From Rickettsiales bacterium (GTDB taxonomy: Bacteria; Pseudomonadota; Alphaproteobacteria; Rickettsiales; UBA8987), in contig OZ244955.1 of assembly GCA_965222525.1 (NCBI GenBank), forward strand, positions 1,259,813-1,323,812: a DNA stretch of 64,000 bases, in the 5' to 3' direction. The notes under the pieces were generated by a model, which saw only the letters and a list, made by a program, of their open reading frames with translations, had not been told where the DNA came from and did not search any database. Shown here piece by piece: positions 1 to 64,000 of this stretch. The position numbers were made by a program, and so were the translations under genes. How positions within the stretch are numbered: position 1 is the first letter of the stretch; every line of letters starts with the position of its first letter.

Positions 1-845
1 TCCCGTGTAACGCCGTGTATTTGCCCTACCTCTTCGAGAGTCTTCTTTCCTTTTCCATCCCATCCCCAGAATTGATACCAGGTTTCTTCGTAGCGTTTAT
101 TCTTGAACATGAAGAGTTTTAGCAGTGCTGCTAATTCACCTTCTACAGTATTGTCTTCATTCTGGAGTAGTTTTTCATATTCAGCAGCTAGCTCCTGCTT
201 GCGTGTAGACCTAATTTTCTCTCTGTTTTTCTCACGTAGCCCAGAAACCGTTTCTTGGTTCCAATCGGTAATCTTCATACCAAAGGATAAACCGAAGCGT
301 TTCAGCGCATCTTTCAGTTCTTGAACAGTCTTCTTACCACAACTTTGCCTGTGATAGAGGTCTTGCTCTTTCAGTTGAACCAATTCGCCGATCAAGTTGA
401 TATTATCTTCAGGTGCGATGTACCCGCCCGAAAGGTCGCCTAGGTCAAGCTCGTGATGGAATTGTTGCTTTTTGATGGGTTTAACTACATTCAAGGCCCT
501 GACTGAAAGCTTTAAATCTTCTACTGGTCTTAGAAGGGCAAGGTTGCTGCCTGATGCAATAGGCGGCTTTTCTGGCTTTGAATCAACAACAGCTTTTTTC
601 GGAAGTTTCAGGCCAGCAAACTCGTCTAATGCCTCTTCTATCTTTTTAACCGAGGTCCACCCTAGCCCGGGCAAGGTAACAAGCGAGCGTGGGTCTTTTT
701 TCAGTAAATCACCAATCGTATTTATTCCCAGGCTATTTAACCTTTTTATCAACGCAGGTGATATATCAAGCTCCGAAATAGGGACTTCATTGATATCGTC
801 TGCTTCGTGACAAGGTGCTTGCATTTGTATTGCTGCCTGTAACAT
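1..845 (-). CDS. Protein with two RNA polymerase alpha-CTD-like domains and a sigma-70 region 4 HTH (partial; runs off window start; absent from ORF track)
   Basis: Manual translation from ATG at 845: ...EVPISELDISPALIKRLNSLGINTIGDLL...LPGLGWTSVKKIEEAL...LRPVEDLKLSVRALN...IGELVQLKEQDL...CGKKTVQELKDALKRFGLSFGM...KKTLEEVGQIHGVTR. Open to position 1. Confidence 0.85.
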   Translation of the reverse strand, partial: MLQAAIQMQAPCHEADDINEVPISELDISPALIKRLNSLGINTIGDLLKKDPRSLVTLPGLGWTSVKKIEEALDEFAGLKLPKKAVVDSKPEKPPIASGSNLALLRPVEDLKLSVRALNVVKPIKKQQFHHELDLGDLSGGYIAPEDNINLIGELVQLKEQDLYHRQSCGKKTVQELKDALKRFGLSFGMKITDWNQETVSGLREKNREKIRSTRKQELAAEYEKLLQNEDNTVEGELAALLKLFMFKNKRYEETWYQFWGWDGKGKKTLEEVGQIHGVTR

Positions 846-860
846 GCTTCATTCTCTACC

Positions 861-2543
861 CTAGGCAGCATACAAAAATGCTGACTGGGTTGCTATCTCG
901 TTCATTTGACGCCCAATTTCCTGCAGAAAGTCAGTAAAGTCAGGAAAATACTCGTTGGACAACACGCGTTCAAACATTAGGGCATTAACATACTCAAAGA
1001 AAGCAACTTCGTAAAATAACCTTTTGAAAACTGGATCATCAACGTCTTCTTTATACGCTGCCGCAATTTGTGGATGGTCAAGATTCACCTTAATGGTTCT
1101 TTCCGACTGCACGTAACGTGTTCGCCACTCATCTTTGCCTAAATGTTCTGCCTTAACGTGGAATCCACCACGCGGCCTGTTCTTTTGCTGTCCACCACCT
1201 GGGTTAGCGGTAGTTGTGGGTTCGTCCTCATTTTTCTCAAGCCCCTGCTTAAGTTCAGGTGGCGGAGCGTCAGTTTCCGGTGTTGGTTCAGGCTTCTCGT
1301 CACCGACCCTATCTGGCAGTAAAGGTTCGCCTGTTTCAGACGCAGGGATAATGGTGCCAGGAACTAGGAAGCTATCATCGTCACCTTCGGTGCTATCCGG
1401 GTCATTTGGCACAACGTCAGCACCACCAGATGAGAGAGCTTTCTTTGATTTAATGAGTTCAGATCGAAATTGGTTGAAGTGCTTATTGATAACCTCACTA
1501 ACTTCTCCTTCGATTCGGCGAAACTTCTTAGCCTCTTCTGATTTACGCTCCTCTTTTTTGCGCCGAACTAATTCTTTTCTAATCTCTTCGACCGCACCAG
1601 AGATAAACCCATAAAGCATCCGTACTAATTGATTGCTGGCATTCAGTTGTCCACTGCGGGAAGAGTCAAATGCCGGGGGGTCTTCTTCCTTATCAAGGTT
1701 AGGGACTTCGATAGTTCCAAATATATATTCCGCACAGTCTTTGCCCTCACTTCCTGCCAAGGTTATTTCGTGTACTTGGTTTGAAGAAATGATTTTCACA
1801 CCTTGTTGATTGCTTTCAAGCGGAATACCAGAAACCTTTATGCAAAGAGTTACATTGCCGAGTAACTTTGCAACCTCGGGGTCTGGTGTGAAGTCTCTTT
1901 CAAAAGCTGCAGCGGGTTCTTGGTACTCACACTTTGAGCCATTAACATAGACACTACAGTTTGCGGGCCACCCAATTAGGTTTTGCTCAATGTAACCGAC
2001 GATCGGTTTTTCCTTAATCTTTTTGAAATCTTTGAAGAACTCAGTAATCGTGACTATTGTACGGTTTGGTTCCTTGGTTTTCTCATTCGTAACGATTTCA
2101 CTTACGGGGACTCCCTTATCTTTTCCTATATATGCCTTAACATCGTCCTTTTTCAGTTCTACCACGTTTCTTAGGCCGTTTCGTACGGTGTCAATCTGCA
2201 AGCTGTTGGCGATTGCGAAAGCAGCAGATTTTCCTGTTCCGAACATTCCACGGCCAATACGTCCTTGTTTGCGCTCAAGGTTTTCCGCGTGCATGGTAAA
2301 GAAGTGCTGTAGTCCAGCTCTATCCATCCCCATGCCATTATCAATGATCTCTATTTTGCTGGTGGTGATATTGACGTCTACCCTGGGGTTAACGCTGTTG
2401 TCTTGGTATTGGAGGCCATTCGCAACGTATTCCCATATTACATTCTTTGGGTGTTTAAAGCCCTCGGCGTTGTGTATGAGATCACGACATACATCGCTCT
2501 TTAACTCTATATGTGGCAGGGCCGCTGTATTGCTAGTTGCCAT
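861..2543 (-). CDS. GHKL (HATPase_c, MutL/MORC-like) ATPase
   Basis: N box WEYVANG, G1 DNGMGM, G2 GRGMFGTGKSAA, acidic/Pro-rich linker and C-terminal KVNLDHP. No nuclease motif recognised. Confidence 0.85.
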   Translation of the reverse strand: MATSNTAALPHIELKSDVCRDLIHNAEGFKHPKNVIWEYVANGLQYQDNSVNPRVDVNITTSKIEIIDNGMGMDRAGLQHFFTMHAENLERKQGRIGRGMFGTGKSAAFAIANSLQIDTVRNGLRNVVELKKDDVKAYIGKDKGVPVSEIVTNEKTKEPNRTIVTITEFFKDFKKIKEKPIVGYIEQNLIGWPANCSVYVNGSKCEYQEPAAAFERDFTPDPEVAKLLGNVTLCIKVSGIPLESNQQGVKIISSNQVHEITLAGSEGKDCAEYIFGTIEVPNLDKEEDPPAFDSSRSGQLNASNQLVRMLYGFISGAVEEIRKELVRRKKEERKSEEAKKFRRIEGEVSEVINKHFNQFRSELIKSKKALSSGGADVVPNDPDSTEGDDDSFLVPGTIIPASETGEPLLPDRVGDEKPEPTPETDAPPPELKQGLEKNEDEPTTTANPGGGQQKNRPRGGFHVKAEHLGKDEWRTRYVQSERTIKVNLDHPQIAAAYKEDVDDPVFKRLFYEVAFFEYVNALMFERVLSNEYFPDFTDFLQEIGRQMNEIATQSAFLYAA

Positions 2544-3126
2544 TCGCTTCCTCCTTAATCACTCTTTTTCCCAGTTCCTTTAGTGCATGGTGCGCGTCAT
2601 CACTGTTATCGAAGAGATTTTGGAACTGGGTTATTTTCTGTTCCCTAGCCTTACCTTGGATGTATTCGTTAATTCGGAACAAGTTTTCTAACTCTTTGCG
2701 TGTAATGCTATCTCCATTCCCGGAATGAAATTTTTGGTAGGCTGGCTCACCAAGAATTCGTTTCTTTTCCTTGTTGATCCAAGCCCTTTCCTTTTGTGAG
2801 AGCCTTGTTTCCTTGCTGCCTTCAGCCGTCAGTAGGTGCTTGTTTTCATCAACAAACTTAATTCCCTCTTCCGTCAGCATGTAGCCTTTTTCCGGAGTGC
2901 CAAGTGCTAAGCCACCTTTGTCCTCTTTCCTTGCATCAGATAGCCAACTAACAATTAACCGGTCAGAGATATAATCCCTTTTTCTCCAGCGGTATCTTCC
3001 GGGCACGATTTTATCCGCCTCTATAGCAATATCTTCTAGCTGCGCTTGCTGAGTTCGACCTCCTGCAACGTAGATTGCTAAAGCCATTATCTGGACATTG
3101 TTGAGGTCTTTGATACTAGCAGGCAT
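2533..3126 (-). CDS. Hypothetical protein with probable winged-helix domain
   Basis: 197 aa with a wing-like GYMLTEEGIKFV. Overlaps both neighbouring genes (translational coupling). Confidence 0.6.
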   Translation of the reverse strand: MPASIKDLNNVQIMALAIYVAGGRTQQAQLEDIAIEADKIVPGRYRWRKRDYISDRLIVSWLSDARKEDKGGLALGTPEKGYMLTEEGIKFVDENKHLLTAEGSKETRLSQKERAWINKEKKRILGEPAYQKFHSGNGDSITRKELENLFRINEYIQGKAREQKITQFQNLFDNSDDAHHALKELGKRVIKEEANGN

Positions 3127-3347
3127 TATTTTAACTCGAATTTTTTGTTTGATTGTTTAGTTGAGAAGCGCTGCTTGGACTTCCGTAATTCTTCTCCTAG
3201 CGTAGCGTAAATCTTCTCAATATCCTCGTTAGAGTAGTCGTAGTTTGACCTGTTTGAGAGGTTTCCGATAAGCTGTATATATTTCAGCGCGTTGTTCACA
3301 CGGTTGGTTGCAAGCCGGGTAAACTTATCTCTTGGGGTTTCCTTCAT
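3126..3347 (-). CDS. Small basic helical protein, first gene of operon, possible regulator
   Basis: 73 aa KFTRLATNRVNNALKYIQLIGNLSNRSNYDYS. GGA-type RBS upstream; TAATG overlap with next gene. Confidence 0.65.
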   Translation of the reverse strand: MKETPRDKFTRLATNRVNNALKYIQLIGNLSNRSNYDYSNEDIEKIYATLGEELRKSKQRFSTKQSNKKFELK

Positions 3348-3383
3348 AATTGATTATCCTGCTAAATAGATGTCGTATGGTGT

Positions 3384-3426
3384 AGGCTACGCAATAATAT
3401 TGTTCGTGTCAACGTAATATTGCGTA
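3384..3426 (-). promoter_or_regulatory. sigma70-like promoter overlapped by an inverted-repeat operator
   Basis: Minus strand TTGACA-17-TAGCCT. Arms TACGCAATA (3388-3396) and TATTGCGTA (3418-3426) lie between divergent genes. Confidence 0.5.
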
Positions 3427-3458
3427 CATTTATCAAATATAGGTAATATTATCAATAT

Positions 3459-4160
3459 ATGGACGAAAAATACAGAAATATAGCGATATTTAGGAAAAGA
3501 ATTCTGGCTTGGTACAGGGCTGAGGGTCGTATGTTTCCGTGGCGAGAACAGGCAAGAAGCGATTATGAAAAGATTGTGGCAGAGGTTCTACTACAGAGAA
3601 CCAAGGCCGAGACCGTTGCCAAGCATTACGGCGATTTTCTGCAAACCTTCCCCGATTGGAAGCACTTAGCGGATGCGCCGGAAGAGCATATCGAACAAGC
3701 CCTCAAACCCTTGGGCTTGTACAAGCAAAGGGCCGGGGTTTTTAAATGTCTCTCACAAGCCATCATGCAAATGGAAGGGAATACGCCTTCCAAGCGTGCC
3801 CATATAGATAAGCTCCCCGGGGTCGGGCAGTATATTGCCAATGCTGTAGAGTTGATTTGTCATGGCAAGCGAAGACCGCTTATAGATGTGAACATGGCTA
3901 GGGTGCTGGAGCGCGTATTTAGACCAAGAAAGCTCGTTGATATTCGGTATGACCCGTACTTACAGGAATTGTCAAAGAAGGTGGTAAACAGCCCGTATGC
4001 GCGGGAGATTAACTTTGCGATTCTGGATTTTGCAGCAAAGGTTTGTAAGTCGAAAAATCCTCGCTGTGAAATATGCCCATTTACGAGATATTGCAGTTGG
4101 TATAATCAGGCAAGCGCCACGGCAGCTTCTCTTGGAGGTGTAACTGAGAACGTGGTTTGA
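3459..4160 (+). CDS. HhH-GPD [4Fe-4S] DNA glycosylase, MIG-type (T:G mismatch)
   Basis: VLLQRT, HhH LPGVGQYIA with Tyr at the MIG-diagnostic position, FCL CKSKNPRCEICPFTRYC, no MutT-like C-domain. Adjacent to a C5 MTase. Confidence 0.75.
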   Translation: MDEKYRNIAIFRKRILAWYRAEGRMFPWREQARSDYEKIVAEVLLQRTKAETVAKHYGDFLQTFPDWKHLADAPEEHIEQALKPLGLYKQRAGVFKCLSQAIMQMEGNTPSKRAHIDKLPGVGQYIANAVELICHGKRRPLIDVNMARVLERVFRPRKLVDIRYDPYLQELSKKVVNSPYAREINFAILDFAAKVCKSKNPRCEICPFTRYCSWYNQASATAASLGGVTENVV

Positions 4161-5578
4161 TAGTTGTTTTCCTGGGTTGACGCGGTGGTGAATAGAATTT
4201 CCGCAATCTTTTCGCCAATGGCTTTAGCAAGTAAAGGTGGAACCGCATTACCAACTTGCGTGTACTGGGGAACCTCAAATTTGCGTCTGTTGCCACCAGT
4301 GGTCTCTTTCGAGCGAAAGACAAAAGTATCGGGAAAGGACTGTAGTCTAGCCATTTCCCTTATTGTCATGGTTCTCGGCTTTGCTGGGTGTACAAAGTCA
4401 TCCGGTAGGCTAAGCACAGTTGGGGAAGGACTACTCCAACTGAGGCAGCGTTGACTGTGTTTCTTCGTTTTTAACTCCAGAATTAACGTAGCCAGCTCCT
4501 CGGGAGTATGGGCAAGCACCTCCTTGTCCGGCGAGACTGCCGGGTAAGTGGCCTTTTCTAGTAAGCTAGTTATTTCCTCGGGTGAGATAGTATCTTTGGA
4601 GGCTAGGGTGATAATTTTTGAAGGCACTTCTTGCTTATCAAGATATTGTATTAGGCGAAAACGTTTCACGATTTTCTCTTCATGGTTCCTGAGCCGGTGA
4701 TTGGGTAATTTGCTGTTATCTCTGTTTTCAAACGGAAGATTTAGACCGGTAGTGTAATTCCTCATTAAGTAAGCAAACTCACCCTGAGCTGTTCCGTATT
4801 TCTTATGTTCTTGGTTGATGGTATAGCCCCGGTTTCCTATGTCCCACAGCGCATCACGCACAGTTCTAAAGTTTTGTAGTGCTGGGACAGGGGCAAGGAG
4901 TGGGCTTTTTGAAGCAACCTTTTCTTGTGCAAAGCTAGATTTCCAGAACATGGGAGCAGTTGAAATACCGGCCTTCCTCGCAACGTCCATCCTGACTGCT
5001 ACTAACATAACCCTAGGTCGGTTCTGAGGTATTCCAAAGTGAGCAGCATCAAGCTCCAGTGGCTGAACTGCATACCCGGGGGGGATTTCATGAATTGCTT
5101 GGATAAGCTGTTTTACAGGCGTCTCTATACCGTGCTTGGTAAACATTTTGCGGATGCCAACCACGTTCTCCATGATAACCGCCTTGGGGCGGACAGCTTG
5201 AACAAATTTAAGGAAAAGCCACGGTAGCTTGTTTCTTTCATCGTGAGGATCTCTCCTGCCTGCTACAGAAAACCCCTGACAAGGTGGGCCACCTGCAACA
5301 AGGTCTATTTCAGAACCTTTAAGTTTGTCCATAATTGCAGGGTTGGAAATAACCTGCTGTATGTCACTTACCATTAATTTTTGGGCAAATTGTTTTTCTG
5401 CTGAGAGCGATAAGAAGTTATCCCAGTCATCACTGTCTTGGATGGATCGAATAAAGTTGTGATAATACGTCTCTGCAGCCATGGGGGACTTCTCAACAGC
5501 AAGCTCAAGCTCAAAGCCTGCACTGGCCAAGCCAAGCGACAGTCCTCCACATCCAGCAAAAAGATCAATATATTTCAT
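4106..5578 (-). CDS. dcm: DNA (cytosine-5)-methyltransferase
   Basis: Motifs DLFAGCGG, GGPPCQGFS, ENV, PQNRPRV, QVGNAVPP. Confidence 0.95.
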   Translation of the reverse strand: MKYIDLFAGCGGLSLGLASAGFELELAVEKSPMAAETYYHNFIRSIQDSDDWDNFLSLSAEKQFAQKLMVSDIQQVISNPAIMDKLKGSEIDLVAGGPPCQGFSVAGRRDPHDERNKLPWLFLKFVQAVRPKAVIMENVVGIRKMFTKHGIETPVKQLIQAIHEIPPGYAVQPLELDAAHFGIPQNRPRVMLVAVRMDVARKAGISTAPMFWKSSFAQEKVASKSPLLAPVPALQNFRTVRDALWDIGNRGYTINQEHKKYGTAQGEFAYLMRNYTTGLNLPFENRDNSKLPNHRLRNHEEKIVKRFRLIQYLDKQEVPSKIITLASKDTISPEEITSLLEKATYPAVSPDKEVLAHTPEELATLILELKTKKHSQRCLSWSSPSPTVLSLPDDFVHPAKPRTMTIREMARLQSFPDTFVFRSKETTGGNRRKFEVPQYTQVGNAVPPLLAKAIGEKIAEILFTTASTQENNYQTTFSVTPPREAAVALA

Positions 5579-5693
5579 AGGCTTTTATCACATTTATATT
5601 GCCCAGATTAAAACAGATTTAATACAAGTTGTCCAGGCAAACTTTCTTAACAAGGTGTATTACATGCTCCTGCCTTTTATTGGCATGTCATAA

Positions 5694-5723
5694 TTGACGC
5701 AAATATATTCTGCGTGATAAGTT
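5694..5723 (+). promoter_or_regulatory. Promoter of structured leader RNA (copy A)
   Basis: TTGACG-18-TAAGTT with extended TG. Same layout at 17265-17294. Confidence 0.55.
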
Positions 5724-5727
5724 CCCG

Positions 5728-5960
5728 TTAGAACTGGATTTTTATGTTCAGTTCCGGGGCTTAAGAACCTCTCGCAAGTCGGCAGTAGCACCTGCCGTTA
5801 CCAAACTGCTGCTATCTCGACTTACGTCGGGGTGGCGGCGTTATACAACAGCCGCTCGCGGTAAAAGCGCTGCGGTCATGCTTGCGTGACTTCTTAACAC
5901 CCCGGCACCAGTGCGAAATCGCTGGTGCCGTTTTGTTTTAACCAAACAAAGGGGTTGTTA
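5728..5960 (+). ncRNA. Structured leader RNA, C4-antisense/ash-like (copy A)
   Basis: CCGGGGCTTAAGAA pairs with TTCTTAACACCCCGG. Several internal hairpins covary with copy B. Confidence 0.6.
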
Positions 5961-5963
5961 GTC

Positions 5964-6284
5964 ATGAATGAATACAGTCTTTGGGCGGACTTGCTCAACA
6001 AATTCCACACTTCGCCAGAATGGATACAGGTGCTATGGTTACTGGCCGTACCGATGCTCCTGTTCGGCCTGTGCTGGTGTATAAAGGAGGTGCTGGTTGC
6101 TTTTGCTAGAAGGCGGGAGGATGCGAAGGGTGATCTTCTGTACAGCATCTACCGAAACAGTGACAACGAATTGCTGGTTTATCGCCATGCAGAAGCGTTG
6201 GAGCAGGTTTCTACTGGCAATATGATACTTCTTCCTGCCACGGAGAAGCCAAAGGAAATAGTGAAAGAAACTGCCAAGCTATAG
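5964..6284 (+). CDS. Small membrane protein downstream of the leader RNA
   Basis: MNEYSLWADLLNKFHTSPEWIQVLWLLAVPMLLFGLCW with one TM segment. Truncated paralog at 17522. Confidence 0.7.
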   Translation: MNEYSLWADLLNKFHTSPEWIQVLWLLAVPMLLFGLCWCIKEVLVAFARRREDAKGDLLYSIYRNSDNELLVYRHAEALEQVSTGNMILLPATEKPKEIVKETAKL

Positions 6285-6296
6285 GGATAGCTTGTG

Positions 6297-7532
6297 CTAT
6301 CCTGTATATGCTTCCTGTAGCTTCGAGAGGGCTTGATGTCCATCTCTCACCGGGTGGCTATAATACGAAAGCGTCACGCTGGGGTCTTTATGGCCAACGA
6401 TCTGTGCCACCAATGGCACCTCGATCCCCTGCGCTTGCAAGATGGAAACCACCGCGTGACGGGCGGCATGGGTGGTCGTGTATTTGACGCCATGCTCTGC
6501 TAATTTCTCAAAAGCCGGAACCCACACGCGCTGCCTGAAATTGCTGTACAGCAGCACACCTCCACCGACCTTCTTGATTGGCCATGGGCCTTTCGCACCT
6601 TGACTCGGGAATACCAATTCCAGATTTCCGTTGCGACGGGGGCAACGTACGCGCCATTCCAGAAGCCATTCACGCAACAGCGAGTTCATCGGGATGAGCC
6701 GGTCGCCTGATTCAGTCTTCGTGAACTCGCAGATTTTGCCATTCTTCTCCAAGGAGCGGTGGATATGGATCGTGTTGTCCTCGAAACTGATATCGTCCCA
6801 GTGCAGTGCCAACTGCTCGGAAATCCTCGTGCCGGTCAGGAATCCCCACGCGACGTACAGGCCCCATTTTGAATCCTCGCGCATGACACGGAGCACTGTG
6901 CTGATTTCATCGGGGGAGAGAATGACCTTCTTAGTCTTTGGCGGACTCTTGGTCAATCTACGGGGCATTTTGGGCGTCCGCACCCCGAGGTCTTCTTCCA
7001 CCATGCACAGGATAGCATGAAGCCGCTGCATGGCACGGTTAGCGGAGTAATGGCCGACATGCTCGATCAGCTCGTTATGCCAACTGCGAATCCGCGCCGT
7101 CGTTAGCTTGTTCACTTTGACGTTGCCAAGCATGGACTTCAGCGATGAACCATCCGGCATATCACCCGTAAGTGCGTATTCTCGCCGCTGACGCATATCC
7201 GCCCCGATCAGCAGGGGGCCGACCAAGTAGCTTCGGTAGGTAATCAACCCCTTGTAGGTGGTGGATTTGATGCTGTGCTTCTTGTTTTCTACCCAGTAAT
7301 CGTAACATTCCTCCAGCGTTGGAACCTGCTTCTCATCGCAGAGCGTACCCTGTTCCAATTCGATCATGATGCGCTTCTGCTCTGCAATGGCTTCCTTCTT
7401 TTTGCGGAAGTAGCTTTGCCTCCGCTTGCCAGTCTCCGGGTCGGGGTAATTGACGGCATACTGGACATATTTGCGGATGCTTCCGTCCTTCAGTTTTCGC
7501 TTCTTCTGCTGGGTTTGTATGGTGACGTTCAT
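6297..7532 (-). CDS. int: Tyrosine recombinase/phage integrase
   Basis: TGTRISE, HAARH, VGH and catalytic Tyr in YYSH; N-terminal arm-binding-like domain. Start at MNVTIQ after an AGAGGAG RBS. Confidence 0.92.
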   Translation of the reverse strand: MNVTIQTQQKKRKLKDGSIRKYVQYAVNYPDPETGKRRQSYFRKKKEAIAEQKRIMIELEQGTLCDEKQVPTLEECYDYWVENKKHSIKSTTYKGLITYRSYLVGPLLIGADMRQRREYALTGDMPDGSSLKSMLGNVKVNKLTTARIRSWHNELIEHVGHYSANRAMQRLHAILCMVEEDLGVRTPKMPRRLTKSPPKTKKVILSPDEISTVLRVMREDSKWGLYVAWGFLTGTRISEQLALHWDDISFEDNTIHIHRSLEKNGKICEFTKTESGDRLIPMNSLLREWLLEWRVRCPRRNGNLELVFPSQGAKGPWPIKKVGGGVLLYSNFRQRVWVPAFEKLAEHGVKYTTTHAARHAVVSILQAQGIEVPLVAQIVGHKDPSVTLSYYSHPVRDGHQALSKLQEAYTG

Positions 7533-7809
7533 AATTGATTCTCCTCTCTGGTTAACGCCAGCCTGAACGCAGGCCAACATCCCAGAAAATCACAGCGAAA
7601 ATCTCCACACAATATTGGACGTGCAACCCTTATTGTAGACGCAAAAGTAGACGGACAGGGCCAGATAGGAGAAAAGCCCCGTCCGTCTTGACAGAAACGC
7701 CACTGGGCGAAGGTGACGTTCACATGCTTATGCTTCTGTATCTCAATACCTCGGTGTTCGAGTCTAAAAGTATTCATGTTTCTCATTCCATTATTCCGGC
7801 GTTAATTCC

Positions 7810-8035
7810 TGAAAATTTTAATTTTTAAAACGAGCTTAAAAGCCTAAAAGTTTAAAAATCCGAGCTGTCATTTTGTCACGTCACGTCAGCCCTCTTTGAG
7901 GGAACCCGTTAGCCTAACTCTGACTGCTTTTTTTCGTTTCCATACAATCCACATGGGAAGAAAGTGAGAAATGGGTAGCGCTGGCCTCGGATTTGCTCAT
8001 AACCCTATGACGTGACATGACATCGTGACGGTCAC
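7810..8035. other. Putative replication origin with iteron-like repeats
   Basis: AT-rich tract, then GTCACGTCACGTCA and an inverted TGACGTGACATGACATCGTGAC array at the 3' end of the primase-helicase gene. Confidence 0.45.
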
Positions 8036-10395
8036 ATCCCTTCGTAATCCATCTTCACATAATCATTGGAAAGATGAGATGCAGGTAACCATATTGCTAA
8101 TGAACGTACGCTGCCGGAGAAGCGCTTTTGTTTCTCTTTTCTGGCTCCCTGCACCCGCTGCAAGGCGCTTACCCATGCACCGCCATCCCACAGGGTATCT
8201 TTAAATATTTTTCTGATACCCGGGTGAGAATTGGCGACAAGAAACCCGTCACCTGTCCAACGAATACCCCAGTCTTCCAACTCATTTTTGATGAAAGTAT
8301 AGTCTTCCCCGTTTGGGTGAGCCTCGTATTTAATCATTGCGAGATTCGCGCCTACACTACGATCACTGATGCGGTGGCCAAGAAGCATATTCAGGCATTC
8401 CACGGCATCATCTTCTTCATGGGCTTCCGCCAATTCATTGATAAGTGCAGTATGTTCGCCAAGCAGCTCGTGGCCATCTTCCTCGGTCATTTCCCTCTGG
8501 TGAAGCATTACCCATGCTGCTGCCATAAGAGAAGCCATATTCAATGCATGACGGCTCTCGCAGGGAGGAAATACGCGTTGCAGAGTTTTGATAGCTTTCA
8601 GTATGTAATCCGTATTTTTAATAACCTGCTTGCACCAATTAGGCCCGACATCATCCAACGCATGACTCATTTCAGCAATGCGACTGCTGACAGTCTTATC
8701 GTTGGCGTGTTTGTGGAGTTTTAAAACCACGATACGCGAGCGGTCTGCAGCCGTTACCATAAAGGGGTTGATTGCACCCATGAGAAAACAGGAGCGAATA
8801 CAGAATTCCATGGCCTTTCCGTCCGGCGTTCCGCGAGCAATACTGTATTTAGCAGAAGAAGCGCTACGAATGAGCTTGATGACGGATTTCATCCTACCGA
8901 CATTCTGGTCGCTTTCAAATTCATCCAGAATAACGGGACGGCTATCCGGCCCGGTTTTCTGTCGAATGCCAGCCTCTGTGCTTTGACCATCAAGGGCAAT
9001 GCCGACCGGTTCGAGTAGGTTCATCAACGCTAGGATGATCGTAGTTTTACCTGCGTTCTTGGGGCCGCTGATGAAGATATGTGGCCTCCAATCCACCACC
9101 CCGCAAATGACCGCAAGGGCCGCCCAACCAAGCAGCAAATATGCTTCAGAAGGTGAACTCCAGTTGAATTGCTGGAAAAGTTCGAGGACTATTTTGGCAT
9201 CTATATCCGCCTCCTTTTCCCCTCGTGCCTCCAGCGGAAGATGACATACATAAATATACTTTGAATCCTGTGGTGGTTTATCGCCCCAGTTGATTACGAT
9301 TGCGCGGTTACTATCCATCCATACGCCGCGCCCGCGCACTCTTGAGGTGTCAAAACCACCCTTGCTACGACATAACTGCATCATGCTGTCCGCTGCATCC
9401 CGGCAATCTATGCCGATGATTTGGCCTTTCATATTTCGCTTTGGGAAGTTGGTGAGCCAAAAGTGCATGGGAGCCATGTTCAGTAGCGTGCCTTCTGTCA
9501 TGAGACGATTGGAGCTTTCCACCAAGAGCAGCGAGCGCATTTGATCGAGAAATACGTATCGTCCATCTTCCAGATAGCCAAGTGGTAGTGGCCCAGTATC
9601 ATCCGGAGCGTATTCCCCGCGTGATTTCAGGCCAAGCCCCTTTTCCTTAGCGCTTTCGAGCATCTCCAAGGTTTCTTCGGCGGTATTTCCCTTGTAGTCC
9701 TGGTGAAAAAGCGCGTTGAGGCAGTCTGCCACCCATTTAAGATCATCAGTAATATGGGCGATCCCTGAAGCAGTCAGGGCCAGCATTAACTCATGCCCCT
9801 TGACGGTTGCTCCACTTTCAACAATTTCCCATGCGGCTTCGTATTTTACGACACGCTTGATTAGCTCGTATACGACAGCATCCAGAACCGGCAGGTTGTT
9901 TTGCTCAATATCCAACAGGGGAGTTTCGTCCCAAACATACGCATTGCCATTTGGATGAATCGAAGGGGGAATGACGATCATCCCGGTGTCTATCATCATC
10001 TCCACACCGAAGGCTTTCTGGCCTTTGGCTTTCAACTTAGCACTTTTGAGTCCGTTATCCGCCTGACAGAAAGCGGTAAGTCCCTTGCTACCAATTTTTC
10101 CTGAAACGTAGTTACGAAGTACGGTTTTGATGAATTCGGAGAATCCGGGGTGATCGACATCTATAGCAGAAAACAATCTGCCGTTTCTCAAACGGGTGCC
10201 CGTGGCAAGGCCAATATTGCCCGCACCATATTTTTGTTTCAGCGCGTCAATATACTCTTCGCTTGGAAGTTCAGGGACATGCTTGTTCCAATCAGGATTA
10301 GCCGCTCCTTTTGCTTTCTTACGAACGGCGACAGGACTATAACCAGCTTCAATATAAGCATCTGCCCAGTCTTCATATATGCGTTGTGCTACCAT
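8032..10395 (-). CDS. Bifunctional primase/polymerase fused to a P-loop helicase
   Basis: GNIGLATG, IDVD, IPPSIHPNG..YVW (Prim-Pol); Walker A GPKNAGKT and Walker B VILDEFE. Confidence 0.88.
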   Translation of the reverse strand: MVAQRIYEDWADAYIEAGYSPVAVRKKAKGAANPDWNKHVPELPSEEYIDALKQKYGAGNIGLATGTRLRNGRLFSAIDVDHPGFSEFIKTVLRNYVSGKIGSKGLTAFCQADNGLKSAKLKAKGQKAFGVEMMIDTGMIVIPPSIHPNGNAYVWDETPLLDIEQNNLPVLDAVVYELIKRVVKYEAAWEIVESGATVKGHELMLALTASGIAHITDDLKWVADCLNALFHQDYKGNTAEETLEMLESAKEKGLGLKSRGEYAPDDTGPLPLGYLEDGRYVFLDQMRSLLLVESSNRLMTEGTLLNMAPMHFWLTNFPKRNMKGQIIGIDCRDAADSMMQLCRSKGGFDTSRVRGRGVWMDSNRAIVINWGDKPPQDSKYIYVCHLPLEARGEKEADIDAKIVLELFQQFNWSSPSEAYLLLGWAALAVICGVVDWRPHIFISGPKNAGKTTIILALMNLLEPVGIALDGQSTEAGIRQKTGPDSRPVILDEFESDQNVGRMKSVIKLIRSASSAKYSIARGTPDGKAMEFCIRSCFLMGAINPFMVTAADRSRIVVLKLHKHANDKTVSSRIAEMSHALDDVGPNWCKQVIKNTDYILKAIKTLQRVFPPCESRHALNMASLMAAAWVMLHQREMTEEDGHELLGEHTALINELAEAHEEDDAVECLNMLLGHRISDRSVGANLAMIKYEAHPNGEDYTFIKNELEDWGIRWTGDGFLVANSHPGIRKIFKDTLWDGGAWVSALQRVQGARKEKQKRFSGSVRSLAIWLPASHLSNDYVKMDYEGM

Positions 10396-10412
10396 GATAA
10401 ATCTCCGGGTAT

Positions 10413-10613
10413 TTATGATTGTTGCATTGCCTTGAGGATGTCCGAGCGCCGGACATACTTCTTGGCATTGAGTAATGAGTAAGTGGGAATCAACCCGGCA
10501 TTGGCCGCTCGGCGTATTTTCCAAGCGGGCAAGCCTAATTGTTCTGCCGCTTCGTCATAGGTCAGCAGCGACTCAGGCTGATCGCGTTGGTGGTTGTTTG
10601 GATTTTCGTTCAT
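10413..10613 (-). CDS. Excisionase-like HTH protein
   Basis: LLTYDEAAEQLGLPAWKIRRAANAGLIP...YVRRSDI. Confidence 0.85.
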   Translation of the reverse strand: MNENPNNHQRDQPESLLTYDEAAEQLGLPAWKIRRAANAGLIPTYSLLNAKKYVRRSDILKAMQQS

Positions 10614-10712
10614 CGCACATTCTCCATTCTTGTTTCGAATCGTCAGCAGGGCCGACAATTCAGAATGTGTGATAACCGGGTGTAAAAAGCCCGGCACCCC
10701 CAGGGGTATATG

Positions 10713-11516
10713 TTAGGCTGGTATCAATTCTTCTTGCAAAACAGGAGGAAGAGTGTCGGCTATAATCAACGGGTGTTGTAACATCTCTCGAATTTTCTTC
10801 TGGCTAATCTGCGTGTAGGTTGTTTTCAAATCGTCAATTGGAACTTCCTTTTCCTTACAGAGGGGTTCTTTCACCTTCTTTGTTTGCAGCATCCGGCTAA
10901 ACCATTCCGCCGGGTATGGTTTGAAAGGGGGAATTTTTCCTTTCGTAATGTCAAGGCATAGTCTTGCCAGCGCGAATTCCGCTTCGGCACGGTCTTCCTG
11001 TTTCAAGGAGGGGGAATGCTCGTGAATCCAGTGCGCGTACCAATGCATCTGAATCAGCATGCTGTTGTCGCGCAGGCCCGCTACTGCCTGCTCAAATTTT
11101 TTCTCAGAGGTATCATCAAACGCAATGAGTTCCGCGTAACGTCCAGCCAGAAAATTGAAATGTGACAATGCTGACAGGAATTCCGTTGTTACTTCGCGCT
11201 TTTTAAGACCTTCGATCACGATTTCACGATAATCAGGAATAGGTTCTTTGAAATGGTCAGGAATATGTTGTCGGATATCCTCCATAAACCCAAGCTCAAC
11301 GGCTAAATCCAGTAGCTTCTCATAGCGCCCATCCCCTTGGATATGAACGGTATAGGCATAGTTAATTTTGTCCTGATAGGGGCTTTTCACCTGCCCATAG
11401 GTCAGTAAGTTAAGCTTGAAACGCTCGAAATCTTCCGGCGTAGGAACCTCAAACCACTCCACGAGTTCGCAGATATTGGTGAATTCTTCTTCGATTTTTT
11501 CCCAGTCGATGGCCAT
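10713..11516 (-). CDS. Hypothetical protein
   Basis: Long ORF; likely start MAIDWEK after a GGGGAA RBS. No family recognised. Confidence 0.6.
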   Translation of the reverse strand: MAIDWEKIEEEFTNICELVEWFEVPTPEDFERFKLNLLTYGQVKSPYQDKINYAYTVHIQGDGRYEKLLDLAVELGFMEDIRQHIPDHFKEPIPDYREIVIEGLKKREVTTEFLSALSHFNFLAGRYAELIAFDDTSEKKFEQAVAGLRDNSMLIQMHWYAHWIHEHSPSLKQEDRAEAEFALARLCLDITKGKIPPFKPYPAEWFSRMLQTKKVKEPLCKEKEVPIDDLKTTYTQISQKKIREMLQHPLIIADTLPPVLQEELIPA

Positions 11517-11730
11517 GAATACGCATTCCCCTGATTTTTTGTCAACATAGCCAGAATTTGCCTGAAAAACAGTCATTTTCTTGCTTTTCTGCCCTTCCGA
11601 ACGTCCCAAGTGCGTGGTATTATGAAATGGTACGGTCGCGGGAATGCGGCCCCATTTCCCTATCATGATTGTTAGCTGCCCTACCGCAGGTGAATTCCGG
11701 CGGTGGGTATTTGTGCTCTGGAGGTTGCGT

Positions 11731-13023
11731 ATGACCAAACCATTACACATAGAAAACAGGCTTGTTTCCGGCCTTAAACCCTATGAGAAGAACAGTAAAA
11801 TTCACGATAAGAAGCAGGTGAAACAGATCGCCGCATCGATTAAGGAGTTTGGCTTCAATGTGCCTATCCTGATTGATGGCGACAATAATATCATTGCCGG
11901 GCATGGCCGCGTGCTGGCCTGTAAGGAGTTAGGCATCGAGGAAGTCTCGGCCATCTGTGTCGAGCATCTGACGGATGCCCAGAAACGCGCCTTTGTCATT
12001 GCCGACAACAAACTTGCGGAGAATGCCGAGTGGGATACGGAAATGCTTGCGCTCGAACTCAAGGAACTGGGGAGCCTGGATTTGAGCTTCGATTTGGACA
12101 TCACCGGTTTTTCCACCAGTGACATCGATCTGATTATCAGCGATGATATCTCGACGGACGAAGAGGACGGCACCTCAGATGAAGAACTGCCGGATATGGC
12201 GGATGTGCCGATGGTTGCCGCATTCGGTGACATTTGGCAACTCGGCAGGCATAAACTGATCTGCGGCGACTCACGGGATGCCAAAACGTATGAACGCCTG
12301 CTGGGTGAGCGCAAGGCGGATATGGCACTGGCCGATCCGCCCTATAATGTGCCAATCGGTGGTTATGTCTTAAAAGACAGAAAACCTCGCCATACGGAAT
12401 TTGCCATGGCCTCCGGCGAGATGAGCAACGAGGAATTCACGGAATTTCTATCCGCTATTTTCGGCAACCTAGCGGCTTTCAGCAAGAACGGTTCCATCCA
12501 TTATATTTTCATGAACTGGCGGCATATGTATGAACTGCTGACTGCCGGGCAAAAGCATTACAAGGAACTCAAGAATTTGTGCGTATGGAACAAAACTAAC
12601 GCCGGGCTCGGCGCTTTCTACCGCAACAAACATGAACTTATTTTCGTGTTCAAGAACGGCAGCAAGCCGCACATCAATAATTTTGAGATGGGCGACCATG
12701 GCCGGTTCCGTACCAATATCTGGGACTATCCTTCCAGCAGCAGTTTTTACAAAGACGCTGTTACCGGTGAAACCAGGGATCAGCTCATCAAGCTGCATCC
12801 TACGTTGTGCCCGGTGCAAATGCTGGTGGATATGATGATGGATTGCTCAAAACGCAACCAACTGATTCTTGATCCGTTCTGCGGTAGCGGCCCATCGCTG
12901 ATTGCCGCCGAGAAAACGGGAAGGTGCTGCCATGCCATCGAATACGAGCCTAAATTTGTCGATGCGGCGATTTATCGCTGGGAAAAGTTCCCCGGTGAGA
13001 AGGCTATTAAAGCGCTTTCCTGA
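11731..13023 (+). CDS. ParB-like N-terminal domain fused to N4/N6 DNA methyltransferase
   Basis: IAASIKEFGF..PILID...IAGHGR (ParB); DPPYN and LDPFCGSG (MTase). GGAGG RBS. Confidence 0.9.
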   Translation: MTKPLHIENRLVSGLKPYEKNSKIHDKKQVKQIAASIKEFGFNVPILIDGDNNIIAGHGRVLACKELGIEEVSAICVEHLTDAQKRAFVIADNKLAENAEWDTEMLALELKELGSLDLSFDLDITGFSTSDIDLIISDDISTDEEDGTSDEELPDMADVPMVAAFGDIWQLGRHKLICGDSRDAKTYERLLGERKADMALADPPYNVPIGGYVLKDRKPRHTEFAMASGEMSNEEFTEFLSAIFGNLAAFSKNGSIHYIFMNWRHMYELLTAGQKHYKELKNLCVWNKTNAGLGAFYRNKHELIFVFKNGSKPHINNFEMGDHGRFRTNIWDYPSSSSFYKDAVTGETRDQLIKLHPTLCPVQMLVDMMMDCSKRNQLILDPFCGSGPSLIAAEKTGRCCHAIEYEPKFVDAAIYRWEKFPGEKAIKALS

Positions 13024-13648
13024 AGGTGAGGTTAATGCGCTGGCTACCAAGAAGCGGATGCTCGCCATCTTTCAGCGGAGCAATGCCATGGTAGACAAGG
13101 CGGGATTCGCCACCGAAGACGAAAACATCGCCGTGATGCAGTGGAATTTTTTTGGTTTTGTCGGAACGTTCCAAGCCGCCGAATAAAAAGGTGGCGGGCA
13201 AGCCCAGTGAAACGGAAATGATAGGGTGACTAAAGTCTTTTTCATCGCCGTCCTGATGCAGGGAAAGCTTTGTCCCTGGCTCGTAGCGGTTGATAATGCA
13301 GACATCGGGTGCGAATCCATGATAGCCAACTTCTTTCGCCGCTTGTATGGCTATATCCGAAAGCAGCACTGGCATCTGCGGCCATGGTTTGCCCGTTTCC
13401 GGATCAAGCGTTTCATACCGGTAGCCAGATTTGTCGGAAACCCATCCCATGTTGCCGCAGCTTGTGATGCCAATAGACATGTATCGTCCATTCGGCGTAA
13501 GCATGCGCCGAAACGGTGAAACCGCCTCAATCTGCTTTATGGCAGCAAATATTTCGGCGGCATCGTCCAACGCATACCCTTCCAGCAATACCGCGCCGGG
13601 GGTAATTTGGATGGTACGTTTTTCATCGGCAAAAAGTGTCTGAGTCAT
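13007..13648 (-). CDS. alkB: Alpha-ketoglutarate-dependent oxidative demethylase AlkB
   Basis: GWVSDKSGYRY, INRYEPG, LHQD, YHGI, RINLTFR. Confidence 0.93.
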   Translation of the reverse strand: MTQTLFADEKRTIQITPGAVLLEGYALDDAAEIFAAIKQIEAVSPFRRMLTPNGRYMSIGITSCGNMGWVSDKSGYRYETLDPETGKPWPQMPVLLSDIAIQAAKEVGYHGFAPDVCIINRYEPGTKLSLHQDGDEKDFSHPIISVSLGLPATFLFGGLERSDKTKKIPLHHGDVFVFGGESRLVYHGIAPLKDGEHPLLGSQRINLTFRKAL

Positions 13649-13689
13649 AAACCATTTATAACAAACAAAACCATTTTATGGAGGATAAT

Positions 13690-14136
13690 ATGCCCAGAAA
13701 AAAGAAAGAAACCGAAAAGATCGACGAGGCCAGCATACTGGAACAGTTGCTTCAGGAATTGGAAGAAGAGATCGACGCCAAGGAAGGCAAGGTCAGTCGG
13801 AAAATGACCAAGGGTCAGGCGCTCATCAAGAGCATGGTCAATGAAGCCCTAAAAGGCGATCAGCGAATGATGACCAATGTATTGAAGTTTATCGAGAAGC
13901 TGGATGCACTACAATCGGCCAAGAAAGAGGAAACTGCCGCTGATAATCAGGAACTGGATAAGGTCGATTGGGAAATAATGTTACGGTATTATTGGCGATA
14001 TCGGCATCATCTGGAGTTAGAATGGGAGCGGATGAAGAAGGAAAATCCTGGCGCGTTCAAGGGGGAGTGGACACGAATCGATATGAAAGATGCGCCATGG
14101 TACGAGGCAATTTACGGCTCTGAAGGAGCTGACTAG
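13690..14136 (+). CDS. DUF5681-like protein (N-terminal motif apparently missing)
   Basis: RKMTKGQALIKSMVNEALKGDQR resembles genes that usually follow the ParB-MTase in alphaproteobacterial satellite-like elements. Confidence 0.55.
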   Translation: MPRKKKETEKIDEASILEQLLQELEEEIDAKEGKVSRKMTKGQALIKSMVNEALKGDQRMMTNVLKFIEKLDALQSAKKEETAADNQELDKVDWEIMLRYYWRYRHHLELEWERMKKENPGAFKGEWTRIDMKDAPWYEAIYGSEGAD

Positions 14137-14924
14137 GCGGCGAAATAGCGTTTTCCATAGCCGTGTACGACATTGACGATGTTCTTGCCTTCCACCTGAT
14201 TGCCGCCGCATAACCCGCAGGTCACACATTTGGCGCGCCGGTTTGTCAGATCATGGGCCGGGCAGAGGATTTCTCCCTCGGTAATCTCCGACAACTCCTT
14301 GGCCACGCGGAAAGTACGCCAGCCTTTCTTCCAAGCTTCCTGCGCCTCCTCCAGCGTGTCGGCGGAAAACATGTAGAGGTCGGTACGGTACTCAACATTG
14401 CCGAGATCAGTGAAATGGCTGTAGCCAGTATAGCCTGCTGCTTCCGAAATCAGGCTATCCCAGATATAAGAAGGTACGGCAGCAGGATCACCATATGCGC
14501 CCAACCGGACTTTCCTATCCCTACCAATGGCGGCCAGTTCACCGTGTCCCTTCGCTACCGGGTATTTCCCGGCCTTATAACCGCGCCAAATCGTCAATGG
14601 CGCATTGCGGACGAGTACATAGCAGGTACGATTCCTAGCACTCTGCGCTTTCGGGTTTTCAACAGGCTCCCCTTTTAGCTTGCAATTTCCGCAGATGGAA
14701 TAATCTTCACCGGAGCGGTTCGCCGTTACCGGGTCGATATCCTCCCGCAGGACGAAGGTCTGTACCATGTCACCGGTCTTGATGTTCTGCGAGTGATGAA
14801 TGGCAATGACGATAATCGGCTTGCCGTCAATCAGTGACGGCCCGTTGAAAATCAGGCTTCCCGTCGTCTTGGCTGCCTTGCCGTTTGGCTTGGTAATTTC
14901 TTGATTGAACAGGTCTTTTTGCAT
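14133..14924 (-). CDS. Cys-rich phage-type protein (putative Fe-S, Gp88-like)
   Basis: NIKTGDMVQT, SICGNC, CYV, RLGAYGDP, GYSH, ILCPA, CVTCGLCGG. Confidence 0.6.
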   Translation of the reverse strand: MQKDLFNQEITKPNGKAAKTTGSLIFNGPSLIDGKPIIVIAIHHSQNIKTGDMVQTFVLREDIDPVTANRSGEDYSICGNCKLKGEPVENPKAQSARNRTCYVLVRNAPLTIWRGYKAGKYPVAKGHGELAAIGRDRKVRLGAYGDPAAVPSYIWDSLISEAAGYTGYSHFTDLGNVEYRTDLYMFSADTLEEAQEAWKKGWRTFRVAKELSEITEGEILCPAHDLTNRRAKCVTCGLCGGNQVEGKNIVNVVHGYGKRYFAA

Positions 14925-14956
14925 ACACGCAAAAGTCACAGAAAAGCGTATTCCTG

Positions 14957-15158
14957 TCAATCTATTGTGAGATTACTTTCGTGATCTACGCCACGTCTAC
15001 AGTTCTTGGCCTATCACCCGATACAAACGAATGATACCAAGTTCACCCGGTTACGTTCCACAGCAAATGTCATACGCCGTTTTCCACGCCATAGCAGGCG
15101 GTAATGAGGTGGAATCTACGATAACTGCTTGCAATGGATGAACATCCGGATTAGCACT
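14957..15158 (-). pseudogene. Degenerate, 5'-truncated copy of the ORF at 17834-18187
   Basis: Reads LIRMFIHCKQLS*IPP...**AKNCRRGVDHESNLTID with in-frame stops; cut at the att site. Confidence 0.65.
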
Positions 15159-15203
15159 CTCCGAAGGCGGGGGTCGTGGGTTCGAATCCCGCCGGGTCCG
15201 CCA
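15159..15203 (+). tRNA. 3' fragment of tRNA-Arg(CCG), island att site (not a complete tRNA)
   Basis: CTCCGAAGGCGGGGGTCGTGGGTTCGAATCCCGCCGGGTCCGCCA: anticodon loop, T arm and CCA end. No D arm or 5' acceptor strand upstream. Confidence 0.85.
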
Positions 15204-15242
15204 TTTTTAGGCATTTTAGGGTATGCAAACACGGGGCTGTGT

Positions 15243-15977
15243 TTACTTTTCGGGAAAAGCCAGCGCCAGCAATTCGGTAACGGCTAACTGCGTATCCTGT
15301 TTTACATCGTCAATATGCTTCTTTGTAGCGTTATAGCGTCTGTTATGTGCCGAGTTATCTGCAAGCTTTTTGAATGACTTTAAAGCCCCAATAGTTGTAC
15401 GTCCCACATTGAGTTGTGTATCTTTTTCTAGCACGTTAAGCAGTCCAGCAAACATCATAAAGTGGCCGTCGTGCCCTTTTAGCTCTGTATCTCTTCCAGC
15501 CGCCTCGTATATCTCGATAATCAATGTTTCTAAGAGCCTTCTAAGCATCACTGCACAACAATCAAATAGAGAGGCGTCGTAGCTAGCATTAACCTGTAAT
15601 ACCACTTTCTTGATATATGATCTGGTATTTTGGAAATCGCCACGTTGTAGGAGGCTATTAGATTTCTTAACCGGTTTGTTTTCGAGTAAGTGCAAATATT
15701 TGGAGTCTAATTCCCTAATTGCGGTCGGGTTTAGTCGAAATCCTTTCTCTTGTTTGCCACGTACAGTCCGTTTGTCTTTTGCTAGCCTGCTTTTATCACG
15801 GGACCTATTTACTGCATTAAACCCTGCTTCTTCAATTTCATCGCAAAGTTGAGAAAATTCAATATATGTGTTGTTACTGCTATGCTGATGCCACCACAAT
15901 AAAACAACGAATCTATCAATGACTTTAAGGTCATGTATCTCTTCCAAGTATAGAAAATCTTCCAACGGTTTCGTCAT
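15243..15977 (-). CDS. wHTH + HEPN (DUF4145-like) protein
   Basis: YDASLFDCCAVMLRRLLETLII...KKLADNSAHNRRY; N-terminal wing-like GFRLNPTA. Confidence 0.7.
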   Translation of the reverse strand: MTKPLEDFLYLEEIHDLKVIDRFVVLLWWHQHSSNNTYIEFSQLCDEIEEAGFNAVNRSRDKSRLAKDKRTVRGKQEKGFRLNPTAIRELDSKYLHLLENKPVKKSNSLLQRGDFQNTRSYIKKVVLQVNASYDASLFDCCAVMLRRLLETLIIEIYEAAGRDTELKGHDGHFMMFAGLLNVLEKDTQLNVGRTTIGALKSFKKLADNSAHNRRYNATKKHIDDVKQDTQLAVTELLALAFPEK

Positions 15978-15987
15978 AAAGATTTCC

Positions 15988-16605
15988 TTACTGAATAGGT
16001 TGTTTTGTACAGAATGCCTTCACCACAGCATCAGCCTGTAATACGTTAGCAGGGTTCAGTTTAATAACATCGCCATGCTTAGCTAACCAAGGGCACTTAT
16101 TAAAGCTTCTGCTAGGGTTCTGAGGTTCGGCTCCAAGCTCGTGTAAAATCTTTTTCACCTGAGTGTATGTACAATCACCAAGCTTCGCATATTTGAACCA
16201 TTCCACCAGTAGAGTGGAGACAATAATGACTGACGTCAGTGCATTGTTTCCCCTCTTGGGTGTGTTGGCTTTAAAGGCTGCCCAGTAGTGCTGATCAATA
16301 TGCAAAAACGGTTCTTCGTGAGATGGGTAGCAAGCACCGATTATTTCATCGGACTCTATGGCAACAGCATTAGCCCACCTTACAACAGCATCGCCATTGC
16401 CTGAATCTGGGGAAGGTGGCAAATGAGTGGGGGCAGAGGAATTCTCCCCATTTTCGTTGTCAGTTTTTACGTGTGTGATCAACTTTGGCTTCTCGGTCTT
16501 CTTCGCTCCTTGCATTACACTATTCCAAAGTACTGGGTCGTCTGACTCTGCTACAAGAACATCGTTGGCATAGAGTTTGACCACGAGATTTGCTTTTAGT
16601 TCCAT
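15988..16605 (-). CDS. Hypothetical protein with probable C-terminal wHTH
   Basis: Strong AAGGAGG RBS; TYTQVKKILHELG..PQNPSRSF...IKLNPA. Confidence 0.65.
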   Translation of the reverse strand: MELKANLVVKLYANDVLVAESDDPVLWNSVMQGAKKTEKPKLITHVKTDNENGENSSAPTHLPPSPDSGNGDAVVRWANAVAIESDEIIGACYPSHEEPFLHIDQHYWAAFKANTPKRGNNALTSVIIVSTLLVEWFKYAKLGDCTYTQVKKILHELGAEPQNPSRSFNKCPWLAKHGDVIKLNPANVLQADAVVKAFCTKQPIQ

Positions 16606-16618
16606 TGTCCTCTCCTCC

Positions 16619-17146
16619 TTATTCAGCAGCACCAGAAATCATTTCTTCGACTTTCTTCAATCCTGCATGGCTGAGTTTGTATGTCTTTCGCGCTTGTTGG
16701 CTGCCGCCGCTCTTCTTAAGTTGTAGAATCAAGGCAGGTTTAGTGCTCTTCAAGGAGTCTAGTGCCTTGGTAATATTAGCAATTTTATGACCAAGATGGG
16801 TGAGCTCTTTATTGGCCGCTTGAGATGCAAAATTTTCTGCCCCTTCACAGGCCTGCAGCCAATATCCAGAAACAAGAGCTTTTTCTGCTGTAGTGGTAGG
16901 GTTTGCTAGGTCATACAACTCTGCAAAGGTTTCGATACTGGCTGTTTGTCGGACAGTTGTTGTCGAAACGTTATTATCTTGGGTGTCATTCTGTTCGTCA
17001 GTATCAAAATTATGTGTTGGCGCATCGATTTCTAGCCGGTTTACGATATACTGGACAACACGGCTACGTGCGCTTTCGTCGAGGGGTGATAAGGCGTCAT
17101 GAATAGTCTTCATAGCATCAAATTCGGCATCGTTAGATTGGGTCAT
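16619..17146 (-). CDS. Hypothetical protein with probable C-terminal wHTH
   Basis: AAGGAG RBS; ALVSGYWLQ...NITKALDSL...YKLSHAGLKKVEEM. Confidence 0.65.
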   Translation of the reverse strand: MTQSNDAEFDAMKTIHDALSPLDESARSRVVQYIVNRLEIDAPTHNFDTDEQNDTQDNNVSTTTVRQTASIETFAELYDLANPTTTAEKALVSGYWLQACEGAENFASQAANKELTHLGHKIANITKALDSLKSTKPALILQLKKSGGSQQARKTYKLSHAGLKKVEEMISGAAE

Positions 17147-17264
17147 GTATCATTCTCCTTCATGATTTATGCACTTGATATATGCACCAAGTCTTGAAGT
17201 TCAAGAGGTAAATGCAAATATTTTTGTAATAACCAATTATCGGCTTGATTATTAACGCAATAAA

Positions 17265-17294
17265 TTGACCGAGTAGTATTCGGCGTGATAGATT
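17265..17294 (+). promoter_or_regulatory. Promoter of leader RNA (copy B)
   Basis: TTGACC-18-TAGATT with extended TG, matching copy A. Confidence 0.55.
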
Positions 17295-17299
17295 CCGTG

Positions 17300-17520
17300 C
17301 AGAGCCAGTATGTTGGCTCCGGGGCTTAAGAACCTCTAACGAAAGCGGCAGGGCACCTGCCGTCACCAAACTGCCACCCTACGCCATGCGTCGGGGTGGC
17401 GACGTTATGTCCAGGCGCGAGCTAAAAGCGTCGCGGTCGTACTTTCGTTCGACTTCTTAACACCCCGGCACCAGTGCGAAATCGCTGGTGCCGTTTTCGT
17501 AACCAACGAAAGGGTGTCAT
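17300..17520 (+). ncRNA. Structured leader RNA, C4/ash-like (copy B)
   Basis: Same core as 5728-5960 with compensatory stem changes. Confidence 0.6.
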
Positions 17521-17521
17521 T

Positions 17522-17686
17522 ATGAATGAATACAGTCTTTGGGCAGATTTGCTCAATAAATTCCACACTTCACCAGAATGGATACAGGTGTTATGGCTGC
17601 TAGCTGTGCCACTGCTTCTTTTTGGTCTCTGCTGGTGCATGAAAGAGGTGCTGGTTGCCTTCGCTCGACGGCGGCAATGGCAATGA
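17522..17686 (+). pseudogene. 3'-truncated copy of the small membrane protein gene
   Basis: Near-identical to the 5964 gene up to FARRR, then joins the antisense Cys-rich gene fragment. Confidence 0.75.
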
Positions 17687-18032
17687 CGATAATCGGCTTG
17701 CCGTCAATCAGTGACGGCCCGTTGAAAATCAGGCTTCCCGTCGTCTTGGCTGCCTTGCCGTTTGGCTTGGTAATTTCTTGATTGAACAGGTCTTTTTGCA
17801 TACACGCAAAAGTCACAGAAAAGCGTATCCCTGTCAATCTATTGTGAGATTACTTTCGTGATCTACGCCACGTCTACAGTTCTTGGTCTCTCGCCCGGTA
17901 CGAGCGAATGACACCAAGTTCATCCGGTTACGTTCCATGGCAAATGTTATCCGCCGTTTTCGAAGCCGTAGTGCGGGGTAAAGAGGTGGAACCCATGATA
18001 ACTGCTTGCAATGAATAAACATCCGGATCAGC
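17677..18032. repeat. Direct repeat of 14800-15155
   Basis: First ~210 bp almost identical (one mismatch seen); remainder clearly more diverged. Confidence 0.9.
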
Positions 18033-18187
18033 CCTGCGTTGATAGCATCCAGCATTTGTCGATACTCGACATTCTTAAGATCACGGTATTTCTTATAGGC
18101 ATTACGATCCTTCCATTTGTCTGTAATATGGCGGATATAATCATTATCTGGCCATTCTGGTTTAAGTTGCTTCTGTCTTCTGGCCAT
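17834..18187 (-). CDS. Basic hypothetical protein
   Basis: Open frame; pseudogenised paralog at 14957-15158. Confidence 0.5.
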   Translation of the reverse strand: MARRQKQLKPEWPDNDYIRHITDKWKDRNAYKKYRDLKNVEYRQMLDAINAGLIRMFIHCKQLSWVPPLYPALRLRKRRITFAMERNRMNLVSFARTGRETKNCRRGVDHESNLTID

Positions 18188-18199
18188 GTATGTAAACAC

Positions 18200-18490
18200 C
18201 TAATCTGATGGTAGTAATGCTTTTACTTTATTCCAAATTTCTTGTAGATGGGAAACGTCAAGCGTTTCTGATAAAAGAAATATTCCTAAGTAATGCTCAT
18301 AATGCAATGTGATGACATTATTATCAATTTTGTAATCAATATACATTTGATCGAGGTATGAATTAAGCTGTTCATAGTCATCTGGATCAACCATTTTACC
18401 GCCATAAGCTTCAATAGCCTGCATGACCTTCTGGCATTCTTTCTTAGTAATAGTATCGAAAATTTTTAGTTCAAACATTGATTGCTCCAT
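18200..18490 (-). CDS. Small acidic hypothetical protein
   Basis: 96 aa, AT-rich, ITLHYEHYLGIFL. Confidence 0.55.
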   Translation of the reverse strand: MEQSMFELKIFDTITKKECQKVMQAIEAYGGKMVDPDDYEQLNSYLDQMYIDYKIDNNVITLHYEHYLGIFLLSETLDVSHLQEIWNKVKALLPSD

Positions 18491-18526
18491 TAAAATAAAT
18501 CGCCACCGCCCGGCCTTTTAGCAGAA

Positions 18527-18982
18527 TCAATAATTTCTTCCCACGTTTTTCCGTTTCTTCTGAAATATTCTACTGTTGGTCCGTATTCCTTCCTCGTTGA
18601 AGGCAAAACCAGAAGCGATAATGCTATTATACACCTGTGTAATACCGGTTTCATTGGCGTGATCGGCGAATAACCTTCCGACCGCTTGCATGTTCGGAAA
18701 TGCCTGAGAGGCGGTTGGAAAATGATCGCGTGTTGTCAAGACAGCAGCAAAAGGAAGCACGAAATCTGTCTCAGCAATTCTTTGACGGAAATATGTTGAG
18801 TTTCGGTAATAGCGAGTGGCAATATCAATGTCTCTGACTTCCTTGCCGAGCAGTGCATCCCGCACACATCCACCGATAAACCGCGCCTGAACATCCTCAC
18901 CGCCATCATGCAGCGCATCCATAACCCGCACAGTCTCCACCGTACTCATCCACTCCTGCTGTTTTATTTTCTTGGGTTTCAT
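18527..18982 (-). pseudogene. cca: N-terminal fragment of CCA-adding enzyme fused to unrelated sequence
   Basis: ARFIGGCVRDALLGKEVRDIDIAT; similarity stops at ~18815. Confidence 0.75.
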
Positions 18983-19052
18983 GGCCTGATTCATAATTGG
19001 CCATCATACTAGAAGCATTTTGATAAAAATCAATGGTGAGGTGCTACTAAAC

Positions 19053-20042
19053 TTAAGCGGCTATACCATCTGATATTTGTGAAACATTACTACGAAACCT
19101 GATTTTACTCACATCGTTTAAGGGCGTCTCACAAAACAAAACACCACTATCTGTACAGTGTATACCTATTTCAACTTCAGGACCAACAAAGTCTATACCA
19201 CTAAAGTTTTTGATGTTGCCAATATCTTGCTTATTATTTGCTGGAGGCATGAAGGACAAGAGTAATCTACCATTATGTCTACGGACATTGGGACGAAACG
19301 CCCCTATGGGTTCTTTTTTTACAAAAAAACCTGCTTTAGCATTACCATTTTCATCGAGCATTTCTGTACCAACTTTGTGACTTTTGTTTTTTATCAAAGC
19401 TTTCATTTCATCAACATCAAACTCTACTTTTATGAGTAAATCCTGCACACCGGCATCAAGTTTAATTTGATTATTACCGTTTTTCAACTTTCCGTTTTTA
19501 GTTGTCCACAACATTCTGAATTCATCCTGTTTTTCATATTTTTTAGGCTTAACAAAGGCAGCTTCGAGAGGGTTACCTTGTATATCGTCAATAATGGAAT
19601 GGTGCTCTGTATTTGCGATGTCTAGTTCCCGACCGGTATATCGGCATTCTTTAGAATTTTCATATTTCAAATCTTGTATTGCACTCGATACACGGCGTGC
19701 AAATTCTTCAACATCGGTAATCAAAAGGCAGCTATCATTTTCTTTTTCAGTTTTTCTTTCAGTTATTGCCCACTCTAATGACTCAGAATAGAAACTTCTT
19801 GTACAACAAAATACGAATGCATCTGCTATACCATCCAGCCTTGAAACATCTATCGTCTCCACACCATTCTGCAGGTTAAGTGTGACCTTTCCCTCTCCTG
19901 CATCATAAGTAGTTCCCTCATACTTTGCTTTTCTAAAATCACTTATCTCGGTTATACAAACCTTGCCGCTTTCAAGCATTGATTTGGCATATTCACTTTT
20001 TAAGAACTTAAATGCAGAGATGTTTTTCGATGTGTTTGTCAT
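19053..20042 (-). CDS. Hypothetical protein (AT-rich accessory gene)
   Basis: 329 aa, AAAGGAG RBS; AFVFCCT, FVKPKKYEKQDEFRMLW. Confidence 0.65.
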   Translation of the reverse strand: MTNTSKNISAFKFLKSEYAKSMLESGKVCITEISDFRKAKYEGTTYDAGEGKVTLNLQNGVETIDVSRLDGIADAFVFCCTRSFYSESLEWAITERKTEKENDSCLLITDVEEFARRVSSAIQDLKYENSKECRYTGRELDIANTEHHSIIDDIQGNPLEAAFVKPKKYEKQDEFRMLWTTKNGKLKNGNNQIKLDAGVQDLLIKVEFDVDEMKALIKNKSHKVGTEMLDENGNAKAGFFVKKEPIGAFRPNVRRHNGRLLLSFMPPANNKQDIGNIKNFSGIDFVGPEVEIGIHCTDSGVLFCETPLNDVSKIRFRSNVSQISDGIAA

Positions 20043-20242
20043 AACTTGTACTCCTTTACAAAATGCGTTTCACTACAGGATATGGGTTGCACATTGCCAC
20101 CTATAAATCAACTAAAATAGGAAAATATGGTACAACACAAATTATATATAAGGGCTCAAACGGCGTGACTGTGGTTGTAGAAACACAAGGACGAAATGCT
20201 GGTAAAATCATCACTTTCTGGTGTCATTGATATGAGGAAAAT

Positions 20243-20521
20243 ATGAAAAATATCGTAAGCGTTATAGAACAAATCCTGATTGTAGAAGATATAGAGGGTT
20301 ATATCGAGATTGGTGCCCCAGGCGATGAATATGAAGATGAGGCGGTACAAATTGGCGCCGCTATATCATTGCTGGATAGTGAGCAGTTAAATTATGAGAA
20401 CATACTATCAATCGTGGCTCTGGTATGGGCAAAATCCTTTAATCTTTCCGGAGAAGATATTGCTTTAAGACGGGAGGCACTGGAGCGTGTAGCAGCGGAG
20501 GTTTTAGAAAGGGTTGGTTGA
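20243..20521 (+). CDS. Small acidic protein (DUF1871/YugE-like)
   Basis: GAPGDEYEDEA motif, GAGG RBS. Confidence 0.5.
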   Translation: MKNIVSVIEQILIVEDIEGYIEIGAPGDEYEDEAVQIGAAISLLDSEQLNYENILSIVALVWAKSFNLSGEDIALRREALERVAAEVLERVG

Positions 20522-20571
20522 AACAGGATGACAAAACCTTCCTTGACCGACCTCAATAACCTTCATAGATT

Positions 20572-21933
20572 GTGCATATGGACAAGCGGGTGGAACATGC
20601 GATTTCGGAGATGGGGAATATCGCCGATTTTCATATATATGGCAGCGTTACCAGCGTACATGGTCTGCTGATAGAATGTTCGGGTCTGCATCATGTGGTT
20701 TCGGTAGGCTCACGCTGTAATATAATTCCGCGGGTTATCACCGGCAGCAAGCGGGATAAGGGGATACTGGCGGAGGTTGTTGGGCTGCGCGATGACCGTA
20801 CCCTGCTTATGCCGTTTGGCGGTCTGGAGGGAATCGGGATTGGCTGCAAGGTGCTTCTGGATAAGGAGCATTCGGCGATTTATCCTGATGTGAGCTGGCT
20901 TGGCAGGGTGGTGAATGCACTGGGTGATCCGGTTGACGACAGGGGAGCTTTGTTGCAGGGTGAGCGGTCATATCCCTTCAAGGCACAGCCGCCACCGGCG
21001 CATAGTCGCAATCCGGTTGAGGACAAGATTGACCTTGGCGTACGAGCGATTAACACCTTCACCACCTGCTGCAAGGGGCAGCGTATGGGGGTTTTTGCCG
21101 GCTCCGGAGTTGGCAAGTCGATGCTGGTTGCGATGCTTACCAAATTTTCTGCGGCGGAAGTGAAGGTTATCGGTCTTGTCGGCGAGCGCGGACGTGAGGT
21201 ACATGAATTTATCCACCATTATCTTGGCGAGGATGGGATGAAATCGGCGGTTATTATCGTTGCGACTTCTGATGAATCGGCACTTATGCGTCGGCAGGCG
21301 GCCTATATGACACTGGCGGTAGCTGAGTATTTCCGTGATATCGGCAAGGATGTTTTATGCCTGATGGATTCGGTTACCCGCTTTGCGATGGCGCAGCGTG
21401 AGATTGGGTTATCGGCGGGCGAGCCTCCTGCGACCAAGGGCTATACCCCGACGGTATTTGTTGAACTGCCGAAATTACTTGAGCGTGCCGGTCCTGGGAC
21501 GGGGCAGGGGAGTATCACCGGCCTGTTTACCGTACTTGTTGAGGGCGATGACCATAACGAGCCGATTTCCGATGCGGTACGGGGGATTCTGGACGGGCAT
21601 ATTGTGCTTGACCGTATGATTGCCGACCGTGGTCGTTTTCCTGCGATTAACATATTGCGCAGCGTTTCACGTACGATGCCGGCGTGTAATACGAAGGAGG
21701 AGAATGAGCTGGTTGGACGAGCGCGCAGGCTGCTTGCGACTTACGACGATATGGCCGAGATGATTCGGCTTGGTGCATATCGCCGCGGGTCGGACAAGGA
21801 TGTCGATGAGGCGATACATTATTTCGAGCATCTGGAGAATTTTTTAAAGCAGGAACCGGATGAATCCACTGATCTGGAAACCGGATATGACATGTTGACA
21901 AATTTATTGGGAGGCAAGGGTGATGGTGGGTGA
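20572..21933 (+). CDS. fliI: Flagellar export ATPase FliI
   Basis: GQRMGVFAGSGVGKS, GERGREV, DSVTRFAMAQRE, LLERAG. Confidence 0.95.
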   Translation: MHMDKRVEHAISEMGNIADFHIYGSVTSVHGLLIECSGLHHVVSVGSRCNIIPRVITGSKRDKGILAEVVGLRDDRTLLMPFGGLEGIGIGCKVLLDKEHSAIYPDVSWLGRVVNALGDPVDDRGALLQGERSYPFKAQPPPAHSRNPVEDKIDLGVRAINTFTTCCKGQRMGVFAGSGVGKSMLVAMLTKFSAAEVKVIGLVGERGREVHEFIHHYLGEDGMKSAVIIVATSDESALMRRQAAYMTLAVAEYFRDIGKDVLCLMDSVTRFAMAQREIGLSAGEPPATKGYTPTVFVELPKLLERAGPGTGQGSITGLFTVLVEGDDHNEPISDAVRGILDGHIVLDRMIADRGRFPAINILRSVSRTMPACNTKEENELVGRARRLLATYDDMAEMIRLGAYRRGSDKDVDEAIHYFEHLENFLKQEPDESTDLETGYDMLTNLLGGKGDGG

Positions 21934-22000
21934 TGGGTGGTAAGTGTTGAGTGGGTAGTGCTGAGTTAGTTGTCAGTTATCAGATATCAGTTGTCAGTGT
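21915..22000 (+). repeat. Degenerate ~7-bp tandem repeats
   Basis: GTTGTCA GTTATCA GATATCA GTTGTCA, preceded by GTGATGG-type units. Confidence 0.6.
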
Positions 22001-22024
22001 TATGTGTGGCAGGTAATAATGGGT

Positions 22025-23095
22025 CTAAAATACTTTTTGCCTATTCTTATTAACCTCTGCCTCTCTGGCTAACTCAATACCCTTGGAAATCTCAAAAGTT
22101 CTATTACCAAGATATTTTTCTACAATTTTATCAGAGACTGATAAATCTTCCTCAGAAGCTCGTACTAATGCTAACTCAGCCTGTCCCATCCATTCCGCAG
22201 ATTTTTCGATAGGAGTGGAAGCATCATTTCCTTTTATTCTTAAGGCAGTAAGATTCTTTGCTGCAACTACTCCTTCCTGTACATCCTCAGAAATAGATGG
22301 ATTCTTATTGGCAAGAAGAACTATCAGTTTGCCTAGATTTGCCGCTGCTGCGCCTGCTTCATCACGAGTAATATTTTTTGATATATCATTTACCTCTTCA
22401 TTATTACCCCAATGTGGTTTCATCCACTCAGGCAAATCAAGAGTTTTCTTTTCAACAGTTAATGTCTGCATATCATTGACGGCAGCTTGAGCCATCAATA
22501 CTGATTGTTGACGCAAACCTTCTTCAACAACTTCCGTAGTTGTATGTTCTCGTAATACTGCTATTTCACCAGCAAATTTACCTTTATACTGTTCATCCTT
22601 TAGGTGAGCTAAAACATCATCTTTTTGCTCTTTTGTGATGTCATTGTTGTTTTCAAGAATAGCTAGAATTTGTGGGACACTAGCTAGTTCAGATTTAGCT
22701 TTTTCTGATTTACCTCTATCTCGTATGCTTGTTTTTATAACACTGATTGCTTTTTCCACGGATAGATCAGATAAATCTTTAATATTACCGTTTTCGGTAA
22801 GGATACCTATTTCGGTTGCGTTACCGGAAGGTTTTATAGAAGTTTGAACTGTTTTTCCTGCTTTCGCTATTCCATCAGCAATTCTTTCAAAGTCACCTAT
22901 GCCCAAACCTTCAATTGGTTTTATTTTAATTACAAAGTCTGTTATTAACGATTTCGGTGAACTATCCACTGTAACGTCACCTTTTTTAAAGCTAATACTT
23001 GCCAATTTGGTAGATGCAAGAAACGTAGTAATTTGTTGTGTTTTATCAATAAGTCTTTGCTCTTCTGCTGTTGGTTCTTTGTCAAATAGTCCCAT
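22025..23095 (-). CDS. Hypothetical low-GC protein
   Basis: 356 aa, GGAG RBS, basic C-terminus; no family recognised. Confidence 0.7.
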   Translation of the reverse strand: MGLFDKEPTAEEQRLIDKTQQITTFLASTKLASISFKKGDVTVDSSPKSLITDFVIKIKPIEGLGIGDFERIADGIAKAGKTVQTSIKPSGNATEIGILTENGNIKDLSDLSVEKAISVIKTSIRDRGKSEKAKSELASVPQILAILENNNDITKEQKDDVLAHLKDEQYKGKFAGEIAVLREHTTTEVVEEGLRQQSVLMAQAAVNDMQTLTVEKKTLDLPEWMKPHWGNNEEVNDISKNITRDEAGAAAANLGKLIVLLANKNPSISEDVQEGVVAAKNLTALRIKGNDASTPIEKSAEWMGQAELALVRASEEDLSVSDKIVEKYLGNRTFEISKGIELAREAEVNKNRQKVF

Positions 23096-23452
23096 GATTT
23101 AACTCCGTTGGTTATGCTTTCTTCTCAAAAGCGATAACACTATACCAGAGAAATGTTACAGTTGTGTTAAGGTTTTTGAAAAAAATTGCATTTTTTTCAA
23201 AAAATTTCCCTCCCCCGCAAATAACCCTTATATATCAACCATATAATCCCACAAAAAATTCCAACATTTTTTCTTTTTTTCATCCCGAACCCCATATTCC
23301 CCTCAAATATTCGATTTTCCCATCCTGCAAATCCTTCTGATAAGCCTAATATAACATGTTGACAAGTATTCTAAGAGGTGTAAAAGCAGGCCGCAATAAA
23401 TGCAAAATTGTGGTAATATGGTTGTTCGTAATTTTACAAAATTCCTATTGCA

Positions 23453-23471
23453 ATTGCGAATGACTTGCACT
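23453..23471 (+). promoter_or_regulatory. Putative alphaproteobacterial Fur/Mur box
   Basis: ATTGCGAATGACTTGCACT, an imperfect TGCRA-N5-TYGCA palindrome ~50 bp before the porin. Confidence 0.55.
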
Positions 23472-23518
23472 AACAGTGCGTTTATATCTATTCCAACCCT
23501 TCAATTCAGGAGACAAAA

Positions 23519-24940
23519 ATGAAGAAATTTCTACTTACAACTGCGGTGGCGGGAGTAATTTCGTTTACGCATATGGGGCAGGCTTTTGCCGGTGGTGAGG
23601 ATGGTGCCGAGCCTTCAATAGAAGACCTGCAGGCACAAGTCAAGGCTTTGACAAAACAGGTTGAGGCGCTTACGGCAATAGTCGAAAAGCAGGGCAGCGA
23701 ACTTAACCAGCAGAATGCACAGATTTCCAACCAGGGCGAAAAAATCGCACAGCAGGAGGCGGATTTCAGCAAGTTGAGCAATCTTGCGCCGGCCGGCGGT
23801 ACTGGCAGCAGCGGGTTGGGTGATGTCAAAATCAGTATGAAACCGGGCCCGAAAATCGAATCACATGACGGCAAATATTCATTTCAGCCATTCGGCAGGC
23901 TCCACATAGATTTCGGCGCATTCAGCGATGATGTAACCGACCATCCGGATGGTGCAAATTTCCGCCGTGCCCGCCTCGGATTCAAGGGGAAAGTCGCAGA
24001 AGACTGGGGCTATAAGGCACAGTTTGATTTTGCCAAGGAAGGTGTTGCATTCAAGGATGTCTATATTTCATATGACGGGTTTGATGCCGGCACTGTAAAA
24101 GTCGGGCATTTCAAACCGTCATTCAGTCTGGAAAACCTTACCAGCGCCAATTATATCACTTTCATAGAGCGTGCTGCGCCGGTCTCTTTCGCACAGAGCG
24201 AGCAAATCGGTATCGGGTTTAACACCGGCGGAGATAACTGGTCAGCCGGAGTCGGTGTGTTTAACGATGATGCCGGAGTAGTCGGAAGTGATGATGAAAT
24301 GTGGTCATTTGTTGGTCGCGGTACATTTGCCCCGATGGTGGAAGATAACAAGGTTGTGCATCTTGGTGCTGCGGTAAGTCATCGCCTGCCGAATGGAGGC
24401 GGGTCGGTTACGTTTAGCAGCGCAGCGGAAAACGGCCTGCAAACTACCAAGTCGGTCAGTACCGGAGCGATTACCGCCGATAGCGCAACGATCTACGGGC
24501 TTGAAGCAGCCGGTGTTTACGGGCCGTTCTCGCTGCAAGGTGAGTATATGATGGCGGATGTTGACCGTCCTGCGGCTGCCGATGCCGATTTCAGCGGTTG
24601 GTACGGTTATGCGTCATACTTCCTCACCGGCGAATCACGGCCATATAAGGCTAGTGCTGGTAAGTTTGGCCGGGTGAAGCCGAAAAATCCGCTTGACCCT
24701 GCCAATGGCGGATGGGGTGCGTTTGAGGTGGCAGTCCGTGCCAGCAACCTGGATCTGAATGATTCGGGAGCGGGTATAACCGGCGGTGAGATGGATAACT
24801 ATACTGCCGCGCTTAACTGGTATTTCAATGATTATGTAAGGCTGATGTTCAACTATATCAAGGTTGATACTGACTCCAATGCACCTGTAGCGAACGACGA
24901 TCCGGACATATTCCTCGTCCGCGCCCAGGTTAATTTTTAG
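23519..24940 (+). CDS. OprO/OprP-family porin
   Basis: Signal peptide, coiled coil, FRRARLG, GESRPY, GGWGAFEVAVR, C-terminal Phe. Confidence 0.9.
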   Translation: MKKFLLTTAVAGVISFTHMGQAFAGGEDGAEPSIEDLQAQVKALTKQVEALTAIVEKQGSELNQQNAQISNQGEKIAQQEADFSKLSNLAPAGGTGSSGLGDVKISMKPGPKIESHDGKYSFQPFGRLHIDFGAFSDDVTDHPDGANFRRARLGFKGKVAEDWGYKAQFDFAKEGVAFKDVYISYDGFDAGTVKVGHFKPSFSLENLTSANYITFIERAAPVSFAQSEQIGIGFNTGGDNWSAGVGVFNDDAGVVGSDDEMWSFVGRGTFAPMVEDNKVVHLGAAVSHRLPNGGGSVTFSSAAENGLQTTKSVSTGAITADSATIYGLEAAGVYGPFSLQGEYMMADVDRPAAADADFSGWYGYASYFLTGESRPYKASAGKFGRVKPKNPLDPANGGWGAFEVAVRASNLDLNDSGAGITGGEMDNYTAALNWYFNDYVRLMFNYIKVDTDSNAPVANDDPDIFLVRAQVNF

Positions 24941-24955
24941 TGGCGCTTAAGAGCT

Positions 24956-25120
24956 ACGTGTCTACCGCTCCCCCCTTGAGGGGGAGCAGATGAGACAAGG
25001 GCTTTAGCCCGCAGTCGAGTCGTGGGGGTACTGATAACTGTTACTCCCCCCACCAATCGCCCGCACCCCTACGGGGTTTGGCTCTTGTACTCCCCCTCAA
25101 GGGGGGAGTGGTGGTCACGT
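24956..25120. repeat. Palindromic repeat family A, copy 1
   Basis: CTCCCCCCTTGAGGGGGAG...CTCCCCCTCAAGGGGGGAG; other copies at 57945 and 58833. Confidence 0.9.
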
Positions 25121-26424
25121 TATACTGAACTTCCAACCTCCTGCATTAAATCGGTAAAACCGGGAAAGCTGGTGTTTATCATTGAAGCATCGTCGATTGT
25201 CACAGGATTTTCCGAGGCGCAGCCCATAATTAAAAATGACATGGCAATACGGTGATCCATATGGGTTTTGACCGTGCCGCCACCTTTAACTTTGCCGTCT
25301 TCTCCCTGAACTGTCAGGGAATCATCGGTTGTGTAGTGCTTAACCCCACAAACCGTCAAACCGCTGGAAATAGCCGCAAGCCGATCACTTTCCTTAACCC
25401 GTAATTCTCCTAACCCTTGCATAATTGTTTCACCTTCAGCAAAAGCAGCGGCTACACTCAAGATCGGGTATTCATCAATCATCGATGGTACCCTTTCCGC
25501 AGGTACATTTATCCCGTGTAACTGTGAATATGCGGCCTTTATATCGGCAATCTGTTCACCGGCTTCTTCCCTTATATTGCTAAATTTAAGCCTTGCACCC
25601 ATCTCGCGCAATGTTTCATACAGGCCGGTACGCAGTGGGTTTATGCAAACATTACTTACGGTCAGTTGCGAATCAGGGGTAATGAGTGCTGCTACTATCG
25701 GAAATGCAGCAGAGGACGGGTCGGCAGGTACATTTATATCCCTTGCCGATAACTCCGGCTGACCGGTAATCGTTATCTCTCGTCCATTATCGCTATCATT
25801 AACCACAATTTCTGCACCAAGATATTTGAGCATCAGTTCGGTATGGTCACGGGTTTTTTCGCGCTCAATTACAGTAGTCTTCCCCGGAATATTAAGAGCT
25901 GCAAGCAATATAGCCGACTTTACCTGCGCAGAGGCAACAGGTAATTCATAGCGTATCGGAACCATATCGGAATTGCCGAGAATTTCTATCGGCAGGCGGT
26001 TACCTTCTTCCGCAGAAAACTCAGCACCCATACGGGAAAGCGGAGCTGTCACACGACCCATAGGTCGCTTTTGCAGGCTTTCATCGCCGGTAAATTTCGT
26101 CGGAAAATTATACGGTGCAACCAATCCCATAAGCAGCCTGACACCGGTGCCGGAATTGCCCATGTCAAGCACATTATCCGGTTGCGATAACCCGCCGGCT
26201 CCGACCCCGTCGACAATCCATATATCCCCACTCTTTTTAACAGCAACTCCAAGCAATTGCAGGGCTTTTGCGGTATTCAATACATCCTCACCCTCAAGCA
26301 GACCGGAAATATGGCAGCGCCCGACCGTCTGGGAAGCCAGTATCAGAGCACGGTGCGAGACCGACTTGTCACCGGGAACGGTAATCTCACCACTTATCAT
26401 TTTACTTTTTGAGGAGGTTAGCAC
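25120..26424 (-). CDS. aroA: 3-phosphoshikimate 1-carboxyvinyltransferase
   Basis: PGDKSVSHRA, GNSGT, SAQVKS, RVKESDR, DHRIAM. Confidence 0.97.
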   Translation of the reverse strand: MLTSSKSKMISGEITVPGDKSVSHRALILASQTVGRCHISGLLEGEDVLNTAKALQLLGVAVKKSGDIWIVDGVGAGGLSQPDNVLDMGNSGTGVRLLMGLVAPYNFPTKFTGDESLQKRPMGRVTAPLSRMGAEFSAEEGNRLPIEILGNSDMVPIRYELPVASAQVKSAILLAALNIPGKTTVIEREKTRDHTELMLKYLGAEIVVNDSDNGREITITGQPELSARDINVPADPSSAAFPIVAALITPDSQLTVSNVCINPLRTGLYETLREMGARLKFSNIREEAGEQIADIKAAYSQLHGINVPAERVPSMIDEYPILSVAAAFAEGETIMQGLGELRVKESDRLAAISSGLTVCGVKHYTTDDSLTVQGEDGKVKGGGTVKTHMDHRIAMSFLIMGCASENPVTIDDASMINTSFPGFTDLMQEVGSSV

Positions 26425-26717
26425 TATTCCTGAAGTATAGCTATATCCTGACGACCTAATATTCTCATAATCTCGACGGTACCATTACTATCAATGCGAT
26501 AATAAATACCATCAACGCCGCACACACTGCGACGATAACCTATACGAATATGATCGACGGACTGATAAAAATACGGATTTTCCGCTATCTGTTCAAAACG
26601 GTCAAAAAAAGCCTGTAAATATTTGTCCGCCTGTGCCTCGCCATACTTACTAACGCCATGCAGCCAGATGCGGTACAGATCATCTTCTGCATAGGAAGAA
26701 AGTTTATAGGTTCCCAT
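26424..26717 (-). CDS. parE: ParE/RelE-family toxin
   Basis: YKLSSYAEDDLYRIW..G...G..QADKY...IRIGYRR...IYYR...EIMRIL. Confidence 0.88.
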   Translation of the reverse strand: MGTYKLSSYAEDDLYRIWLHGVSKYGEAQADKYLQAFFDRFEQIAENPYFYQSVDHIRIGYRRSVCGVDGIYYRIDSNGTVEIMRILGRQDIAILQE

Positions 26718-26952
26718 CACGTCCCGCCTGTTCCTTGAAACCGGCAAGAATCTCGGTAGGTGTCTTGTCTATAAATCCGCTCTGCTCAGCCTCAATAAGC
26801 CTTTGCCGGATAAATTCCATTTCATTCTGCCTTGCACGAGCATGACGTATCAGGTCATTAACGACCTCGCTTTTACTGGCATATTCCTTGCTCTCCACCT
26901 GTTGATTCAGCCAGTCAGCATTGGGTTCTGTAAAAGAAATACTTTGCCTCAT
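26704..26952 (-). CDS. parD: Ribbon-helix-helix antitoxin (ParD/CopG-like)
   Basis: RQSISFT...QVESKEYASKSEVVNDLIR; overlaps the toxin gene. Confidence 0.85.
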   Translation of the reverse strand: MRQSISFTEPNADWLNQQVESKEYASKSEVVNDLIRHARARQNEMEFIRQRLIEAEQSGFIDKTPTEILAGFKEQAGRDGNL

Positions 26953-27037
26953 AACATCCCTCCGCATTGATATCCTATGGTGCAATAATACACCATAACT
27001 GCACCAAATAAAAGCCTTAATTATACAGGCAGTTAAT

Positions 27038-27451
27038 TCAAGAACTATTCCTCACCGCATCTATCATCGTCTCAGATAACATCTTATATGCTGCTACCCA
27101 GGCTTCCTTTACTTCAGGTGTAAAAGCATTTCCCATAGTCTTTTCCAGCGCCATGATAAGCGCCTGTCCAACAGGGACATAATGCTCTTCCTTAACCCCG
27201 TACGCCACATGACGAAGTGCCATATTTTCAATGCTTTCCTGCATTCCGCTACTGCCGTCAAAGGACATTACAACCATTTGCAGTGACACCATAAGCTTGC
27301 GCTTCTGCTCATCCATACTGCTTTTGAATAGTGGTTTTACTTCCGGTGCTATCTCGAACAGAGCATCATAAAAATCATTTGCTATCTTATCGGATTTTTC
27401 GGAATGTTCACTGAAGCTGTCTCTGACAATTTTCTTTTGCTCTGGTGTCAT
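27038..27451 (-). CDS. Single-domain globin
   Basis: FYDALFEIAPEVKPLF, RHVAYGVKEEHY, EAWVAAY. Confidence 0.9.
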   Translation of the reverse strand: MTPEQKKIVRDSFSEHSEKSDKIANDFYDALFEIAPEVKPLFKSSMDEQKRKLMVSLQMVVMSFDGSSGMQESIENMALRHVAYGVKEEHYVPVGQALIMALEKTMGNAFTPEVKEAWVAAYKMLSETMIDAVRNSS

Positions 27452-27482
27452 AGTCGATCACTGTATTGTTACAAGATACCCT

Positions 27483-27914
27483 CTAAAATCCCCTCCACCT
27501 CATACCGCCTAATATATAGCTTACCTTATCTCCCTTATCGACAAAGGGAAGCATTAATGTACGGTATTTTACCAGTACACCATCAGAATTGGTAAACTCC
27601 CCGTCATCATATACCGCCTTCTTGCTATCAACCACTTCGTTAAATTTCTCCGCAACCCTGTGGGTATGGGGGGACACCAGGAATTCAATCTCATCATGAC
27701 TAAAGTCATCACCGTAAGCTTCTATTAAATGCTTACCCATATAGTCATACTTATATTTGTGGTCACCAACCATCTCCACCAGGAAGCAATCATCCCATAC
27801 ACGCTCCAGCGCTTCAGGGTTTATCTGATCTTCATGTGGCAATACATCTTCACCTCCACGCAATCTTTCCCAGTAGCTGGTTAAAACATCGGTAAGTCTT
27901 ATATAATCTTTCAT
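27483..27914 (-). CDS. Standalone PAS-domain protein (PAS_5-like)
   Basis: YWERLRG...LP...YRTLMLPF...YILGG. Confidence 0.75.
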   Translation of the reverse strand: MKDYIRLTDVLTSYWERLRGGEDVLPHEDQINPEALERVWDDCFLVEMVGDHKYKYDYMGKHLIEAYGDDFSHDEIEFLVSPHTHRVAEKFNEVVDSKKAVYDDGEFTNSDGVLVKYRTLMLPFVDKGDKVSYILGGMRWRGF

Positions 27915-27932
27915 GGGGATACCTTTAAGAGG

Positions 27933-29261
27933 TTAATTATTATCTACAATTATGTTTCCGGCCAGATATAGCGATCCGCAAATCAGTATGACGGGAGGTT
28001 CCTTGCCGGATACGGGATGCATGGACAGTGTAGTCTCCACTGCGTCATATATATTCTTTTCAGCACTGGACGCAAGCCCAATTTTTTGACCTGCATTAAC
28101 GATTTCTTGAGGAGTGTGACAATTTTGTTCGTCCTGAATTGGGACAGCAAAGCAGTGGCCTGCAATATTCCTGAAGGGTGACAGGAATTCCGAGGGGTTG
28201 CGGTTGTTCATCATGGCAGCAACCAGATATATCTCTTTATTTTCCTTTCGCCATTTTTGGCATTGTCCGGCAAGCATTTCGGCTGCGGCTATATTATGCC
28301 CACCATCTACCCATATTTCGGGCTGGTTTTCCGACGGGATATTATGTTTATGTAAAAGATCGATTATTTTGCCTGATGTTATGCGCTGCAACCTGCCTGC
28401 CCATTTTGTATCAGTGACTGCCTGTTTTATGGTGGTTTGCGGAAGGTTGAACCCTGCCGTTTCCTGTAGGAGTTGTGCTGCTGCAATGGCTGCTCCCGCA
28501 TTGGTTACCTGATGAGCGCCGAGCAGTGATGGGGTAGGGAGGTCTAGGTTTAATAATTCTGATTTATAGTTGAAGCCATTTTGTGCGAGGGTTACTTCCC
28601 AATCTTCTCCATATGTAAAAGTATTTGCAGATTTTTCGGCAGCATACTGCTTTATTACCTGCAAGGCTTCCTGTGGCTGTCGGCTTGCGACACAAGGAAC
28701 ATCCTGTTTTATTATCGCTGCTTTTTCCGCCGCTATCTTTGTAATGCTATCCCCCAGATATGCAGTATGGTCGAGAGATATCGGGGTTATTACAGTGAGA
28801 GCCGGTTTATCGATAACATTGGTTGCGTCCAGCCTGCCACCCATACCGGTTTCCAGTAACACGATATCGGCCTTTATGCGGGAGAATGCAAGCAGGGCAG
28901 CCGAAGTGGTTCCCTCAAAATAGGTGAGTTTTATTCCATCCGCAGCAACACGGCATTCTTCCAGTATTTCATACAGATAACCATCGCTGATTTCCTCACC
29001 GGCAAGGATTATACGCTCATTGAAATTTACCAGATGCGGGGAGGTGTAAACATGTACCTTATATCCGGATTTCTCCAGTATGGTACGCAGGAAAGCAATA
29101 GTGGAGCCTTTACCATTTGTGCCGGCAAAATGCACTACAGGAGGGAGCTTTTCATGCGGGTTCCCCAGTCTGTCCAGATGCTCCCGCACCCGCTCAAGCC
29201 CGAGGTCAATCGGTTTATATCCAAGCGCAACCGGCCAGTGTGGATGTTTCATATGATGCAA
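27933..29261 (-). CDS. folC: Folylpolyglutamate synthase/dihydrofolate synthase
   Basis: GTNGKGS, YTSPHL, ETGMGGRLDATN, DGGHN, CGSLYLAG. Confidence 0.95.
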   Translation of the reverse strand: MHHMKHPHWPVALGYKPIDLGLERVREHLDRLGNPHEKLPPVVHFAGTNGKGSTIAFLRTILEKSGYKVHVYTSPHLVNFNERIILAGEEISDGYLYEILEECRVAADGIKLTYFEGTTSAALLAFSRIKADIVLLETGMGGRLDATNVIDKPALTVITPISLDHTAYLGDSITKIAAEKAAIIKQDVPCVASRQPQEALQVIKQYAAEKSANTFTYGEDWEVTLAQNGFNYKSELLNLDLPTPSLLGAHQVTNAGAAIAAAQLLQETAGFNLPQTTIKQAVTDTKWAGRLQRITSGKIIDLLHKHNIPSENQPEIWVDGGHNIAAAEMLAGQCQKWRKENKEIYLVAAMMNNRNPSEFLSPFRNIAGHCFAVPIQDEQNCHTPQEIVNAGQKIGLASSAEKNIYDAVETTLSMHPVSGKEPPVILICGSLYLAGNIIVDNN

Positions 29262-29275
29262 ACTCGGCAGGAGTG

Positions 29276-29593
29276 TTAAATCAAGGCATGCAGCCCGTGT
29301 TTTTTGACTATATTCAGCAGGCGCAGGGCAGGACCGCCGGGCTTCTTTACTCCACGTTCCCAGTCCGATACGAGATTTTTTGACACATTGAGATAGATTG
29401 CAAATATCGGCTGCGATACCTTCTCACTTTCCCGCAGTTTTTTTATCTCATCCGGCTGCATCGGCCTGACCGGCTCAAGGCAATCTTCATCAAACTCCCG
29501 CATCGTCTTCTTGTCAATTGCCCCTATCCTGTATAATGCAGACATGGTTTCATGGACAGCAGCAAGTGGTTCTGATTTATACTGTTTCGTCAT
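29276..29593 (-). CDS. XRE-HTH antitoxin (HigA-like)
   Basis: SQPIFAIYLNVSKNLVSDWERGVKKPGGPALRLL. Confidence 0.88.
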   Translation of the reverse strand: MTKQYKSEPLAAVHETMSALYRIGAIDKKTMREFDEDCLEPVRPMQPDEIKKLRESEKVSQPIFAIYLNVSKNLVSDWERGVKKPGGPALRLLNIVKKHGLHALI

Positions 29594-29979
29594 GATTTTA
29601 TTTCCTTTAACTCTTTATCTTCTATCAATTTATGAATTTCCTTATCTGTCATTTTCAGCAATCTCGTTGCAGACTTCTTGTAAATTTTCAAATCTTTCCG
29701 GCTTATATTATCACGTTCATTCTTGGCAAAACCATAAATAAAGAATGCCTTATCGCCTTTCTTAAACGCAATAATTGTGCGGTATCCTCCGGATTTTCCT
29801 TTCCCTTTTCTCGCAATACGCTGCTTTATAACACCGCCACCGAGATTTGCATCTACAAGCCCCTTTTCCATATCGGCTATAGCATCCAGCAATGTTTTGT
29901 TATCTATATTTTCACGTTTAGTAAAACGCTCAAACCAGGCATTCTTAAAAATCCGTAATTTTACCTCATTGCCCGACAT
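29590..29979 (-). CDS. RelE-family toxin (HigB-like)
   Basis: DANLGGGVIKQRIARKGKGKSGGYRTII...YGFAKNE; toxin-first order. Confidence 0.88.
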   Translation of the reverse strand: MSGNEVKLRIFKNAWFERFTKRENIDNKTLLDAIADMEKGLVDANLGGGVIKQRIARKGKGKSGGYRTIIAFKKGDKAFFIYGFAKNERDNISRKDLKIYKKSATRLLKMTDKEIHKLIEDKELKEIKS

Positions 29980-30040
29980 ATATTATATCACACATAGTGT
30001 TATATGCAAGGATTATCTACCAGACAGTACCGTCAAATTC

Positions 30041-30149
30041 GCTAGCATGCGGCGAAAATGACCGTTTTCGAGAACCGTACTGCAGCGTACTTTTGGGTAC
30101 GTGAAGCACGGAAGCGCAGAAAATGGTTATTTGCAGCCCATGATAGTAG
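30041..30149. repeat. RPE-like palindromic repeat family E, copy 1
   Basis: GAAAATGACCGTTTTCGAGAACCG...GCGTAC..GTACGTGA...GGAAGCGCAGAAAAT; copy at 47444. Confidence 0.85.
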
Positions 30150-30165
30150 AATTTGACGGTACTGT

Positions 30166-31062
30166 CTAGAAAGCGGACAGGCAGATAACCTCGTTGCCGG
30201 GGGAGACATATTCCATTGTATCAAAGCTGTACATATTGGCGAGGGCGATACCACGGCCATGTTTCTCGGTAACACGGTCGGGGTCGAGCTTCATATACGG
30301 TTTCCAGTCGAAGCCTTTTCCTTCATCCTTCACCCGCAGCTTGATTCCCACATCATCTTTCTCGAATGAAACGGTAACCTTCTTGTCCCTGTTTTCCGGC
30401 AGGGAAACCAGTCTATGCAGTTCCTTGTCCCAGGTGTTGTAATATATGTGGTCTTTCTTCTCATCAGCAGAAACCGCCAGATTTCCATGCTCAACCGCAT
30501 TTTCCAGTATGGCGGAAATCCCGACTATTACCTTCTCCGGGTCAGAATAAAGTCCGGCAAGAAACACAGCAAGCTCCTTGGCTTCTTCCATGGTACGAAA
30601 GGTCACGGTGAGATTACTTACCTCTCCGGGAACCTTGTGCCCCTGCTTTACCTTGTCCAGCAGGACCTGTTGCAGGCTCCTGTCCTCAATCGCTGCACTT
30701 ACTATGGAAAGCAGGACTTCCGGCTCAAACGGTTTGGCCAGGTAATAGTAAACACCGGCCTTGATTCCTTCCAGCACCTGGTTTTTCTCCGCCGCCGCAG
30801 TCTGCATTATAACCGGAATCTTTTTCAGCTCCTTATCCTTTCTGGCCTGCCACAATACCTCCATACCGTCCATATCCGGCATCATCCGGTCAAGCAATAC
30901 AACCTTTACCTCATCCTTGAGGTTTTGCAGTGACTCCAGCCCCTTCTTGCCACCATCGGCGGTCACCACATTATAACCCTCCCGTTTCAGGTGAAACTGC
31001 AGGATACGTAAATTATTCGGCTCATCATCAACCGCCAGAACTGTTCCCCTTGAATTACTCAT
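30166..31062 (-). CDS. Response regulator with C-terminal RsbW-like HATPase domain
   Basis: VDDE, LLDRMMP, KPF; NAVEHGNL, DEGKGFDW, HGRGI. Confidence 0.88.
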   Translation of the reverse strand: MSNSRGTVLAVDDEPNNLRILQFHLKREGYNVVTADGGKKGLESLQNLKDEVKVVLLDRMMPDMDGMEVLWQARKDKELKKIPVIMQTAAAEKNQVLEGIKAGVYYYLAKPFEPEVLLSIVSAAIEDRSLQQVLLDKVKQGHKVPGEVSNLTVTFRTMEEAKELAVFLAGLYSDPEKVIVGISAILENAVEHGNLAVSADEKKDHIYYNTWDKELHRLVSLPENRDKKVTVSFEKDDVGIKLRVKDEGKGFDWKPYMKLDPDRVTEKHGRGIALANMYSFDTMEYVSPGNEVICLSAF

Positions 31063-32642
31063 AATACCCCTCCTTGAGTGATTGGATTGCTATCTTCGAC
31101 ATACTTAACGGGAATTGAAAAAGTCAGCTTCGCCCCAGTATTTGTGTTATTCTCCGCCCATATCCTGCCGTGATGGGCTTCGATTATTTCCTTGCATATC
31201 GCCAGTCCCAGGCCGGTTCCGCCTGCACCGGTTTTGGTCTGGCTGCTCTGTATGAACTTGTCGAATATCGCATCCAGTTCATTATCCGGTATACCGACCC
31301 CCTCATCTATTATAGACAGGGAAAGCGCATCTACATTTTGTTCAAGCGGAAAATTACCGAAAATCACCGATATTTTCCTGTCTTCCGGAGTGAATTTTAT
31401 CGCATTTGACAACAGGTTCCATACCACCTGTGTTATCTTCTGGCGATCAAATTCGGCAATTGTGGGAAATTCCTTATCGGTCACATCTATGGTGATATTT
31501 TTCTCCTGTGTGAGGGAGCTCAACTGTTTTATGGTATCTTCCACGATGGTTTTCAGGTCATTCTCCTCCATGTCAAATTCCATAATGCCGGATTCCAGCT
31601 TGGACAGGTCGAGTATCCCGTTCAGTACAGCAAGCAGGCGGTCACCGCTTTGCTGTATGAGGGTGAGGTTTTCCATCTGCTCTTCCTTTGTCCAGTCATC
31701 TATCGCCTGTGCGCCCATCTTGGAAAAGCTTATGATGGAATGCAGCGGAGTGCGCAGCTCATGCGACATATTGGCCAGAAACTCACTCTTGGCCATATTG
31801 GCACGTTCGGCTTCCTGTCTGGCCTTTATCAGCTTTTTTTCTGCCCTGAACCGCTCTATCGCCCGCCCCAGTTGCGAGCATATATTGGACATTGTATTAA
31901 GCCTGGCCTTGTCGGGATGATAATCTCCCAGAGCAAAAAACTCCATTATATAAGTTGTCTTTCCTCCGGAAAATATGGGAAAGCCGATATTGCCACGTAA
32001 TGCCGAATTTCCCACCGCCCTTGACCTCAGGTAATTTTTATTTTCATGAATGTCGGTAATCCAGAACGGCTTTCCCGCCTGCAGGACACGTCCAGGCAAT
32101 CCCTCACCACTAGCAAAAGATGTGGATTCGGTCAGTTCTATAAAATCCATGTATTTGTCCCTGTCATTTATATGCCATATTCGTGATGAATGTAGCTTTT
32201 CATCCTTTTTGTCATAGTAAAAAACATGGCCAAGCGGCCAACTGGTGAAATCACATATCAGGTTCAGGCAGATCTGCAGGGCGTCCTCTTCCGTATCCGC
32301 CTCATTCACAGTTACGGTTACATCATGCAGAAGCTGGATAAGCTTGTTTTTGGTCTCCAGTACGTAATTGGCGGCTTCGGCGGTTTCTATGGCCTTCTTC
32401 AGCTTGTTGGTGCGCTCGATAACCTTGCTTTCCAAATCCATATTGGCATATTCCAGCGTATCCAGCACGCTGTTGTAATGCTCGGCTACTGTGTAAAGCT
32501 CCGACTCCTGGGGAACATCCACCCGCCTGGTTATATCTCCCGTCTTGGCTTGCAGTTTCATCTCATAAAGCAACGCATGCAGAGCATCATCCTGTTCATT
32601 GCCTTGGGAGGAGGAAAATATATTGCGGAGTTTTTTGAGCAT
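31059..32642 (-). CDS. GAF-domain sensor histidine kinase
   Basis: GEGLPGRV (GAF), SHELRTPL, NAIKFT, GTGLGLAI. Confidence 0.92.
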   Translation of the reverse strand: MLKKLRNIFSSSQGNEQDDALHALLYEMKLQAKTGDITRRVDVPQESELYTVAEHYNSVLDTLEYANMDLESKVIERTNKLKKAIETAEAANYVLETKNKLIQLLHDVTVTVNEADTEEDALQICLNLICDFTSWPLGHVFYYDKKDEKLHSSRIWHINDRDKYMDFIELTESTSFASGEGLPGRVLQAGKPFWITDIHENKNYLRSRAVGNSALRGNIGFPIFSGGKTTYIMEFFALGDYHPDKARLNTMSNICSQLGRAIERFRAEKKLIKARQEAERANMAKSEFLANMSHELRTPLHSIISFSKMGAQAIDDWTKEEQMENLTLIQQSGDRLLAVLNGILDLSKLESGIMEFDMEENDLKTIVEDTIKQLSSLTQEKNITIDVTDKEFPTIAEFDRQKITQVVWNLLSNAIKFTPEDRKISVIFGNFPLEQNVDALSLSIIDEGVGIPDNELDAIFDKFIQSSQTKTGAGGTGLGLAICKEIIEAHHGRIWAENNTNTGAKLTFSIPVKYVEDSNPITQGGVL

Positions 32643-32770
32643 CGTGTAAAGATGAAAAATAGTATAGTGATATACTCAGTTATTACACTCGTACTAAAAA
32701 ACAAGTATTTTGAACGATTATAGGCATGTTATGCTACCAGCATTTATGTCTTGTTGTATAAAGGCTACTT

Positions 32771-33892
32771 TTATTCAATTTTTCTATGTCCTTTAACATG
32801 TAGCCCGTAACCCTCAAGAGCAACTATAGTACGGTCGGAATTGGTAAGCAGAATCATGTCTTTTATACCCAGATCGAGCAGTATCTGCGCACCTATGCCG
32901 TAATCCCGCAGGTCGGTTTTTGTATGTGCTTCCGACGGTTCCTGCTGTCTGCCCAGACGCTTTTTGATGCTTTCCGAAAGGCGGTTACGCCGCGGCTCAC
33001 GAATCAGCACCACTACCCCACGTCCTTCCTTATCGATAATTTCCATCGATTTACGCAAATCATCGGCCTTGCCGGAAGCAGCATCAACCAGTACGTCATT
33101 TAACACATCCATCGCATGCATCCGTACCAACACAGGATCTTCGGCAGTTATATCTCCCTTCACCAGTGCAACATGCTCGGCATATTCAATCATATTTACA
33201 TATAAAATCATATTGAAATCACCACCGTACCTGCTGGTGAAAGTGGTTTCCATCTCGCGCCGCACCAGGCTGTCATTGCGATTACGGTAGGAAATCAAAT
33301 CGGCAATGGTTGCGATTTTCAAATTATGCTCCTGCGCAAATTCAATCAGGTCAGGCATTCTGGCCATAGTACCGTCATCATTCATAATCTCGCAGATAAC
33401 CCCAGCAGGATTCATCCCCGCCAGCTTTGCTATATCTACCGCAGCCTCGGTATGTCCCGCCCGCACCAGTACACCGCCCTCCCGTGCCACAAGCGGGAAT
33501 ATATGGCCTGGAGTTGCAATATCCTGTGCGTTTCTGGCAGGGTCAATAGCGGTCTGTATGGTTTTCGCACGGTCAGCGGCGGAAATCCCCGTGGTAACCC
33601 CCTCCCGTGCTTCAATTGAAATAGTGAAAGCGGTCTGGTGGCGGCTCTGGTTATATTGCGACATAAGCGGCAGGCCAAGTTCATCCACCCGTTTTTGTGT
33701 AAGCGCAAGGCAGATTAACCCGCGGCCATATTTCGCCATGAAATTCACAGCCGCCGAATCGGCCTTTTCGGCAGGAATTACCAGGTCTCCTTCATTCTCC
33801 CGACTTTCATCGTCAACCAGAATAAACATCCGCCCCGCCTTCGCATCGGTGATAATATCTTCAACAGGAGAAAGATGTGGTGAATGGTTCAT
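32771..33892 (-). CDS. ribB: DHBP synthase with degenerate GTP cyclohydrolase II domain
   Basis: [16 protein letters not shown]-like motif, GHTEA. C-domain lacks the Zn-binding Cys residues. Confidence 0.93.
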
Positions 33893-33913
33893 GTTTTTTG
33901 TCTTATTACTTTA

Positions 33914-33959
33914 TGTGCCATTCTGGCAAAAGCCGTACTTTTGCTGTTTCAGGATGACA
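33914..33959. repeat. Partial copy of repeat family D
   Basis: CTGGCAAAAGCCGTACTTTTGCTGTTTCAG matches the reverse complement of 54060-54100. Confidence 0.65.
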
Positions 33960-34101
33960 TATACTACATAGCCGTTCCTGTATGTGCAATATGCCACAAG
34001 TAACGATGATGTATTTTTACAATATGATAGTAGAATGTGCAAATAGCCCGCAAATAAAATCTGTAGTTGTGATTTGTTGTGTGTTATGAAACTCCAAGGA
34101 C

Positions 34102-34647
34102 GTGCGTAAATTCACAATGCAGTTAGTATCCGGCAAAAATCCTGTAATATTCATCAACCCTGCTCATTCCCCAGATTTTGTGGTGGTGGGCAGGTATGAT
34201 ATTGCCGTAAGCACTTTGGACGAGGCAAGTGCAGCAGCGGATTTCCTTGCCAATTTTTATCCGGAGCCGGAAAGGGTTCGCTTCGGTATTCATGAACTGG
34301 CGATAAATGCGGTTGAACATGGCAATCTTGGTATCGGTTACGACCTGAAAACCGAACTGGTCAGACAGGGCAAATGGCTGGACGAAGTGGAACGCAGACG
34401 GAATTTACCTCATAATATCAACAAGAAAGCCCATATCAGATTCCGCCGCTACAGCGATAATATTTCACTGACAATCAGCGATTGCGGTAACGGGTTCGAC
34501 TGGCGGAAGTATCTGGAAATCTCACCAGAACAACTTACCGCAAACCATGGCCGTGGCATTGCAATCGCCGCCGCCATGAGCTTCGACAGCCTTGACTATG
34601 CCGTAAGTGGTAGCGAGGTTATTTGCAAAGTTGCTTTACGTGAGTAG
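34102..34647 (+). CDS. Standalone RsbW-like HATPase domain protein
   Basis: NAVEHGNLGI, DCGNGFDW, HGRGIA; paralog of the C-domain of 30166-31062. Confidence 0.8.
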   Translation: MRKFTMQLVSGKNPVIFINPAHSPDFVVVGRYDIAVSTLDEASAAADFLANFYPEPERVRFGIHELAINAVEHGNLGIGYDLKTELVRQGKWLDEVERRRNLPHNINKKAHIRFRRYSDNISLTISDCGNGFDWRKYLEISPEQLTANHGRGIAIAAAMSFDSLDYAVSGSEVICKVALRE

Positions 34648-34993
34648 GAAGTACCTTTTTATTTCTTATATGATTGTTTTATAATAGTATTTCCTAAAAG
34701 AAAATACTATGAATACCGATGCTGGGGCATCGGGATTCTGCCGTGTAGCGAGTGTAATTTTACGTAAATAAAATTGAAAATACTATAGTTATCGTTATTC
34801 TGAATAATTTCCGTGTATTTTGCCATAGCCCAAAAGGATAACTGCTAAATTTGCATTAGCGCAAGTGAAAATTCGCAGCACGTAGTTTACCCTACTTGCA
34901 AGAAATTTACACGTAGCTATAAGGTAAATTTATCTGGTTGCAAAACATACGGAAATTATTTGGAATGACTATAGAATATTATTAGTGATCAAA

Positions 34994-36070
34994 ATGAGTT
35001 TTGAAGATAAATTGTCGGGGATTGTAGCGCATCATGGGGAGCTTGGTGAAAAGCTTGCCGACCCGTCTGCTATGGATAACCGGGAATTTGCAACGATTTC
35101 CAAGGAATATTCCGACCTGACCGGTGTTGTTGAGAAAATCAGTGAATATCTGGGGACACGGAAGGCGGTTGCTGAGGCAGAAGAGATTATAAATGATACT
35201 TCCAGCGATGCTGATATGAAAGAACTGGCTGAGGAGGAATTGCAGGAGTTGAAAAATGGCCTGCCACAGCTGGAGCAGGAGATAAAAATTATGCTACTGC
35301 CCAGGGATGCGGCGGATGAGAAGAATGCAATACTGGAGGTTCGTGCCGGTACCGGCGGAGATGAGGCAGCCCTGTTTGCGGCCGATTTATTCCGTATGTA
35401 TCAGCGCTATGCCGAAAATCGTGGCTGGCGGTTTGAGGTTATGTCAATTTCGGAGAATGGTATCGGCGGTTATAAGGAGGCTGCGGCCAATATCAGCGGT
35501 ACCAATGTATTCGAGCGGATGAAATTTGAATCCGGAGTGCATCGGGTGCAGCGTGTGCCGGAGACTGAATCACAGGGACGGGTGCATACTTCCGCTGCAA
35601 CTGTAGCAGTCCTGCCGGAGGCGGAAGAGGTTGATGTTCATGTCGATGAAAAGGATTTGCGGATTGATATTTTTCGTGCGAGCGGTCCGGGCGGGCAGTC
35701 GGTAAATACTACGGATAGTGCTGTACGTATTACCCATATTCCCACTGGTATAGTGGTTTCCCAACAGGATGAGAAATCACAGCATAAGAATAAGGCTAAG
35801 GCGTTGAAAATCTTACGGGCACGGTTATATGAACATGAACGGGAGCAGAAAGCCGCAGAGCGGGCGGCCGAGCGCAAGAGCCAGGTTGGCTCCGGTGATC
35901 GTTCCGAGCGTATCCGTACCTATAATTTCCCGCAAGGTCGTGTCAGCGACCATCGCATTAACCTTACCCTTTATAAAATAAATGAAATAGTAAATGACGG
36001 CCAGCTGGATGAAGTCATTGATGCACTTATAGCCGAGGATCAGGCTACTAAACTCGCCGAGTCGGTTTAA
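34994..36070 (+). CDS. prfA: Peptide chain release factor 1
   Basis: GTGGDEA, PET motif, GGQ, RTYNFPQ. Confidence 0.97.
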
Positions 36071-36468
36071 GTTTTTCTTTTCCGTTCCAGATCATCCATA
36101 AGCAACTCCTTGGCCTGGTTGATTTTTATGGCGAAATATTTGGTGCCACCCTGATCGGGGTGGTTGGACTGCATCAGTTTATGATAGGCTTTCTTTACAT
36201 CGGCTTTGGTGTAATCCTTGTCCAGCCCGAACATTTCTCTGGCCTCTTCCAGTGTAATATCTGCTTCCCCCACTGATTTTCCACCGGAATTACCATAATT
36301 CCTGCTGGCATTATGAACCACCTTTATCCTCAGGAAACGCTCGTAAAGCGTAGCCAGAAACAGCAGGAAGCTGAGGATAGAGCCGGGTACAATCGCTCGC
36401 ATCCGGAACAGGATTATAATCACCGCTACCAGCGTAATAATTATCAGCCATTTGGTGGAACGTTTCAT
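36067..36468 (-). CDS. Membrane-anchored DnaJ-domain protein
   Basis: Two TM segments, then NHPDQGG. Confidence 0.85.
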
Positions 36469-36477
36469 AATCTGGAA

Positions 36478-38619
36478 CTACCTTGCATCATGCAGGGCTT
36501 TGAGCAGGTCGGACTTATTTAGGTATTCCGATAATATTATCCCGTCGGGGGCGGATTTGCCATAGACAATGTTAAACGGGATGCCGTGGCGGTTATGCGA
36601 GCGCAGGAAGTCGGTAATTTCCTTGCTGGGCGAGGTATAGTCGGCTTTCATTGCTACTATATCATCACCACTCAAACGTGACATAACCTCGTCGGTATTG
36701 ATAACGTTAATCTTGTTCCATTTGCAGGTCAGGCACCAGTCGGCGGTTACATCGACAAATATCACCTTGCCTTCCGCTACCAGCCCGGGGATTTTCGCCT
36801 GGTCGAATTTCTGCCATAATTCACTTTGGGCAATCTTATGAACCATCCGCTGCGCATTACTTATCGGGAAATAGAAGCTGAGAGCTATCAATACGGCAAT
36901 TATCACCTTGCCGGCAGGAGATTCAAACCGGCGCAGCATAGCGATTATCAGCAGGGACATGAACAGTAATATTCCGGCGGAGAGCGTACCTATCTGGCTT
37001 TGAAGCACGGAGACCAGCCATAATGCGGTAGCGGCGAGCAAAATCCCCAGGAAGAACTTGACTTTTATCATCCACATGCCGGGTTTGGGGAGTTTTGTGA
37101 CAAGTCCGGGTAAAAAGGCGAAGATTATATATGGCAGCGCCAGGCCGATGCCGATAAAGGTGAATATCAGCAATATATCGGGAGCCGATTGCGACAGGGC
37201 AAAGCTCACCGCTACCGCCATAACAGGTGCAACACAGGGGGTGGCCATCAGGGCGGCCAGCATGCCGGTCATGAAATGGCCGAGCATGGTGTCTTCATGG
37301 CCGGTTTCGTGATGTATAAGCCTGCCCGCCCATTTTGGCATGGCGACCTCAAAGAATCCCCACTGGTTTGCAGCGAAAATAACCATTACCAATGTGAGAA
37401 AAATTACAAAAGCCGGGTTCTGGAACTGGAATCCCCAGCCGATTGCCGCACCGGCCGAACGCAGAGCTATGACTATTCCGGCGAGTATCATGAAGGATAT
37501 GATGATGCCGGCGGTTGTGGTCAGGAAGCTGGTGCGGATGTGGGAGCGGTTACCGCCTCCATGCTTGATTACGCTGATTAGTTTTATTGATAAAACCGGC
37601 AATACGCAGGGCATTATGTTCAATATCAGCCCGCCGATAACTGCAATTACCAGAACGATGGGCATACCGTATTTATCAATTAAATCATATAGATAAGCAT
37701 TGGTGCCGGTTTCGGAATTCGTGCTGCTTGTGGGGGGGGCAGCATTCAGTTCAGTTTTTTTTTCTGTCGACGGGGAGGTGTTGCTGCCGGCGATTATGGA
37801 TTTTTCCACCGCCTGTGCGCCATTTATCAGGGTTAATTTCAACTCCTGCCCCTTGAGTTTTTCTCCCTCAAGCAAAACCTCATATTTTATCCTGGCCACC
37901 GCCTTTTTCCTGTCCTCGGAATAAAGGATTTCCGGCTTTGGAAAACGGAAATTTGTACTTCCTTCTATGAAAATATCGGGTTTTTCCAGCGGCTCGCCGG
38001 CGGAAATTTCAATCTCCAGTTCTTCATCCTTTAACGATATATCACCTATAGTAAGCCCACTCGTCCCATTTTCCGCAGGCACCTTATCGGCAAATTTCGA
38101 GATCAGCGTATGGTTATCCTTATCCGCATCACCGACTTTCACCAGTAATTCAAAATCATCTGTCAGGAATACACAAATTTCATCACATACCGAGTAATTT
38201 ACTGTAATTCTGGCAAAGACAGGCTTATCCGGGTTGTCGGCGGTAACTTCAACCGGCAATACCAGCTCGTCGTCATAGACAAAATTCTCCATCTTGCCTT
38301 CCACACCTTCAAATTCAACCGTATGACGCTTGGGGGCAGGCCATTTTATTGCTGATTCTTTGGCAGACTCCTTGACATTCTCCGCATTGCTCCAGTCTAT
38401 TTCCGCTGCCAGTCCACCATCGCCGGGAGTGCGCCAGTAAGTCTTCCACTTGTCCGCCATCATGAAATGCAGCCCGAGCAGTGCCTTACCATCCTTGTAT
38501 TCTCCTACTATGAGACGAACGGAAACCTCATCCCGATGCTTCCAGTCGGACGAAGTAGCTGCAAAAACCCCGGCAGGAAGCAGGACAAGCAGAGTAATTA
38601 TGGTGAGAAGCTGTTTCAT
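36478..38619 (-). CDS. dsbD: Protein-disulfide reductase, DsbD family
   Basis: WKTYWRTPGD, CDEIC, MPCVLP, ATPC, ADWCLTC. Confidence 0.9.
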   Translation of the reverse strand: MKQLLTIITLLVLLPAGVFAATSSDWKHRDEVSVRLIVGEYKDGKALLGLHFMMADKWKTYWRTPGDGGLAAEIDWSNAENVKESAKESAIKWPAPKRHTVEFEGVEGKMENFVYDDELVLPVEVTADNPDKPVFARITVNYSVCDEICVFLTDDFELLVKVGDADKDNHTLISKFADKVPAENGTSGLTIGDISLKDEELEIEISAGEPLEKPDIFIEGSTNFRFPKPEILYSEDRKKAVARIKYEVLLEGEKLKGQELKLTLINGAQAVEKSIIAGSNTSPSTEKKTELNAAPPTSSTNSETGTNAYLYDLIDKYGMPIVLVIAVIGGLILNIMPCVLPVLSIKLISVIKHGGGNRSHIRTSFLTTTAGIIISFMILAGIVIALRSAGAAIGWGFQFQNPAFVIFLTLVMVIFAANQWGFFEVAMPKWAGRLIHHETGHEDTMLGHFMTGMLAALMATPCVAPVMAVAVSFALSQSAPDILLIFTFIGIGLALPYIIFAFLPGLVTKLPKPGMWMIKVKFFLGILLAATALWLVSVLQSQIGTLSAGILLFMSLLIIAMLRRFESPAGKVIIAVLIALSFYFPISNAQRMVHKIAQSELWQKFDQAKIPGLVAEGKVIFVDVTADWCLTCKWNKINVINTDEVMSRLSGDDIVAMKADYTSPSKEITDFLRSHNRHGIPFNIVYGKSAPDGIILSEYLNKSDLLKALHDAR

Positions 38620-38632
38620 ATTTTTACGCCTG

Positions 38633-38811
38633 CCCCTCCCGCTTGCGGGAGGGGAGAAAATCTGAGGAAACTTGTTTCCCAGATTTTCGGGGAGGGAACT
38701 ACTGAGGTAGTGGCTATTGGTTTTTGGCTATTAGCTGTTGGTATTCCCCCACCAGAAATCCTAAGGATTAAAAATCCTTGGATTTCTTGCCTCCCCCGCA
38801 AGCGGGGGAGG
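38633..38811. repeat. Palindromic repeat family B, copy 1
   Basis: CCCTCCCGCTTGCGGGAGGG...CCTCCCCCGCAAGCGGGGGAGG; copy at 42873 and half copy in valS. Confidence 0.9.
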
Positions 38812-39098
38812 ACTCACTGCTGATTATTACAAAAAATACCGATAAACACAATCCATAACCTGTTATTCGGTATAGAGCAAATATGGGTTACTCTGGCAAT
38901 GGCAGAAATAAAATAAAGCCTTATACACCATGCGTTTATGACTTTGCAATTGCAGTAATATCAAAATAATTTGGTTGTTAAAAATATCACCTTTCATCAT
39001 AAAATCTGATCCAATCAATTTTTATGTGTAAAATCAGTATGATATGTGTTAAGTTAAGCAACTTGGCTGGGTTGTACGGTATGGAAATATAAAACAGA

Positions 39099-40349
39099 AT
39101 GACTGCAAAACTACATAACATAATATCCTTCTATAAAACCGTAATAGGGGCGGTGGCTGCTCATGGTACGGCGCTGGCCATATCATTCATCGGCTCGGTT
39201 ATGCTCACCCAGGCACTCGGGGCAGATGGGCGTGGTGTTGTCGGATGGATAATCTCATTCACCAGCATTGGTATTATTCTCTCACAGGCCGGTATGGGGC
39301 ATACCAACCGCCGCTTCGTGGCAGGCAAGGAACATCGTGCGGCTGCACTTTTCTCGCTTACGGTAATAATATGCGGTACGGTATCCTTGTTCATATCAGT
39401 AATATTGGGAGCCATTGCCTTTAATGACATAATAGGTCAGCAAAACCGGCTTGGTGTTATACTGGCGCTGCTGATAATCCCGATGTCGGCCATTTCGGTA
39501 ACCAGCGGAGAGATGCTGATCGGACTGCAGAAAAACAGGCAGTATAATTTCCTCAATATAGCCGAGAAAGTTACCAATACATTGCTGATTATCATCCTTA
39601 TCGTTCTGGGAATGATAAATCCGCTTAATGCGGTAGTGGCAATTTTGATTGCAGCGCTGGTAAGGCTGCTGTTTGTGCTGTATTTCCTGCGCCATGATAT
39701 AAGGATGAAAATCCGTGGTTCACGCTATATACTGACCCATATCGGCAATTTTACCTTCTTTAACTATATTGCCTCCAGTGCACTTACCCTGTCTGCGCAT
39801 ATTATTACCATATTCCTGGGAAGCATGTCCTCCACAACCCAGGCAGGATGGTTCGCCGCCAATATGATAATTATCAATGCAATGCGCCAGCTGGCCAATA
39901 CTACGGGGATGTTTGCACTGCCACGGCTGGTGCGGATGGATGATTACCATGAACGCGGGCGGCTGAAGAAATGGATATCCATTATTACATTTATCCTGAT
40001 AGCGGGTGCGGCATTGTTACTTACACTGGTAGCGGAATGGCTTATTCCGACCATATTCGGTGAGGATTTTACCGGAGCGGTCGAGTCCTTTATAGTGCTT
40101 ATGGTAGGGCTGGTTTTTTGCAGTATGCTGTTTACCTTCCAGTCATTCATCGCATCGGACAGCAAAAGCTTTCTGGTAGCCATTGCCCCGATGATTCTGC
40201 TTATCGGTGCCGTTACACTGGGTATTGTTTTAATTCCCGAGCATGGTGCACTGGGTGCGTCCTATAGCTGGGCAATCGCCCAGGCCACCGCCGCCCTCAT
40301 CTCCGGCATTATTGCTGCCATGGTACATGTGCGCAATCGGGAGGAGTAA
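39099..40349 (+). CDS. Polysaccharide flippase (Wzx/MOP family)
   Basis: ~12 TM segments, LGADGRG, IPEHGALGA. Confidence 0.8.
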   Translation: MTAKLHNIISFYKTVIGAVAAHGTALAISFIGSVMLTQALGADGRGVVGWIISFTSIGIILSQAGMGHTNRRFVAGKEHRAAALFSLTVIICGTVSLFISVILGAIAFNDIIGQQNRLGVILALLIIPMSAISVTSGEMLIGLQKNRQYNFLNIAEKVTNTLLIIILIVLGMINPLNAVVAILIAALVRLLFVLYFLRHDIRMKIRGSRYILTHIGNFTFFNYIASSALTLSAHIITIFLGSMSSTTQAGWFAANMIIINAMRQLANTTGMFALPRLVRMDDYHERGRLKKWISIITFILIAGAALLLTLVAEWLIPTIFGEDFTGAVESFIVLMVGLVFCSMLFTFQSFIASDSKSFLVAIAPMILLIGAVTLGIVLIPEHGALGASYSWAIAQATAALISGIIAAMVHVRNREE

Positions 40350-40357
40350 ACCAAAAA

Positions 40358-41134
40358 CTAAACGTTCAACAAAGCCAGTACTTCCTTGTGTAACCTTCTA
40401 TCGCTGCAGGCTAGGATGTTACCGTCGGAAAACAGGTTGACGGGATTGCCCTGCCAGTCGGTTATTGTACCATGTGCGCCGGTGATTATCGGGGCCAGCG
40501 CACAGAAATCATGGGGCTTCAGGTCGGTTTCCAGCACAACATCCACTGAACCACGGGCAAGCAGCCCATATGAATAGCAATCCCCGCCATATACCACATA
40601 TTTGGCTATTTTCCGGACTGTATCGAATCTTTCATATGTATCCCCCTTGAATAAATTAGGCGAGGTAGTACACATAACAGCCTCAGAGAGCCTAGCACAT
40701 TTTCTTACCCGCACCGGCTCATAATTAAAATTGGTGGCAAATCCCTTAACGCCGGTCCAGCGCTCGCCCAGAATCGGCTGGTCGATAATCCCCAGAATCG
40801 GCTCGTTATCGTGTATCAGCGAAATCAGCGTACCGAAAATCGGCCGTCCAATCATAAAGGATTTGGTGCCGTCAATCGGGTCCAGCAGCCATTTATACTC
40901 CGCATCGGGATTAACCGGCTCCAGTTCTTCCCCGATAATTCCATGGTCAGGATAACTATTGCGGATTACCGCCCGCACCGCCTTCTCCACCTCCATATCT
41001 GCCAGGGTCACAGGTGTTGCATCCTGCTTATCCTCAATTGCTATATCCTTACGGTAATAACGGCGGATTACTTCACCTGAAATAGTCGCAAGCTGCTCGG
41101 CAAATGGTATAAATTCTTCGGGCGGTATGGGCAT
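40358..41134 (-). CDS. hisN: Histidinol-phosphatase (IMPase family)
   Basis: TPVTLAD, GEE, WLLDPIDGTKSF, GGDCYSY. Confidence 0.88.
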   Translation of the reverse strand: MPIPPEEFIPFAEQLATISGEVIRRYYRKDIAIEDKQDATPVTLADMEVEKAVRAVIRNSYPDHGIIGEELEPVNPDAEYKWLLDPIDGTKSFMIGRPIFGTLISLIHDNEPILGIIDQPILGERWTGVKGFATNFNYEPVRVRKCARLSEAVMCTTSPNLFKGDTYERFDTVRKIAKYVVYGGDCYSYGLLARGSVDVVLETDLKPHDFCALAPIITGAHGTITDWQGNPVNLFSDGNILACSDRRLHKEVLALLNV

Positions 41135-41174
41135 AGTGGGTTGGTAATGGTGATTATTTGGTATCGTCCCGGAA

Positions 41175-41262
41175 ACAGATGATAAATGATGGATTATAGA
41201 TGATAGAAAGAGATTAATGGCACATCTTCCATCATCCATAATCTATTATCCATTATCTTCCA
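41175..41262. repeat. Inverted pair of heptamer arrays
   Basis: (GATGATA-like)n followed by (TATCCAT/TATCATC-like)n. Confidence 0.55.
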
Positions 41263-41736
41263 TTAAGCCGCCTTTCTAGCAGTTTTTGCCTCATGTTCAA
41301 GCAGCCATTTCTTGCGCCATAATCCTCCGCCATAGCCGGTTAAACTACCATCACTGCCAATCACACGGTGACAGGGAATAATAATCGGAACGGGGTTTTT
41401 ATTATTGGCATTCCCCACCGCCCGCACCGCTTTTTCATTATCAATCTTCTGAGCTATATATTTATAAGAAACTGCTGTATTATAAGGAATATCCTGCAAA
41501 GCCCGCCATGCTTTTTTCTGGAAATCTGTACCGCTTAAGTATAGCGGCAAATTAAACTCTGTCCGCACACCGGCGAAATACTCATCAAGCTGGGTAATAC
41601 ATTGTAAAATCACCGAATTTTCATCCCCCTCAATACCTGCAGCATCGTCAGCAGTAAACTCCAGCCGGGTTATCCCAACCTCATCGGCAGATACCAAAAG
41701 CCTCCCAATCGGTGATTTATAAACAGTACAAAACAT
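41263..41736 (-). CDS. ogt: Methylated-DNA--protein-cysteine methyltransferase
   Basis: GTDFQKK, RAVGNAN, IPCHRV. Confidence 0.93.
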   Translation of the reverse strand: MFCTVYKSPIGRLLVSADEVGITRLEFTADDAAGIEGDENSVILQCITQLDEYFAGVRTEFNLPLYLSGTDFQKKAWRALQDIPYNTAVSYKYIAQKIDNEKAVRAVGNANNKNPVPIIIPCHRVIGSDGSLTGYGGGLWRKKWLLEHEAKTARKAA

Positions 41737-41751
41737 AACCCTTACAATATA

Positions 41752-41870
41752 GTATCTCTACTTTTTAAGGGTGCTAGGCAGCCGAGGCGAGTAAAATTTT
41801 AGCGTACATTTTAGTACGTGAATTTTACGAGACCGAAGGATAACGACGCACCATTGAAAAGTAGGGATAC
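41752..41870. repeat. RPE-like palindromic element (family E variant)
   Basis: Terminal GTATCTCTACTTTT / AAAAGTAGGGATAC and central GCGTAC..GTACGTGA. Confidence 0.65.
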
Positions 41871-41923
41871 TATAAACAGCAAAGCTTGATTATGTCTATC
41901 ATAAAGGTTATTGTGGCAGGCAT

Positions 41924-42850
41924 ATGCCGTCTATAGCTGTAAAAGACCTTATATTTGAATATCCTAACCATCGTGCGCTGCACGGGGTTTCGTTTGATAT
42001 TGAGCCGAAGAGCATAACAGCGCTGGTAGGGCCGAACGGGGCGGGAAAGACTACGCTCCTGCGCTGTATGGCGGCTCTGGATTTTCCATATTCGGGACTG
42101 GTTGAGGTGGCGGGGATGGATACACAGGAATATCCGCGCAAGGCACATCGCAATATTGGCTATTTATCTGATTTCTTTGGGCTATATGATGATCTGACAG
42201 TCCGCCAGTCGCTTACTTTCATTGCCCGTACACATCAGATTGCCGAGAACAAGGTTATGGGCGCAGTGACCAAAGCAGCAGAGCGGCTGGAGATAACCAG
42301 ATATCTCGACAAACCGGCGGGAACTTTGTCCCGCGGGTTGCGCCAAAGGCTTGGTATTGCGCAGGCGATTATCCATGAGCCTATGGTTCTGCTGCTGGAT
42401 GAACCTGCGTCCGGTCTTGACCCTGAAGCACGTCTCTCACTGTCACAGCTTTTCCACAGCCTGCAGGAGCTGGGGATAACGCTGGTGGTTTCCTCGCATA
42501 TACTGGCCGAACTGGAGGATTACTGTACCGATATGCTGGTTATCCGCGAAGGGAGGGTGGTGAATCATAGTAAAGGGGTTGGTGGCGAGGCGGCTGCGGC
42601 CGAGCAGCGTTATAACCTGGAGATTACACTGACCGAGAGTGCGGCACTGCATAATGACAAAATAGAGAAACTTGAAGGAGTTAGCGAATTGAAGCTGGAG
42701 GATAACAGGATAATATGTAAATTTGCCGGTGATGAGGCCGAGCAGCATAAATTATTGAAGAAGCTGGTGAAGAGCCATCCCGTATGCGGTTTTTCGGTAC
42801 ATAAGGAACGCCTGCAGGATGTCTATATGTCACTGGCGGATAAGGAGTGA
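41924..42850 (+). CDS. ABC transporter ATP-binding protein
   Basis: GPNGAGKT, LSRG, LLDEP, SSH. Confidence 0.93.
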   Translation: MPSIAVKDLIFEYPNHRALHGVSFDIEPKSITALVGPNGAGKTTLLRCMAALDFPYSGLVEVAGMDTQEYPRKAHRNIGYLSDFFGLYDDLTVRQSLTFIARTHQIAENKVMGAVTKAAERLEITRYLDKPAGTLSRGLRQRLGIAQAIIHEPMVLLLDEPASGLDPEARLSLSQLFHSLQELGITLVVSSHILAELEDYCTDMLVIREGRVVNHSKGVGGEAAAAEQRYNLEITLTESAALHNDKIEKLEGVSELKLEDNRIICKFAGDEAEQHKLLKKLVKSHPVCGFSVHKERLQDVYMSLADKE

Positions 42851-42872
42851 TTTAAAAAATGACGTGTGCCAA

Positions 42873-43052
42873 CCCCTCCCGCTCGCGGGAGGGGCAAGAA
42901 ATCTGAGCAATCTATGATTGCCAGATTTCTGGGGAGGGAATGGTGAGGTAGTGGCTATTGGTTTTTGGCTATTAGTTATTGGTATTCCCCCACCAGAAAT
43001 CCTAAGGATTGAAAATCCTTGGATTTCTTGCCTCCCCCGCAAGCGGGGGAGG
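42873..43052. repeat. Palindromic repeat family B, copy 2
   Basis: Near-identical to 38633-38811. Confidence 0.9.
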
Positions 43053-43113
43053 TTTGGAACAAAAAACTCACTAGACTCTAGATTCTAGATTCTAGACTCT
43101 AACCACTAAAACT

Positions 43114-44472
43114 ATGATAAACCCTGAATTTAACAGAAATCTGTGGCTGGAATTTTCAAAGCATCGGCTTATTGCCATGCCGGCGATTATTGCTGCAATT
43201 CTGTTCCTGGCCAGCTTTGCCGATGATGCGGCGGGTGCTATGGCCGGAGCGGCTGCGACCATATTCTATATGCTGACTTTTCTCTGGGGCGGGCATCTGG
43301 CGGCTGGTGCGGTTATTGATGAGCTGAATGACAATAGCTGGGATTTCCAGCGCATGTCTTCAATGACGGCATGGCAGATGGCCTGGGGCAAGCTGTTCGG
43401 TAGTACGTCATATGTCTGGTATGGCGCGCTTATTGCACTGGTGGCCTATATATTCAACGCACCATTTTCAACGGATGCCGATAATATGGGACATAACCTG
43501 CTGTTGATGGTGGGGACAGGGCTTCTATGCCAGGCGGTAGCGCTGCTTTCCAGTGTGGAGTCACTATCAAAAATCCGTACCCAGCAAAAGAAAATCCGTA
43601 CAATCGGCCACCATATTTTCGGCCTGATAGTCGGCTGGGGCTTCCTGCAAGCGGGGCAGATAAGTTCGTGGCAGAAAAATCCCACTATCGAATGGTATGG
43701 TGATGAATATGGCCAGTATGGTTTTGTAATTGTATCACTGGCAGTGTTTATGTTCTGGACGCTGCTTGGTATCTACCGCATGATGCGGCGGGAATTGATG
43801 TTCAGGACAACACCGCTGGTATGGGGCGGGTTTGTGGTATTCCTGATGATGTATTTCGCCGGTTTTGTGAATACGCCGGAGTGGGTAACAAAAAGCAGTA
43901 GTTTTTGCAGAAATTTTGAGGATTGCGTAGAGGATTTTGCTGACTTCAGAGCAATGCTGGCTTTCTTTATAGGAGCGGCTTGCCTGTACTGGGCTATATT
44001 CAGCGAACAGAAGGATTTTGTCGCCTACCGCAAATGGTTCACTGAGTTGCGCAAAGGTAATATCAGCAAGGTACTTGAAAATACCCCGCGCTGGCTGGTA
44101 TCTTTCGACTTGTTTGTACTTGCCGGTATATTTGCGATTATCTTTACTCCGAAAATGCCGGAGGGAGTTTATATCAGCAGTATTGTTGCTACTACCATCC
44201 TGTTTGCAATAAGGGATATCGGGATTATCCACCTGCTTAATATGTCACCGCGGCGCAAGCGGGCGGATTTGGCTGCTGTACTATATCTTGCGGTGCTGTA
44301 TTTCTTGATTCCGGCTATTTTACAGGCAATGGACATGTCCTATGACATGCTGTTCGTACCCGGCTGGGATGAACCGTTATATCTGGCAATCCTGCCCTCT
44401 CTGGCACAGGTATTGGTAGTTTTCGTATTACTCAAACGCAGCTGGAACCGCATGAAACCCGCTGGTGTATAG
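43114..44472 (+). CDS. ABC-2-type permease-like membrane protein
   Basis: Multi-TM; NPEFNRNLW, E...NSWDFQRMS...GKL; follows the ABC ATPase. Confidence 0.75.
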   Translation: MINPEFNRNLWLEFSKHRLIAMPAIIAAILFLASFADDAAGAMAGAAATIFYMLTFLWGGHLAAGAVIDELNDNSWDFQRMSSMTAWQMAWGKLFGSTSYVWYGALIALVAYIFNAPFSTDADNMGHNLLLMVGTGLLCQAVALLSSVESLSKIRTQQKKIRTIGHHIFGLIVGWGFLQAGQISSWQKNPTIEWYGDEYGQYGFVIVSLAVFMFWTLLGIYRMMRRELMFRTTPLVWGGFVVFLMMYFAGFVNTPEWVTKSSSFCRNFEDCVEDFADFRAMLAFFIGAACLYWAIFSEQKDFVAYRKWFTELRKGNISKVLENTPRWLVSFDLFVLAGIFAIIFTPKMPEGVYISSIVATTILFAIRDIGIIHLLNMSPRRKRADLAAVLYLAVLYFLIPAILQAMDMSYDMLFVPGWDEPLYLAILPSLAQVLVVFVLLKRSWNRMKPAGV

Positions 44473-44483
44473 AAAATTCAACT

Positions 44484-44642
44484 TGTCACCCCGGATGGTA
44501 TGTTTTCTCCAAATCTGTGATTTGGCTGGAAAGCACCATTCTCGGGGTTATAAGCAAAGTAACGTGGTTATAAAATAACCTCGGGAACGCTATTTTCTGA
44601 CTGAATCAATAGATTCAGAGAAAATATGCGTCCGGGGTGACA
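44484..44642. repeat. Palindromic repeat family C, copy 1
   Basis: TGTCACCCCGGA...TCCGGGGTGACA termini. Confidence 0.88.
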
Positions 44643-44662
44643 TACCTGTAAATCAAACAACG

Positions 44663-45655
44663 ATGTCCCTCCGTATAATCCAGATTCATACTTCCAACGG
44701 TGATAGCAAAGCCTTGCTGACAGCTATTGAGGGCAGCAATGTTATCGATAAATGGAAGCTGGATGAGGAAGGTGAGAGGATTTTATATTCCCTGCTAGTT
44801 CCTGCGGGAAAAACCCAGGAAATCATTGACAAGTTACAGGTTATCCTCGGCCACAGCGAGCAGTCACGTATAACTATCCTGCCGGTTGAAACCACTATTC
44901 CCAAACTTGAGGAAGCGCCCAAAGAAAAGCCGAGAAACGGTAAGAAATCAACGAAAAGCCTGTCGCGGGAGGAGCTTTACGAGGATATGACTAAAGGTAT
45001 TGTCCTGGACGGTAATTTTATGCTGCTGGTGGTGTTCTCCACTATTGTTGCGGCTATCGGCCTGCTGGAGGATAATGTTGCTGTGGTTATCGGGGCGATG
45101 GTTATTGCACCATTGCTTGGACCGAACCTGGCACTGGCACTGGCGACTGCGCTCGGTGACATGAAGCTGATGGGCAGGGCGATAAAAACCAATCTTGTCG
45201 GCGTGACTACCTGTATTATCCTTTCCTTTATTATAGGCAAATTGTGGCCATACGGGCTGGAGAGCCGTGAACTGTTCCTGCGCACGGTGGTCGGGTTTGA
45301 CGGTATTGCGCTGGCACTGGCATCGGGTGCGGCAGCGGTACTGTCGCTGACTACGGGAATTTCCAGCGTACTGGTCGGGGTTATGGTATCGGTTGCACTG
45401 CTTCCGCCCGCCTCCACTATGGGAATTATGCTGGGGGCTGGAAATAATACTGCTGCGACCGGAGCCGCATTGCTTCTGGCGGTGAATATTGTATGCGTAA
45501 ACCTGTCAGCCAAGCTGGTGTTTATAAGCAAGGGGATTCGCCCCCGCAGCTGGTATGAAAAACAGACTGCATATAAGGCAATGCTGTGGTATATTACCTT
45601 CTGGGCAATCTCCCTGCTGGTCCTGGGCGTTATTATATATTTGCAGGTTGGATAA
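44663..45655 (+). CDS. TIGR00341/DUF389 membrane protein
   Basis: AVVIGAMVIAPLLGP, GVMVSVALLPP. Confidence 0.9.
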   Translation: MSLRIIQIHTSNGDSKALLTAIEGSNVIDKWKLDEEGERILYSLLVPAGKTQEIIDKLQVILGHSEQSRITILPVETTIPKLEEAPKEKPRNGKKSTKSLSREELYEDMTKGIVLDGNFMLLVVFSTIVAAIGLLEDNVAVVIGAMVIAPLLGPNLALALATALGDMKLMGRAIKTNLVGVTTCIILSFIIGKLWPYGLESRELFLRTVVGFDGIALALASGAAAVLSLTTGISSVLVGVMVSVALLPPASTMGIMLGAGNNTAATGAALLLAVNIVCVNLSAKLVFISKGIRPRSWYEKQTAYKAMLWYITFWAISLLVLGVIIYLQVG

Positions 45656-45679
45656 AAACTGTACAAAGTATTGCAGGTT

Positions 45680-45839
45680 TGTCACCCCGGATGCATATTT
45701 TGTCCAAATCTATGATTTGGCTAACAAAATAGCATTCTCGGGGTTATTCACATAATCACGTGCTGTTACCTATAACCCCGAGAATGGTGGTTTCTATACG
45801 AAATCACAGATTTCGAGAAACCATCCATCCGGGGTGACA
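45680..45839. repeat. Palindromic repeat family C, copy 2 (inverted relative to copy 1)
   Basis: Internal sequence matches the reverse complement of 44484-44642. Confidence 0.88.
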
Positions 45840-45856
45840 GTTTGTACATAGTAACA

Positions 45857-46567
45857 ATGAAAAAACTCCTCACACTGCTATTAATTCTATACTTTAGCTT
45901 TATTCCACAAGCATATGCCAAACAACAGGAATATGCGGTTGTATTGCATGGTATAGTGCGTACTTCCGCTTCGATGGATTCCTTTGCCGAATATCTGGAG
46001 GGTGAAGGTTATGAGGTGATAAATATAGATTATCCTTCTACCAAATATACTGTCGAGGAATTGGCGAAGAAGGTATATCGCGAGATTGTCGAGAAAACTC
46101 CCGACAAGAATGCAAAGGTAAATTTCGTTGCATATTCAATGGGTACGCTGATTACCAGAATTATCCTGTCAGATTATGAAATGCCGCAACTTGGGCGGGT
46201 AGTGTTTGTCGCGCCGCCGAGTCAAGGGAGTGAGGTGGCCGACTGGCTCAAGGATAATATCCTGTACCGTACTTTCTACGGGATTTCCGGCCAGCAATTG
46301 GGTACAGGTGAGGATGGAATTGCCGCACAGCTCGGTGATGTGGATTACGAACTGGGTATAATCGCCGGAAATCATACAATAGACCCGATATCTTCAACCG
46401 TTATTCCTGGTGATGATGACGGAAAAGTGGCAGTGGAACGTACCAAAATCGAGGGTATGACTGACCATATTATAATTCCCGCCACCCATACATTCATAAT
46501 CACCAACAAAACCGCCATGAAACAGGCAGTACACTTCCTGCAAAACGGGGAATTTTACAAGAAATAA
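45857..46567 (+). CDS. Secreted alpha/beta hydrolase
   Basis: Signal peptide, LHG, AYSMG nucleophile elbow, DDGKV, HTF. Confidence 0.85.
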   Translation: MKKLLTLLLILYFSFIPQAYAKQQEYAVVLHGIVRTSASMDSFAEYLEGEGYEVINIDYPSTKYTVEELAKKVYREIVEKTPDKNAKVNFVAYSMGTLITRIILSDYEMPQLGRVVFVAPPSQGSEVADWLKDNILYRTFYGISGQQLGTGEDGIAAQLGDVDYELGIIAGNHTIDPISSTVIPGDDDGKVAVERTKIEGMTDHIIIPATHTFIITNKTAMKQAVHFLQNGEFYKK

Positions 46568-46618
46568 ATATTGTACAAAATGTACAGTCAGGTTATAATC
46601 AAAGGCAAGGAAAGAAAA

Positions 46619-46873
46619 ATGCAGTATATTTCATCATCAGATGCTCGAAACAACCTGTCTTCCACTCTGGACAAAGCGCAACACAGTCCGGTTGTTATCC
46701 GGAAGCAGAATCGTGATACCGCTGTTTTACTGTCGGTGGAGGAATATGACCGCCTGAAACGTGCTTCTGTGCAGGCATTCCAGGCTTTATGCGATGCTAT
46801 TGGGCATAAGGCTGAAGCGAGTGGCCTGACCGAAGAAAAACTTGCTGAAATCCTTGCAGGCCATGATAATTAG
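46619..46873 (+). CDS. Phd/YefM antitoxin
   Basis: ISSSDARNNLSSTLDKAQHSPVVIRKQNRDTAVLLSVEEY. Confidence 0.9.
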   Translation: MQYISSSDARNNLSSTLDKAQHSPVVIRKQNRDTAVLLSVEEYDRLKRASVQAFQALCDAIGHKAEASGLTEEKLAEILAGHDN

Positions 46874-47282
46874 ACCACGTACTGTTCTCGACACAAATAT
46901 CCTGATTAGCCGTGTCCTCACGCCCAACTCTGCCATAGCGCAATTTACCCGTAAAATCATTGACCATTGCGATATTATAGCATCGCAGGAAACCGTTGAT
47001 GAGCTTGTGTCTGTGATGCAGAGGCTTTGTCATAAGGGAGTTCTGCAGGAGGATGACATGGAACATTTTATCAGTATGTATAAGGAAATTATCGAGTGGG
47101 TGCCTGTGATAGAGCGCATCCAGGCATGCCGTGACTTGAAAGATGATAAATTTCTTGAATTGGCAGTGAATGGTAATGCTGAGTATATTGTTACAGGTGA
47201 CAAGGATTTGCTTGTATTACACCCGTTCCGCGACATCCTTATAGTTACCCCCGCCGATTATGTCAGCACCCTGCTTTCATAG
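46863..47282 (+). CDS. PIN-domain toxin
   Basis: VLDTNILIS, CRDLKDDKFLELA, IVTGDKDLL. Confidence 0.9.
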   Translation: MIIRPRTVLDTNILISRVLTPNSAIAQFTRKIIDHCDIIASQETVDELVSVMQRLCHKGVLQEDDMEHFISMYKEIIEWVPVIERIQACRDLKDDKFLELAVNGNAEYIVTGDKDLLVLHPFRDILIVTPADYVSTLLS

Positions 47283-47394
47283 GCAAAATCTGCCGATGGG
47301 GGAGTAGGGAATATTATTCCACATGCATTCTCGCCCAGCAACCTATTGATTTGTCTTAATAATTCTCTCTTGCAAAATTGGCACGGTAATGGCT
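47282..47394 (+). promoter_or_regulatory. sigma54 promoter with upstream ftr-like (FlbD-type) enhancer for the flgI operon
   Basis: TGGCACGGTAATGGCT (GG-N10-GC) at 47379-47394; GGCAAAATCTGCCG palindrome ~100 bp upstream. Confidence 0.6.
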
Positions 47395-47443
47395 TGGTAT
47401 ATACCGGTTAGTACCAATAACGCAGGAATGTGTCTGTATTCAC

Positions 47444-47553
47444 GCTAGCATGAGCCGAAAATGATAGTTTTCGAGAACCGTAGCGCATCGTACTTTTTTC
47501 GTACGTGAGCAACGGAAGCGCAGAAAATTATCATTTGCAGGCCATGATAGTAG
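47444..47553. repeat. RPE-like palindromic repeat family E, copy 2
   Basis: Matches 30041-30149. Confidence 0.85.
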
Positions 47554-47575
47554 TGAAGACAAATACATTCCATTT

Positions 47576-48874
47576 GTGGGAGAGATAATGCGTTCAATAT
47601 ATAACATACACGCTATATTTGCGACTCATGGCTGTAGCCTGAATATAAGGCAGGCAGTATATTTGCAGCTTTCATGCCTGTTTAACGGCAAGGCCGGTAA
47701 ATTACTGGCTTATGTCTGGGGGATGCTGGCTATACTTGCCGTGCTGTTCACCATGCTGATGATGACTGCGGCGGAAGCCAATGCCCGCTCACGTATCAAG
47801 GATATCGTTGCGGTAGAGGGCATTCGCGACAATATACTGGTGGGATATGGCCTTGTTGTAGGGCTGAACGGCACTGGTGACAATCTGAATAATTCTACAT
47901 TTACCGAAAAAAGCCTTGAAGCTTTCCTTGAGCGTCTTGGAGTAAATGTCAGTGACAAGGATGTGAAGGCCAAGAATGTTGCTGCGGTAACTTTAACCGC
48001 TACATTACCGCCATTTGCCCGCTCCGGCAGCCGTATTGATGTGACTGTAAGCACATTGGGCGATGCGAAAAGCCTGCAGGGCGGCACTCTGGTTGCGACC
48101 CCGATAATGGGTGCGGATGGCAGGGTTTATGCAGTGGCGCAAGGTGCAGTAGCAACCGGCGGTTTTCAGGCCAGCGGAGAGGCTACAACTATAAGCAAGG
48201 GTGTCCCTACCAACGGTTTTATTGCCAATGGTGCGATTATAGAGCGTGAGATTGCATTTGAGCTGAACTCACTTTCCAATTTAAACCTGGCGCTGCGCAA
48301 TCCTGATATAGCGACTGCATCACGGATTGCCGATGCGATAAATACTGCAATGCTGAACGAGGCCGAGCAGGAAGAGGAATTTTATACGAAGGAAGAAGTG
48401 GAAATAGCAAGGGTGCGTGACCCTGCAACGGTAGCGGTAGACATACCTGAGGAATATCGGGATTCGGTAGCCAGTCTGCTGGCGAAGATAGAACAGCTTG
48501 AAGTGCAGCCTGACCAGAAGGCGAAGATTATTATAGATGAAGCTTCCGGCACTATCGTTATGAATGAGAATGTACGGATTGATACGGTGGCTATTTCACA
48601 GGGCAATCTGGTGGTGACAATCAAGGAAGAACTGGCGGTATCGCAACCTGGTGTACTGGCACCACAAGGGGCGGAGACAGTTGCAGCGCCGGTTACTACC
48701 ATTGCAATAGACGAAAATGTAGGCAACCAGATGGCGGTTATGGATTCGGGAGCGAGCCTCAGAGAACTGGTTGGCGGGCTGAATGCACTGGGAGTCGGGC
48801 CACGTGATTTAATCGGGATTTTGCAGACGGTTAAGGCTGCGGGTGCGTTGCAGGCGGAGATAGTAACTCAGTAA
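47576..48874 (+). CDS. flgI: Flagellar P-ring protein (start uncertain)
   Basis: SRIKDI, GYGLVVGLNGTGD, AKSLQGGTL, AAGALQAE. Confidence 0.95.
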   Translation: MGEIMRSIYNIHAIFATHGCSLNIRQAVYLQLSCLFNGKAGKLLAYVWGMLAILAVLFTMLMMTAAEANARSRIKDIVAVEGIRDNILVGYGLVVGLNGTGDNLNNSTFTEKSLEAFLERLGVNVSDKDVKAKNVAAVTLTATLPPFARSGSRIDVTVSTLGDAKSLQGGTLVATPIMGADGRVYAVAQGAVATGGFQASGEATTISKGVPTNGFIANGAIIEREIAFELNSLSNLNLALRNPDIATASRIADAINTAMLNEAEQEEEFYTKEEVEIARVRDPATVAVDIPEEYRDSVASLLAKIEQLEVQPDQKAKIIIDEASGTIVMNENVRIDTVAISQGNLVVTIKEELAVSQPGVLAPQGAETVAAPVTTIAIDENVGNQMAVMDSGASLRELVGGLNALGVGPRDLIGILQTVKAAGALQAEIVTQ

Positions 48875-48884
48875 GGACAAGGGG

Positions 48885-49229
48885 ATGAGCGCAATAGAAG
48901 GAATAACCCGGCAACTGATAGATAATTCGGTTGTTATATCAGGGGAGGGGAAGGTTAGAACTGCGGCGGCAAAATTAGCTTCTGCGGGGGATAAAAGAAG
49001 TATCGAAGCTGCGGCAAAGGATTTTGAGGCGGTTTTCATTACACAAATGCTTCATCAGATGTTTGCCGGTGTGGAGACTGACCATTTATTCGGCGGCGGA
49101 CATGCAGAAGAAACATTCAGGACGTTTCTTTATGATGAATATGGAAAGGCTGTTAGCCGTTCCGGAGGGATAGGAATCGCAGAACATGTACAGAACCATT
49201 TGTTAAAACTACAGGAGGTAAAATTATGA
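48885..49229 (+). CDS. flgJ: Rod-binding FlgJ-like protein
   Basis: AAKDFEAVFITQML, FGGGHAEETF, GGIGIA. Confidence 0.85.
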   Translation: MSAIEGITRQLIDNSVVISGEGKVRTAAAKLASAGDKRSIEAAAKDFEAVFITQMLHQMFAGVETDHLFGGGHAEETFRTFLYDEYGKAVSRSGGIGIAEHVQNHLLKLQEVKL

Positions 49230-49714
49230 AAGTAACTAATGATAATATTAAGGCTAACGAAAACACGGCAAATACGGGTAGCAATAAAACCCTCAGCCTG
49301 CTGGATGTTATCAAGAGCGTGGGCGAGTTGAAAATCCTGCTCAGGAAGGAAACCGAACTGCTTAAAGAGCTTAACTATGGCGAGCTGCGTGAATTGCATG
49401 ATGCAAAGATGAAGCTGGTGCGCAAGATAGAATTGCAGAACCAGTTTACCAAGAATCATCCTGATATGGTGATTGACAAGAGCGAATTTAACGTAGCCGC
49501 TTTCCAGAGGCTTGAGGAAAATATGGACAAGGTACTGAAGGAGAATTTCCATGAGGTATTGAAAGTCAAGGAGATTAACCGTCAGGTTGTTGAGGCCGTG
49601 TCGAAAGCGGTATCACAGCATGATGAGAGCCTTACCGGATACGGACAGGGTCTTGGCTATACCGGCAGTTCCGCAAACGGCAAGCCTGCAATAGCATTGA
49701 ACAGGATTATATAG
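49226..49714 (+). CDS. FlgN-like flagellar chaperone
   Basis: Helical, LLRKETELL; sits between flgJ and flgK. Confidence 0.6.
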   Translation: MKVTNDNIKANENTANTGSNKTLSLLDVIKSVGELKILLRKETELLKELNYGELRELHDAKMKLVRKIELQNQFTKNHPDMVIDKSEFNVAAFQRLEENMDKVLKENFHEVLKVKEINRQVVEAVSKAVSQHDESLTGYGQGLGYTGSSANGKPAIALNRII

Positions 49715-49739
49715 TGGGTGTGGGTTGTGAGTGGTGAGG

Positions 49740-49887
49740 TGTCATCCCGAACTTGTTTCGGGATCCATTCATCCGATGACGGAAGCCTTACAGGAGATAA
49801 TGAAAACCATATTTTGATAGTTTTATTACTAAATAGTTGGCGAACGTTATCTTTCCTGATGGATGCTGAAACGAGTTCAGCATGACA
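49740..49887. repeat. GTCAT-type REP/REPIN family D
   Basis: TGTCATCCCGAACTTGTTTCGGGATC...GATGCTGAAACGAGTTCAGCATGACA. Confidence 0.85.
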
Positions 49888-49943
49888 ACAATAACCAAAA
49901 TTTTTCCAAGGGAAGTAAGTAAAAAAACACAGGAATAAAAAAT

Positions 49944-52745
49944 ATGGCATCTTTGGATACAGCATTAACGAGTTCGCTAAGCAGCCTGAGGGTTAATCAG
50001 GAAGGTCTGGCTCTGGTGTCGCAGAATATAGCCAATGCCAATTCGGACAATTACACCAGGCGTATTGTCGAGCAGACCAATGAGGTTGTCGATGGACGGG
50101 TTTCGGGTGCGAAGATAGCGGCAGTCAAGCGTTCGGTGGATAATTTTCTGGTGGAGGCGGCAAGGGCGCAATCGGCGCATGTCGGCAAGGCGGCGGCGAT
50201 GGATGAATTTCTGGCGCGTGGCCAGTTATTCTACGGTGAGCCCGGAGCAGAAACCAGCCTTGATTCATTTGTAAATAACTTTTTTGCCGATATGGCCAAT
50301 CTGGCCAGTACGCCCGACCAGACTACACGTACAAGGGCTATGCAATCGGCGGTGAAGCTGGCGGAGAGACTGTCCGGAATGGCGGGGGATATCGAGCAGC
50401 TACGTTTTGATATCGACCAGGAAATTAGCTCCACACTGAATAATCTTAACCAGCTACTCGGGCAGGCTGCGGATATAAACATTGCGATTCAGGAGGCTTC
50501 ACTTAACGGTACTGACAAGAATGCATTATTTGACGAGCGTGACCATTTGCTCAAGCAAATCACCGAAATTATTGATGTTAGTGTAAATTTTGATGTTGAC
50601 GGTGCGGCGACTCTGTTTGTAGCAAGGGGCGAGTTACTCAGCCCGATACAAAGGTTTCAGCTTGAATATCCACCGATTACTTCTGTGGATAGCCTTATAA
50701 ACGGCTCCCCGATTGCACCGATAGAGATAGTTCTGCTGGACGATAACGGGCTTCCTACCGAGAGCCGTACTACATTGATTTCGGCGAGCAATGCCGACCC
50801 GAGGGAAATTAACTTTACTTCCGGCAGGCTGATGGGACTGGTTGAGCTGCGTGATACCGAACTGCCTAAAACCCTTGAGCAGTTGGATGAATTTGCCCGT
50901 ACACTGGCGGATGAATTTAATGCTATACATAATGACGGAGCAGGTTTTCCGCCTCCTTCGGAGCTGACCGGTACAAGACAGCTATTTGCCGAACAGCAGC
51001 ATTTCTTTTCCGGTGATATACGGATTGCGGTGCTGAATGCGGATGGTTCACCGGTTTTGGATCCGTTTGACAGCAGTGAGATGCCGCCGCTTACGATTGA
51101 CCTGGACAGGCTGGATGGCGGTAACGGGCAGGGGTCGGCCTCGATACAGGATATTATCAACGAGATTAACTCATATTACGGGCCACCACCAGCAAACAAG
51201 GTAGCGATGGGGCCGCTGGATAATATACAGGTTGCATCGCTTTCCGACAGCATAGCCAGCACAAAGGCCTCGGCTGCCATAACGTTTTCGGGTAGCAATC
51301 CGGGGGTGGGCGATACTGTAACCGTTAATGGTACGGTATTCACCTTCAAGGATGACGGCCTGGAAAGCAATGGTACCAGTATTGAAATACAGGATACGCT
51401 GGCTGCGACGGTAAATGAAATCGCCAGTTACCTGAACAGCGTTTCCAATCCTGCCGTGTCAGCCGCTACATACAGCACTACCGGCAACCAGATTACCGTA
51501 ACCCATGATACTGCCGGAACTGCACCGAACGGCGTATTCGGCCTGAGCGCTGATGTAACCAATGGCGGCGGCACGGTGAGTGTTAATGGCGGACCGGCAG
51601 GTGCAACTGCCAGCGGGTTTATGGCTGGTGGTGTAGATGCCAATGGTTTATTCGAGTTTGATTTTGAGTTTTCCAATATATCAGGCAAAGATGCTACATT
51701 TGAGATAACCGGTGCACTTAGCTTCAGTGATGGTGCGGTTAGTGAGATCGGTTCATTCAACCCGTTTACCTCCACCGCCGGACTGCGTGAAAGAACAGGC
51801 GTTGACGGAGTACCGGATGATACCATAACCCTAGATTTATCCGGCAGCAGCCTTGGCGAAGGGGACATACTGACAGTTTCGGTTCCTGTGAGGGTAACCG
51901 ACGGTGATGGGAATATTTATAACGATACTATAGATTTCGAGATAACCATCCCCGACCCCGATGACAGGATTACCAACCAGCGCTTCCCTGCAACAGCGCT
52001 TTCCGGTTCAGGTGATGGTGATATTGCCAATGTGGTGAATAACTCCCGTTTTGCTACTGCATTGCTGGTGGATGCCAATGGCAATCCGGTTGCCGAGGGT
52101 GAGCCGGGATTCCTGCAGATACGCACTGACCAGGCCAGTATGGGGATTGTCATAGACGAACTGGACAGCAGTGAAGGTGGCTTGATAACCGACCCGCTGA
52201 ATACCGTTACCAACCGTGGATTGTCACATTTCTTCGGGTTAAATGACTTCTTCCATGCAGGTGATGAGCTTAATAATAGTGCAGTGAACTTTAGTGTGCG
52301 TAACGGTTATGACACTGATCCGGCCAGGCTTTCCACCGGTGAGCTGGTATTATCCCCGCAGCCTTCCGGTGCAGGGGTAAATCCGGCCTATACATATGAA
52401 GTCGGCCCTTCCAGTAACCAGATTGCAGGCCGTCTGGCCAATCTGGCCGAGGCTCGTACTGCGTTTGACGGGGCGGGAACATTACCGGCGCTTTCATTGA
52501 CTTTCAGTAATTACTCGGCGGAGATTATAAGCTTTGCAGCGTTTCAGGCCGGTGATGCAGAAAATGCACTAAAACAGGAGGAATTACTGTTCAGCGCATT
52601 CGATGACCGGCTGAAATCCACCGGAGGGGTTAATGTAGATGAAGAACTGGCAAATACGATAAATTTCCAGAATAACTACCAGGCTTCGGCACGTATGATA
52701 AATGTAATAGCAGAATTATTCGAGTCGCTGATAAATGTATTTTAG
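49944..52745 (+). CDS. flgK: Flagellar hook-associated protein 1 with large central insertion
   Basis: SQNIANAN..YTRR N-terminus; GVNVDEELAN...YQASAR C-terminus; 933 aa. Confidence 0.92.
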   Translation: MASLDTALTSSLSSLRVNQEGLALVSQNIANANSDNYTRRIVEQTNEVVDGRVSGAKIAAVKRSVDNFLVEAARAQSAHVGKAAAMDEFLARGQLFYGEPGAETSLDSFVNNFFADMANLASTPDQTTRTRAMQSAVKLAERLSGMAGDIEQLRFDIDQEISSTLNNLNQLLGQAADINIAIQEASLNGTDKNALFDERDHLLKQITEIIDVSVNFDVDGAATLFVARGELLSPIQRFQLEYPPITSVDSLINGSPIAPIEIVLLDDNGLPTESRTTLISASNADPREINFTSGRLMGLVELRDTELPKTLEQLDEFARTLADEFNAIHNDGAGFPPPSELTGTRQLFAEQQHFFSGDIRIAVLNADGSPVLDPFDSSEMPPLTIDLDRLDGGNGQGSASIQDIINEINSYYGPPPANKVAMGPLDNIQVASLSDSIASTKASAAITFSGSNPGVGDTVTVNGTVFTFKDDGLESNGTSIEIQDTLAATVNEIASYLNSVSNPAVSAATYSTTGNQITVTHDTAGTAPNGVFGLSADVTNGGGTVSVNGGPAGATASGFMAGGVDANGLFEFDFEFSNISGKDATFEITGALSFSDGAVSEIGSFNPFTSTAGLRERTGVDGVPDDTITLDLSGSSLGEGDILTVSVPVRVTDGDGNIYNDTIDFEITIPDPDDRITNQRFPATALSGSGDGDIANVVNNSRFATALLVDANGNPVAEGEPGFLQIRTDQASMGIVIDELDSSEGGLITDPLNTVTNRGLSHFFGLNDFFHAGDELNNSAVNFSVRNGYDTDPARLSTGELVLSPQPSGAGVNPAYTYEVGPSSNQIAGRLANLAEARTAFDGAGTLPALSLTFSNYSAEIISFAAFQAGDAENALKQEELLFSAFDDRLKSTGGVNVDEELANTINFQNNYQASARMINVIAELFESLINVF

Positions 52746-52751
52746 GAGTGG

Positions 52752-52870
52752 TTAGAGTCTGGAGTCTAGAATCTAGAGTCTAGAGTTTAGTGGCTAGTGA
52801 AAGGTGTCATCCCGAACCAAGTTCAGCATGACACCACTAGACTCAAGATTCTAATCACTAGCACTAGTAA
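52752..52870. repeat. CTAGA(C/T)T heptamer arrays flanking a collapsed family D repeat
   Basis: AGAGTCT/AGAATCT units; TGTCATCCCGAACCAAGTTCAGCATGACA at 52805-52832. Confidence 0.65.
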
Positions 52871-52883
52871 AAAGGAGAACAAA

Positions 52884-53789
52884 ATGGCAGAGAGAATAAG
52901 TACAGCCGATATATATAACCGGACGACTGCAAGTATTACCAATACCCAGCTCGACCTGGCCAAGCTGAACAAGCAGATTACCAGCGGCAAGAAGGCGGAC
53001 ACCTTCACCGGCCTCGGTAATGATGTAAACCGTGTGCTCAGCCTTGAAGCTTCGATAAAGGAAAGCGAGCGGTTTATCCGTGGTAACCAGACTATAGTAA
53101 ACCGGCTCAACGTTATGGATCTGGCGTTAAGCCAGATGATAGAGGTGGCACAGCAATTCAAATCCAATATAGCAAACGAGCTGTCACCTTCGGCCCCGTC
53201 GCAGAATTTGAGTGCCATTGCCGATAACACACTGGATATCATTGCCGATTCGCTTAACCGGCAGGAAGCATCCCGTTCACTATTTGCCGGCTCAAAGACC
53301 GATACACCGGCAGTCGGCGACCTGAAGGCAGTAACCAACCTGCTGGACGGCCAGCCTACAGCCAATTATTACCTTGGTGATGACCTGACTTTTACTATAC
53401 AGGCCACCAGGCAAACCACGGTTGAATACGGCATAAAGGCCAATGACACTGCGTTCCAGAATCTTATCGGAGCAGTGAATATGGCGATTAGTGCGGAAGA
53501 ATCCGGGCTGCACGAGAATATGGTTACAGCCAGTGATATGCTGGATGATGCTTTGTCACAACTGATTAACCTGCGTAGTAAAATCGGTGCAAATATCGAA
53601 ACGCTGGAGGATAGCAATGTTCAGCATGAGGGAGTAAAATTCCAGCTTGAGTCTGTATTAGGGCAGGTTACCGAAACCGACATAGTACAGGCCAGTATTG
53701 AGGTATCTATGAATGAGGCGCTGCTAACCGCCACCATGCAGACCTTCGCCCGCATCACCAGCCTGAATCTGACAGACTTTTTAAGATAA
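52884..53789 (+). CDS. flgL: Flagellar hook-associated protein 3
   Basis: RISTA..., QITSGKK, LFAGSKTDTP, LNLTDFLR; AAGGAG RBS. Confidence 0.88.
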   Translation: MAERISTADIYNRTTASITNTQLDLAKLNKQITSGKKADTFTGLGNDVNRVLSLEASIKESERFIRGNQTIVNRLNVMDLALSQMIEVAQQFKSNIANELSPSAPSQNLSAIADNTLDIIADSLNRQEASRSLFAGSKTDTPAVGDLKAVTNLLDGQPTANYYLGDDLTFTIQATRQTTVEYGIKANDTAFQNLIGAVNMAISAEESGLHENMVTASDMLDDALSQLINLRSKIGANIETLEDSNVQHEGVKFQLESVLGQVTETDIVQASIEVSMNEALLTATMQTFARITSLNLTDFLR

Positions 53790-53937
53790 TTTTAGATATA
53801 ATAGAGGGAGGGGGAATGTCTCAAAAAGTGACATTTTAGGCGCATATTATATCTCTCTTTCGGATAAAGTTGAAATTACATCCATAATAGTGTTTTAATT
53901 TCTGTGGAAGGTGGTAGAATTAAATGGGGTTAGTTAT

Positions 53938-54100
53938 TGTCATCCTGAACTCGTTTCAGGATCCATTCATCTAATGACGAAAACTTAATGGTAAATAAAC
54001 AGGCTTTGTATTTTGAAAATATAGTGACAACTTATTACTCATCAAAATTTTGCAAAATAGATGCTGAAACAGCAAAAGTATAGCTTTTGCCAGCATGACA
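53938..54100. repeat. REP/REPIN family D copy
   Basis: Matches 49740-49887. Confidence 0.8.
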
Positions 54101-54114
54101 AAAAACAGGAAATT

Positions 54115-54591
54115 ATGTCTTCAAAACCGGCAAAAGATACAAAAAACGAAAAAGCATCGAAGGATATTACTATAGAAAGCAGATTCGGTTCAGTGACGGT
54201 TGATACCGAACGGGCGATATTTTTTCCGCATGGGCTGCTTGGCTTGCCGGATAACCTGCATTTTGCGATAACCGATATTCCCAAAGATAATATGAAAGGA
54301 TTCAGCCTGTTGCAGTGTCTTAATGACCATTCGCTTTCCTTCGTGGTTATGCCGATTGATCTGGATAATAATCTTATTGAAAAGAAAGACCTGGAAGAAG
54401 TGTGTAATGCAGTTGGAGTGCCGGCCAAGAACCTGCTTACATTACTGATTGTATCAGTACAGCGCTCTCCGGAAAGCGTGAAGGTTACGGCCAATCTGCG
54501 TGCGCCGGTTATAGTGGATGCGGAACGCAAAATCGCCGGTCAGTATGTTTTCCCGCATAATAAATACGAAATCTGCCACCAGCTGGGTTAG
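54115..54591 (+). CDS. fliW: Flagellar assembly factor FliW
   Basis: SRFG...IFFPHGLLG...LLQC...LSFVV...TANLRAPVIV...GQ. Confidence 0.88.
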   Translation: MSSKPAKDTKNEKASKDITIESRFGSVTVDTERAIFFPHGLLGLPDNLHFAITDIPKDNMKGFSLLQCLNDHSLSFVVMPIDLDNNLIEKKDLEEVCNAVGVPAKNLLTLLIVSVQRSPESVKVTANLRAPVIVDAERKIAGQYVFPHNKYEICHQLG

Positions 54592-54613
54592 GAGTAATCT
54601 GTACTGTGGTAGA

Positions 54614-54775
54614 CTAAAGATTTAGCCACTGCTTGTCTGGATCCTGCTTTTCCTTACGGGATTTTTCTTTCTCCGCTTTGGAAAGATTATCGTAATCTTT
54701 GGTACCTTCCCAAACATGCTTTTTGGCATTACCAACCTGCTTAACAAATTTATCATGCTTTTCTTCAATTTCCAT
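54614..54775 (-). CDS. Small hydrophilic hypothetical protein, 53 aa (not in ORF track)
   Basis: AAAGGAG RBS; MEIEEKHDKFVKQVGNAKKHVWEG...QWLNL. Confidence 0.55.
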   Translation of the reverse strand: MEIEEKHDKFVKQVGNAKKHVWEGTKDYDNLSKAEKEKSRKEKQDPDKQWLNL

Positions 54776-54924
54776 TGTACCATCTCCTTTGTTGGGTTAA
54801 AAACTAGCTGACAGGGGTTATATTAGCATTTTATTCACCCTAATACCATAATAGAAATATGAATTTTTTGTTACAATACGTCACTATCACCAGATTCTAG
54901 ACTCTAGTCACTAACCACCAAAAA

Positions 54925-55068
54925 ATGCAAATAGACCACCATTTTCCTTATATTATAGCAAGTTATGCTGTAACGGCTATTGTTATTGGTGCGATTGCAA
55001 TAGCGAGTATAGTGAGCCTGAAGCGCAACCAGAAGCAGCTTGCTTTACTCCGTAAGGAAGCTGAATAA
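54925..55068 (+). CDS. ccmD: Heme exporter protein CcmD (not in ORF track)
   Basis: MQIDHHFPYIIASYAVTAIVIGAIAIASIVSLKRNQKQLALLRKEAE: YI.ASY motif, one TM, basic tail. Confidence 0.75.
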   Translation: MQIDHHFPYIIASYAVTAIVIGAIAIASIVSLKRNQKQLALLRKEAE

Positions 55069-55071
55069 TGG

Positions 55072-57828
55072 TTATGCGTCTGCCTCTGTGGCAAGAGTTA
55101 CGCTTACGTAGAAAGCCCCGTCCTCTGTAAGTTCGGCGTTGTCGGGGGTTGAATCAGCCCATTCAACATTCTTTGCATTGGTGACATTGGCTAGGTCGGG
55201 GAAGCAAGATTCGATAATGTTTTTATCCTCATTTTCCTTGCCGGAAATTACCAGATTCTCCAGCGGCCATTTTATCGAAACATTCTGCTCTGCCTTGATT
55301 CTACGTACTACATCCAAAACCGCACGGCTTGCAATCCCTGCTTTTTCCGCCATTTCGTCAACAGGAAAATCTGTTGCATCCGGCCACTGACCACGGGAAT
55401 GTATGGAGGTTATCGCCGCATGACGGTTGTCAAAAATATGGCTGTACAGTTCCTCGGTAACATGCGGGACAATCGGAGCAAACAGACGCAACACCGCATC
55501 CAGACAGTGATATATGGTATGGGCTGCACTCTTTTGTAGCTGTGCTGCATTTTCCGACTCGCTCTCCCCGTAAACCCGCTTTTTCACCATTTCCAGATAG
55601 TTATCGCAAAAATCATTCCAGAAGAAATCCTCCACCGCCGAACGGGCATCGGAATATTCAAACTGCTCAAACTCCTTTGTGGCTTTGGATATTGCCCGGT
55701 GCAAACGGGTGATAATCCATTTATCCAGCGTTTCGGTGATTACATTATTTTTAATATCCTCAGCAGCGGAAAGCGGCTCACCATCAACCTTATCCAGATG
55801 TATCGCAGCAAATTTCGCTGCATTCCATAATTTCGTCACCAGCTTCTTGCCGATTTTCAACACATCCTCAGAGAAAGCGGTGTCGGTCCCGAGCTTGGAA
55901 GTAGACGACCAGTAACGCACTACATCCGCACCTTTTTCCTCTATCAAATCAACGGGAGTAACCACATTGCCCTTGGATTTCGACATTTTGGTCTTGTCGG
56001 AAGCCAGGCACCAGCCACTAATCATGAGGTTTTTCCATGGAATCTTGTCCTCATGCAGATGCGCCTTGACTATCGTATAAAATGCCCATGTGCGGATGAT
56101 TTCATGCGCTTGTGGCCGCAAATCTGCGGGAAATAGTTTGGAGTGGCGGGATTCGTTAAGGATGAAGGGGTTGCCTTGTTCGTCTGACATCTTTGTTCCC
56201 CCACCAGAAATCTGGCAAGCAAGTTGCTCAGATTTCTTGCCTCCCCCGCAAGCGGGGGAGGTGTACCTGTTAATCCCCTTGCTCGATAATTGTGGGCTGA
56301 CAGAGGAAGTAGCCCATGTGTCCATTACATCGGCTTCGGGGGCTATTATAACCTCCTCACCGGCTTCATTAACTGCAGCAACCCTGCCATCCTCCAGCCT
56401 TTCCTTTAACTTATAACCATGCGGCAAATCCGACAGAGGATTAACCGGCAAATCCTCCACCCTCGCCACAATAATTTCTGGCTTCTGGTTTCTGGCTTCT
56501 AGTTTCTGCTCAACATACCAAACCGGAAACGGAACGCCGAAATATCTCTGGCGTGAAATACACCAGTCCCAGTTGAGTCCGTCAATCCACTGGTCAATAC
56601 GGACACGCATATATTCGGGATACCAGTTGCACTCGGCAGCCCTGGCCTTAAGCTCTTCCTTCTGGTCGAGCACCTTGATAAACCATTGTTGTGTAGGCAG
56701 AATCTCCAGTGCAGCACCCGAACGCTCCGCACATTTCACCGCATGTTTAATCGGCTCACGCCGTGCCAGCGAGTTATCATCCTCCAGCGCTTTAATAAAC
56801 ACTTCTTCCCGCGCTTTTTTAACCGTTAAACCTGCAACCAGATCTATAACCTTCTGCTTGTTGGGATTGTTACCAAGTGCCTTATCCAGCAAATCCGCAT
56901 CAAACTTTCCATAGCGGTTAAGCACCACCCGCAGTGGCAAGTCATACTCATCCTTATAAGTCTCATACCAGTAAATGTCCGTCTCATCACCGAAGGTACA
57001 GCACATCACCATTCCCGTACCTTTGTTAACATCAACCTTGTCATCGGGGATGATGGGAATCCGCATTCCCGAAATCGGGCGAATCGCCTTCATGCCCTTA
57101 TATTTATGATACTCATTCGGGTCGCACATCACCGCAACACAGGCCGGCAACAGCTCAGGCCGAGTAGTCATAATCTGGAACTCGCCGACCCGCTCTCCAC
57201 TACCGTCATCCAGCCCGAATGTTAAATAATTCTCGAAGCTGTCCAGCTCCTTGTCCTCAATCTCCGCCTGTGCTATAGCGGTCTGGTCAACAGGGTCCCA
57301 TAACATGGGCTGTAATTTACGATATGCACGCTGCTTGTGATATAAATCGAGGAAAGATAATTGTGAAATACGGCGGGATTCCTCACTTATAGTATGATAT
57401 TCCTGCGCCCAGTCCACCGAAAGCGCTACCGATTCAAACAACCGCCGAAACTCCTTGCGAGCCTCCTCTGCCACTCCCTCGCACTGCCCGATAAATTCCT
57501 CCCGCGACATCTGGTGTGCACGGATTTTCTTCACCTTCTCAACAAGCCGTTCGGTAGGCAGACCGTTATCGTCAAACCCCATCGGGTAAAATACATTCTT
57601 CCCGCTCATCCGCTGGTAGCGTGCGATATAATCCGCCTGGGTATAGCTGAAGATATGCCCCATATGCAGCACACCCGATACAGTCGGGGGTGGAGTGTCG
57701 ATAACAAAGCTGTTCTCACGTGGGCTGTCATCATCTTCATCCCAGGCAAAAACCTTATGCTCTTCCCAGTATTTCTGCCACTTTTTCTCGGCTTCAATAT
57801 GGTTATATTTCTTGGGTAGTTCCTTCAT
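55072..57828 (-). CDS. valS: Valine--tRNA ligase (Rickettsiales/archaeal type)
   Basis: DTPPPTVSG..HMGH, DWCISRQR, PQAHEIIRTWAFY, KMSKS. Confidence 0.96.
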   Translation of the reverse strand: MKELPKKYNHIEAEKKWQKYWEEHKVFAWDEDDDSPRENSFVIDTPPPTVSGVLHMGHIFSYTQADYIARYQRMSGKNVFYPMGFDDNGLPTERLVEKVKKIRAHQMSREEFIGQCEGVAEEARKEFRRLFESVALSVDWAQEYHTISEESRRISQLSFLDLYHKQRAYRKLQPMLWDPVDQTAIAQAEIEDKELDSFENYLTFGLDDGSGERVGEFQIMTTRPELLPACVAVMCDPNEYHKYKGMKAIRPISGMRIPIIPDDKVDVNKGTGMVMCCTFGDETDIYWYETYKDEYDLPLRVVLNRYGKFDADLLDKALGNNPNKQKVIDLVAGLTVKKAREEVFIKALEDDNSLARREPIKHAVKCAERSGAALEILPTQQWFIKVLDQKEELKARAAECNWYPEYMRVRIDQWIDGLNWDWCISRQRYFGVPFPVWYVEQKLEARNQKPEIIVARVEDLPVNPLSDLPHGYKLKERLEDGRVAAVNEAGEEVIIAPEADVMDTWATSSVSPQLSSKGINRYTSPACGGGKKSEQLACQISGGGTKMSDEQGNPFILNESRHSKLFPADLRPQAHEIIRTWAFYTIVKAHLHEDKIPWKNLMISGWCLASDKTKMSKSKGNVVTPVDLIEEKGADVVRYWSSTSKLGTDTAFSEDVLKIGKKLVTKLWNAAKFAAIHLDKVDGEPLSAAEDIKNNVITETLDKWIITRLHRAISKATKEFEQFEYSDARSAVEDFFWNDFCDNYLEMVKKRVYGESESENAAQLQKSAAHTIYHCLDAVLRLFAPIVPHVTEELYSHIFDNRHAAITSIHSRGQWPDATDFPVDEMAEKAGIASRAVLDVVRRIKAEQNVSIKWPLENLVISGKENEDKNIIESCFPDLANVTNAKNVEWADSTPDNAELTEDGAFYVSVTLATEADA
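56196..56261. repeat. Half copy of repeat family B inserted in frame in valS
   Basis: TTCCCCCACCAGAAATC...GATTTCTTGCCTCCCCCGCAAGCGGGGGAGG, encoding TSPACGGGKKSEQLACQISGGGT. Confidence 0.88.
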
Positions 57829-57944
57829 AAGGAGATAAAAATAATCATATTTCCACAAATTGCGAGTATTTTGTAACTTCCCCCTTTTATTTAACGAAAT
57901 AGGGGGTATATATAATTGTTACGTGCATGGCAGAAAATGAATGC

Positions 57945-58177
57945 CTACCGCTCCCCCCTTGAGGGGGAGCAGATGAGACAAGGGCTTTAAGCCCGCAGTC
58001 GAATCGTGGGGGGGTGAAGGGAGAAATTAGGAATATTAAGAGAGTAAGAATACAAGATAACTTCCTGTATTCCTGCCTTCCTATATTCCTAAACTCCTTC
58101 CATCCCCCCACCAATCGCCCGCCCCCCTAAGGGGCTTGTCTCTTGTACTCCCCCTCAAGGGGGGAGTGTGGGCACGT
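57945..58177. repeat. Palindromic repeat family A, copy 2 (long spacer)
   Basis: Same arms as 24956-25120. Confidence 0.9.
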
Positions 58178-58215
58178 AAAATTTTACAGACTAGAACCAC
58201 AAAAGGAGAATAAAA

Positions 58216-58818
58216 ATGAGTGTATTAGTAGGAAAGCAGGCACCGGATTTTACTGCAACCGCCGTAATGCCGGATAACAGTTTCGATGAGAAGTTCAACC
58301 TGAAGGAATATCTGAAAGGAAAAGTCGGGATTCTGTTCTTTTACCCGCTGGATTTCACTTTCGTATGCCCATCGGAGATTATCGCATTTGATAACCGTCT
58401 GAATGAGTTCAAGTCTCGTAATACTGCAGTTATCGGAATCAGTGTAGACTCACATTTCAGCCATTTCGCATGGAAGGAAACCCCCGTGGAAAAAGGCGGT
58501 ATCGGTAATGTGCAATATCCGCTGGTGGCTGACCTGACCAAGCAGATTTCCCGTGATTATGACGTACTGACAGGCGATTCGGTTGCATTTCGTGGTACGT
58601 TCCTGATTGACAAGGATTTTATCGTGCGCCACCAGATTGTAAATGACCTGCCGTTGGGGCGTAATATCGATGAGGCTATCCGTATGGTCGATGCACTGCA
58701 ATTCCATGAGGAGCATGGCGAAGTCTGCCCTGCCGGATGGGAACGTGGTGGTGAAGGTATGAAAGCGGATGCCGACGGCGTAGCCAAGTACCTGAAGAAA
58801 AATTCAAGTAGTTTGTGA
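58216..58818 (+). CDS. ahpC: Peroxiredoxin (AhpC/TsaA)
   Basis: FYPLDFTFVCP, GEVCPAGW. Confidence 0.95.
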   Translation: MSVLVGKQAPDFTATAVMPDNSFDEKFNLKEYLKGKVGILFFYPLDFTFVCPSEIIAFDNRLNEFKSRNTAVIGISVDSHFSHFAWKETPVEKGGIGNVQYPLVADLTKQISRDYDVLTGDSVAFRGTFLIDKDFIVRHQIVNDLPLGRNIDEAIRMVDALQFHEEHGEVCPAGWERGGEGMKADADGVAKYLKKNSSSL

Positions 58819-58832
58819 CTAGATGATATGTT

Positions 58833-59995
<1,163 letters not shown>

Positions 59996-60114
59996 CCGGA
60001 TAATTCACCAAAAACTTGTTCATATTGTAACCAAATCTTCATATTTCTCTGCTATGGATTAGCGTGAGATGATGGTACTATTATCCCATTGCAACCGATT
60101 CAAGGGGAAAATTT

Positions 60115-60510
60115 ATGAATAATGCTACTAATGAAAAGGCTAATGAAGAAAAGACTTCATATAGCAAATTTATCATACTGGCAGATGGACTTCGCGAGCT
60201 TGAGAAGACCAAATTAAAGCCGTTAGATCCGAGTGAAATAAAAGCACATGAACTGAGGGAAGAATTTCATTGTTGTCGTCTTGAACTTTATCTGGGGCTG
60301 TATGACAAGGATATAGATATGGTAAAAAATGCTTATGAATCCATGCAGAAAACATATGGTAGAAAGTTTGGAGAGCAGGAAGCAGGATTACGTATCAAGG
60401 ACGACCTTTCGATATTATATGCAGATGTTAAAAGTAAGGGGCGCTATATCCGCACCGGTCAGTTACGGGATATAGGAATTACTGTTGACGATGTAAACCT
60501 CAGCCGTTAG
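60115..60510 (+). CDS. Hypothetical protein
   Basis: 131 aa ORF with AAGGGG RBS. Confidence 0.55.
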   Translation: MNNATNEKANEEKTSYSKFIILADGLRELEKTKLKPLDPSEIKAHELREEFHCCRLELYLGLYDKDIDMVKNAYESMQKTYGRKFGEQEAGLRIKDDLSILYADVKSKGRYIRTGQLRDIGITVDDVNLSR

Positions 60511-60519
60511 TTTTACTAT

Positions 60520-61002
60520 ATGCCTATACAAAGCTATATAAAGGAAGTTGTATTAATCATCTTGTTCCTTATTACAATTCCGGCCTTTGCGGAGGAGGTG
60601 CAAAAAGCGCAGTTCCATGAAGTTATAATTAACACCGGAGACAAGGATAGCGGGGGGCAGAACTATGTGTTCAGGGTATATATGGCGATTACCAACGAGG
60701 AGAAAACCCGTGGGCTGATGAATCGAAAAATTCTGGCGGAAGACCGTGGTATGCTGTTCGATTATTTCAAAGAGCGGAATGTAGCTATCTGGATGAAGGA
60801 TACATATATCCCGCTTGATATATTATTTGTCAGGAACGATGGAACTATTGCTAAAATTGTCAAAAACGCTACCCCTTTATCTGAAAAAATTATCCCTTCA
60901 GGCGGCGCAGTGCGTGCTGTGCTGGAAATAAAAGGCGGTATCTGCGACAAGCTGGGCATAAAAGTTGGCCACAAGCTGGAACATGAAATTTTTGGGAAGT
61001 AA
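60520..61002 (+). CDS. DUF192 family protein
   Basis: GLMNR, GMLF, WMKDTYIPLDILF, VLEIKGG. Confidence 0.9.
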   Translation: MPIQSYIKEVVLIILFLITIPAFAEEVQKAQFHEVIINTGDKDSGGQNYVFRVYMAITNEEKTRGLMNRKILAEDRGMLFDYFKERNVAIWMKDTYIPLDILFVRNDGTIAKIVKNATPLSEKIIPSGGAVRAVLEIKGGICDKLGIKVGHKLEHEIFGK

Positions 61003-61027
61003 CATATTTTTTCATCCTGAACCTACC

Positions 61028-61849
61028 GTGAACCTCAAGACAATTGACAGAATTATAAAGACCGCACTGGAGGAGGATGTTGGTGATGGGGATATTACCT
61101 CGCAACTGACCATTCCTGAAGGTGCGGAAATGGAAGCGGTGTTTGTCACCCGTGAGGATATTGTGATGTGTGGAGTGCCTATATTATCACGGCTATTTGA
61201 GCAGCAGAATATCGACTTTGAGGTGTTTGTAAATGACGGTGAGTTTGTTGATACCGACGGTGACCTGGTAAAAATACATGGAAATGCAAGGGCGATACTT
61301 GCCTGTGAACGGGTAGCGCTTAATTTGCTACAAAGGATGTGCGGGATAGCCACTTTCACCCGTCGCTTTGTTAAGGCGGTTCAGCATACCAAAGCGCAGA
61401 TACTAGACACCAGAAAAACTGCACCTGGTCTGCGTGTTATCGAGAAATATGCGGTGAAAACAGGTGGCGGGCGCAACCACCGTATGCGGCTTGATGATGG
61501 TATTTTAATAAAGGATAACCATATAAAAATCGTTGGTAGTGTAACAGAGGCGGTCGTACTAGCTCGTAAAGGCAATCAGAGTCTGAAGATAGAGGTGGAG
61601 TGCGACACACTAACGCAGGTCGAGGAAGCGCTACATACAGGAGCAGATATATTACTGCTGGACAATATGACTACGGAGACTATGAGAAAAGCCGTAGAAC
61701 TGGTATCCGGCCGTGCGTCGCTGGAAGCATCAGGAGGTATAACCCTTGCAAACATAGCAGAAGTCGCAGAAACCGGCGTTGACTATATCTCCATCGGTGC
61801 ACTCACCCACTCCCCTCCCGCCGCCGATATCGGATTGGATATGTCTTAG
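61028..61849 (+). CDS. nadC: Quinolinate phosphoribosyltransferase (start uncertain)
   Basis: ALEED...GDITS, DTRKT, HR..L.D, IKDNH, LLDN, EASGG. Confidence 0.95.
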   Translation: MNLKTIDRIIKTALEEDVGDGDITSQLTIPEGAEMEAVFVTREDIVMCGVPILSRLFEQQNIDFEVFVNDGEFVDTDGDLVKIHGNARAILACERVALNLLQRMCGIATFTRRFVKAVQHTKAQILDTRKTAPGLRVIEKYAVKTGGGRNHRMRLDDGILIKDNHIKIVGSVTEAVVLARKGNQSLKIEVECDTLTQVEEALHTGADILLLDNMTTETMRKAVELVSGRASLEASGGITLANIAEVAETGVDYISIGALTHSPPAADIGLDMS

Positions 61850-62532
61850 TCCTCACCTCTGAGCATATATCCCTTGCCGCGGGCGGTGTGGATATATTGC
61901 GGGTTCTTCGGGTCAGGTTCAATACGCTTGCGAAGGCGGGTTATCTGAACATCTATCGAACGCTCCGACACACCATTAAGCTTGTCTGCAAGACGTTCAC
62001 GGGATACGGGATTATTAAGATTCTCTGCCAGTGCAGTAAGAAGATATGCTTCGCTGGAGCTCAAATGTATTGCCTGCCTGCTATTACTATAAAGACGGTG
62101 TTTCTCTATCTCAAACACGTAATCGCCAAAAAGGGCAACCTTCCGATTGCGGTTACGCTCAACCTTGGAGCGGGAAATAAGCTTCCTGATACGGATCGAC
62201 AGTTCGCGCGGATCAAACGGTTTGGTCATGTAGTCATCCGCACCTTTTTCAAGACCACGTATCCTGTCCTCCGTTTCCCCAAGAGCAGTGAGGATAAGTA
62301 TCGGTGCTTCGAAATCCTGACGCAAATCCTCGATAAGCTCAAGTCCGCTCTCACCAGGCATCATAAGGTCAACGATCAGCAGGTCAAACTTACTATGGGC
62401 AAGGCTCTGGCGTGCAACCTTTGCATCCTGTGCAGTAGACACCACAAACCCCTCGCCCTCAAGATACTTGCACAGCAACCCCCGCAAGCGATTATCATCA
62501 TCAATTACCAGTATCTTGTTATTCATTGGCAT
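61846..62532 (-). CDS. OmpR-family response regulator
   Basis: DDD, DLMMP, GADDY..KPF, RSIDVQITRLR, RGKGY. Confidence 0.93.
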   Translation of the reverse strand: MPMNNKILVIDDDNRLRGLLCKYLEGEGFVVSTAQDAKVARQSLAHSKFDLLIVDLMMPGESGLELIEDLRQDFEAPILILTALGETEDRIRGLEKGADDYMTKPFDPRELSIRIRKLISRSKVERNRNRKVALFGDYVFEIEKHRLYSNSRQAIHLSSSEAYLLTALAENLNNPVSRERLADKLNGVSERSIDVQITRLRKRIEPDPKNPQYIHTARGKGYMLRGED

Positions 62533-62664
62533 TAGGGGCTATACTATTACAATCATACTAATTTCTCCAGGTGTATTTGAAATGAACAAAGATGTATAAT
62601 TTGTTCGGTAATTATAATATTTATCCTACACAATTAGCAGGAAGTATACTAGATTCCCGCCGCT

Positions 62665-64000
62665 ATGGGTGATTTGGCCAGAATACGGAATTTTTCGATT
62701 ATTGCGCATATTGACCACGGTAAGTCTACGCTTGCCGACCGGCTGATTGAGTTCTGCGGTGGGCTGGAAAAGCGTGAAATGAAGGAGCAGTTGCTCGATA
62801 GCATGGATATTGAGCGTGAGCGCGGGATTACTATTAAGGCTCAATCGGTTAGTCTGAAATATAAGGCGCAGGACGGCGAGGAATACCACCTCAATCTTAT
62901 CGACACCCCCGGCCATGTCGATTTTTCATATGAGGTGAGCCGGTCGCTTTCGGCATGTGAGGGGTCGCTGCTGGTTGTGGATGCCAGTCAGGGGGTTGAG
63001 GCGCAGACTCTGGCAAATGTCTACCAGGCGATTGACAATGACCATGAAATTATCGTTGTGCTGAATAAAATCGACCTGCCGGCAGCCGAACCGGAGCGGG
63101 TTAAACAGCAAATAGAGGATGTTATAGGGATAGATGCAAGTGATGCATTGGAAATTTCCGCCAAAACCGGGCAGGGTATAAATAATGTGCTTGAAGCCAT
63201 AGTTGAGAAACTTCCCCCGCCGCAGGGGGAAAACAGCTCTCCGCTCAAGGCGCTGCTGGTTGATAGCTGGTATGATGCCTATCTCGGGGTGATTGTGCTG
63301 GTGCGGGTTATTGATGGTGAAATCCGCAAGAATATGAAAATCCGCATGATGCAGACCGACTCGCTTTATACCATTGATGATGTGGGGATTTTTACTCCCA
63401 AAAAAGTGAGTGTGGAGGCGCTTTCGGCGGGGGAAGTCGGTTATTTTATCGCTTCTATCAAGCGGGTGGCGGATTGCCGGGTCGGTGACACGATTACCGA
63501 GGATAAAAACCCCTGTGCGGAGGCTTTGCCGGGGTTTAAGCCAAGTTTGCCGGTGGTTTTCTGCGGGTTGTTTCCGGTTGATGCAGGGGATTTTGATGCG
63601 CTCAAGGATGCGATTGAAAAGCTTAACCTTAATGACGCCAGTTTTGAGTATGAGCAGGAAAGCTCGGCGGCGCTTGGACTTGGTTTCCGATGCGGGTTTC
63701 TGGGGCTTTTGCATCTGGAGATTATACAGGAGCGGCTGGAGCGAGAATTCAACCTTGATTTGATAACAACCGCTCCCAGCGTGGTTTACAAGCTGCATAT
63801 GAATGATGGTGAGATGGTAGAGTTGCATAATCCGGCCGATATGCCCGATCCGGTGAAGATAAACTTTATGGAAGAACCGTGGATTAAGGCTACTATCCTT
63901 GTTCCGGATGATTATATGGGTAATGTACTGGATTTATGTACGAAAAAGCGCGGGGTACAGCAGGAAATGACTTATGTCGGGGCACGGGCGATGCTGGTAT
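62665..64000 (+). CDS. lepA: Elongation factor 4 (partial; runs off window end)
   Basis: [49 protein letters not shown]. Confidence 0.96.

Follow-up and report, generated by a model that had tools for sequence, protein, structure and literature searches.

A candidate MORC-like conflict module with a polymerase-derived DNA reader beside a C5 methylase and a mismatch glycosylase on a bacterial tRNA-Arg island

In the genome of a Rickettsiales bacterium, genes for a C5 cytosine DNA methyltransferase and a mismatch glycosylase adjoin an operon that encodes a GHKL ATPase and a protein with RNA polymerase-type DNA-binding domains. Do these genes form one methylation-based defense system, or do two gene sets merely share an address? 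The first-pass annotation of this DNA chose the former and proposed a single 5mC-based system for telling self from non-self, possibly a new variant, with an effector that may lie further to the left. Here, we describe the genes in the window (the whole stretch of 64,000 nucleotides analyzed, to which coordinates refer unless marked L002) and compare them with related loci. The reading that we prefer, and to which we give about an even chance, is that two separable modules sit on one island: module A, an undescribed nuclease-free MORC-like conflict module, and module B, an independent pair of the dcm-vsr type. Genes for a methylase and a repair enzyme can adjoin an ATPase operon without forming one system with it; to assume that they do is a tempting over-reading that we correct here.

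The island and its genes

These genes occupy the left end of an island of 16.8 kb (16,776 bp) that is inserted in the host tRNA-Arg(CCG) gene and splits it. The 5′ remnant of this gene lies at L002 13343-13383, and its displaced 3′ half forms attR at the right end of the island (15159-15203, forward strand), as indicated by alignment and by 17 nt that match the anticodon region exactly. Joined by their coordinates, the two remnants are called as tRNA-Arg(ccg) by ARAGORN, and the island carries its own replacement copy of tRNA-Arg(CCG). With its split tRNA target and a tyrosine recombinase (integrase) gene (6297-7580, reverse strand; Pfam Phage_integrase, 69.8 bits), it has the features of a tRNA-integrated island. 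Further genes encode an 830-aa Prim-Pol/primase protein (8032-10524, reverse strand; Pfam Prim-Pol, PHROG DNA primase at 3.6e-72) and a second methylase, a 459-aa ParB_N-N6_N4 fusion (11644-13023, forward strand; Pfam, PADLOC MTase_II at 1.3e-85). Three ORFs have no informative annotation: those of 119 aa and 345 aa have no match, and that of 275 aa matches only the function-unknown phrog_2554. The first-pass annotation had seen no restriction nuclease and no Z1, AIPR or PD-(D/E)XK gene, and this holds for the whole island: the ORFs tested contain no restriction nuclease in Pfam, PADLOC or PHROGs, and no Z1 or AIPR in Pfam or PADLOC.

Module A consists of four genes on the reverse strand. The first encodes a 73-aa protein (3126-3347), followed by the genes for P197, a 197-aa protein (2533-3126), for the GHKL ATPase (861-2543; 560 aa) and for the alpha-CTD/sigma4 protein BIG (3-845; open at the window edge). 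As described previously, the operon is coupled: the first two genes have 1 nt in common, the P197 and ATPase genes overlap by 11 nt, and a 15-nt spacer precedes BIG. In module B, the gene of a MIG-type HhH-GPD/[4Fe-4S] mismatch glycosylase (3459-4160, forward strand; 233 aa) and that of the C5 methylase (4106-5578, reverse strand; 490 aa) are convergent, with a 55-nt overlap (4106-4160). All six ORFs lie where the first-pass annotation had placed them. Positions 3348-3458 separate the operon from the divergently transcribed glycosylase gene, and inspection of this sequence shows an imperfect inverted repeat (about 3389-3428) that might serve as an operator; a promoter scan gave 6 matches against 8.3 in shuffles, which is no excess.

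Only the first 281 of 726 BIG codons lie in the window. The full gene (L002 13665-15845) extends 1,335 nt further left, and the two domains originally assigned to it are both present. Its stop codon and a tRNA-Arg(CCG) gene are 5 nt apart, and beyond this are housekeeping genes. The leftward sequence holds only these and the remainder of BIG, so the effector that had been suggested there is absent.

The ATPase, BIG and P197

The ATPase matches Pfam HATPase_c_3 (47 bits) and consists of an ATPase and transducer module (residues 16-330), a long helix (305-372), a disordered linker (373-458) and a conserved C-terminal domain (460-560). Among 20 sequences, the ATP-binding residues E38, N42, G70, G72, G97-G104 and K105 are invariant and D68 nearly so, and the site is intact. 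T162 and K236 are likewise invariant, and we infer that they represent motif IV and the transducer lysine, respectively. The predicted structure (pLDDT 78) has a MORC-like ATPase/transducer fold: in VIA comparisons its best match is MORC3 (Z 22.2, rmsd 3.0, 283 aligned; model residues 16-326), followed by MORC2 (Z 21.6), SMCHD1 (19.7), GRP94 (18.8) and MutL (17.6), and Foldseek returns MORC and TRAP1 at 1e-13 to 1e-14. The model further contains a coiled coil and a zincin/YbeY-like C-terminal domain, the latter a moderate fold match (VIA: AQ_1354 Z 8.5, YbeY 7.3, SPRTN 7.2, Wss1 6.3). In the 20 sequences this domain has no HExxH or H-x3-H-x5-H metal site, and its conserved helix reads Y-E-x-x-F-x-E-Y, without a His pair. 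The domain might be a cryptic hydrolase, in which case the description nuclease-free would be wrong.

BIG is a chain of DNA-reading modules without an enzyme domain. Two alpha-CTDs (residues 16-85 and 97-206, the second with a 25-aa insert) are followed by sigma70 region 4 (about 250-300), tandem winged helices (about 300-590), a B3-like barrel (606-695) and an acidic tail. Pfam recognizes RNA_pol_A_CTD (PF03118) at 71-75 bits and Sigma70_r4 (PF04545) at 26.4 bits against a cut-off of 24.1, and profile searches of the PDB find the alpha-CTD at 3e-20 and sigma region 4 at 1e-16. In the predicted model (pLDDT 85), the second alpha-CTD superimposes on that of E. coli with Z 13.4 and rmsd 1.0 over 73 aligned residues at 45% identity (VIA). 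BIG also keeps the residue aligned to the Arg of the E. coli alpha-CTD 'VRS' stretch, which we take to be R265. The -35-recognition helix of sigma region 4 is the best-conserved stretch of the BIG family, with Q286 invariant and R281, E282, R283 and R285 nearly so in 35 sequences, and the host RpoD has the same recognition-helix stretch, residue for residue. The winged-helix arrays resemble SelB, UFL1 and Dcc1 (Foldseek), and residues 606-695 resemble the B3 domain of VAL1 (VIA, from the model: Z 8.9, rmsd 2.7, 89 aligned), with Foldseek matches to 1yel (TM 0.66) and FUS3 (TM 0.60); in one relative, RE_NgoFVII_C matches at 2.9e-4, under the family cut-off. Copies of the alpha-CTD occur in 59 of 62 BIG proteins, one to five per protein. 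No enzyme domain was found in 14 long or short BIG variants, and the sole PADLOC match of BIG is PglW.

For the 73-aa protein and P197, searches of Pfam, NCBIfam, PADLOC and PHROGs return no family. The best match of the P197 profile in the PDB has an E-value of only 0.15, hhalign against BIG finds nothing, and the Atlas contains only unannotated clusters of P197. Of the domains assigned by the first-pass annotation, the GHKL, alpha-CTD/sigma4, HhH-GPD and C5 methylase calls are confirmed by Pfam; the winged helix-turn-helix of P197 finds no support in profile searches. At E<=1e-3 the P197 family numbers 1,086 cluster representatives, of which the 150 best are almost all about 190-210 aa long.

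How might these proteins act together? BIG may dock onto promoter-like, A/T-rich DNA and recruit the ATPase, whose ATP-driven dimerization could, as in MORC, clamp or compact that DNA. Clamping would stop incoming DNA from being transcribed or replicated, without a nuclease, and P197 would serve as an adaptor or regulator. This model does not account for the sparing of self promoters. A very different use of the same domains is conceivable, as phage take-over proteins bind or modify the alpha-CTD and sigma region 4 of the polymerase: BIG may be an RNA polymerase mimic that acts as bait, its alpha-CTD and sigma4 copies being near-faithful, integrated decoys. Binding of a phage factor to these decoys, or their competition for early promoters of the phage, would switch on the ATPase, and the invading DNA would be clamped or silenced uncut. 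We regard this as a long shot; if true, it would reveal a bacterial immune system made of decoy copies of the transcription machinery.

Conservation of the triad and the link to methylation

We compared 80 related loci, which span more than ten phyla. P197, ATPase and BIG occur together in 64 of them; singly, the ATPase is found in all 80, and BIG and P197 in 71 each. Fourteen of the 16 incomplete loci are on short or end-cut contigs or have a truncated ATPase gene, while L032 and L034 have full flanks. When ORFs were clustered, these three proteins, with P197 as the constant upstream partner of the ATPase, formed the only conserved clusters; the flanks are not conserved. Homologs of the 73-aa protein precede P197 in only 7 of 71 loci (jackhmmer, tblastn), and this first gene of the operon is a lineage-specific accessory. 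The conserved gene set contains no nuclease. Module A is a member of this widespread, unnamed P197-ATPase-BIG family.

A C5 methylase is found within 9 kb in only 4 of the 80 loci, and a glycosylase in none. The first-pass annotation had itself held that genes not conserved together would refute a single 5mC-based system, and that proposal is not supported. Its suggestion of a possible new defense variant fares better, as the ATPase operon alone is an undescribed candidate conflict system that matches neither Mza nor a PADLOC candidate system.

A weaker form of the same idea is that the methylase/glycosylase pair and the ATPase operon make up a methylation-linked, restriction-like system, in which the methylase marks self, BIG and the ATPase act on unmarked DNA, and the link is facultative or the methylase encoded elsewhere. 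On this island the two modules lie side by side in divergent orientation, and the four methylase loci also carry Vsr (L031, L042 and L081) or an Eco29kI-like nuclease (L075); in the ATPase tree, three of the four group in a single alphaproteobacterial clade, well supported and with five members. Moreover, MORC/paraMORC operons reportedly often contain cytosine methylases and Vsr (PMC2292703), and the N-terminal domain of the ATPase resembles that of BbrUII/HgiDII restriction enzymes (NF050001, 7e-16). Yet a C5 methylase is missing from the surrounding 9 kb in 76 of 80 loci, among them L061, the nearest relative of the window in the ATPase tree, and no nuclease was found. L031, L075 and L081 have flanking gene clusters in common, with relaxase or coupling-protein genes in L031 and L081, and may belong to one element family, so that they would not be independent cases. 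The NF050001 match is limited to residues 35-185 and scores 57.8 bits against 550, and the operon proteins match no PADLOC candidate system. We therefore consider a methylation-linked system unlikely. Independence of modules A and B is likely rather than proven, because methylase adjacency recurs, here and in 4 of 80 loci, and the methylase may be linked facultatively to the ATPase operon.

In module B, the C5 methylase matches Pfam DNA_methylase (PF00145; 198.8 bits), TIGR00675 dcm (155 bits, cut-off 100.65) and PADLOC MTase_II (1e-86), and its motifs are intact, with PCQ and ENV present in the translation. The glycosylase contains Pfam HhH-GPD and EndIII_4Fe-2S with a Cys4 FeS motif, matches PADLOC PDLC03398 over its full length (4e-37) and lacks the MutY C-terminal domain. 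Its top PDB match is 1KEA (4e-34; residues 8-219 of 233, 212 residues), ahead of MutY (2e-29). The entry 1KEA bears the title 'possible G-T mismatches repair enzyme'. A methylase and a Mig glycosylase are also paired in Methanothermobacter. The two genes are best read as a separate dcm-vsr-type pair with predicted T:G repair: the methylase would mark DNA, and the glycosylase would take T out of T:G mismatches left by 5mC deamination. Such a pair would act on its own, probably protecting the element from restriction in new hosts.

Is module A an immune module at all? It could instead organize DNA or regulate transcription on the chromosome or on its carrier element, for example as a MORC-like helper of compaction or partition or as a promoter-occluding regulator. 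Each of its identifiable domains binds DNA or hydrolyzes ATP, with no effector among them, and sigma region 4 and alpha-CTDs are promoter-recognition modules. ParA-ParB genes lie directly upstream of the triad in the Chloroflexota loci L004 and L006, and also in L007 by ORF cluster. When the two to three nearest ORFs on each side were considered, 31 of 56 loci had only housekeeping or unannotated neighbors, and 25 had a defense-type or mobile-element-type gene, a raw count without a matched control. Against an organizing role, the triad is very patchy: of 400 other genomes in the class a single one has it, yet it is spread over more than ten phyla. Its flanks vary, and there are degraded or interrupted copies. 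Here its setting is an island, and at other loci its neighbors include RM, Cas1, GmrSD, Hma, PycTM and Schlafen-type genes, with one locus placing it between HmaA and HmaB/HmaC. These are hallmarks of accessory conflict genes rather than of housekeeping organizers, and we hold an organizing role to be rather improbable. The family was found neither in 50,697 phage records nor in the IMG/VR scan and has one partial match among 72,556 plasmid records, which leaves it without a direct link to phages. Uncultured phyla from soil and sediment commonly carry the family and model organisms hardly ever do, which is why it has so far gone unstudied.

Comparison with known systems

Like dcm-vsr pairs, module B places a C5 methylase beside a dedicated T:G mismatch repair enzyme. 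It differs in that this enzyme is a glycosylase instead of the Vsr endonuclease, and in that the genes are convergent and overlap. Unlike type II restriction-modification systems, it has no cognate restriction enzyme family in any island ORF (Pfam, PADLOC, PHROGs).

For module A, PADLOC-DB v2.0.0 gives 0 matches for P197 and the 73-aa protein and only REase_II for the ATPase (8e-4 and 4e-3), and the four operon proteins match no named or candidate system. Mza (mzaABCDE) also combines a MutL/GHKL-type ATPase with another protein, mzaA, which PMC9523054 calls 'a sigma factor'. The locus is distinct from Mza, as the first-pass annotation had also suggested: the ATPase scores 16.8 bits against the MzaB family (NF041932; cut-off 850), no Z1 or AIPR is present, and there is no PADLOC Mza match (E<=0.01). 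BbrUII/HgiDII restriction enzymes (NF050001) have a similar N-terminal GHKL domain (7.4e-16, ATPase residues 35-185). Membership in this family was rejected: only the ATPase domain matches, far below the cut-off of 550, the remainder is unrelated, and the triad ATPase has no methylase link in 76 of 80 loci.

The closest comparison is with the MORC/paraMORC GHKL+S5 ATPases, which occur in restriction-modification-like operons (Iyer, Abhiman & Aravind 2008; PMC2292703). Shared features are an intact GHKL ATP site followed by an S5-type transducer domain (the latter by predicted model), a patchy, laterally spread distribution and, now and then, Dcm and Vsr neighbors. In contrast, the conserved partners here are P197 and BIG instead of SF2 helicases, nucleases or methylases, the triad ATPase adds a coiled coil and the zincin/YbeY-like C-terminal domain, and most loci have no methylase within 9 kb; the term 'sigma' is absent from that paper (PMC2292703). 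If module A does act in defense or silencing, bacteria would use a MORC-type ATPase without a nuclease, helicase or methylase, aimed by an RNA polymerase-derived reader, and would thereby closely parallel, in function, gene silencing by MORC in eukaryotes.

Six genes at the edge of the window and the island that carries them

The left edge of the window holds six genes, all of which were recovered in place where the first-pass annotation had put them. Four lie on the minus strand: the gene for the alpha-CTD/sigma4 protein BIG (3-845, open at the window edge), a GHKL ATPase gene (861-2543), a 197-aa ORF that we call P197 (2533-3126) and a 73-aa ORF (3126-3347). These are tightly packed, separated in turn, from the 73-aa ORF onwards, by a 1-nt overlap, an 11-nt overlap and a 15-nt spacer. 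They are followed by an HhH-GPD glycosylase gene (3459-4160, plus strand) and a C5 methylase gene (4106-5578, minus strand), which converge and overlap by 55 nt. Pfam, NCBIfam and PADLOC upheld the ATPase, alpha-CTD, sigma region 4, glycosylase and methylase assignments. The winged-helix (wHTH) label given to P197 found no support from Pfam, NCBIfam, PADLOC, PDB profile, Atlas, PHROGs or hhalign searches. A promoter and terminator scan gave matches no commoner than in shuffles. The operon and the glycosylase gene are divergent, and the intergenic region that separates them contains an imperfect inverted repeat (window 3389-3428), which, judged from its sequence, may be a candidate operator.

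An effector had been suspected to the left of the window, and 15 kb upstream (stretch L002, in its own coordinates) contain none. Here, the BIG ORF extends to 726 codons and its stop codon lies 5 nt from a tRNA-Arg(CCG) gene, beyond which follow, leftward, DUF4177, a CCA-adding-type nucleotidyltransferase, tRNA-Gly and an aminotransferase.

The six genes are part of a 16,776-bp element that is inserted in the anticodon loop of the host tRNA-Arg(CCG), since the 5′ and 3′ remnants of that gene rejoin into a valid tRNA. The 5′ half lies at L002 13343-13383, approximately 200 bp upstream of the intact tRNA-Arg(CCG) (L002 13583-13659), which is carried by the island itself as a replacement, approximately 200 bp inside its left end. 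The diverged 3′ half runs from a 17-nt exact copy of the tRNA anticodon region at window 15159 to the CCA at window 15203, and joining the two remnants by their coordinates yields a valid tRNA-Arg(ccg) in ARAGORN. A simple attR repeat of the tRNA 3′ end was not found at up to 3 mismatches; the att core is instead located in the anticodon loop (CTCCGAAGG).

The island reads, in order, BIG, ATPase, P197, the 73-aa gene, glycosylase, C5 methylase, a 119-aa membrane-like ORF, a tyrosine recombinase, an 830-aa Prim-Pol/primase, a 345-aa ORF, a ParB_N-N6/N4 methylase fusion, an AlkB-like gene (2OG-Fe(II) oxygenase), DUF5681 and a 275-aa ORF; the part from the Prim-Pol/primase onwards occupies window 8032-14960. 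The product of the last ORF matches phage family phrog_2554 of unknown function (2.8e-58). The integrase is placed mid-element and not at the island edge, and GC content is unremarkable (operon 45.2%, genome 46.2%). Family searches detected no restriction nuclease families among the island genes. Outside the island, a 155-aa ORF (window 18527-18994) matches the PolyA_pol head domain over its first 25 positions only, and may on this sequence be a fragment of a second nucleotidyltransferase gene.

Conservation of the triad and its probable separation from the methylase pair

Relatives of the ATPase number in the hundreds; they are full-length (about 550 aa), share 40-51% identity (51% and 49% for the closest two) and bear no informative names. 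A scan of one genome per species gave 142 loci, the best 80 of which were kept, spanning Acidobacteriota, Chloroflexota, Planctomycetota, Verrucomicrobiota, Pseudomonadota, Actinomycetota, Bacillota, Myxococcota and other phyla. When these best 80 of 142 loci were searched with the six window proteins (tblastn), the ATPase was present in 80/80, BIG and P197 each in 71/80, and all three together in 64/80. Among the 16 loci with an incomplete triad, 14 are short or end-cut contigs or have a truncated ATPase gene; the other two (L032 and L034) are fully flanked. When 1,262 called ORFs were clustered all against all, P197, ATPase and BIG likewise came out as the only widely conserved clusters, and the flanks are otherwise unrelated. 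The usual gene order is P197, ATPase, BIG, while BIG is upstream or divergent in about a dozen loci. By the same tblastn count, the 73-aa protein occurs in 7/80 loci, the C5 methylase in four and the glycosylase in none; jackhmmer, applied to the region upstream of P197, recovers it in 7 of 71 loci, where 'it' is the 73-aa protein. The six genes had originally been read as a single 5mC-based self/non-self system, a reading that fails on this lack of co-conservation, which the first-pass annotation had itself named as refuting it.

The glycosylase and methylase form a known arrangement, a C5 methylase with a deamination-repair partner, and are an ordinary methylase/repair pair. The best solved relative of the glycosylase is 1KEA (4e-34, full length), deposited as a 'possible G-T mismatches repair enzyme', with MutY behind at 2e-29; the PADLOC model that it matches is a 221-residue 'Type II nicking endonuclease'. 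A search for its orthologues in 400 genomes of the phylum returned MutY-like matches only (28-36% identity), one of them from G383, a genome flagged unpublished that is included in the count. The methylase has all its motifs. The pair comes without a restriction enzyme, in an element that also bears a second methylase.

A looser arrangement, in which the ATPase operon and the C5 methylase are functionally linked in some lineages only, would be in keeping with the four loci that do contain a methylase, three of which (L031, L042 and L081) also encode Vsr and the fourth (L075) an Eco29kI-like nuclease. A quick ML tree built from 61 ATPases groups L031, L075 and L081 in one alphaproteobacterial clade of five (aLRT 100). 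However, these three loci have common flanking clusters and so may not be independent of one another; L031 has a relaxase gene and L081 a coupling-protein gene. Furthermore, the window ATPase pairs in this tree with that of L061 (aLRT 99, long branches), which has an integrase and an NYN gene and no methylase, and the four operon proteins of the window match none of the PADLOC candidate-system models. We consider such a facultative link unlikely, and treat the triad and the methylase pair as probably separate modules.

The surroundings of the triad were read in two sets: the three nearest ORFs per side at 24 loci, counting those of 110 aa or more (125 ORFs; L007, a near-copy of L004 and L006, is omitted and L009 is without flanks), and the two nearest ORFs per side at 32 further loci (128 ORFs). 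By our reading of Pfam and PADLOC matches, at least one defence-type or mobile-element-type neighbour is present at 11/24 and 14/32 loci, respectively, giving 25/56; neighbours at the other 31 are housekeeping or unannotated. This neighbourhood is suggestive only. It includes type I and type II restriction–modification genes, Cas1, GmrSD, DUF4238, a dCTP-deaminase-like gene, PIN, Mrr_N, PycTM, a Schlafen-type helicase, a PLD-helicase, transposases and integrases. In a Pyrinomonadales locus (L021 3837-19601), the triad is flanked by parts of an Hma defence system, with HmaA on one side and HmaB/HmaC on the other; in a related genome (L047 2106-5495) it is directly preceded by a PLD-helicase. 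In Chloroflexota, three genomes that are close relatives carry ParA and ParB directly upstream of P197 on the same strand (L004 6641-8330, L006 6666-8343 and, by ORF cluster, L007 6636-8331). A PIN-domain gene of about 133 aa immediately precedes P197 in four loci (L010 7975-8373, L011 555-956 and L022 7983-8387 by Pfam; L033 7986-8396 by ORF cluster only); it is a lineage-specific accessory, distinct from the 73-aa gene of the window.

The ATPase family occurs in one of 400 other genomes sampled (same class). No relatives were found in 50,697 phage records or in an IMG/VR scan, 72,556 plasmid records gave one partial match on a 1.3-Mb Rhizobium replicon, and a metagenome scan for close relatives gave 7 remote GHKL matches only.

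Architecture of the three conserved proteins

In 20 ATPase sequences, the ATP-binding residues E38, N42, G70, G72, G97-G104 and K105 are invariant and D68 is nearly so. T162 and K236 are likewise invariant, and would correspond to motif IV and the transducer lysine. In the structural model (pLDDT 78), the ATPase/transducer module is joined to a compact C-terminal domain by one 68-residue helix and a disordered linker. In a structure search against representatives, MORC3 heads the listed matches (Z 22.2, rmsd 3.0, 283 aligned), followed by MORC2 (21.6), SMCHD1 (19.7), GRP94 (18.8) and MutL (17.6); Foldseek is consistent with this MORC-type ranking. The modelled C-terminal domain (residues 460-560, window 861-1163) shows moderate zincin-like/YbeY-like matches (AQ_1354 Z 8.5, YbeY 7.3, SPRTN 7.2, Wss1 6.3). 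Its invariant polar residues include R474, Y477, N487, H490, E512 and E517, and the helix most conserved in it has the pattern Y-E-x-x-F-x-E-Y, which lacks a histidine pair. This domain would be a non-catalytic relic, or else a site of an unusual kind. An Atlas search with it returned unannotated clusters only, and no fused longer ATPase forms were found at E<=1e-20 (weak evidence).

P197 has 1,086 cluster representatives as relatives at E<=1e-3 among 1.84 billion, and the best 150 of these are nearly all stand-alone proteins of about 190-210 aa. Its Atlas matches are unannotated clusters only, and hhalign gave no match to BIG. Complex prediction for ATPase and P197 scored 0.01, which weighs neither for nor against binding.

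BIG is modelled confidently (pLDDT 85). Residues 97-203 superpose on the Escherichia coli alpha-CTD (Z 13.4, rmsd 1.0 Å), with 73 residues aligned at 45% identity once a 25-residue insert is omitted; another alpha-CTD is modelled at residues 11-85 (Z about 11). The insert (BIG 123-147, window 405-479) is of low confidence, lies between the first helix and the helix-hairpin-helix of the alpha-CTD at 97-203, and is absent from host RpoA and E. coli alpha. In the alignment to E. coli alpha, BIG has retained the 'VRS' arginine and the 'GKK' turn, taken here as R265 and K298, which contact DNA. At 1e-16, a profile built from 35 BIG proteins matches many primary sigma factors in their sigma70 region 4. 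Only three columns of the 35-sequence alignment are invariant; Q286, in the region 4 helix, is one of them, and in that helix R281, E282, R283 and R285 come close to invariance. The stretch TLEEVG..VTRERIRQI matches host RpoD, and its residues presumably read the -35 hexamer. Downstream, tandem winged helices have Foldseek matches to SelB, UFL1/DDRGK1, Dcc1 and ESCRT-II arrays, and the modelled C-terminal barrel resembles plant B3 domains (VAL1 Z 8.9; 1yel TM 0.66). Alpha-CTD copy number differs among 62 BIG proteins: 27 have two copies, 22 have one, 9 have three and a single protein has five, and in 3 none was detected. In 14 long or short variants the extra parts are an alpha-CTD or a B3-like insert only, with an enzyme domain in none.

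Comparison with known systems

PADLOC and NCBIfam searches did not place module A (the triad plus the 73-aa gene) in Mza or its ATPase in the BbrUII/HgiDII family, and no PADLOC system claims any module A protein. CapK/CapS, as described in PMC13373217, is unrelated, being a small anti-sigma-type kinase with a STAS partner. VcSduA, according to PMC12137116, combines GHKL with a DUF4263 nuclease, and no DUF4263 was found here. Full-text literature searches found no description of a P197-ATPase-BIG gene set. Closer in kind are MORC and paraMORC1-5, which PMC2292703 places with helicases, nucleases, DCM and VSR; the word 'sigma' is absent from that paper. The mzaA gene is termed 'a sigma factor' in PMC9523054.

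The original interpretation is partly upheld: the single 5mC system and its left-hand effector are given up, and what stands is module A. How this module works is something that we infer. The module itself is genuine, conserved and previously undescribed, and would be a variant of the MORC-type conflict modules in which the ATPase has a striking partner built of RNA-polymerase parts.

Follow-up and report, generated by a model that had tools for sequence, protein, structure and literature searches.

Bacterial proteins that join alpha-CTDs, sigma regions and HARE-HTH domains were reportedly described by Aravind and Iyer in 2012 (Cell Cycle), who are said to have predicted that they inhibit polymerase binding. 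Since a protein type with alpha-CTD, sigma4 and HARE-HTH domains is thus probably known, the idea of an RNA polymerase mimic, under which the protein of this study had been presented in a preliminary description, is probably not new. Silencing by a GHKL clamp is the activity that eukaryotic MORC proteins are known for. Bacterial MORC-like ATPases are described as helpers of restriction nucleases and helicases, and according to passages of PMC2292703 some MORC/paraMORC restriction operons also encode a B3 (VP1/RAV) protein. A system reminiscent of Mza appears in a passage of PMC9523054, and PglW of BREX type 2 has, according to a part of PMC12839542, a NERD nuclease, kinase domains and an inactive STAND ATPase.

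The window, i.e. the whole stretch of 64,000 nucleotides of a Rickettsiales contig (OZ244955.1) that was analysed here, carries at its left edge a copy of a three-gene, optionally four-gene, system that is carried on mobile islands. In this cassette a 726-aa protein, here called the reader, is encoded beside a GHKL ATPase of MutL/MORC type and a 197-aa winged-helix protein. On balance, we take the reader to be the DNA-targeting subunit of a nuclease-free GHKL-ATPase conflict system on mobile islands.

The reader protein and its relatives

The reader gene lies on the minus strand with its start at position 845, and its frame is open at the left edge of the window, which is probably why it was missed by the ORF track. 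The first 281 codons fall in the window (1..845), and the full gene in the genome (G000:C1:1260657-1258477) encodes 726 aa, reaches window coordinate -1335 and has its stop 5 nt away from a tRNA-Arg(CCG). The protein is built of two alpha-CTDs, a sigma region-4 HTH, four winged helices, two of them HARE-HTH-like, and a B3 DNA-binding barrel; the rest of sigma4, the winged helices, the barrel and an acidic tail are encoded outside the window. The preliminary description had listed the two alpha-CTDs and the sigma4 HTH, a list that is correct for 281 of the 726 residues; the three domains named make up only the first 40 % of the protein. Both domain types were recovered with Pfam, RNA_pol_A_CTD in two stretches (E 6.6e-20) and Sigma70_r4 (PF04545) at residues 267-290 (E 4.8e-6), above the cut-off.

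The reader was modelled with AlphaFold2 on 8 sequences (mean pLDDT 77.7, pTM 0.58). Alpha-CTD 1 (residues 16-77; 615..800, minus strand) matches Pfam PF03118 and HHH_5, and its structural similarity to alpha-CTD was borne out by the model, with Z 11.5 to 1z3e_B and an rmsd of 1.3 Å over 67 residues. Superposition of the reader with the E. coli alpha-CTD gave a target TM of 0.89-0.90. Both alpha-CTDs claimed earlier are thus present, but the first is degenerate, with 25 % identity to the host RpoA CTD and Ala31 at the position of R265 (E. coli numbering). Alpha-CTD 2 (about residues 102-195; 261..542, minus strand), defined by alignment to E. coli alpha and host RpoA, is 41 % identical to the host RpoA CTD and keeps the R265 equivalent that is lost in copy 1; its R116, N119, G170 and K172 correspond to R265, N268, G296 and K298 of E. 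coli alpha. The insertion in this domain, earlier put at about 24 aa, measures 23 aa (411..479, minus strand) against both host RpoA and E. coli alpha. It is lineage-specific and predicted to be disordered, residues 125-146 having pLDDT <50 in the model, and of 233 alpha-CTD copies only 3 have a long insert and exceed 100 residues in length (P0001, P0002, P0003). Being so rare and disordered, the insert was ruled out as a functional novelty and is a lineage quirk. A helical linker joins alpha-CTD 2 to sigma4 in the AlphaFold2 model.

The sigma region-4 HTH (residues 233-298, of which 233-281 are inside the window at 1..149, minus strand) has an intact -35 recognition helix, which carries R281/E282/R285. 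It is followed by winged helices at about residues 307-371, 373-441, 445-506 and 512-575, by the B3 barrel at about residues 598-695 and by the acidic tail. Structural matches to winged helices at residues 372-443, 445-507 and 512-577 reached Z 8.1-8.7, which is near the level common for this fold, and the first winged helix (307-371) was assigned from the secondary structure of the model alone. The barrel matched FUS3 (Z 8.3, rmsd 2.8, 89 residues), VRN1 (Z 8.1) and the restriction subunit LlaJI.R1 (Z 7.4). By language-model features residues 440-580 are nearest to HARE-HTH clusters (0.93; 27 of 30 named hits in one set); the HARE-HTH Pfam family (PF05066) matched 0 of 18 reader cores, and the reader gene of this genome had no match either. 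No profile similarity was detectable among the four winged helices (hhalign probability under 9 %), the Pfam scan of the 18 cores gave no family in more than 1 member, and a sequence search of solved structures with the reader core gave nothing under E 0.37. Neither the reader nor any of 49 proteins scanned, 47 of which had been picked as long or unusual members of homologue lists and loci, showed a catalytic domain or a sigma region 2 or 3.

A profile search with the reader gave 1,655 clusters at E<=1e-30, a number that is an upper bound because the profile includes the alpha-CTDs. The family analysed consists of 156 proteins, 10 from earlier searches and 146 that were added from the best 150 of the 1,655 clusters, and it leans to close relatives because it was drawn from these best 150. 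The number of alpha-CTDs varies from none in 22 relatives, some of which may be truncated or diverged, through one (54), two (62) and three (17) to four in a single protein. Almost all relatives have the whole core from sigma4 to B3, and the domains conserved best are winged helices 3 and 4. Among 400 genomes of the class and 400 of the phylum, the core profile matched 2 and 1, respectively, so the family is rare and scattered. Several readers have extra domains, namely zinc-ribbon repeats, helicase-associated (HA) repeats, a second B3-like domain or DUF7226 (L002:8741-11845, P0134, P0167, P0205, P0200). Shorter proteins with sigma4 and HARE-HTH occur in Patescibacteria-type bins, in a housekeeping context without the ATPase (L006:9848-11005, L011:540-1559, L014, L015).

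R265, N268, G296 and K298, which we take together to be the DNA-binding face of alpha-CTD, have their equivalents kept in 222/231, 177/231, 223/233 and 135/233 copies, respectively. At most exposed alpha-CTD positions, less than a third of the copies have the host residue, and the median identity of the 233 copies to the host RpoA CTD is 31 %. In sigma4, residues T280, R281, E282, R283, R285 and Q286 are each kept in 136-153 of 155 sequences, and most positions outside the HTH match the host RpoD in under 35 % of them; the loop preceding the HTH is family-specific, the residues beyond it drift, and the last helix of RpoD has no counterpart. Since the DNA-contact residues are conserved while the other surfaces have drifted, selection has kept the DNA-reading faces and not the whole polymerase surface. 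As stated in passages of the respective papers, R265 is crucial for UP-element binding and the last helix of sigma touches the beta-flap and MotA (PMC2988021), and the -35 element is read by R584, E585 and R588 of sigma (PMC2613000). Passages of PMC2988021 also state that T4 Alt and ModA modify R265 and that AsiA binds regions 4.1-4.2, the -35 contact residues included; because these phage proteins hit the same residues, conservation alone does not separate a DNA reader from a decoy.

The ATPase cassette and its island

All four genes of the cassette are on the minus strand, in the order 73-aa protein, winged-helix protein, GHKL ATPase and reader, and all four reading frames are intact here, in about 4.7 kb. 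The helical 73-aa protein (3126..3347), recognised by alignment, is an optional first gene. The 197-aa protein (2533..3126) has an N-terminal winged helix and a helical C-terminal domain (pLDDT 92, top structural Z 8.9), and no Pfam family was found in more than 1 of 24 members; its gene overlaps the ATPase start by 11 nt. The ATPase (861..2543, 560 aa; HATPase_c_3, E 3.5e-12) has its stop 15 nt ahead of the reader start. Its motif residues E38, N42, D68-G70-G72, G99-G102-T103-G104 and T162 are invariant in 21 of 21 relatives, and a low-complexity linker is also present. The C-terminal domain of 105 aa is conserved but belongs to no named family, and neither a PDB match at E 10 nor a consistent Pfam family was found for it. 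A catalytic site may hide in this domain or in the 197-aa protein. No ATPase relatives in viral contigs were found among 149 pattern hits, and a promoter scan of 3000-3600 gave 1 site compared to 1.5 expected.

A metagenome scan for the ATPase gave at least 49 loci, of which 31 close ones (L016-L046) were kept and 18 weak hits dropped; the loci counted include near-duplicates (L024/L025, L022/L044 and L028/L002). Among the matches listed, the winged-helix gene is directly upstream of the ATPase in 29 of the 31 close loci, the 73-aa gene is present in 7 (and also in L004), and the reader is present in 20, downstream in 13, divergent upstream in 6 and upstream in tandem in 1, so the linkage persists through rearrangement. 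Ten of the other 11 listed loci end within 74 nt of the ATPase, too early to tell, and the eleventh follows an L002-type reader over its first 153 residues and diverges after that. The whole cassette is also found in L002, L004 and G053, among them a Smithella bin and a Cloacimonadota bin. Over 18 loci the ATPase and reader distances correlate (Spearman 0.91, 0 of 2000 permutations), which shows co-inheritance only and not contact, because kin share history. The wider reader family clearly also lives alone. Reader relatives, three of them truncated or fragments and one distant, are present in L003, L005, G239 and G678, in whose genomes the ATPase was not found by a profile search, the profile being one that finds G000 in a separate run; and among 10 distant plasmid hits of the reader, none of the 4 inspected had such an ATPase annotated alongside.

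Complex prediction with ATPase residues 14-554 and reader residues 232-690 gave a score of 0.49, compared to 0.00 for the best control, with runs agreeing in at least 87 % of contacts and partner pLDDT of at least 81. The mark for the complex score is reached by 116 of 157 solved pairs and 2 of 215 mismatched pairs, and at 0.60 or under there are only 18 solved pairs and both mismatches; the prediction thus weakly supports an association of the two proteins. In one locus (L022:386-3547) the N-terminal 351 residues of the ATPase are fused in frame to the reader, and the winged-helix gene upstream is broken. This fusion is probably a deletion product and, with that look and the broken gene, it was dropped as evidence of ATPase-reader binding.

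The cassette is located at the left end of an element of 16,784 bp. The two ends of this element are marked by a 9-bp repeat that lies in the anticodon arm of the host tRNA-Arg(CCG), and in the empty site a tRNA is restored. The 3' half of this host tRNA comes after the right-hand core repeat (15159..15167, plus strand), and the left core is at window -1625. The host tRNA gene is thus split by the island in its anticodon arm, the stretches concerned being G000:C1:1258155-1258471 (window -1657 to -1341) and window 15159-15203. About 200 bp inside, the island brings a complete replacement tRNA-Arg(CCG), not merely a 3' half, and this is the sole CCG tRNA in the ARAGORN list for the genome. The tyrosine integrase (6297..7580, minus strand; PF00589, E 3.3e-19) opens a region (6297-14960) with a primase-polymerase with a P-loop domain, a ParB-fused N6/N4 methyltransferase, an AlkB-like oxygenase, and DUF5681 and DUF7227-like genes, a set that is that of a satellite-like integrative element. 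At 3459-5578 a C5 cytosine methyltransferase gene is convergent and overlapping with that of a MutY/MIG-like HhH-GPD glycosylase, and no cognate restriction nuclease for this pair was recognised in the island. On the other side of the island, the minus-strand stretch 18527-18994 opens with an inverted near-copy of the first ~60 residues of a CCA-adding-enzyme-like gene (L001:12555-13796), which points to an earlier rearrangement or else to a second island at 15243-20042. The ATPase was searched for in 40 relatives and was not found.

For 17 ATPase-bearing loci and one further locus, 58 neighbours picked by hand were scanned without a background control; restriction-modification, toxin-antitoxin or defence-type genes were present in 9 of the 17 loci and not in the other 8. 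These were Mrr_N, three Eco57I-type methyltransferases, Vsr with Dcm and NOV_C, two AbiE, a Schlafen helicase, PIN, and an OLD-type ATPase with NYN and MmeI. There was no constant partner: a relative of the Dcm was found in 1 and the glycosylase in 0 of the 31 listed loci, many of which are short, and neither was supported as a fixed part of the cassette. Neither was a helicase or nuclease found as a constant neighbour among the island ORFs, the listed loci, whose contigs are short, or the 58 neighbours.

Proposed function and alternatives

A promoter-binding subunit of the ATPase system, one of two roles offered in the preliminary description, is supported by the gene linkage, the co-descent, five further DNA-binding folds and the weak complex prediction. 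That the reader targets DNA for the ATPase is based on its domain folds, the ATPase motifs, the tight linkage, the co-descent and the conserved DNA-contact residues, and from these we infer DNA binding and a complex of the two proteins. The alpha-CTD(s) and the sigma4 helix would grip UP-like AT-rich DNA and -35-like hexamers, as in RNA polymerase, and the winged helices and the B3 barrel would contribute a read-out of sequence or base modification; these would define the presumed target. The reader would bind and recruit the ATPase, which would clamp or loop DNA at the reader-bound sites. Given that the cassette encodes no nuclease, incoming DNA would most likely be occluded or trapped, polymerase being blocked at strong sigma70-type promoters, or else be passed to an unlinked nuclease. 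From its genomic context, the cassette would seem to defend against phage or plasmids.

The other role offered was that of a decoy. Phage enzymes or anti-sigma factors would hit the alpha-CTD and sigma4 copies, which would turn the ATPase complex on and arrest the cell. R265, the target of Alt and ModA, is indeed among the best-kept positions (222/231), and the -35 contact residues, which according to a passage of PMC2988021 are bound by AsiA, are kept in sigma4. The number of alpha-CTDs varies from 0 to 4 and the N-terminus takes up zinc ribbons or a B3-like domain, as sensor regions often do, and the alpha-CTD-sigma4 stretch aligns to positions 806-971 of BREX PglW, the C-terminal half of which is proposed in part of PMC12839542 to be a sensory hub. 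We nevertheless consider a guard of this kind unlikely. The surfaces around the DNA-contact residues have drifted in both domains, 22 of the 156 relatives (some possibly truncated) gave no alpha-CTD match, and other DNA-binding folds make up over half of the protein, the most conserved domains being winged helices 3 and 4; an effector domain for a sensor to trigger was not found. Methyltransferase genes lie beside the cassette in this genome and in L023, L031, L033, L034 and L068, and it is conceivable that the reader senses methylation and that the ATPase loops DNA for a neighbouring or unlinked methyltransferase-nuclease pair (here Dcm and the MutY/MIG-like glycosylase, 3459-5578). Such an accessory role in restriction-modification would agree with passages of PMC2292703, in which prokaryotic MORC/paraMORC ATPases act mainly in restriction operons, and with parts of PMC10853773 and PMC3417536, where HARE-HTH is proposed to read modified bases. 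However, the partners vary from locus to locus, as the counts for the Dcm and the glycosylase illustrate, and no helicase or nuclease is constant beside the cassette, which makes this role improbable.

A regulator of island or host transcription, i.e. a promoter-occluding repressor or an anti-silencer with the ATPase as its remodeller and not aimed at invaders, would agree with UP and -35 reading residues that are kept without regions 2-3, and stand-alone plasmid relatives of the reader adjoin replication, repair or H-NS genes. Inhibition of RNA polymerase binding is also what has reportedly been predicted for alpha-CTD/sigma/HARE-HTH proteins. The sporadic spread over distant hosts and the frequent defence neighbours fit a conflict system, however, and no constant regulated gene set is found alongside, so we hold a regulator to be just as improbable as the restriction accessory. 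The Sigma70_r4 match above the cut-off could also point to an ordinary alternative sigma factor, but this is hardly credible: Sigma70_r2 and r3 matches were found neither in the reader nor in any of the 49 proteins scanned, and the NCBIfam sigma models cover only about 30-70 residues, far below their cut-off. The reader was rejected as an alternative sigma factor on these grounds.

If the reader does target DNA for the ATPase, the cassette could be a nuclease-free bacterial counterpart of eukaryotic MORC silencing, in which the reader would find strong sigma70-type promoters on incoming DNA by the UP-element and -35 contacts of RNA polymerase, the HARE-HTH-like and B3 domains would tell self from foreign, and the GHKL clamp loaded by the reader would trap the promoter and stop early phage or plasmid transcription with the DNA left uncut. 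We regard this more specific scheme as rather doubtful; if it were true, the phage enzymes that modify R265 would be a takeover tool and a counter-defence at once. With no recognisable nuclease and a targeting subunit derived from the promoter-reading parts of polymerase, the cassette provides a direct test case for asking whether a GHKL clamp allows bacteria to silence invading DNA instead of cutting it. Work on it would also give the alpha-CTD/sigma4/winged-helix protein class a first function, and the copy described here, with its four intact frames in a short stretch, is a good one for cloning.

Comparison with known systems

Like the alpha-CTD/sigma/HARE-HTH class, the reader is a single chain without enzyme domains that combines alpha-CTD with a sigma4 HTH and with winged helices that may be of the HARE-HTH type, and its relative P0099 carries all three Pfam families. 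Unlike that class, the reader subfamily adds a C-terminal B3 barrel and scores below the HARE-HTH Pfam cut-off and, compared to the class as it is reportedly described, the reader gene is linked to those of a GHKL ATPase and a winged-helix protein. A name for the cassette was not found in the full-text literature searched, the 2012 HARE-HTH and transcription-apparatus papers and the Mza description being outside that search.

BREX type 2 PglW is a defence protein in which winged-helix-like modules likewise come after an alpha-CTD, and the cassette readers align to its profile in the stretch given above. The reader is without NERD, kinase or STAND domains and scores 34 bits compared to a cut-off of 990; as only the alpha-CTD-sigma4 stretch matches and there is no BREX operon, PglW membership was ruled out.

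The anti-phage system Mza (MzaA, a sigma70-family protein, NF041931, and the ATPase MzaB, NF041932) also has a sigma4-bearing gene beside that of a GHKL ATPase. The reader, however, matches MzaA only at the ~50-residue sigma4 region, with 27.9 bits compared to a cut-off of 800, and the cassette ATPase matches MzaB only at the ATP lid, with 16.8 bits compared to 850. Z1, DUF4420 and AIPR genes were not found among the island ORFs or the 58 neighbours scanned and, together with the bit scores, this ruled out Mza membership. The PADLOC MzaB model matched 0 of 18 cassette ATPases and scored E 9e-178 with L010. This Sphingobium locus (L010:8657-19118) is of the Mza type, with MzaB, Z1, DUF4420 and AIPR, and its leading gene encodes a sigma4 protein of 1084 aa whose match to MzaA is confined to sigma4; the locus has only the short sigma4 and ATPase parts in common with the cassette.

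With the MORC/paraMORC ATPases, as described in passages of PMC2292703 and of a preprint (10.64898/2026.09.30.754977), the cassette ATPase shares intact GHKL motifs, a conserved C-terminal extension and a location on mobile DNA. In contrast to the MORC/paraMORC operons, the cassette has no SF2 helicase, Z1 protein, nuclease or constant methyltransferase, and the partner of its ATPase is a polymerase-derived reader.

Follow-up and report, generated by a model that had tools for sequence, protein, structure and literature searches.

The nearest described precedent for the gene pair at the centre of this study appears, by analogy, to be the winged-helix antitoxin of Retron-Kva2. In this type IX retron, according to the accessible text of the sources, a winged-helix protein binds a non-canonical HEPN protein and mitigates its toxicity (bioRxiv 10.64898/2026.07.14.738597; PMC7736814). 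A divergent DUF4145-type HEPN domain also acts in RAZR (PD-T7-4), where it brings about abortive infection via RNA cleavage, as stated in the available part of that report (PMC13017515). Among other DUF4145 proteins, BxaP and Ishtar have demonstrated roles against phage or plasmids in the accessible portions of their descriptions, and an HTH fusion is listed among the DUF4145 architectures in the table seen of the 2013 HEPN survey (PMC3710099). In HEPN-MNT modules, an HEPN RNase toxin with the canonical R-x4-H motif is encoded next to a nucleotidyltransferase that AMPylates it. The effector-associated domains of conflict systems are a domain type common to neighbouring genes, with interchangeable effectors.

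We analyzed a 64,000-nt stretch of contig OZ244955.1 from a Rickettsiales bacterium (hereafter, the window), which encodes three consecutive minus-strand genes (G1, G2, and G3) between the remnants of an integrative element. This module looks like a member of a widespread, undescribed class that resembles a toxin-based defence system. The features discussed below are the following.

15160..15215, plus strand: displaced 3' fragment of a tRNA-Arg, an att remnant (alignment to the intact tRNA-Arg(CCG))
15243..15977, minus strand: G3, 244 aa, the presumed effector, in which a winged helix is joined to an HEPN domain of the DUF4145 type (AF2 model and homologs)
15246..15632, minus strand: predicted HEPN domain of G3, residues 116-244 (AF2 model and fold search)
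15336..15371, minus strand: presumed active-site stretch of G3, K203-x3-D207-x3-H211-N212-R213-R214, (nearly) invariant in the G3 alignment (A1)
15681..15977, minus strand: predicted N-terminal winged helix of G3, residues 1-99 (AF2 model)
15988..16605, minus strand: G2, 205 aa (AF2 model, pLDDT 84.3)
15997..16296, minus strand: predicted winged-helix domain of G2, residues 104-203 (AF2 model and fold search)
16619..17146, minus strand: G1, 175 aa (ORF; 289 relatives with 50-60% identity)
17147..17362, minus strand: AT-rich region from G1 to a repeated block, the presumed promoter/operator
17363..17680, plus strand: X', second copy of block X (5800-6125), divergent from the operon
17676..18036, plus strand: Y', second copy of the right-end block Y (14799-15158) of element 1 (repeat comparison)

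The ORF list begins G2 at a GTG (16632; 214 aa); we adopted the ATG at 16605 (205 aa), and the database gene call for this protein (P0121) has the same 205 aa. With this start, 13 nt separate the G1 stop from the G2 ATG and 10 nt separate the G2 stop from the G3 ATG, which bears out the three co-oriented genes with 10-13 nt gaps of an earlier, sequence-only reading of this DNA. The strong ribosome-binding sites that it had seen ahead of the first two genes correspond to Shine-Dalgarno-like AAGGAG / AAGGAGGAG before G1 and G2; the site ahead of G3, AAGGAA, is weaker. A terminator-like site was looked for in the G1-G2 gap and none was found, and a consensus scan of 17147-17362 detected no minus-strand promoter-like site above chance. 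None of the three proteins scored above the cut-offs in Pfam, PADLOC, PHROGs, or NCBIfam; with 0/3 proteins matching any PADLOC model (PADLOC 2.0), the earlier reader's failure to recognise it as a named system is borne out in that collection. A description of the module was not found in a literature search that had most subscription journals outside its coverage. Judged by the database relatives of each, all three are genuine genes. Four sequencing runs, all from one study, contain matching DNA, with none of RNA among those listed.

The operon lies 28 nt (G3 stop) from the displaced tRNA-Arg fragment, whose intact counterpart, tRNA-Arg(CCG), is located about 1.3 kb to the left of the window. 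On its other side is X', a conserved element block that in element 1 precedes the integrase and has the methylase/ATPase genes (861-5578) to its left. The proposal that the operon fills the variable cargo slot of a second element was therefore correct: it sits between the att remnant and X', where element 1 has methylase/ATPase genes. Y' joins X' directly, so element 2 lacks the stretch from integrase to primase. G1-G2-G3 is cargo of a decayed integrative element, with one copy of the module in the genome.

G3 has at least 402 relatives in many phyla, of which the closest (P0002-P0008) share 57-58% identity, and its AF2 model has a pLDDT of 93. In fold searches, residues 1-99 matched forkhead, kleisin, and MarR-type winged helices (Z 8.1-8.5). 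Residues 116-244 are confidently predicted to adopt the four-helix up-and-down HEPN core fold: the best match was 2hsb (Z 12.6, rmsd 2.9 over 120 residues), followed by others that include 2q00 (Z 11.4), Roquin (11.2), 1ufb (10.1), Csm6 (9.9), and AbiA (9.8), and among the best 13 fold-search rows all those covering this region are HEPN-type proteins. The domain also aligns to TT1696, sacsin, and the HEPN toxins of MNT pairs (5yep, 6m6w, 7ae8; Z 8.5-9.2), as well as to MtlR and YggD (Z 7.3-7.6); non-catalytic regulators such as MtlR can have HEPN folds too. RAZR was not among the matches listed for G3. The HEPN/DUF4145-like domain that had been recognized by eye in G3 is thus weak by sequence (DUF4145, PF13643: E 0.043, 14.3 bits vs. 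a cut-off of 23.1) and strong by fold, and 22 of 36 G3 homologs match DUF4145 with E values no higher than 0.1, the lowest being 3.5e-6. A comparison of the G3 profile with the sequences of solved structures gave a chance hit alone (E 1.1).

Conserved polar residues occur at the HEPN active-site locations of G3 (R146, R147, E150, K203, D207, H211, R213, and R214), and His211, Arg213/214, and Arg146/147 are near-invariant across many phyla. H211 is kept, no Arg lies 5-7 residues ahead of it, and a Lys (K203) is found eight residues ahead, so the noncanonical motif noted earlier, without R-x4-6-H, stands; the spacing given for it (K-x2-D-x2-A-H) does not, since the conserved Lys is K203 rather than K204. 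Among full-length G3 relatives, position 203 is Lys in 78/79 and Arg in one. That relative, at locus L118, reads R-x3-N-x3-H and has a significant DUF4145 match (1.8e-7, 31.6 bits). The catalytic R146 and H154 of RAZR, in the available part of its report (PMC13017515), are spaced as K203 and H211 are in G3. G3 with its Lys-for-Arg substitution is presumably an RNase that acts as a dimer.

The G2 model comprises a beta-hairpin and helix (1-36), a disordered linker (38-66), and a helical plus winged-helix domain (68-200); a fold search with residues 104-203 returned winged-helix proteins exclusively (best Z 6.0). The G2 family consists of 289 representative clusters, and a Pfam scan of all members of its alignment (A3) gave scattered sub-threshold hits only. 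G1 consists of a conserved N-terminal helical region (~8-40), an acidic variable linker, and a conserved C-terminal domain (~68-175; alignment A2). We read the last as a probable winged helix; its profile is linked to that of another partner family described below, F2b (91.5%, E 8.7e-7), with a fainter link to that of the G3 winged helix (E 9.5e-4, probability 22%). The G1 family has no Pfam match, with scattered sub-threshold hits alone among all members of A2. Between the winged helices of G3 and G2 there is weak profile homology (E 2.4e-3, probability 12%), and the G2 family is unrelated to F2b (E 0.26). The three winged helices of the sequence-only reading are therefore upheld by model for G3 and G2 and, for G1, by the profile link to the same class. 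In the G2 and G3 models, its similar wing-like segments form the second beta-hairpin wing strand followed by a helix (E180-183 in G2; E79-82 in G3). For the G2-G3 complex, a structure prediction from alignments A3 and A1, run without controls, yielded scores of 0.04, 0.36, and 0.02 where the mark was 0.32; we give it no weight for or against a complex.

Almost every G3 relative is preceded by a partner gene. It is a directly adjacent member of the G2 family at 37 of 80 G3 loci across many phyla; at 28 further loci F2b takes the position, and at four an ORF cluster does (both of the two scanned match DUF5343). The pairwise identity matrices of G2 and G3 are correlated (r 0.66, a value reached in 0/2000 permutations). 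G1 was not detected in the 80 G3 loci (single-sequence iterative search, 4844 ORFs), and across these and 79 G1 loci the exact G1-G2-G3 trio was seen here alone. The three genes are accordingly not the fixed co-occurring unit that had been supposed; the conserved unit is G2-G3. Since G1 is absent from the G3 loci and G2 from the G1 loci, the membership of G1 in the module rests on spacing and analogy. With regard to the latter, 32 of 36 metagenome loci with at least 1500 nt downstream have the G1 family upstream of effector-type genes, and 17 of these 32 show a three-gene form with a middle gene. The effectors behind the G1 family are HEPN-motif proteins, TIR, and DUF4145, the TIR being of the CAP12/Pycsar type in both of the two proteins scanned. 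Two of the effector groups are labelled HEPN from their motif and a weak Atlas lead (0.77); none of 16 proteins scanned from them has an HEPN Pfam match, and comparing the HEPN regions of the three effector groups showed no significant similarity (E 0.36). At L118, a G1-family gene, a partner gene, and the DUF4145-type G3 relative follow one another. What recurs, judged from these sequence comparisons, is an architecture (a small winged-helix gene, an optional middle gene, and a winged-helix-effector gene) whose parts come from differing families.

Compared to the known systems, G2-G3 resembles Retron-Kva2, as far as the accessible descriptions go, in that a winged-helix gene adjoins an HEPN without Rx4-6H, with G2 placed 10 nt upstream of G3. 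On the same descriptions, the retron differs in requiring a reverse transcriptase and msDNA and in having the HEPN gene before the winged-helix gene, and in G3 the effector carries a winged helix of its own. At our locus, no RVT family was found among 21 neighbouring ORFs scanned (window positions 3-24940), and Rfam gave no retron RNA in 1-24000 (two sub-threshold matches, neither a retron). RAZR, in the available part of its report, has a C-terminal, divergent DUF4145-type HEPN effector like that of G3; it is encoded by one gene, however, and has a Cys4 zinc finger at the N-terminus and a catalytic Arg where G3 has a winged helix, Lys, and an upstream partner. The same combination of a DUF4145 HEPN with a variable second domain is described for BxaP, Ishtar1, and the HTH-DUF4145 fusion; in the accessible portions of those sources, each stands as one polypeptide with a different partner domain, and no upstream winged-helix partner gene is described. 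HEPN-MNT modules share the two-gene layout, and G3 superposes on their toxins; however, the partner there is a nucleotidyltransferase, a family that Pfam did not match to G1, G2, or their homologs, and the fold matches of G2 are all winged helices. The constant upstream gene and swappable effectors (HEPN-motif or CAP12/Pycsar-type TIR) of G1-family loci recall the adaptor logic of conflict systems. In contrast to those systems, the module lacks any signal-generating enzyme such as an NTPase or cyclase, and its shared domain is the winged helix.

The distribution of the module looks patchy and the module itself mobile. Relatives of G3 were absent from 60 relatives of the host and from phage records, the operon DNA was not found in E. 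coli genomes, and a pattern-based scan of IMG/VR viral contigs retrieved no relatives of G3 or G1. The flanks of G2-G3 are mainly housekeeping genes: of the 128 ORFs there, 7 are mobile-element or conflict genes, and these occur at 6 of the 36 loci. The enrichment in defence islands that had been put forward as a check is therefore not shown for G2-G3. A mobile-element or conflict gene is nearby in 11 of 25 G1 loci.

Our preferred explanation, to which we assign a probability of roughly 55%, is that G1, G2, and G3 together form a small conflict module, complete in itself, of the toxin/immunity or abortive-infection type. G3 would be the effector, a DUF4145-type HEPN, presumably a dimeric RNase, tethered to a winged helix; G2 would be its cognate, co-inherited partner, and G1 a second winged-helix adaptor or regulator from a family that precedes many differing effector genes. 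In the resting cell, the partners would keep G3 inactive, by contacts between winged helices or by way of their short N-terminal elements and acidic linkers, and would probably repress the operon as well. An invader cue, or the loss of a labile partner, would then free G3 to cleave cellular RNA and arrest growth. We infer the RNase activity of a G3 with Lys for Arg, its toxicity, its neutralization by G2 or G1, and the trigger. The exchange of HEPN-motif and TIR effectors among relatives is likened here to the behaviour of immune systems.

Many of the same observations would suit a plain type II toxin-antitoxin-like addiction module that stabilizes the mobile element and has no part in defence, with G3 as toxin, G2 as antitoxin, and G1 as transcriptional regulator. 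Three-part regulator-antitoxin-toxin operons exist, the genes are short and either closely packed or overlapping (by 8 nt with the next gene in many G1 relatives), two-gene modules stand alone amid housekeeping genes, the module here is cargo of an integrated element, and Retron-Kva2, in its accessible description, provides a winged-helix antitoxin to an HEPN. We nevertheless regard addiction as unlikely: plasmids commonly carry such modules, and no relative of G3 or G1 was found on 72,556 of them, while the swapping of effectors for TIR domains of the Pycsar/CBASS kind and the defence functions established for other DUF4145 proteins, in the accessible accounts of these, point to immunity over addiction. 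The two readings overlap, and separating them by sequence is hard. A much less probable account takes the genes as three DNA-binding regulators of the element (e.g., for its excision or for immunity), with G3 using its HEPN-like domain for non-catalytic dimerization or ligand binding as in MtlR. The presence of a winged helix in all three proteins, the missing canonical Arg of G3, and its structural match to MtlR/YggD-type regulators agree with this, whereas G2-G3 is found in 36 sampled genomes with mainly housekeeping flanks and no element to regulate, the residues at the presumed active site are near-invariant across many phyla, and related modules have TIR or canonical R-N-x3-H proteins in the corresponding place.

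It is also possible, if doubtful, that G2-G3 alone is the functional unit and that G1, either an independent regulator or left over from another module, lies upstream by chance, which would be compatible with the preferred explanation. The region has a mosaic structure marked by deletions, no G1-family gene lies just upstream in any of the 37 G2-G3 loci, and no G2-family gene occurs in the 79 G1 loci. Pulling the other way are the 13 nt gap, the strong ribosome-binding site, and the absence of a terminator-like site between G1 and G2, together with the winged-helix-effector genes that follow the G1 family in most informative loci (32/36, 17 of them with a middle gene) and the serial arrangement at L118.

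If the conflict-module explanation is true, compact and widespread HEPN/TIR-based systems exist across many phyla and were missed by PADLOC 2.0, and the restraint of a non-canonical HEPN by a winged helix, so far seen in one retron type, extends to stand-alone modules. G3 would offer a natural test case for Lys in place of the catalytic Arg in HEPN RNases, and the exchange of HEPN-motif and TIR proteins behind one upstream family would make the role of the partner (sensor, antitoxin, or regulator) testable by swapping. More speculatively, these loci might form a superfamily of prokaryotic immune modules in which one winged-helix type is common to one or two adaptors or sensors and a swappable effector (three HEPN-type kinds and a Pycsar-type TIR). 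The winged helix would then serve in homotypic assembly or co-sensing and could be seen as the nucleic-acid-binding equivalent of death-domain-like adaptors, and the Lys-for-Arg HEPN would represent a new catalytic variant.

Long members of the G2 family were considered as possible G2-G3 fusions and set aside, as no HEPN domain was apparent in P0333, P0350, P0353, P0358, P0367, or P0386. Read by eye, P0333, P0350, P0353, and P0367 appear to contain additional winged-helix-like repeats, P0358 has a differing C-terminal tail, and P0386 carries a long insert.

By analogy with known systems, the minus-strand operon at 15243-17146 is most likely a toxin/immunity module, in which G3 would be the effector, G2 a cognate partner that restrains it or acts as a sensor, and G1 a second adaptor or regulator. 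The three open reading frames are as follows:

17146..16619, minus strand: G1, 175 aa
from ATG 16605 (205 aa; listed from GTG 16632, 214 aa), minus strand: G2
15977..15243, minus strand: G3, 244 aa

The ATG start of G2 is more likely; its 205-aa product is as long as the database's own gene call (P0121). With this start, the intergenic gaps are 13 nt (G1-G2) and 10 nt (G2-G3), in agreement with the 10-13 nt that a sequence-only reading had given for these co-oriented genes; the strong ribosome-binding sites it assigned to the first two were also found (AAGGAG before G1, AAGGAGGAG before G2), with a weaker AAGGAA before G3. A sequence scan detected no terminator-like sites between the genes. 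Judged by their numerous homologs, G1, G2, and G3 are all real genes: 289 proteins at E <= 0.01 for G1 (among 332 candidates; mostly 50-60% identical), 289 representative clusters at E <= 0.001 for G2 (219 at 1e-10; full scan of 1.84 billion representatives, a word-based search having recovered 3 relatives only), and 402 proteins at E <= 0.001 for G3 (among 1692 candidates; best non-self matches 57-58% identical). The host genome carries one copy of each gene, and none of 60 genomes related to the host contains a G3 relative.

In the AlphaFold2 model of G3 (36-sequence alignment, pLDDT 93), a winged helix spans about residues 1-99, its wing strands being 71-73 and 79-82, and a linker connects it to the helical domain at 116-244. 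For residues 13-99, the matches are winged helices of forkhead, kleisin, and MarR type (Z ~8). When the helical domain was compared to structure representatives in an all-against-representatives search, HEPN proteins ranked top, with scores in the range (Z < ~13) in which, as the search tool warns, helical bundles can match through a common arrangement:

2hsb: Z 12.6, rmsd 2.9 over 120 residues
Roquin: Z 11.1
1ufb: Z 10.1
AbiA: Z 9.7
Csm6: Z 9.6
sacsin: Z 9.6
SO_3166 toxin: Z 9.2
7ae2 toxin: Z 8.4
HepS: Z 7.0

Foldseek gave no G3 match at E <= 0.001, and its candidate list, when re-examined, agrees with the HEPN result. The only meaningful family hint for G3 itself was DUF4145 (E 0.043; 14.3 bits vs a cut-off of 23.1), a model matched by 22 of the 36 aligned homologs at E <= 0.1 (best 3.5e-6). 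Because the structural match list is uniformly HEPN and is joined by these sequence matches, we judge the assignment firm, and the HEPN/DUF4145-like domain proposed from sequence alone is borne out. Conserved polar residues lie on one helix (R146, R147, E150, T151) and at the end of another (K203, D207, H211, N212, R213, R214). RAZR, a proven DUF4145 RNase, has catalytic R146 and H154 (PMC13017515), with the same spacing as the Arg/Lys203 position and His211 in G3. Of 79 full-length relatives, 78 have Lys at position 203 and the remaining one (locus L118) has Arg; this protein carries R-x3-N-x3-H and a significant DUF4145 match. By these comparisons, G3 is a DUF4145-type HEPN protein with putative RNA-cutting activity; across its family, Lys stands in place of the catalytic Arg.

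The G2 model (AlphaFold2, 34 sequences, pLDDT 84.3) shows a beta-hairpin and helix (1-36), a disordered linker (38-66), and a helical domain that ends in a winged helix of 100 residues. In a wide structural search with residues 104-203, each of the 50 rows holds a winged-helix or related DNA-/RNA-binding fold, mostly MarR-, PadR-, and forkhead-type regulators and ORC subunits, at modest scores (best Z 6.0; Foldseek E >= 0.1), and several chains (2qvo, 5ocn, 6pcm, 5gvc, 3g3z, 1tqi) are common to the G2 and G3 winged-helix matches. In the G1 alignment, a conserved helical stretch at the N-terminus is followed by an acidic and variable linker and by 100 highly conserved C-terminal residues that match F2b, the second partner family found upstream of some G3 relatives (profile comparison: 91.5%, E 8.7e-7). 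Domain-trimmed profiles tie the G3 winged helix weakly to the G1 C-terminal domain (E 9.5e-4, probability 22%) and to G2 (E 2.4e-3, probability 12%, in register along the whole length). On these weak ties, the three proteins may plausibly share one wing-bearing domain, as proposed from sequence alone, though this is not proven for all of them. Four longer G2-family members (P0333, P0350, P0353, P0367) appear from their sequences to have one or two additional winged-helix-like repeats following the G2 part.

To compare gene neighborhoods, G3 was scanned in one genome per species (163 relatives), and the best 80 of the 163 loci were examined. Directly upstream on the same strand lies a G2-family gene in 37 of these 80, an F2b gene in 28, and a G1-like gene in one; the other 14 lack a classified partner. 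Among the 14, four G3 relatives start <= ~70 nt from a contig end with no room upstream (L035, L037, L057, L069), and four have an upstream ORF from a single BLAST cluster (L059, L074, L075, L080); of the two scanned, L074 matches DUF5343 above cut-off (35 bits, E 2e-8) and L059 falls just short of it (24.6 bits vs 27). The G2 and F2b families show no detectable relation to each other. The G3 relative in L004, 51% identical to G3 of the window, is paired with F2b, showing that partners are swapped. G2 and G3 form a tight pair, and their identity matrices correlate across 35 pairs (r 0.66, reached by 0 of 2000 permutations), as fits co-inheritance, although shared descent by itself also adds to a correlation of this kind. 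G1 as a single sequence matched nothing in the best 80 G3 loci; its profile gave one weak match immediately upstream of the G3 relative in L072, secondary matches to F2b partners, and another match 3.4 kb away on the opposite strand.

The metagenome scan with G1 yielded 308 relatives, of which 80 loci were kept, 79 with a clear G1-family ORF. No G2-family gene occurs in these 79 loci, and a G3 relative occurs in one (L118). Few kinds of gene sets follow G1, mostly with an 8-nt overlap or short gap:

cluster c1, ~250 aa: R-N-x-R-N-x2-H conserved in the N-terminal half, winged-helix-like C-terminus
~270-aa protein: CAP12/Pycsar TIR domain (2/2 scanned, E ~1e-20)
middle gene of 115-235 aa, then cluster c0last, ~250 aa

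The c0last N-terminus matches the G3 winged helix (profile: 73.9%, E 2.8e-5), its C-terminal part contains R-N-x3-H, and the middle proteins link to F2b (81-99.6%) and to G1 (76.6%). A HEPN label for c1 and c0last is putative, resting on the motif and a weak Ymh family lead (Atlas score 0.77); no HEPN Pfam model matched any of 16 scanned proteins at E <= 0.05. An effector-type gene lies <= 1.5 kb downstream on the same strand in 32 of the 36 loci with >= 1500 nt downstream and in none of the other four, a descriptive count, since the classes were derived from the same loci; a middle gene is present in 17 of the 32 and absent in 15. As read from these sequences, an architecture with interchangeable parts is widespread: a small winged-helix gene, an optional middle winged-helix gene, then a winged-helix-effector gene. 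In L136 (816-3806), a reverse transcriptase gene encoding 704 aa (RVT_1, E 2e-10) comes after the TIR gene. In L090 (4374-5592, minus strand), a G1-plus-effector pair has beside it a convergent pair of ORFs of similar sizes to its own (161 and 247 aa), without Pfam matches.

The proposed mechanism is drawn by analogy with Retron-Kva2, with the DUF4145 defence effectors RAZR, BxaP, and Ishtar, and with HEPN-MNT pairs. An inhibitory contact may be made by the acidic linkers of G1 and G2 or by the short N-terminal elements conserved in both proteins. Under one rival reading, G2 and G3 form a two-gene unit and G1 is unrelated. The expectation that all three genes co-occur as a unit held for the G2-G3 pair, but not for the exact trio, found only in the window among loci inspected; the pairing and the recurring architecture together argue that the genes belong together. 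Another rival, regulators with a non-catalytic HEPN-like domain, would accommodate Lys203; in Retron-Kva2, a winged-helix protein is described as covering a non-canonical HEPN's active site and mitigating toxicity, and such sites can be active (bioRxiv 10.64898/2026.07.14.738597). The third rival is a pure addiction module. Around G2-G3 pairs (128 flanking ORFs, 36 genomes), most genes are housekeeping and vary by genome; seven ORFs in six loci encode transposases, an HNH nuclease, a Schlafen-like helicase, or a phage-related protein, and these flanks do not establish the suggested enrichment in defence islands. Near G1, 11 of 25 longer loci carry a mobile-element or conflict gene (SLATT, Fic [twice], VapE-like, DUF4365, HNH with IS1595, PIN, reverse transcriptase, ArdA, RelE/MqsA, integrase with IS91). 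Searches of viral contigs (a pattern-based scan) and plasmids found no G3 or G1 relatives, and those of phage records no G3 relative. The picture is of small modules, patchily distributed and moving horizontally.

Searches of Pfam, PADLOC 2.0, PHROGs, and NCBIfam gave no match above cut-offs for G1, G2, or G3, and scans of every G1- and G2-alignment member gave scattered sub-threshold matches only; PADLOC thus upheld the impression that no named system is involved. No description of the module was found in the literature searched, most subscription journals lying outside the search, and a 2013 HEPN survey (PMC3710099) includes an HTH fusion among its DUF4145 architectures, a section in which partner genes go unmentioned. 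We judge the module to be of the HEPN-based toxin/immunity kind with a winged-helix partner, without a named match in the catalogues searched; effector swapping and the Lys-for-Arg site of G3 are its most interesting features.

The operon lies beside an integrated element (element 1), ~17 kb of DNA between an intact tRNA gene and its displaced 3' part:

L173:1469-1545, ~1.3 kb left of the window: intact tRNA-Arg(CCG)
861-2543: ATPase (cargo)
3459-4160: HhH-GPD (cargo)
4106-5578: C5 methylase (cargo)
5800-6125: block X, right of the cargo
6297-7580: integrase
8032-10524: Prim-Pol primase, then further genes
14799-15158: block Y, right end
15160-15215, plus strand: tRNA-Arg 3' part, anticodon loop to CCA, 28 nt from the G3 stop
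17363-17680, plus strand: X', right of G1, joined directly to Y'
17676-18036, plus strand: Y', second copy of Y

Right of the tRNA fragment, the order is G3, G2, G1, then X'-Y'; from its sequence, this stretch is a second, decayed element copy that lost the integrase-to-primase part. The genes left of X and X' differ (methylase/ATPase vs the operon) and both sets diverge from the block; this is the variable cargo slot proposed earlier. A truncated ORF at 17553-17837 (minus strand) duplicates residues 1-54 of the 275-aa ORF 14133-14960 and is fused at ~17676-17680 to the truncated X' small ORF; this fusion is the scar of the deletion. Block X contains an sRNA-Xcc1-like match immediately ahead of a small ORF and the integrase (5826-5914, plus strand; RF02221, 46.3 bits vs a gathering score of 53, E 1.9e-5), and none was reported in X' (17363-17680). 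The element 1 cargo at 3-5578 may represent a conflict island linked to methylation: besides the C5 cytosine methylase it encodes a GHKL-type ATPase (HATPase_c_3), a glycosylase-like protein of the HhH-GPD kind, and a protein with an RNA polymerase alpha C-terminal domain.

Elsewhere in the window, a 155-aa ORF (18527-18994, minus strand) is probably a gene remnant, its sole match being a stretch of 25 residues that resembles the poly(A) polymerase/CCA-adding head domain. REP-like palindromic GC-rich intergenic repeats (~70 + 70 nt, 74-94% alike) occur at 24956-25120, 57942-58168, and 58836-59008, and ~110-nt intergenic repeats at 30040-30149 and 47443-47553 (85-87% identity) are a possible shared leader or regulatory element. 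Inverted repeats of 41 nt, built of TCTAGA-like units (43069-43109 and 52752-52792), flank 9.6 kb.
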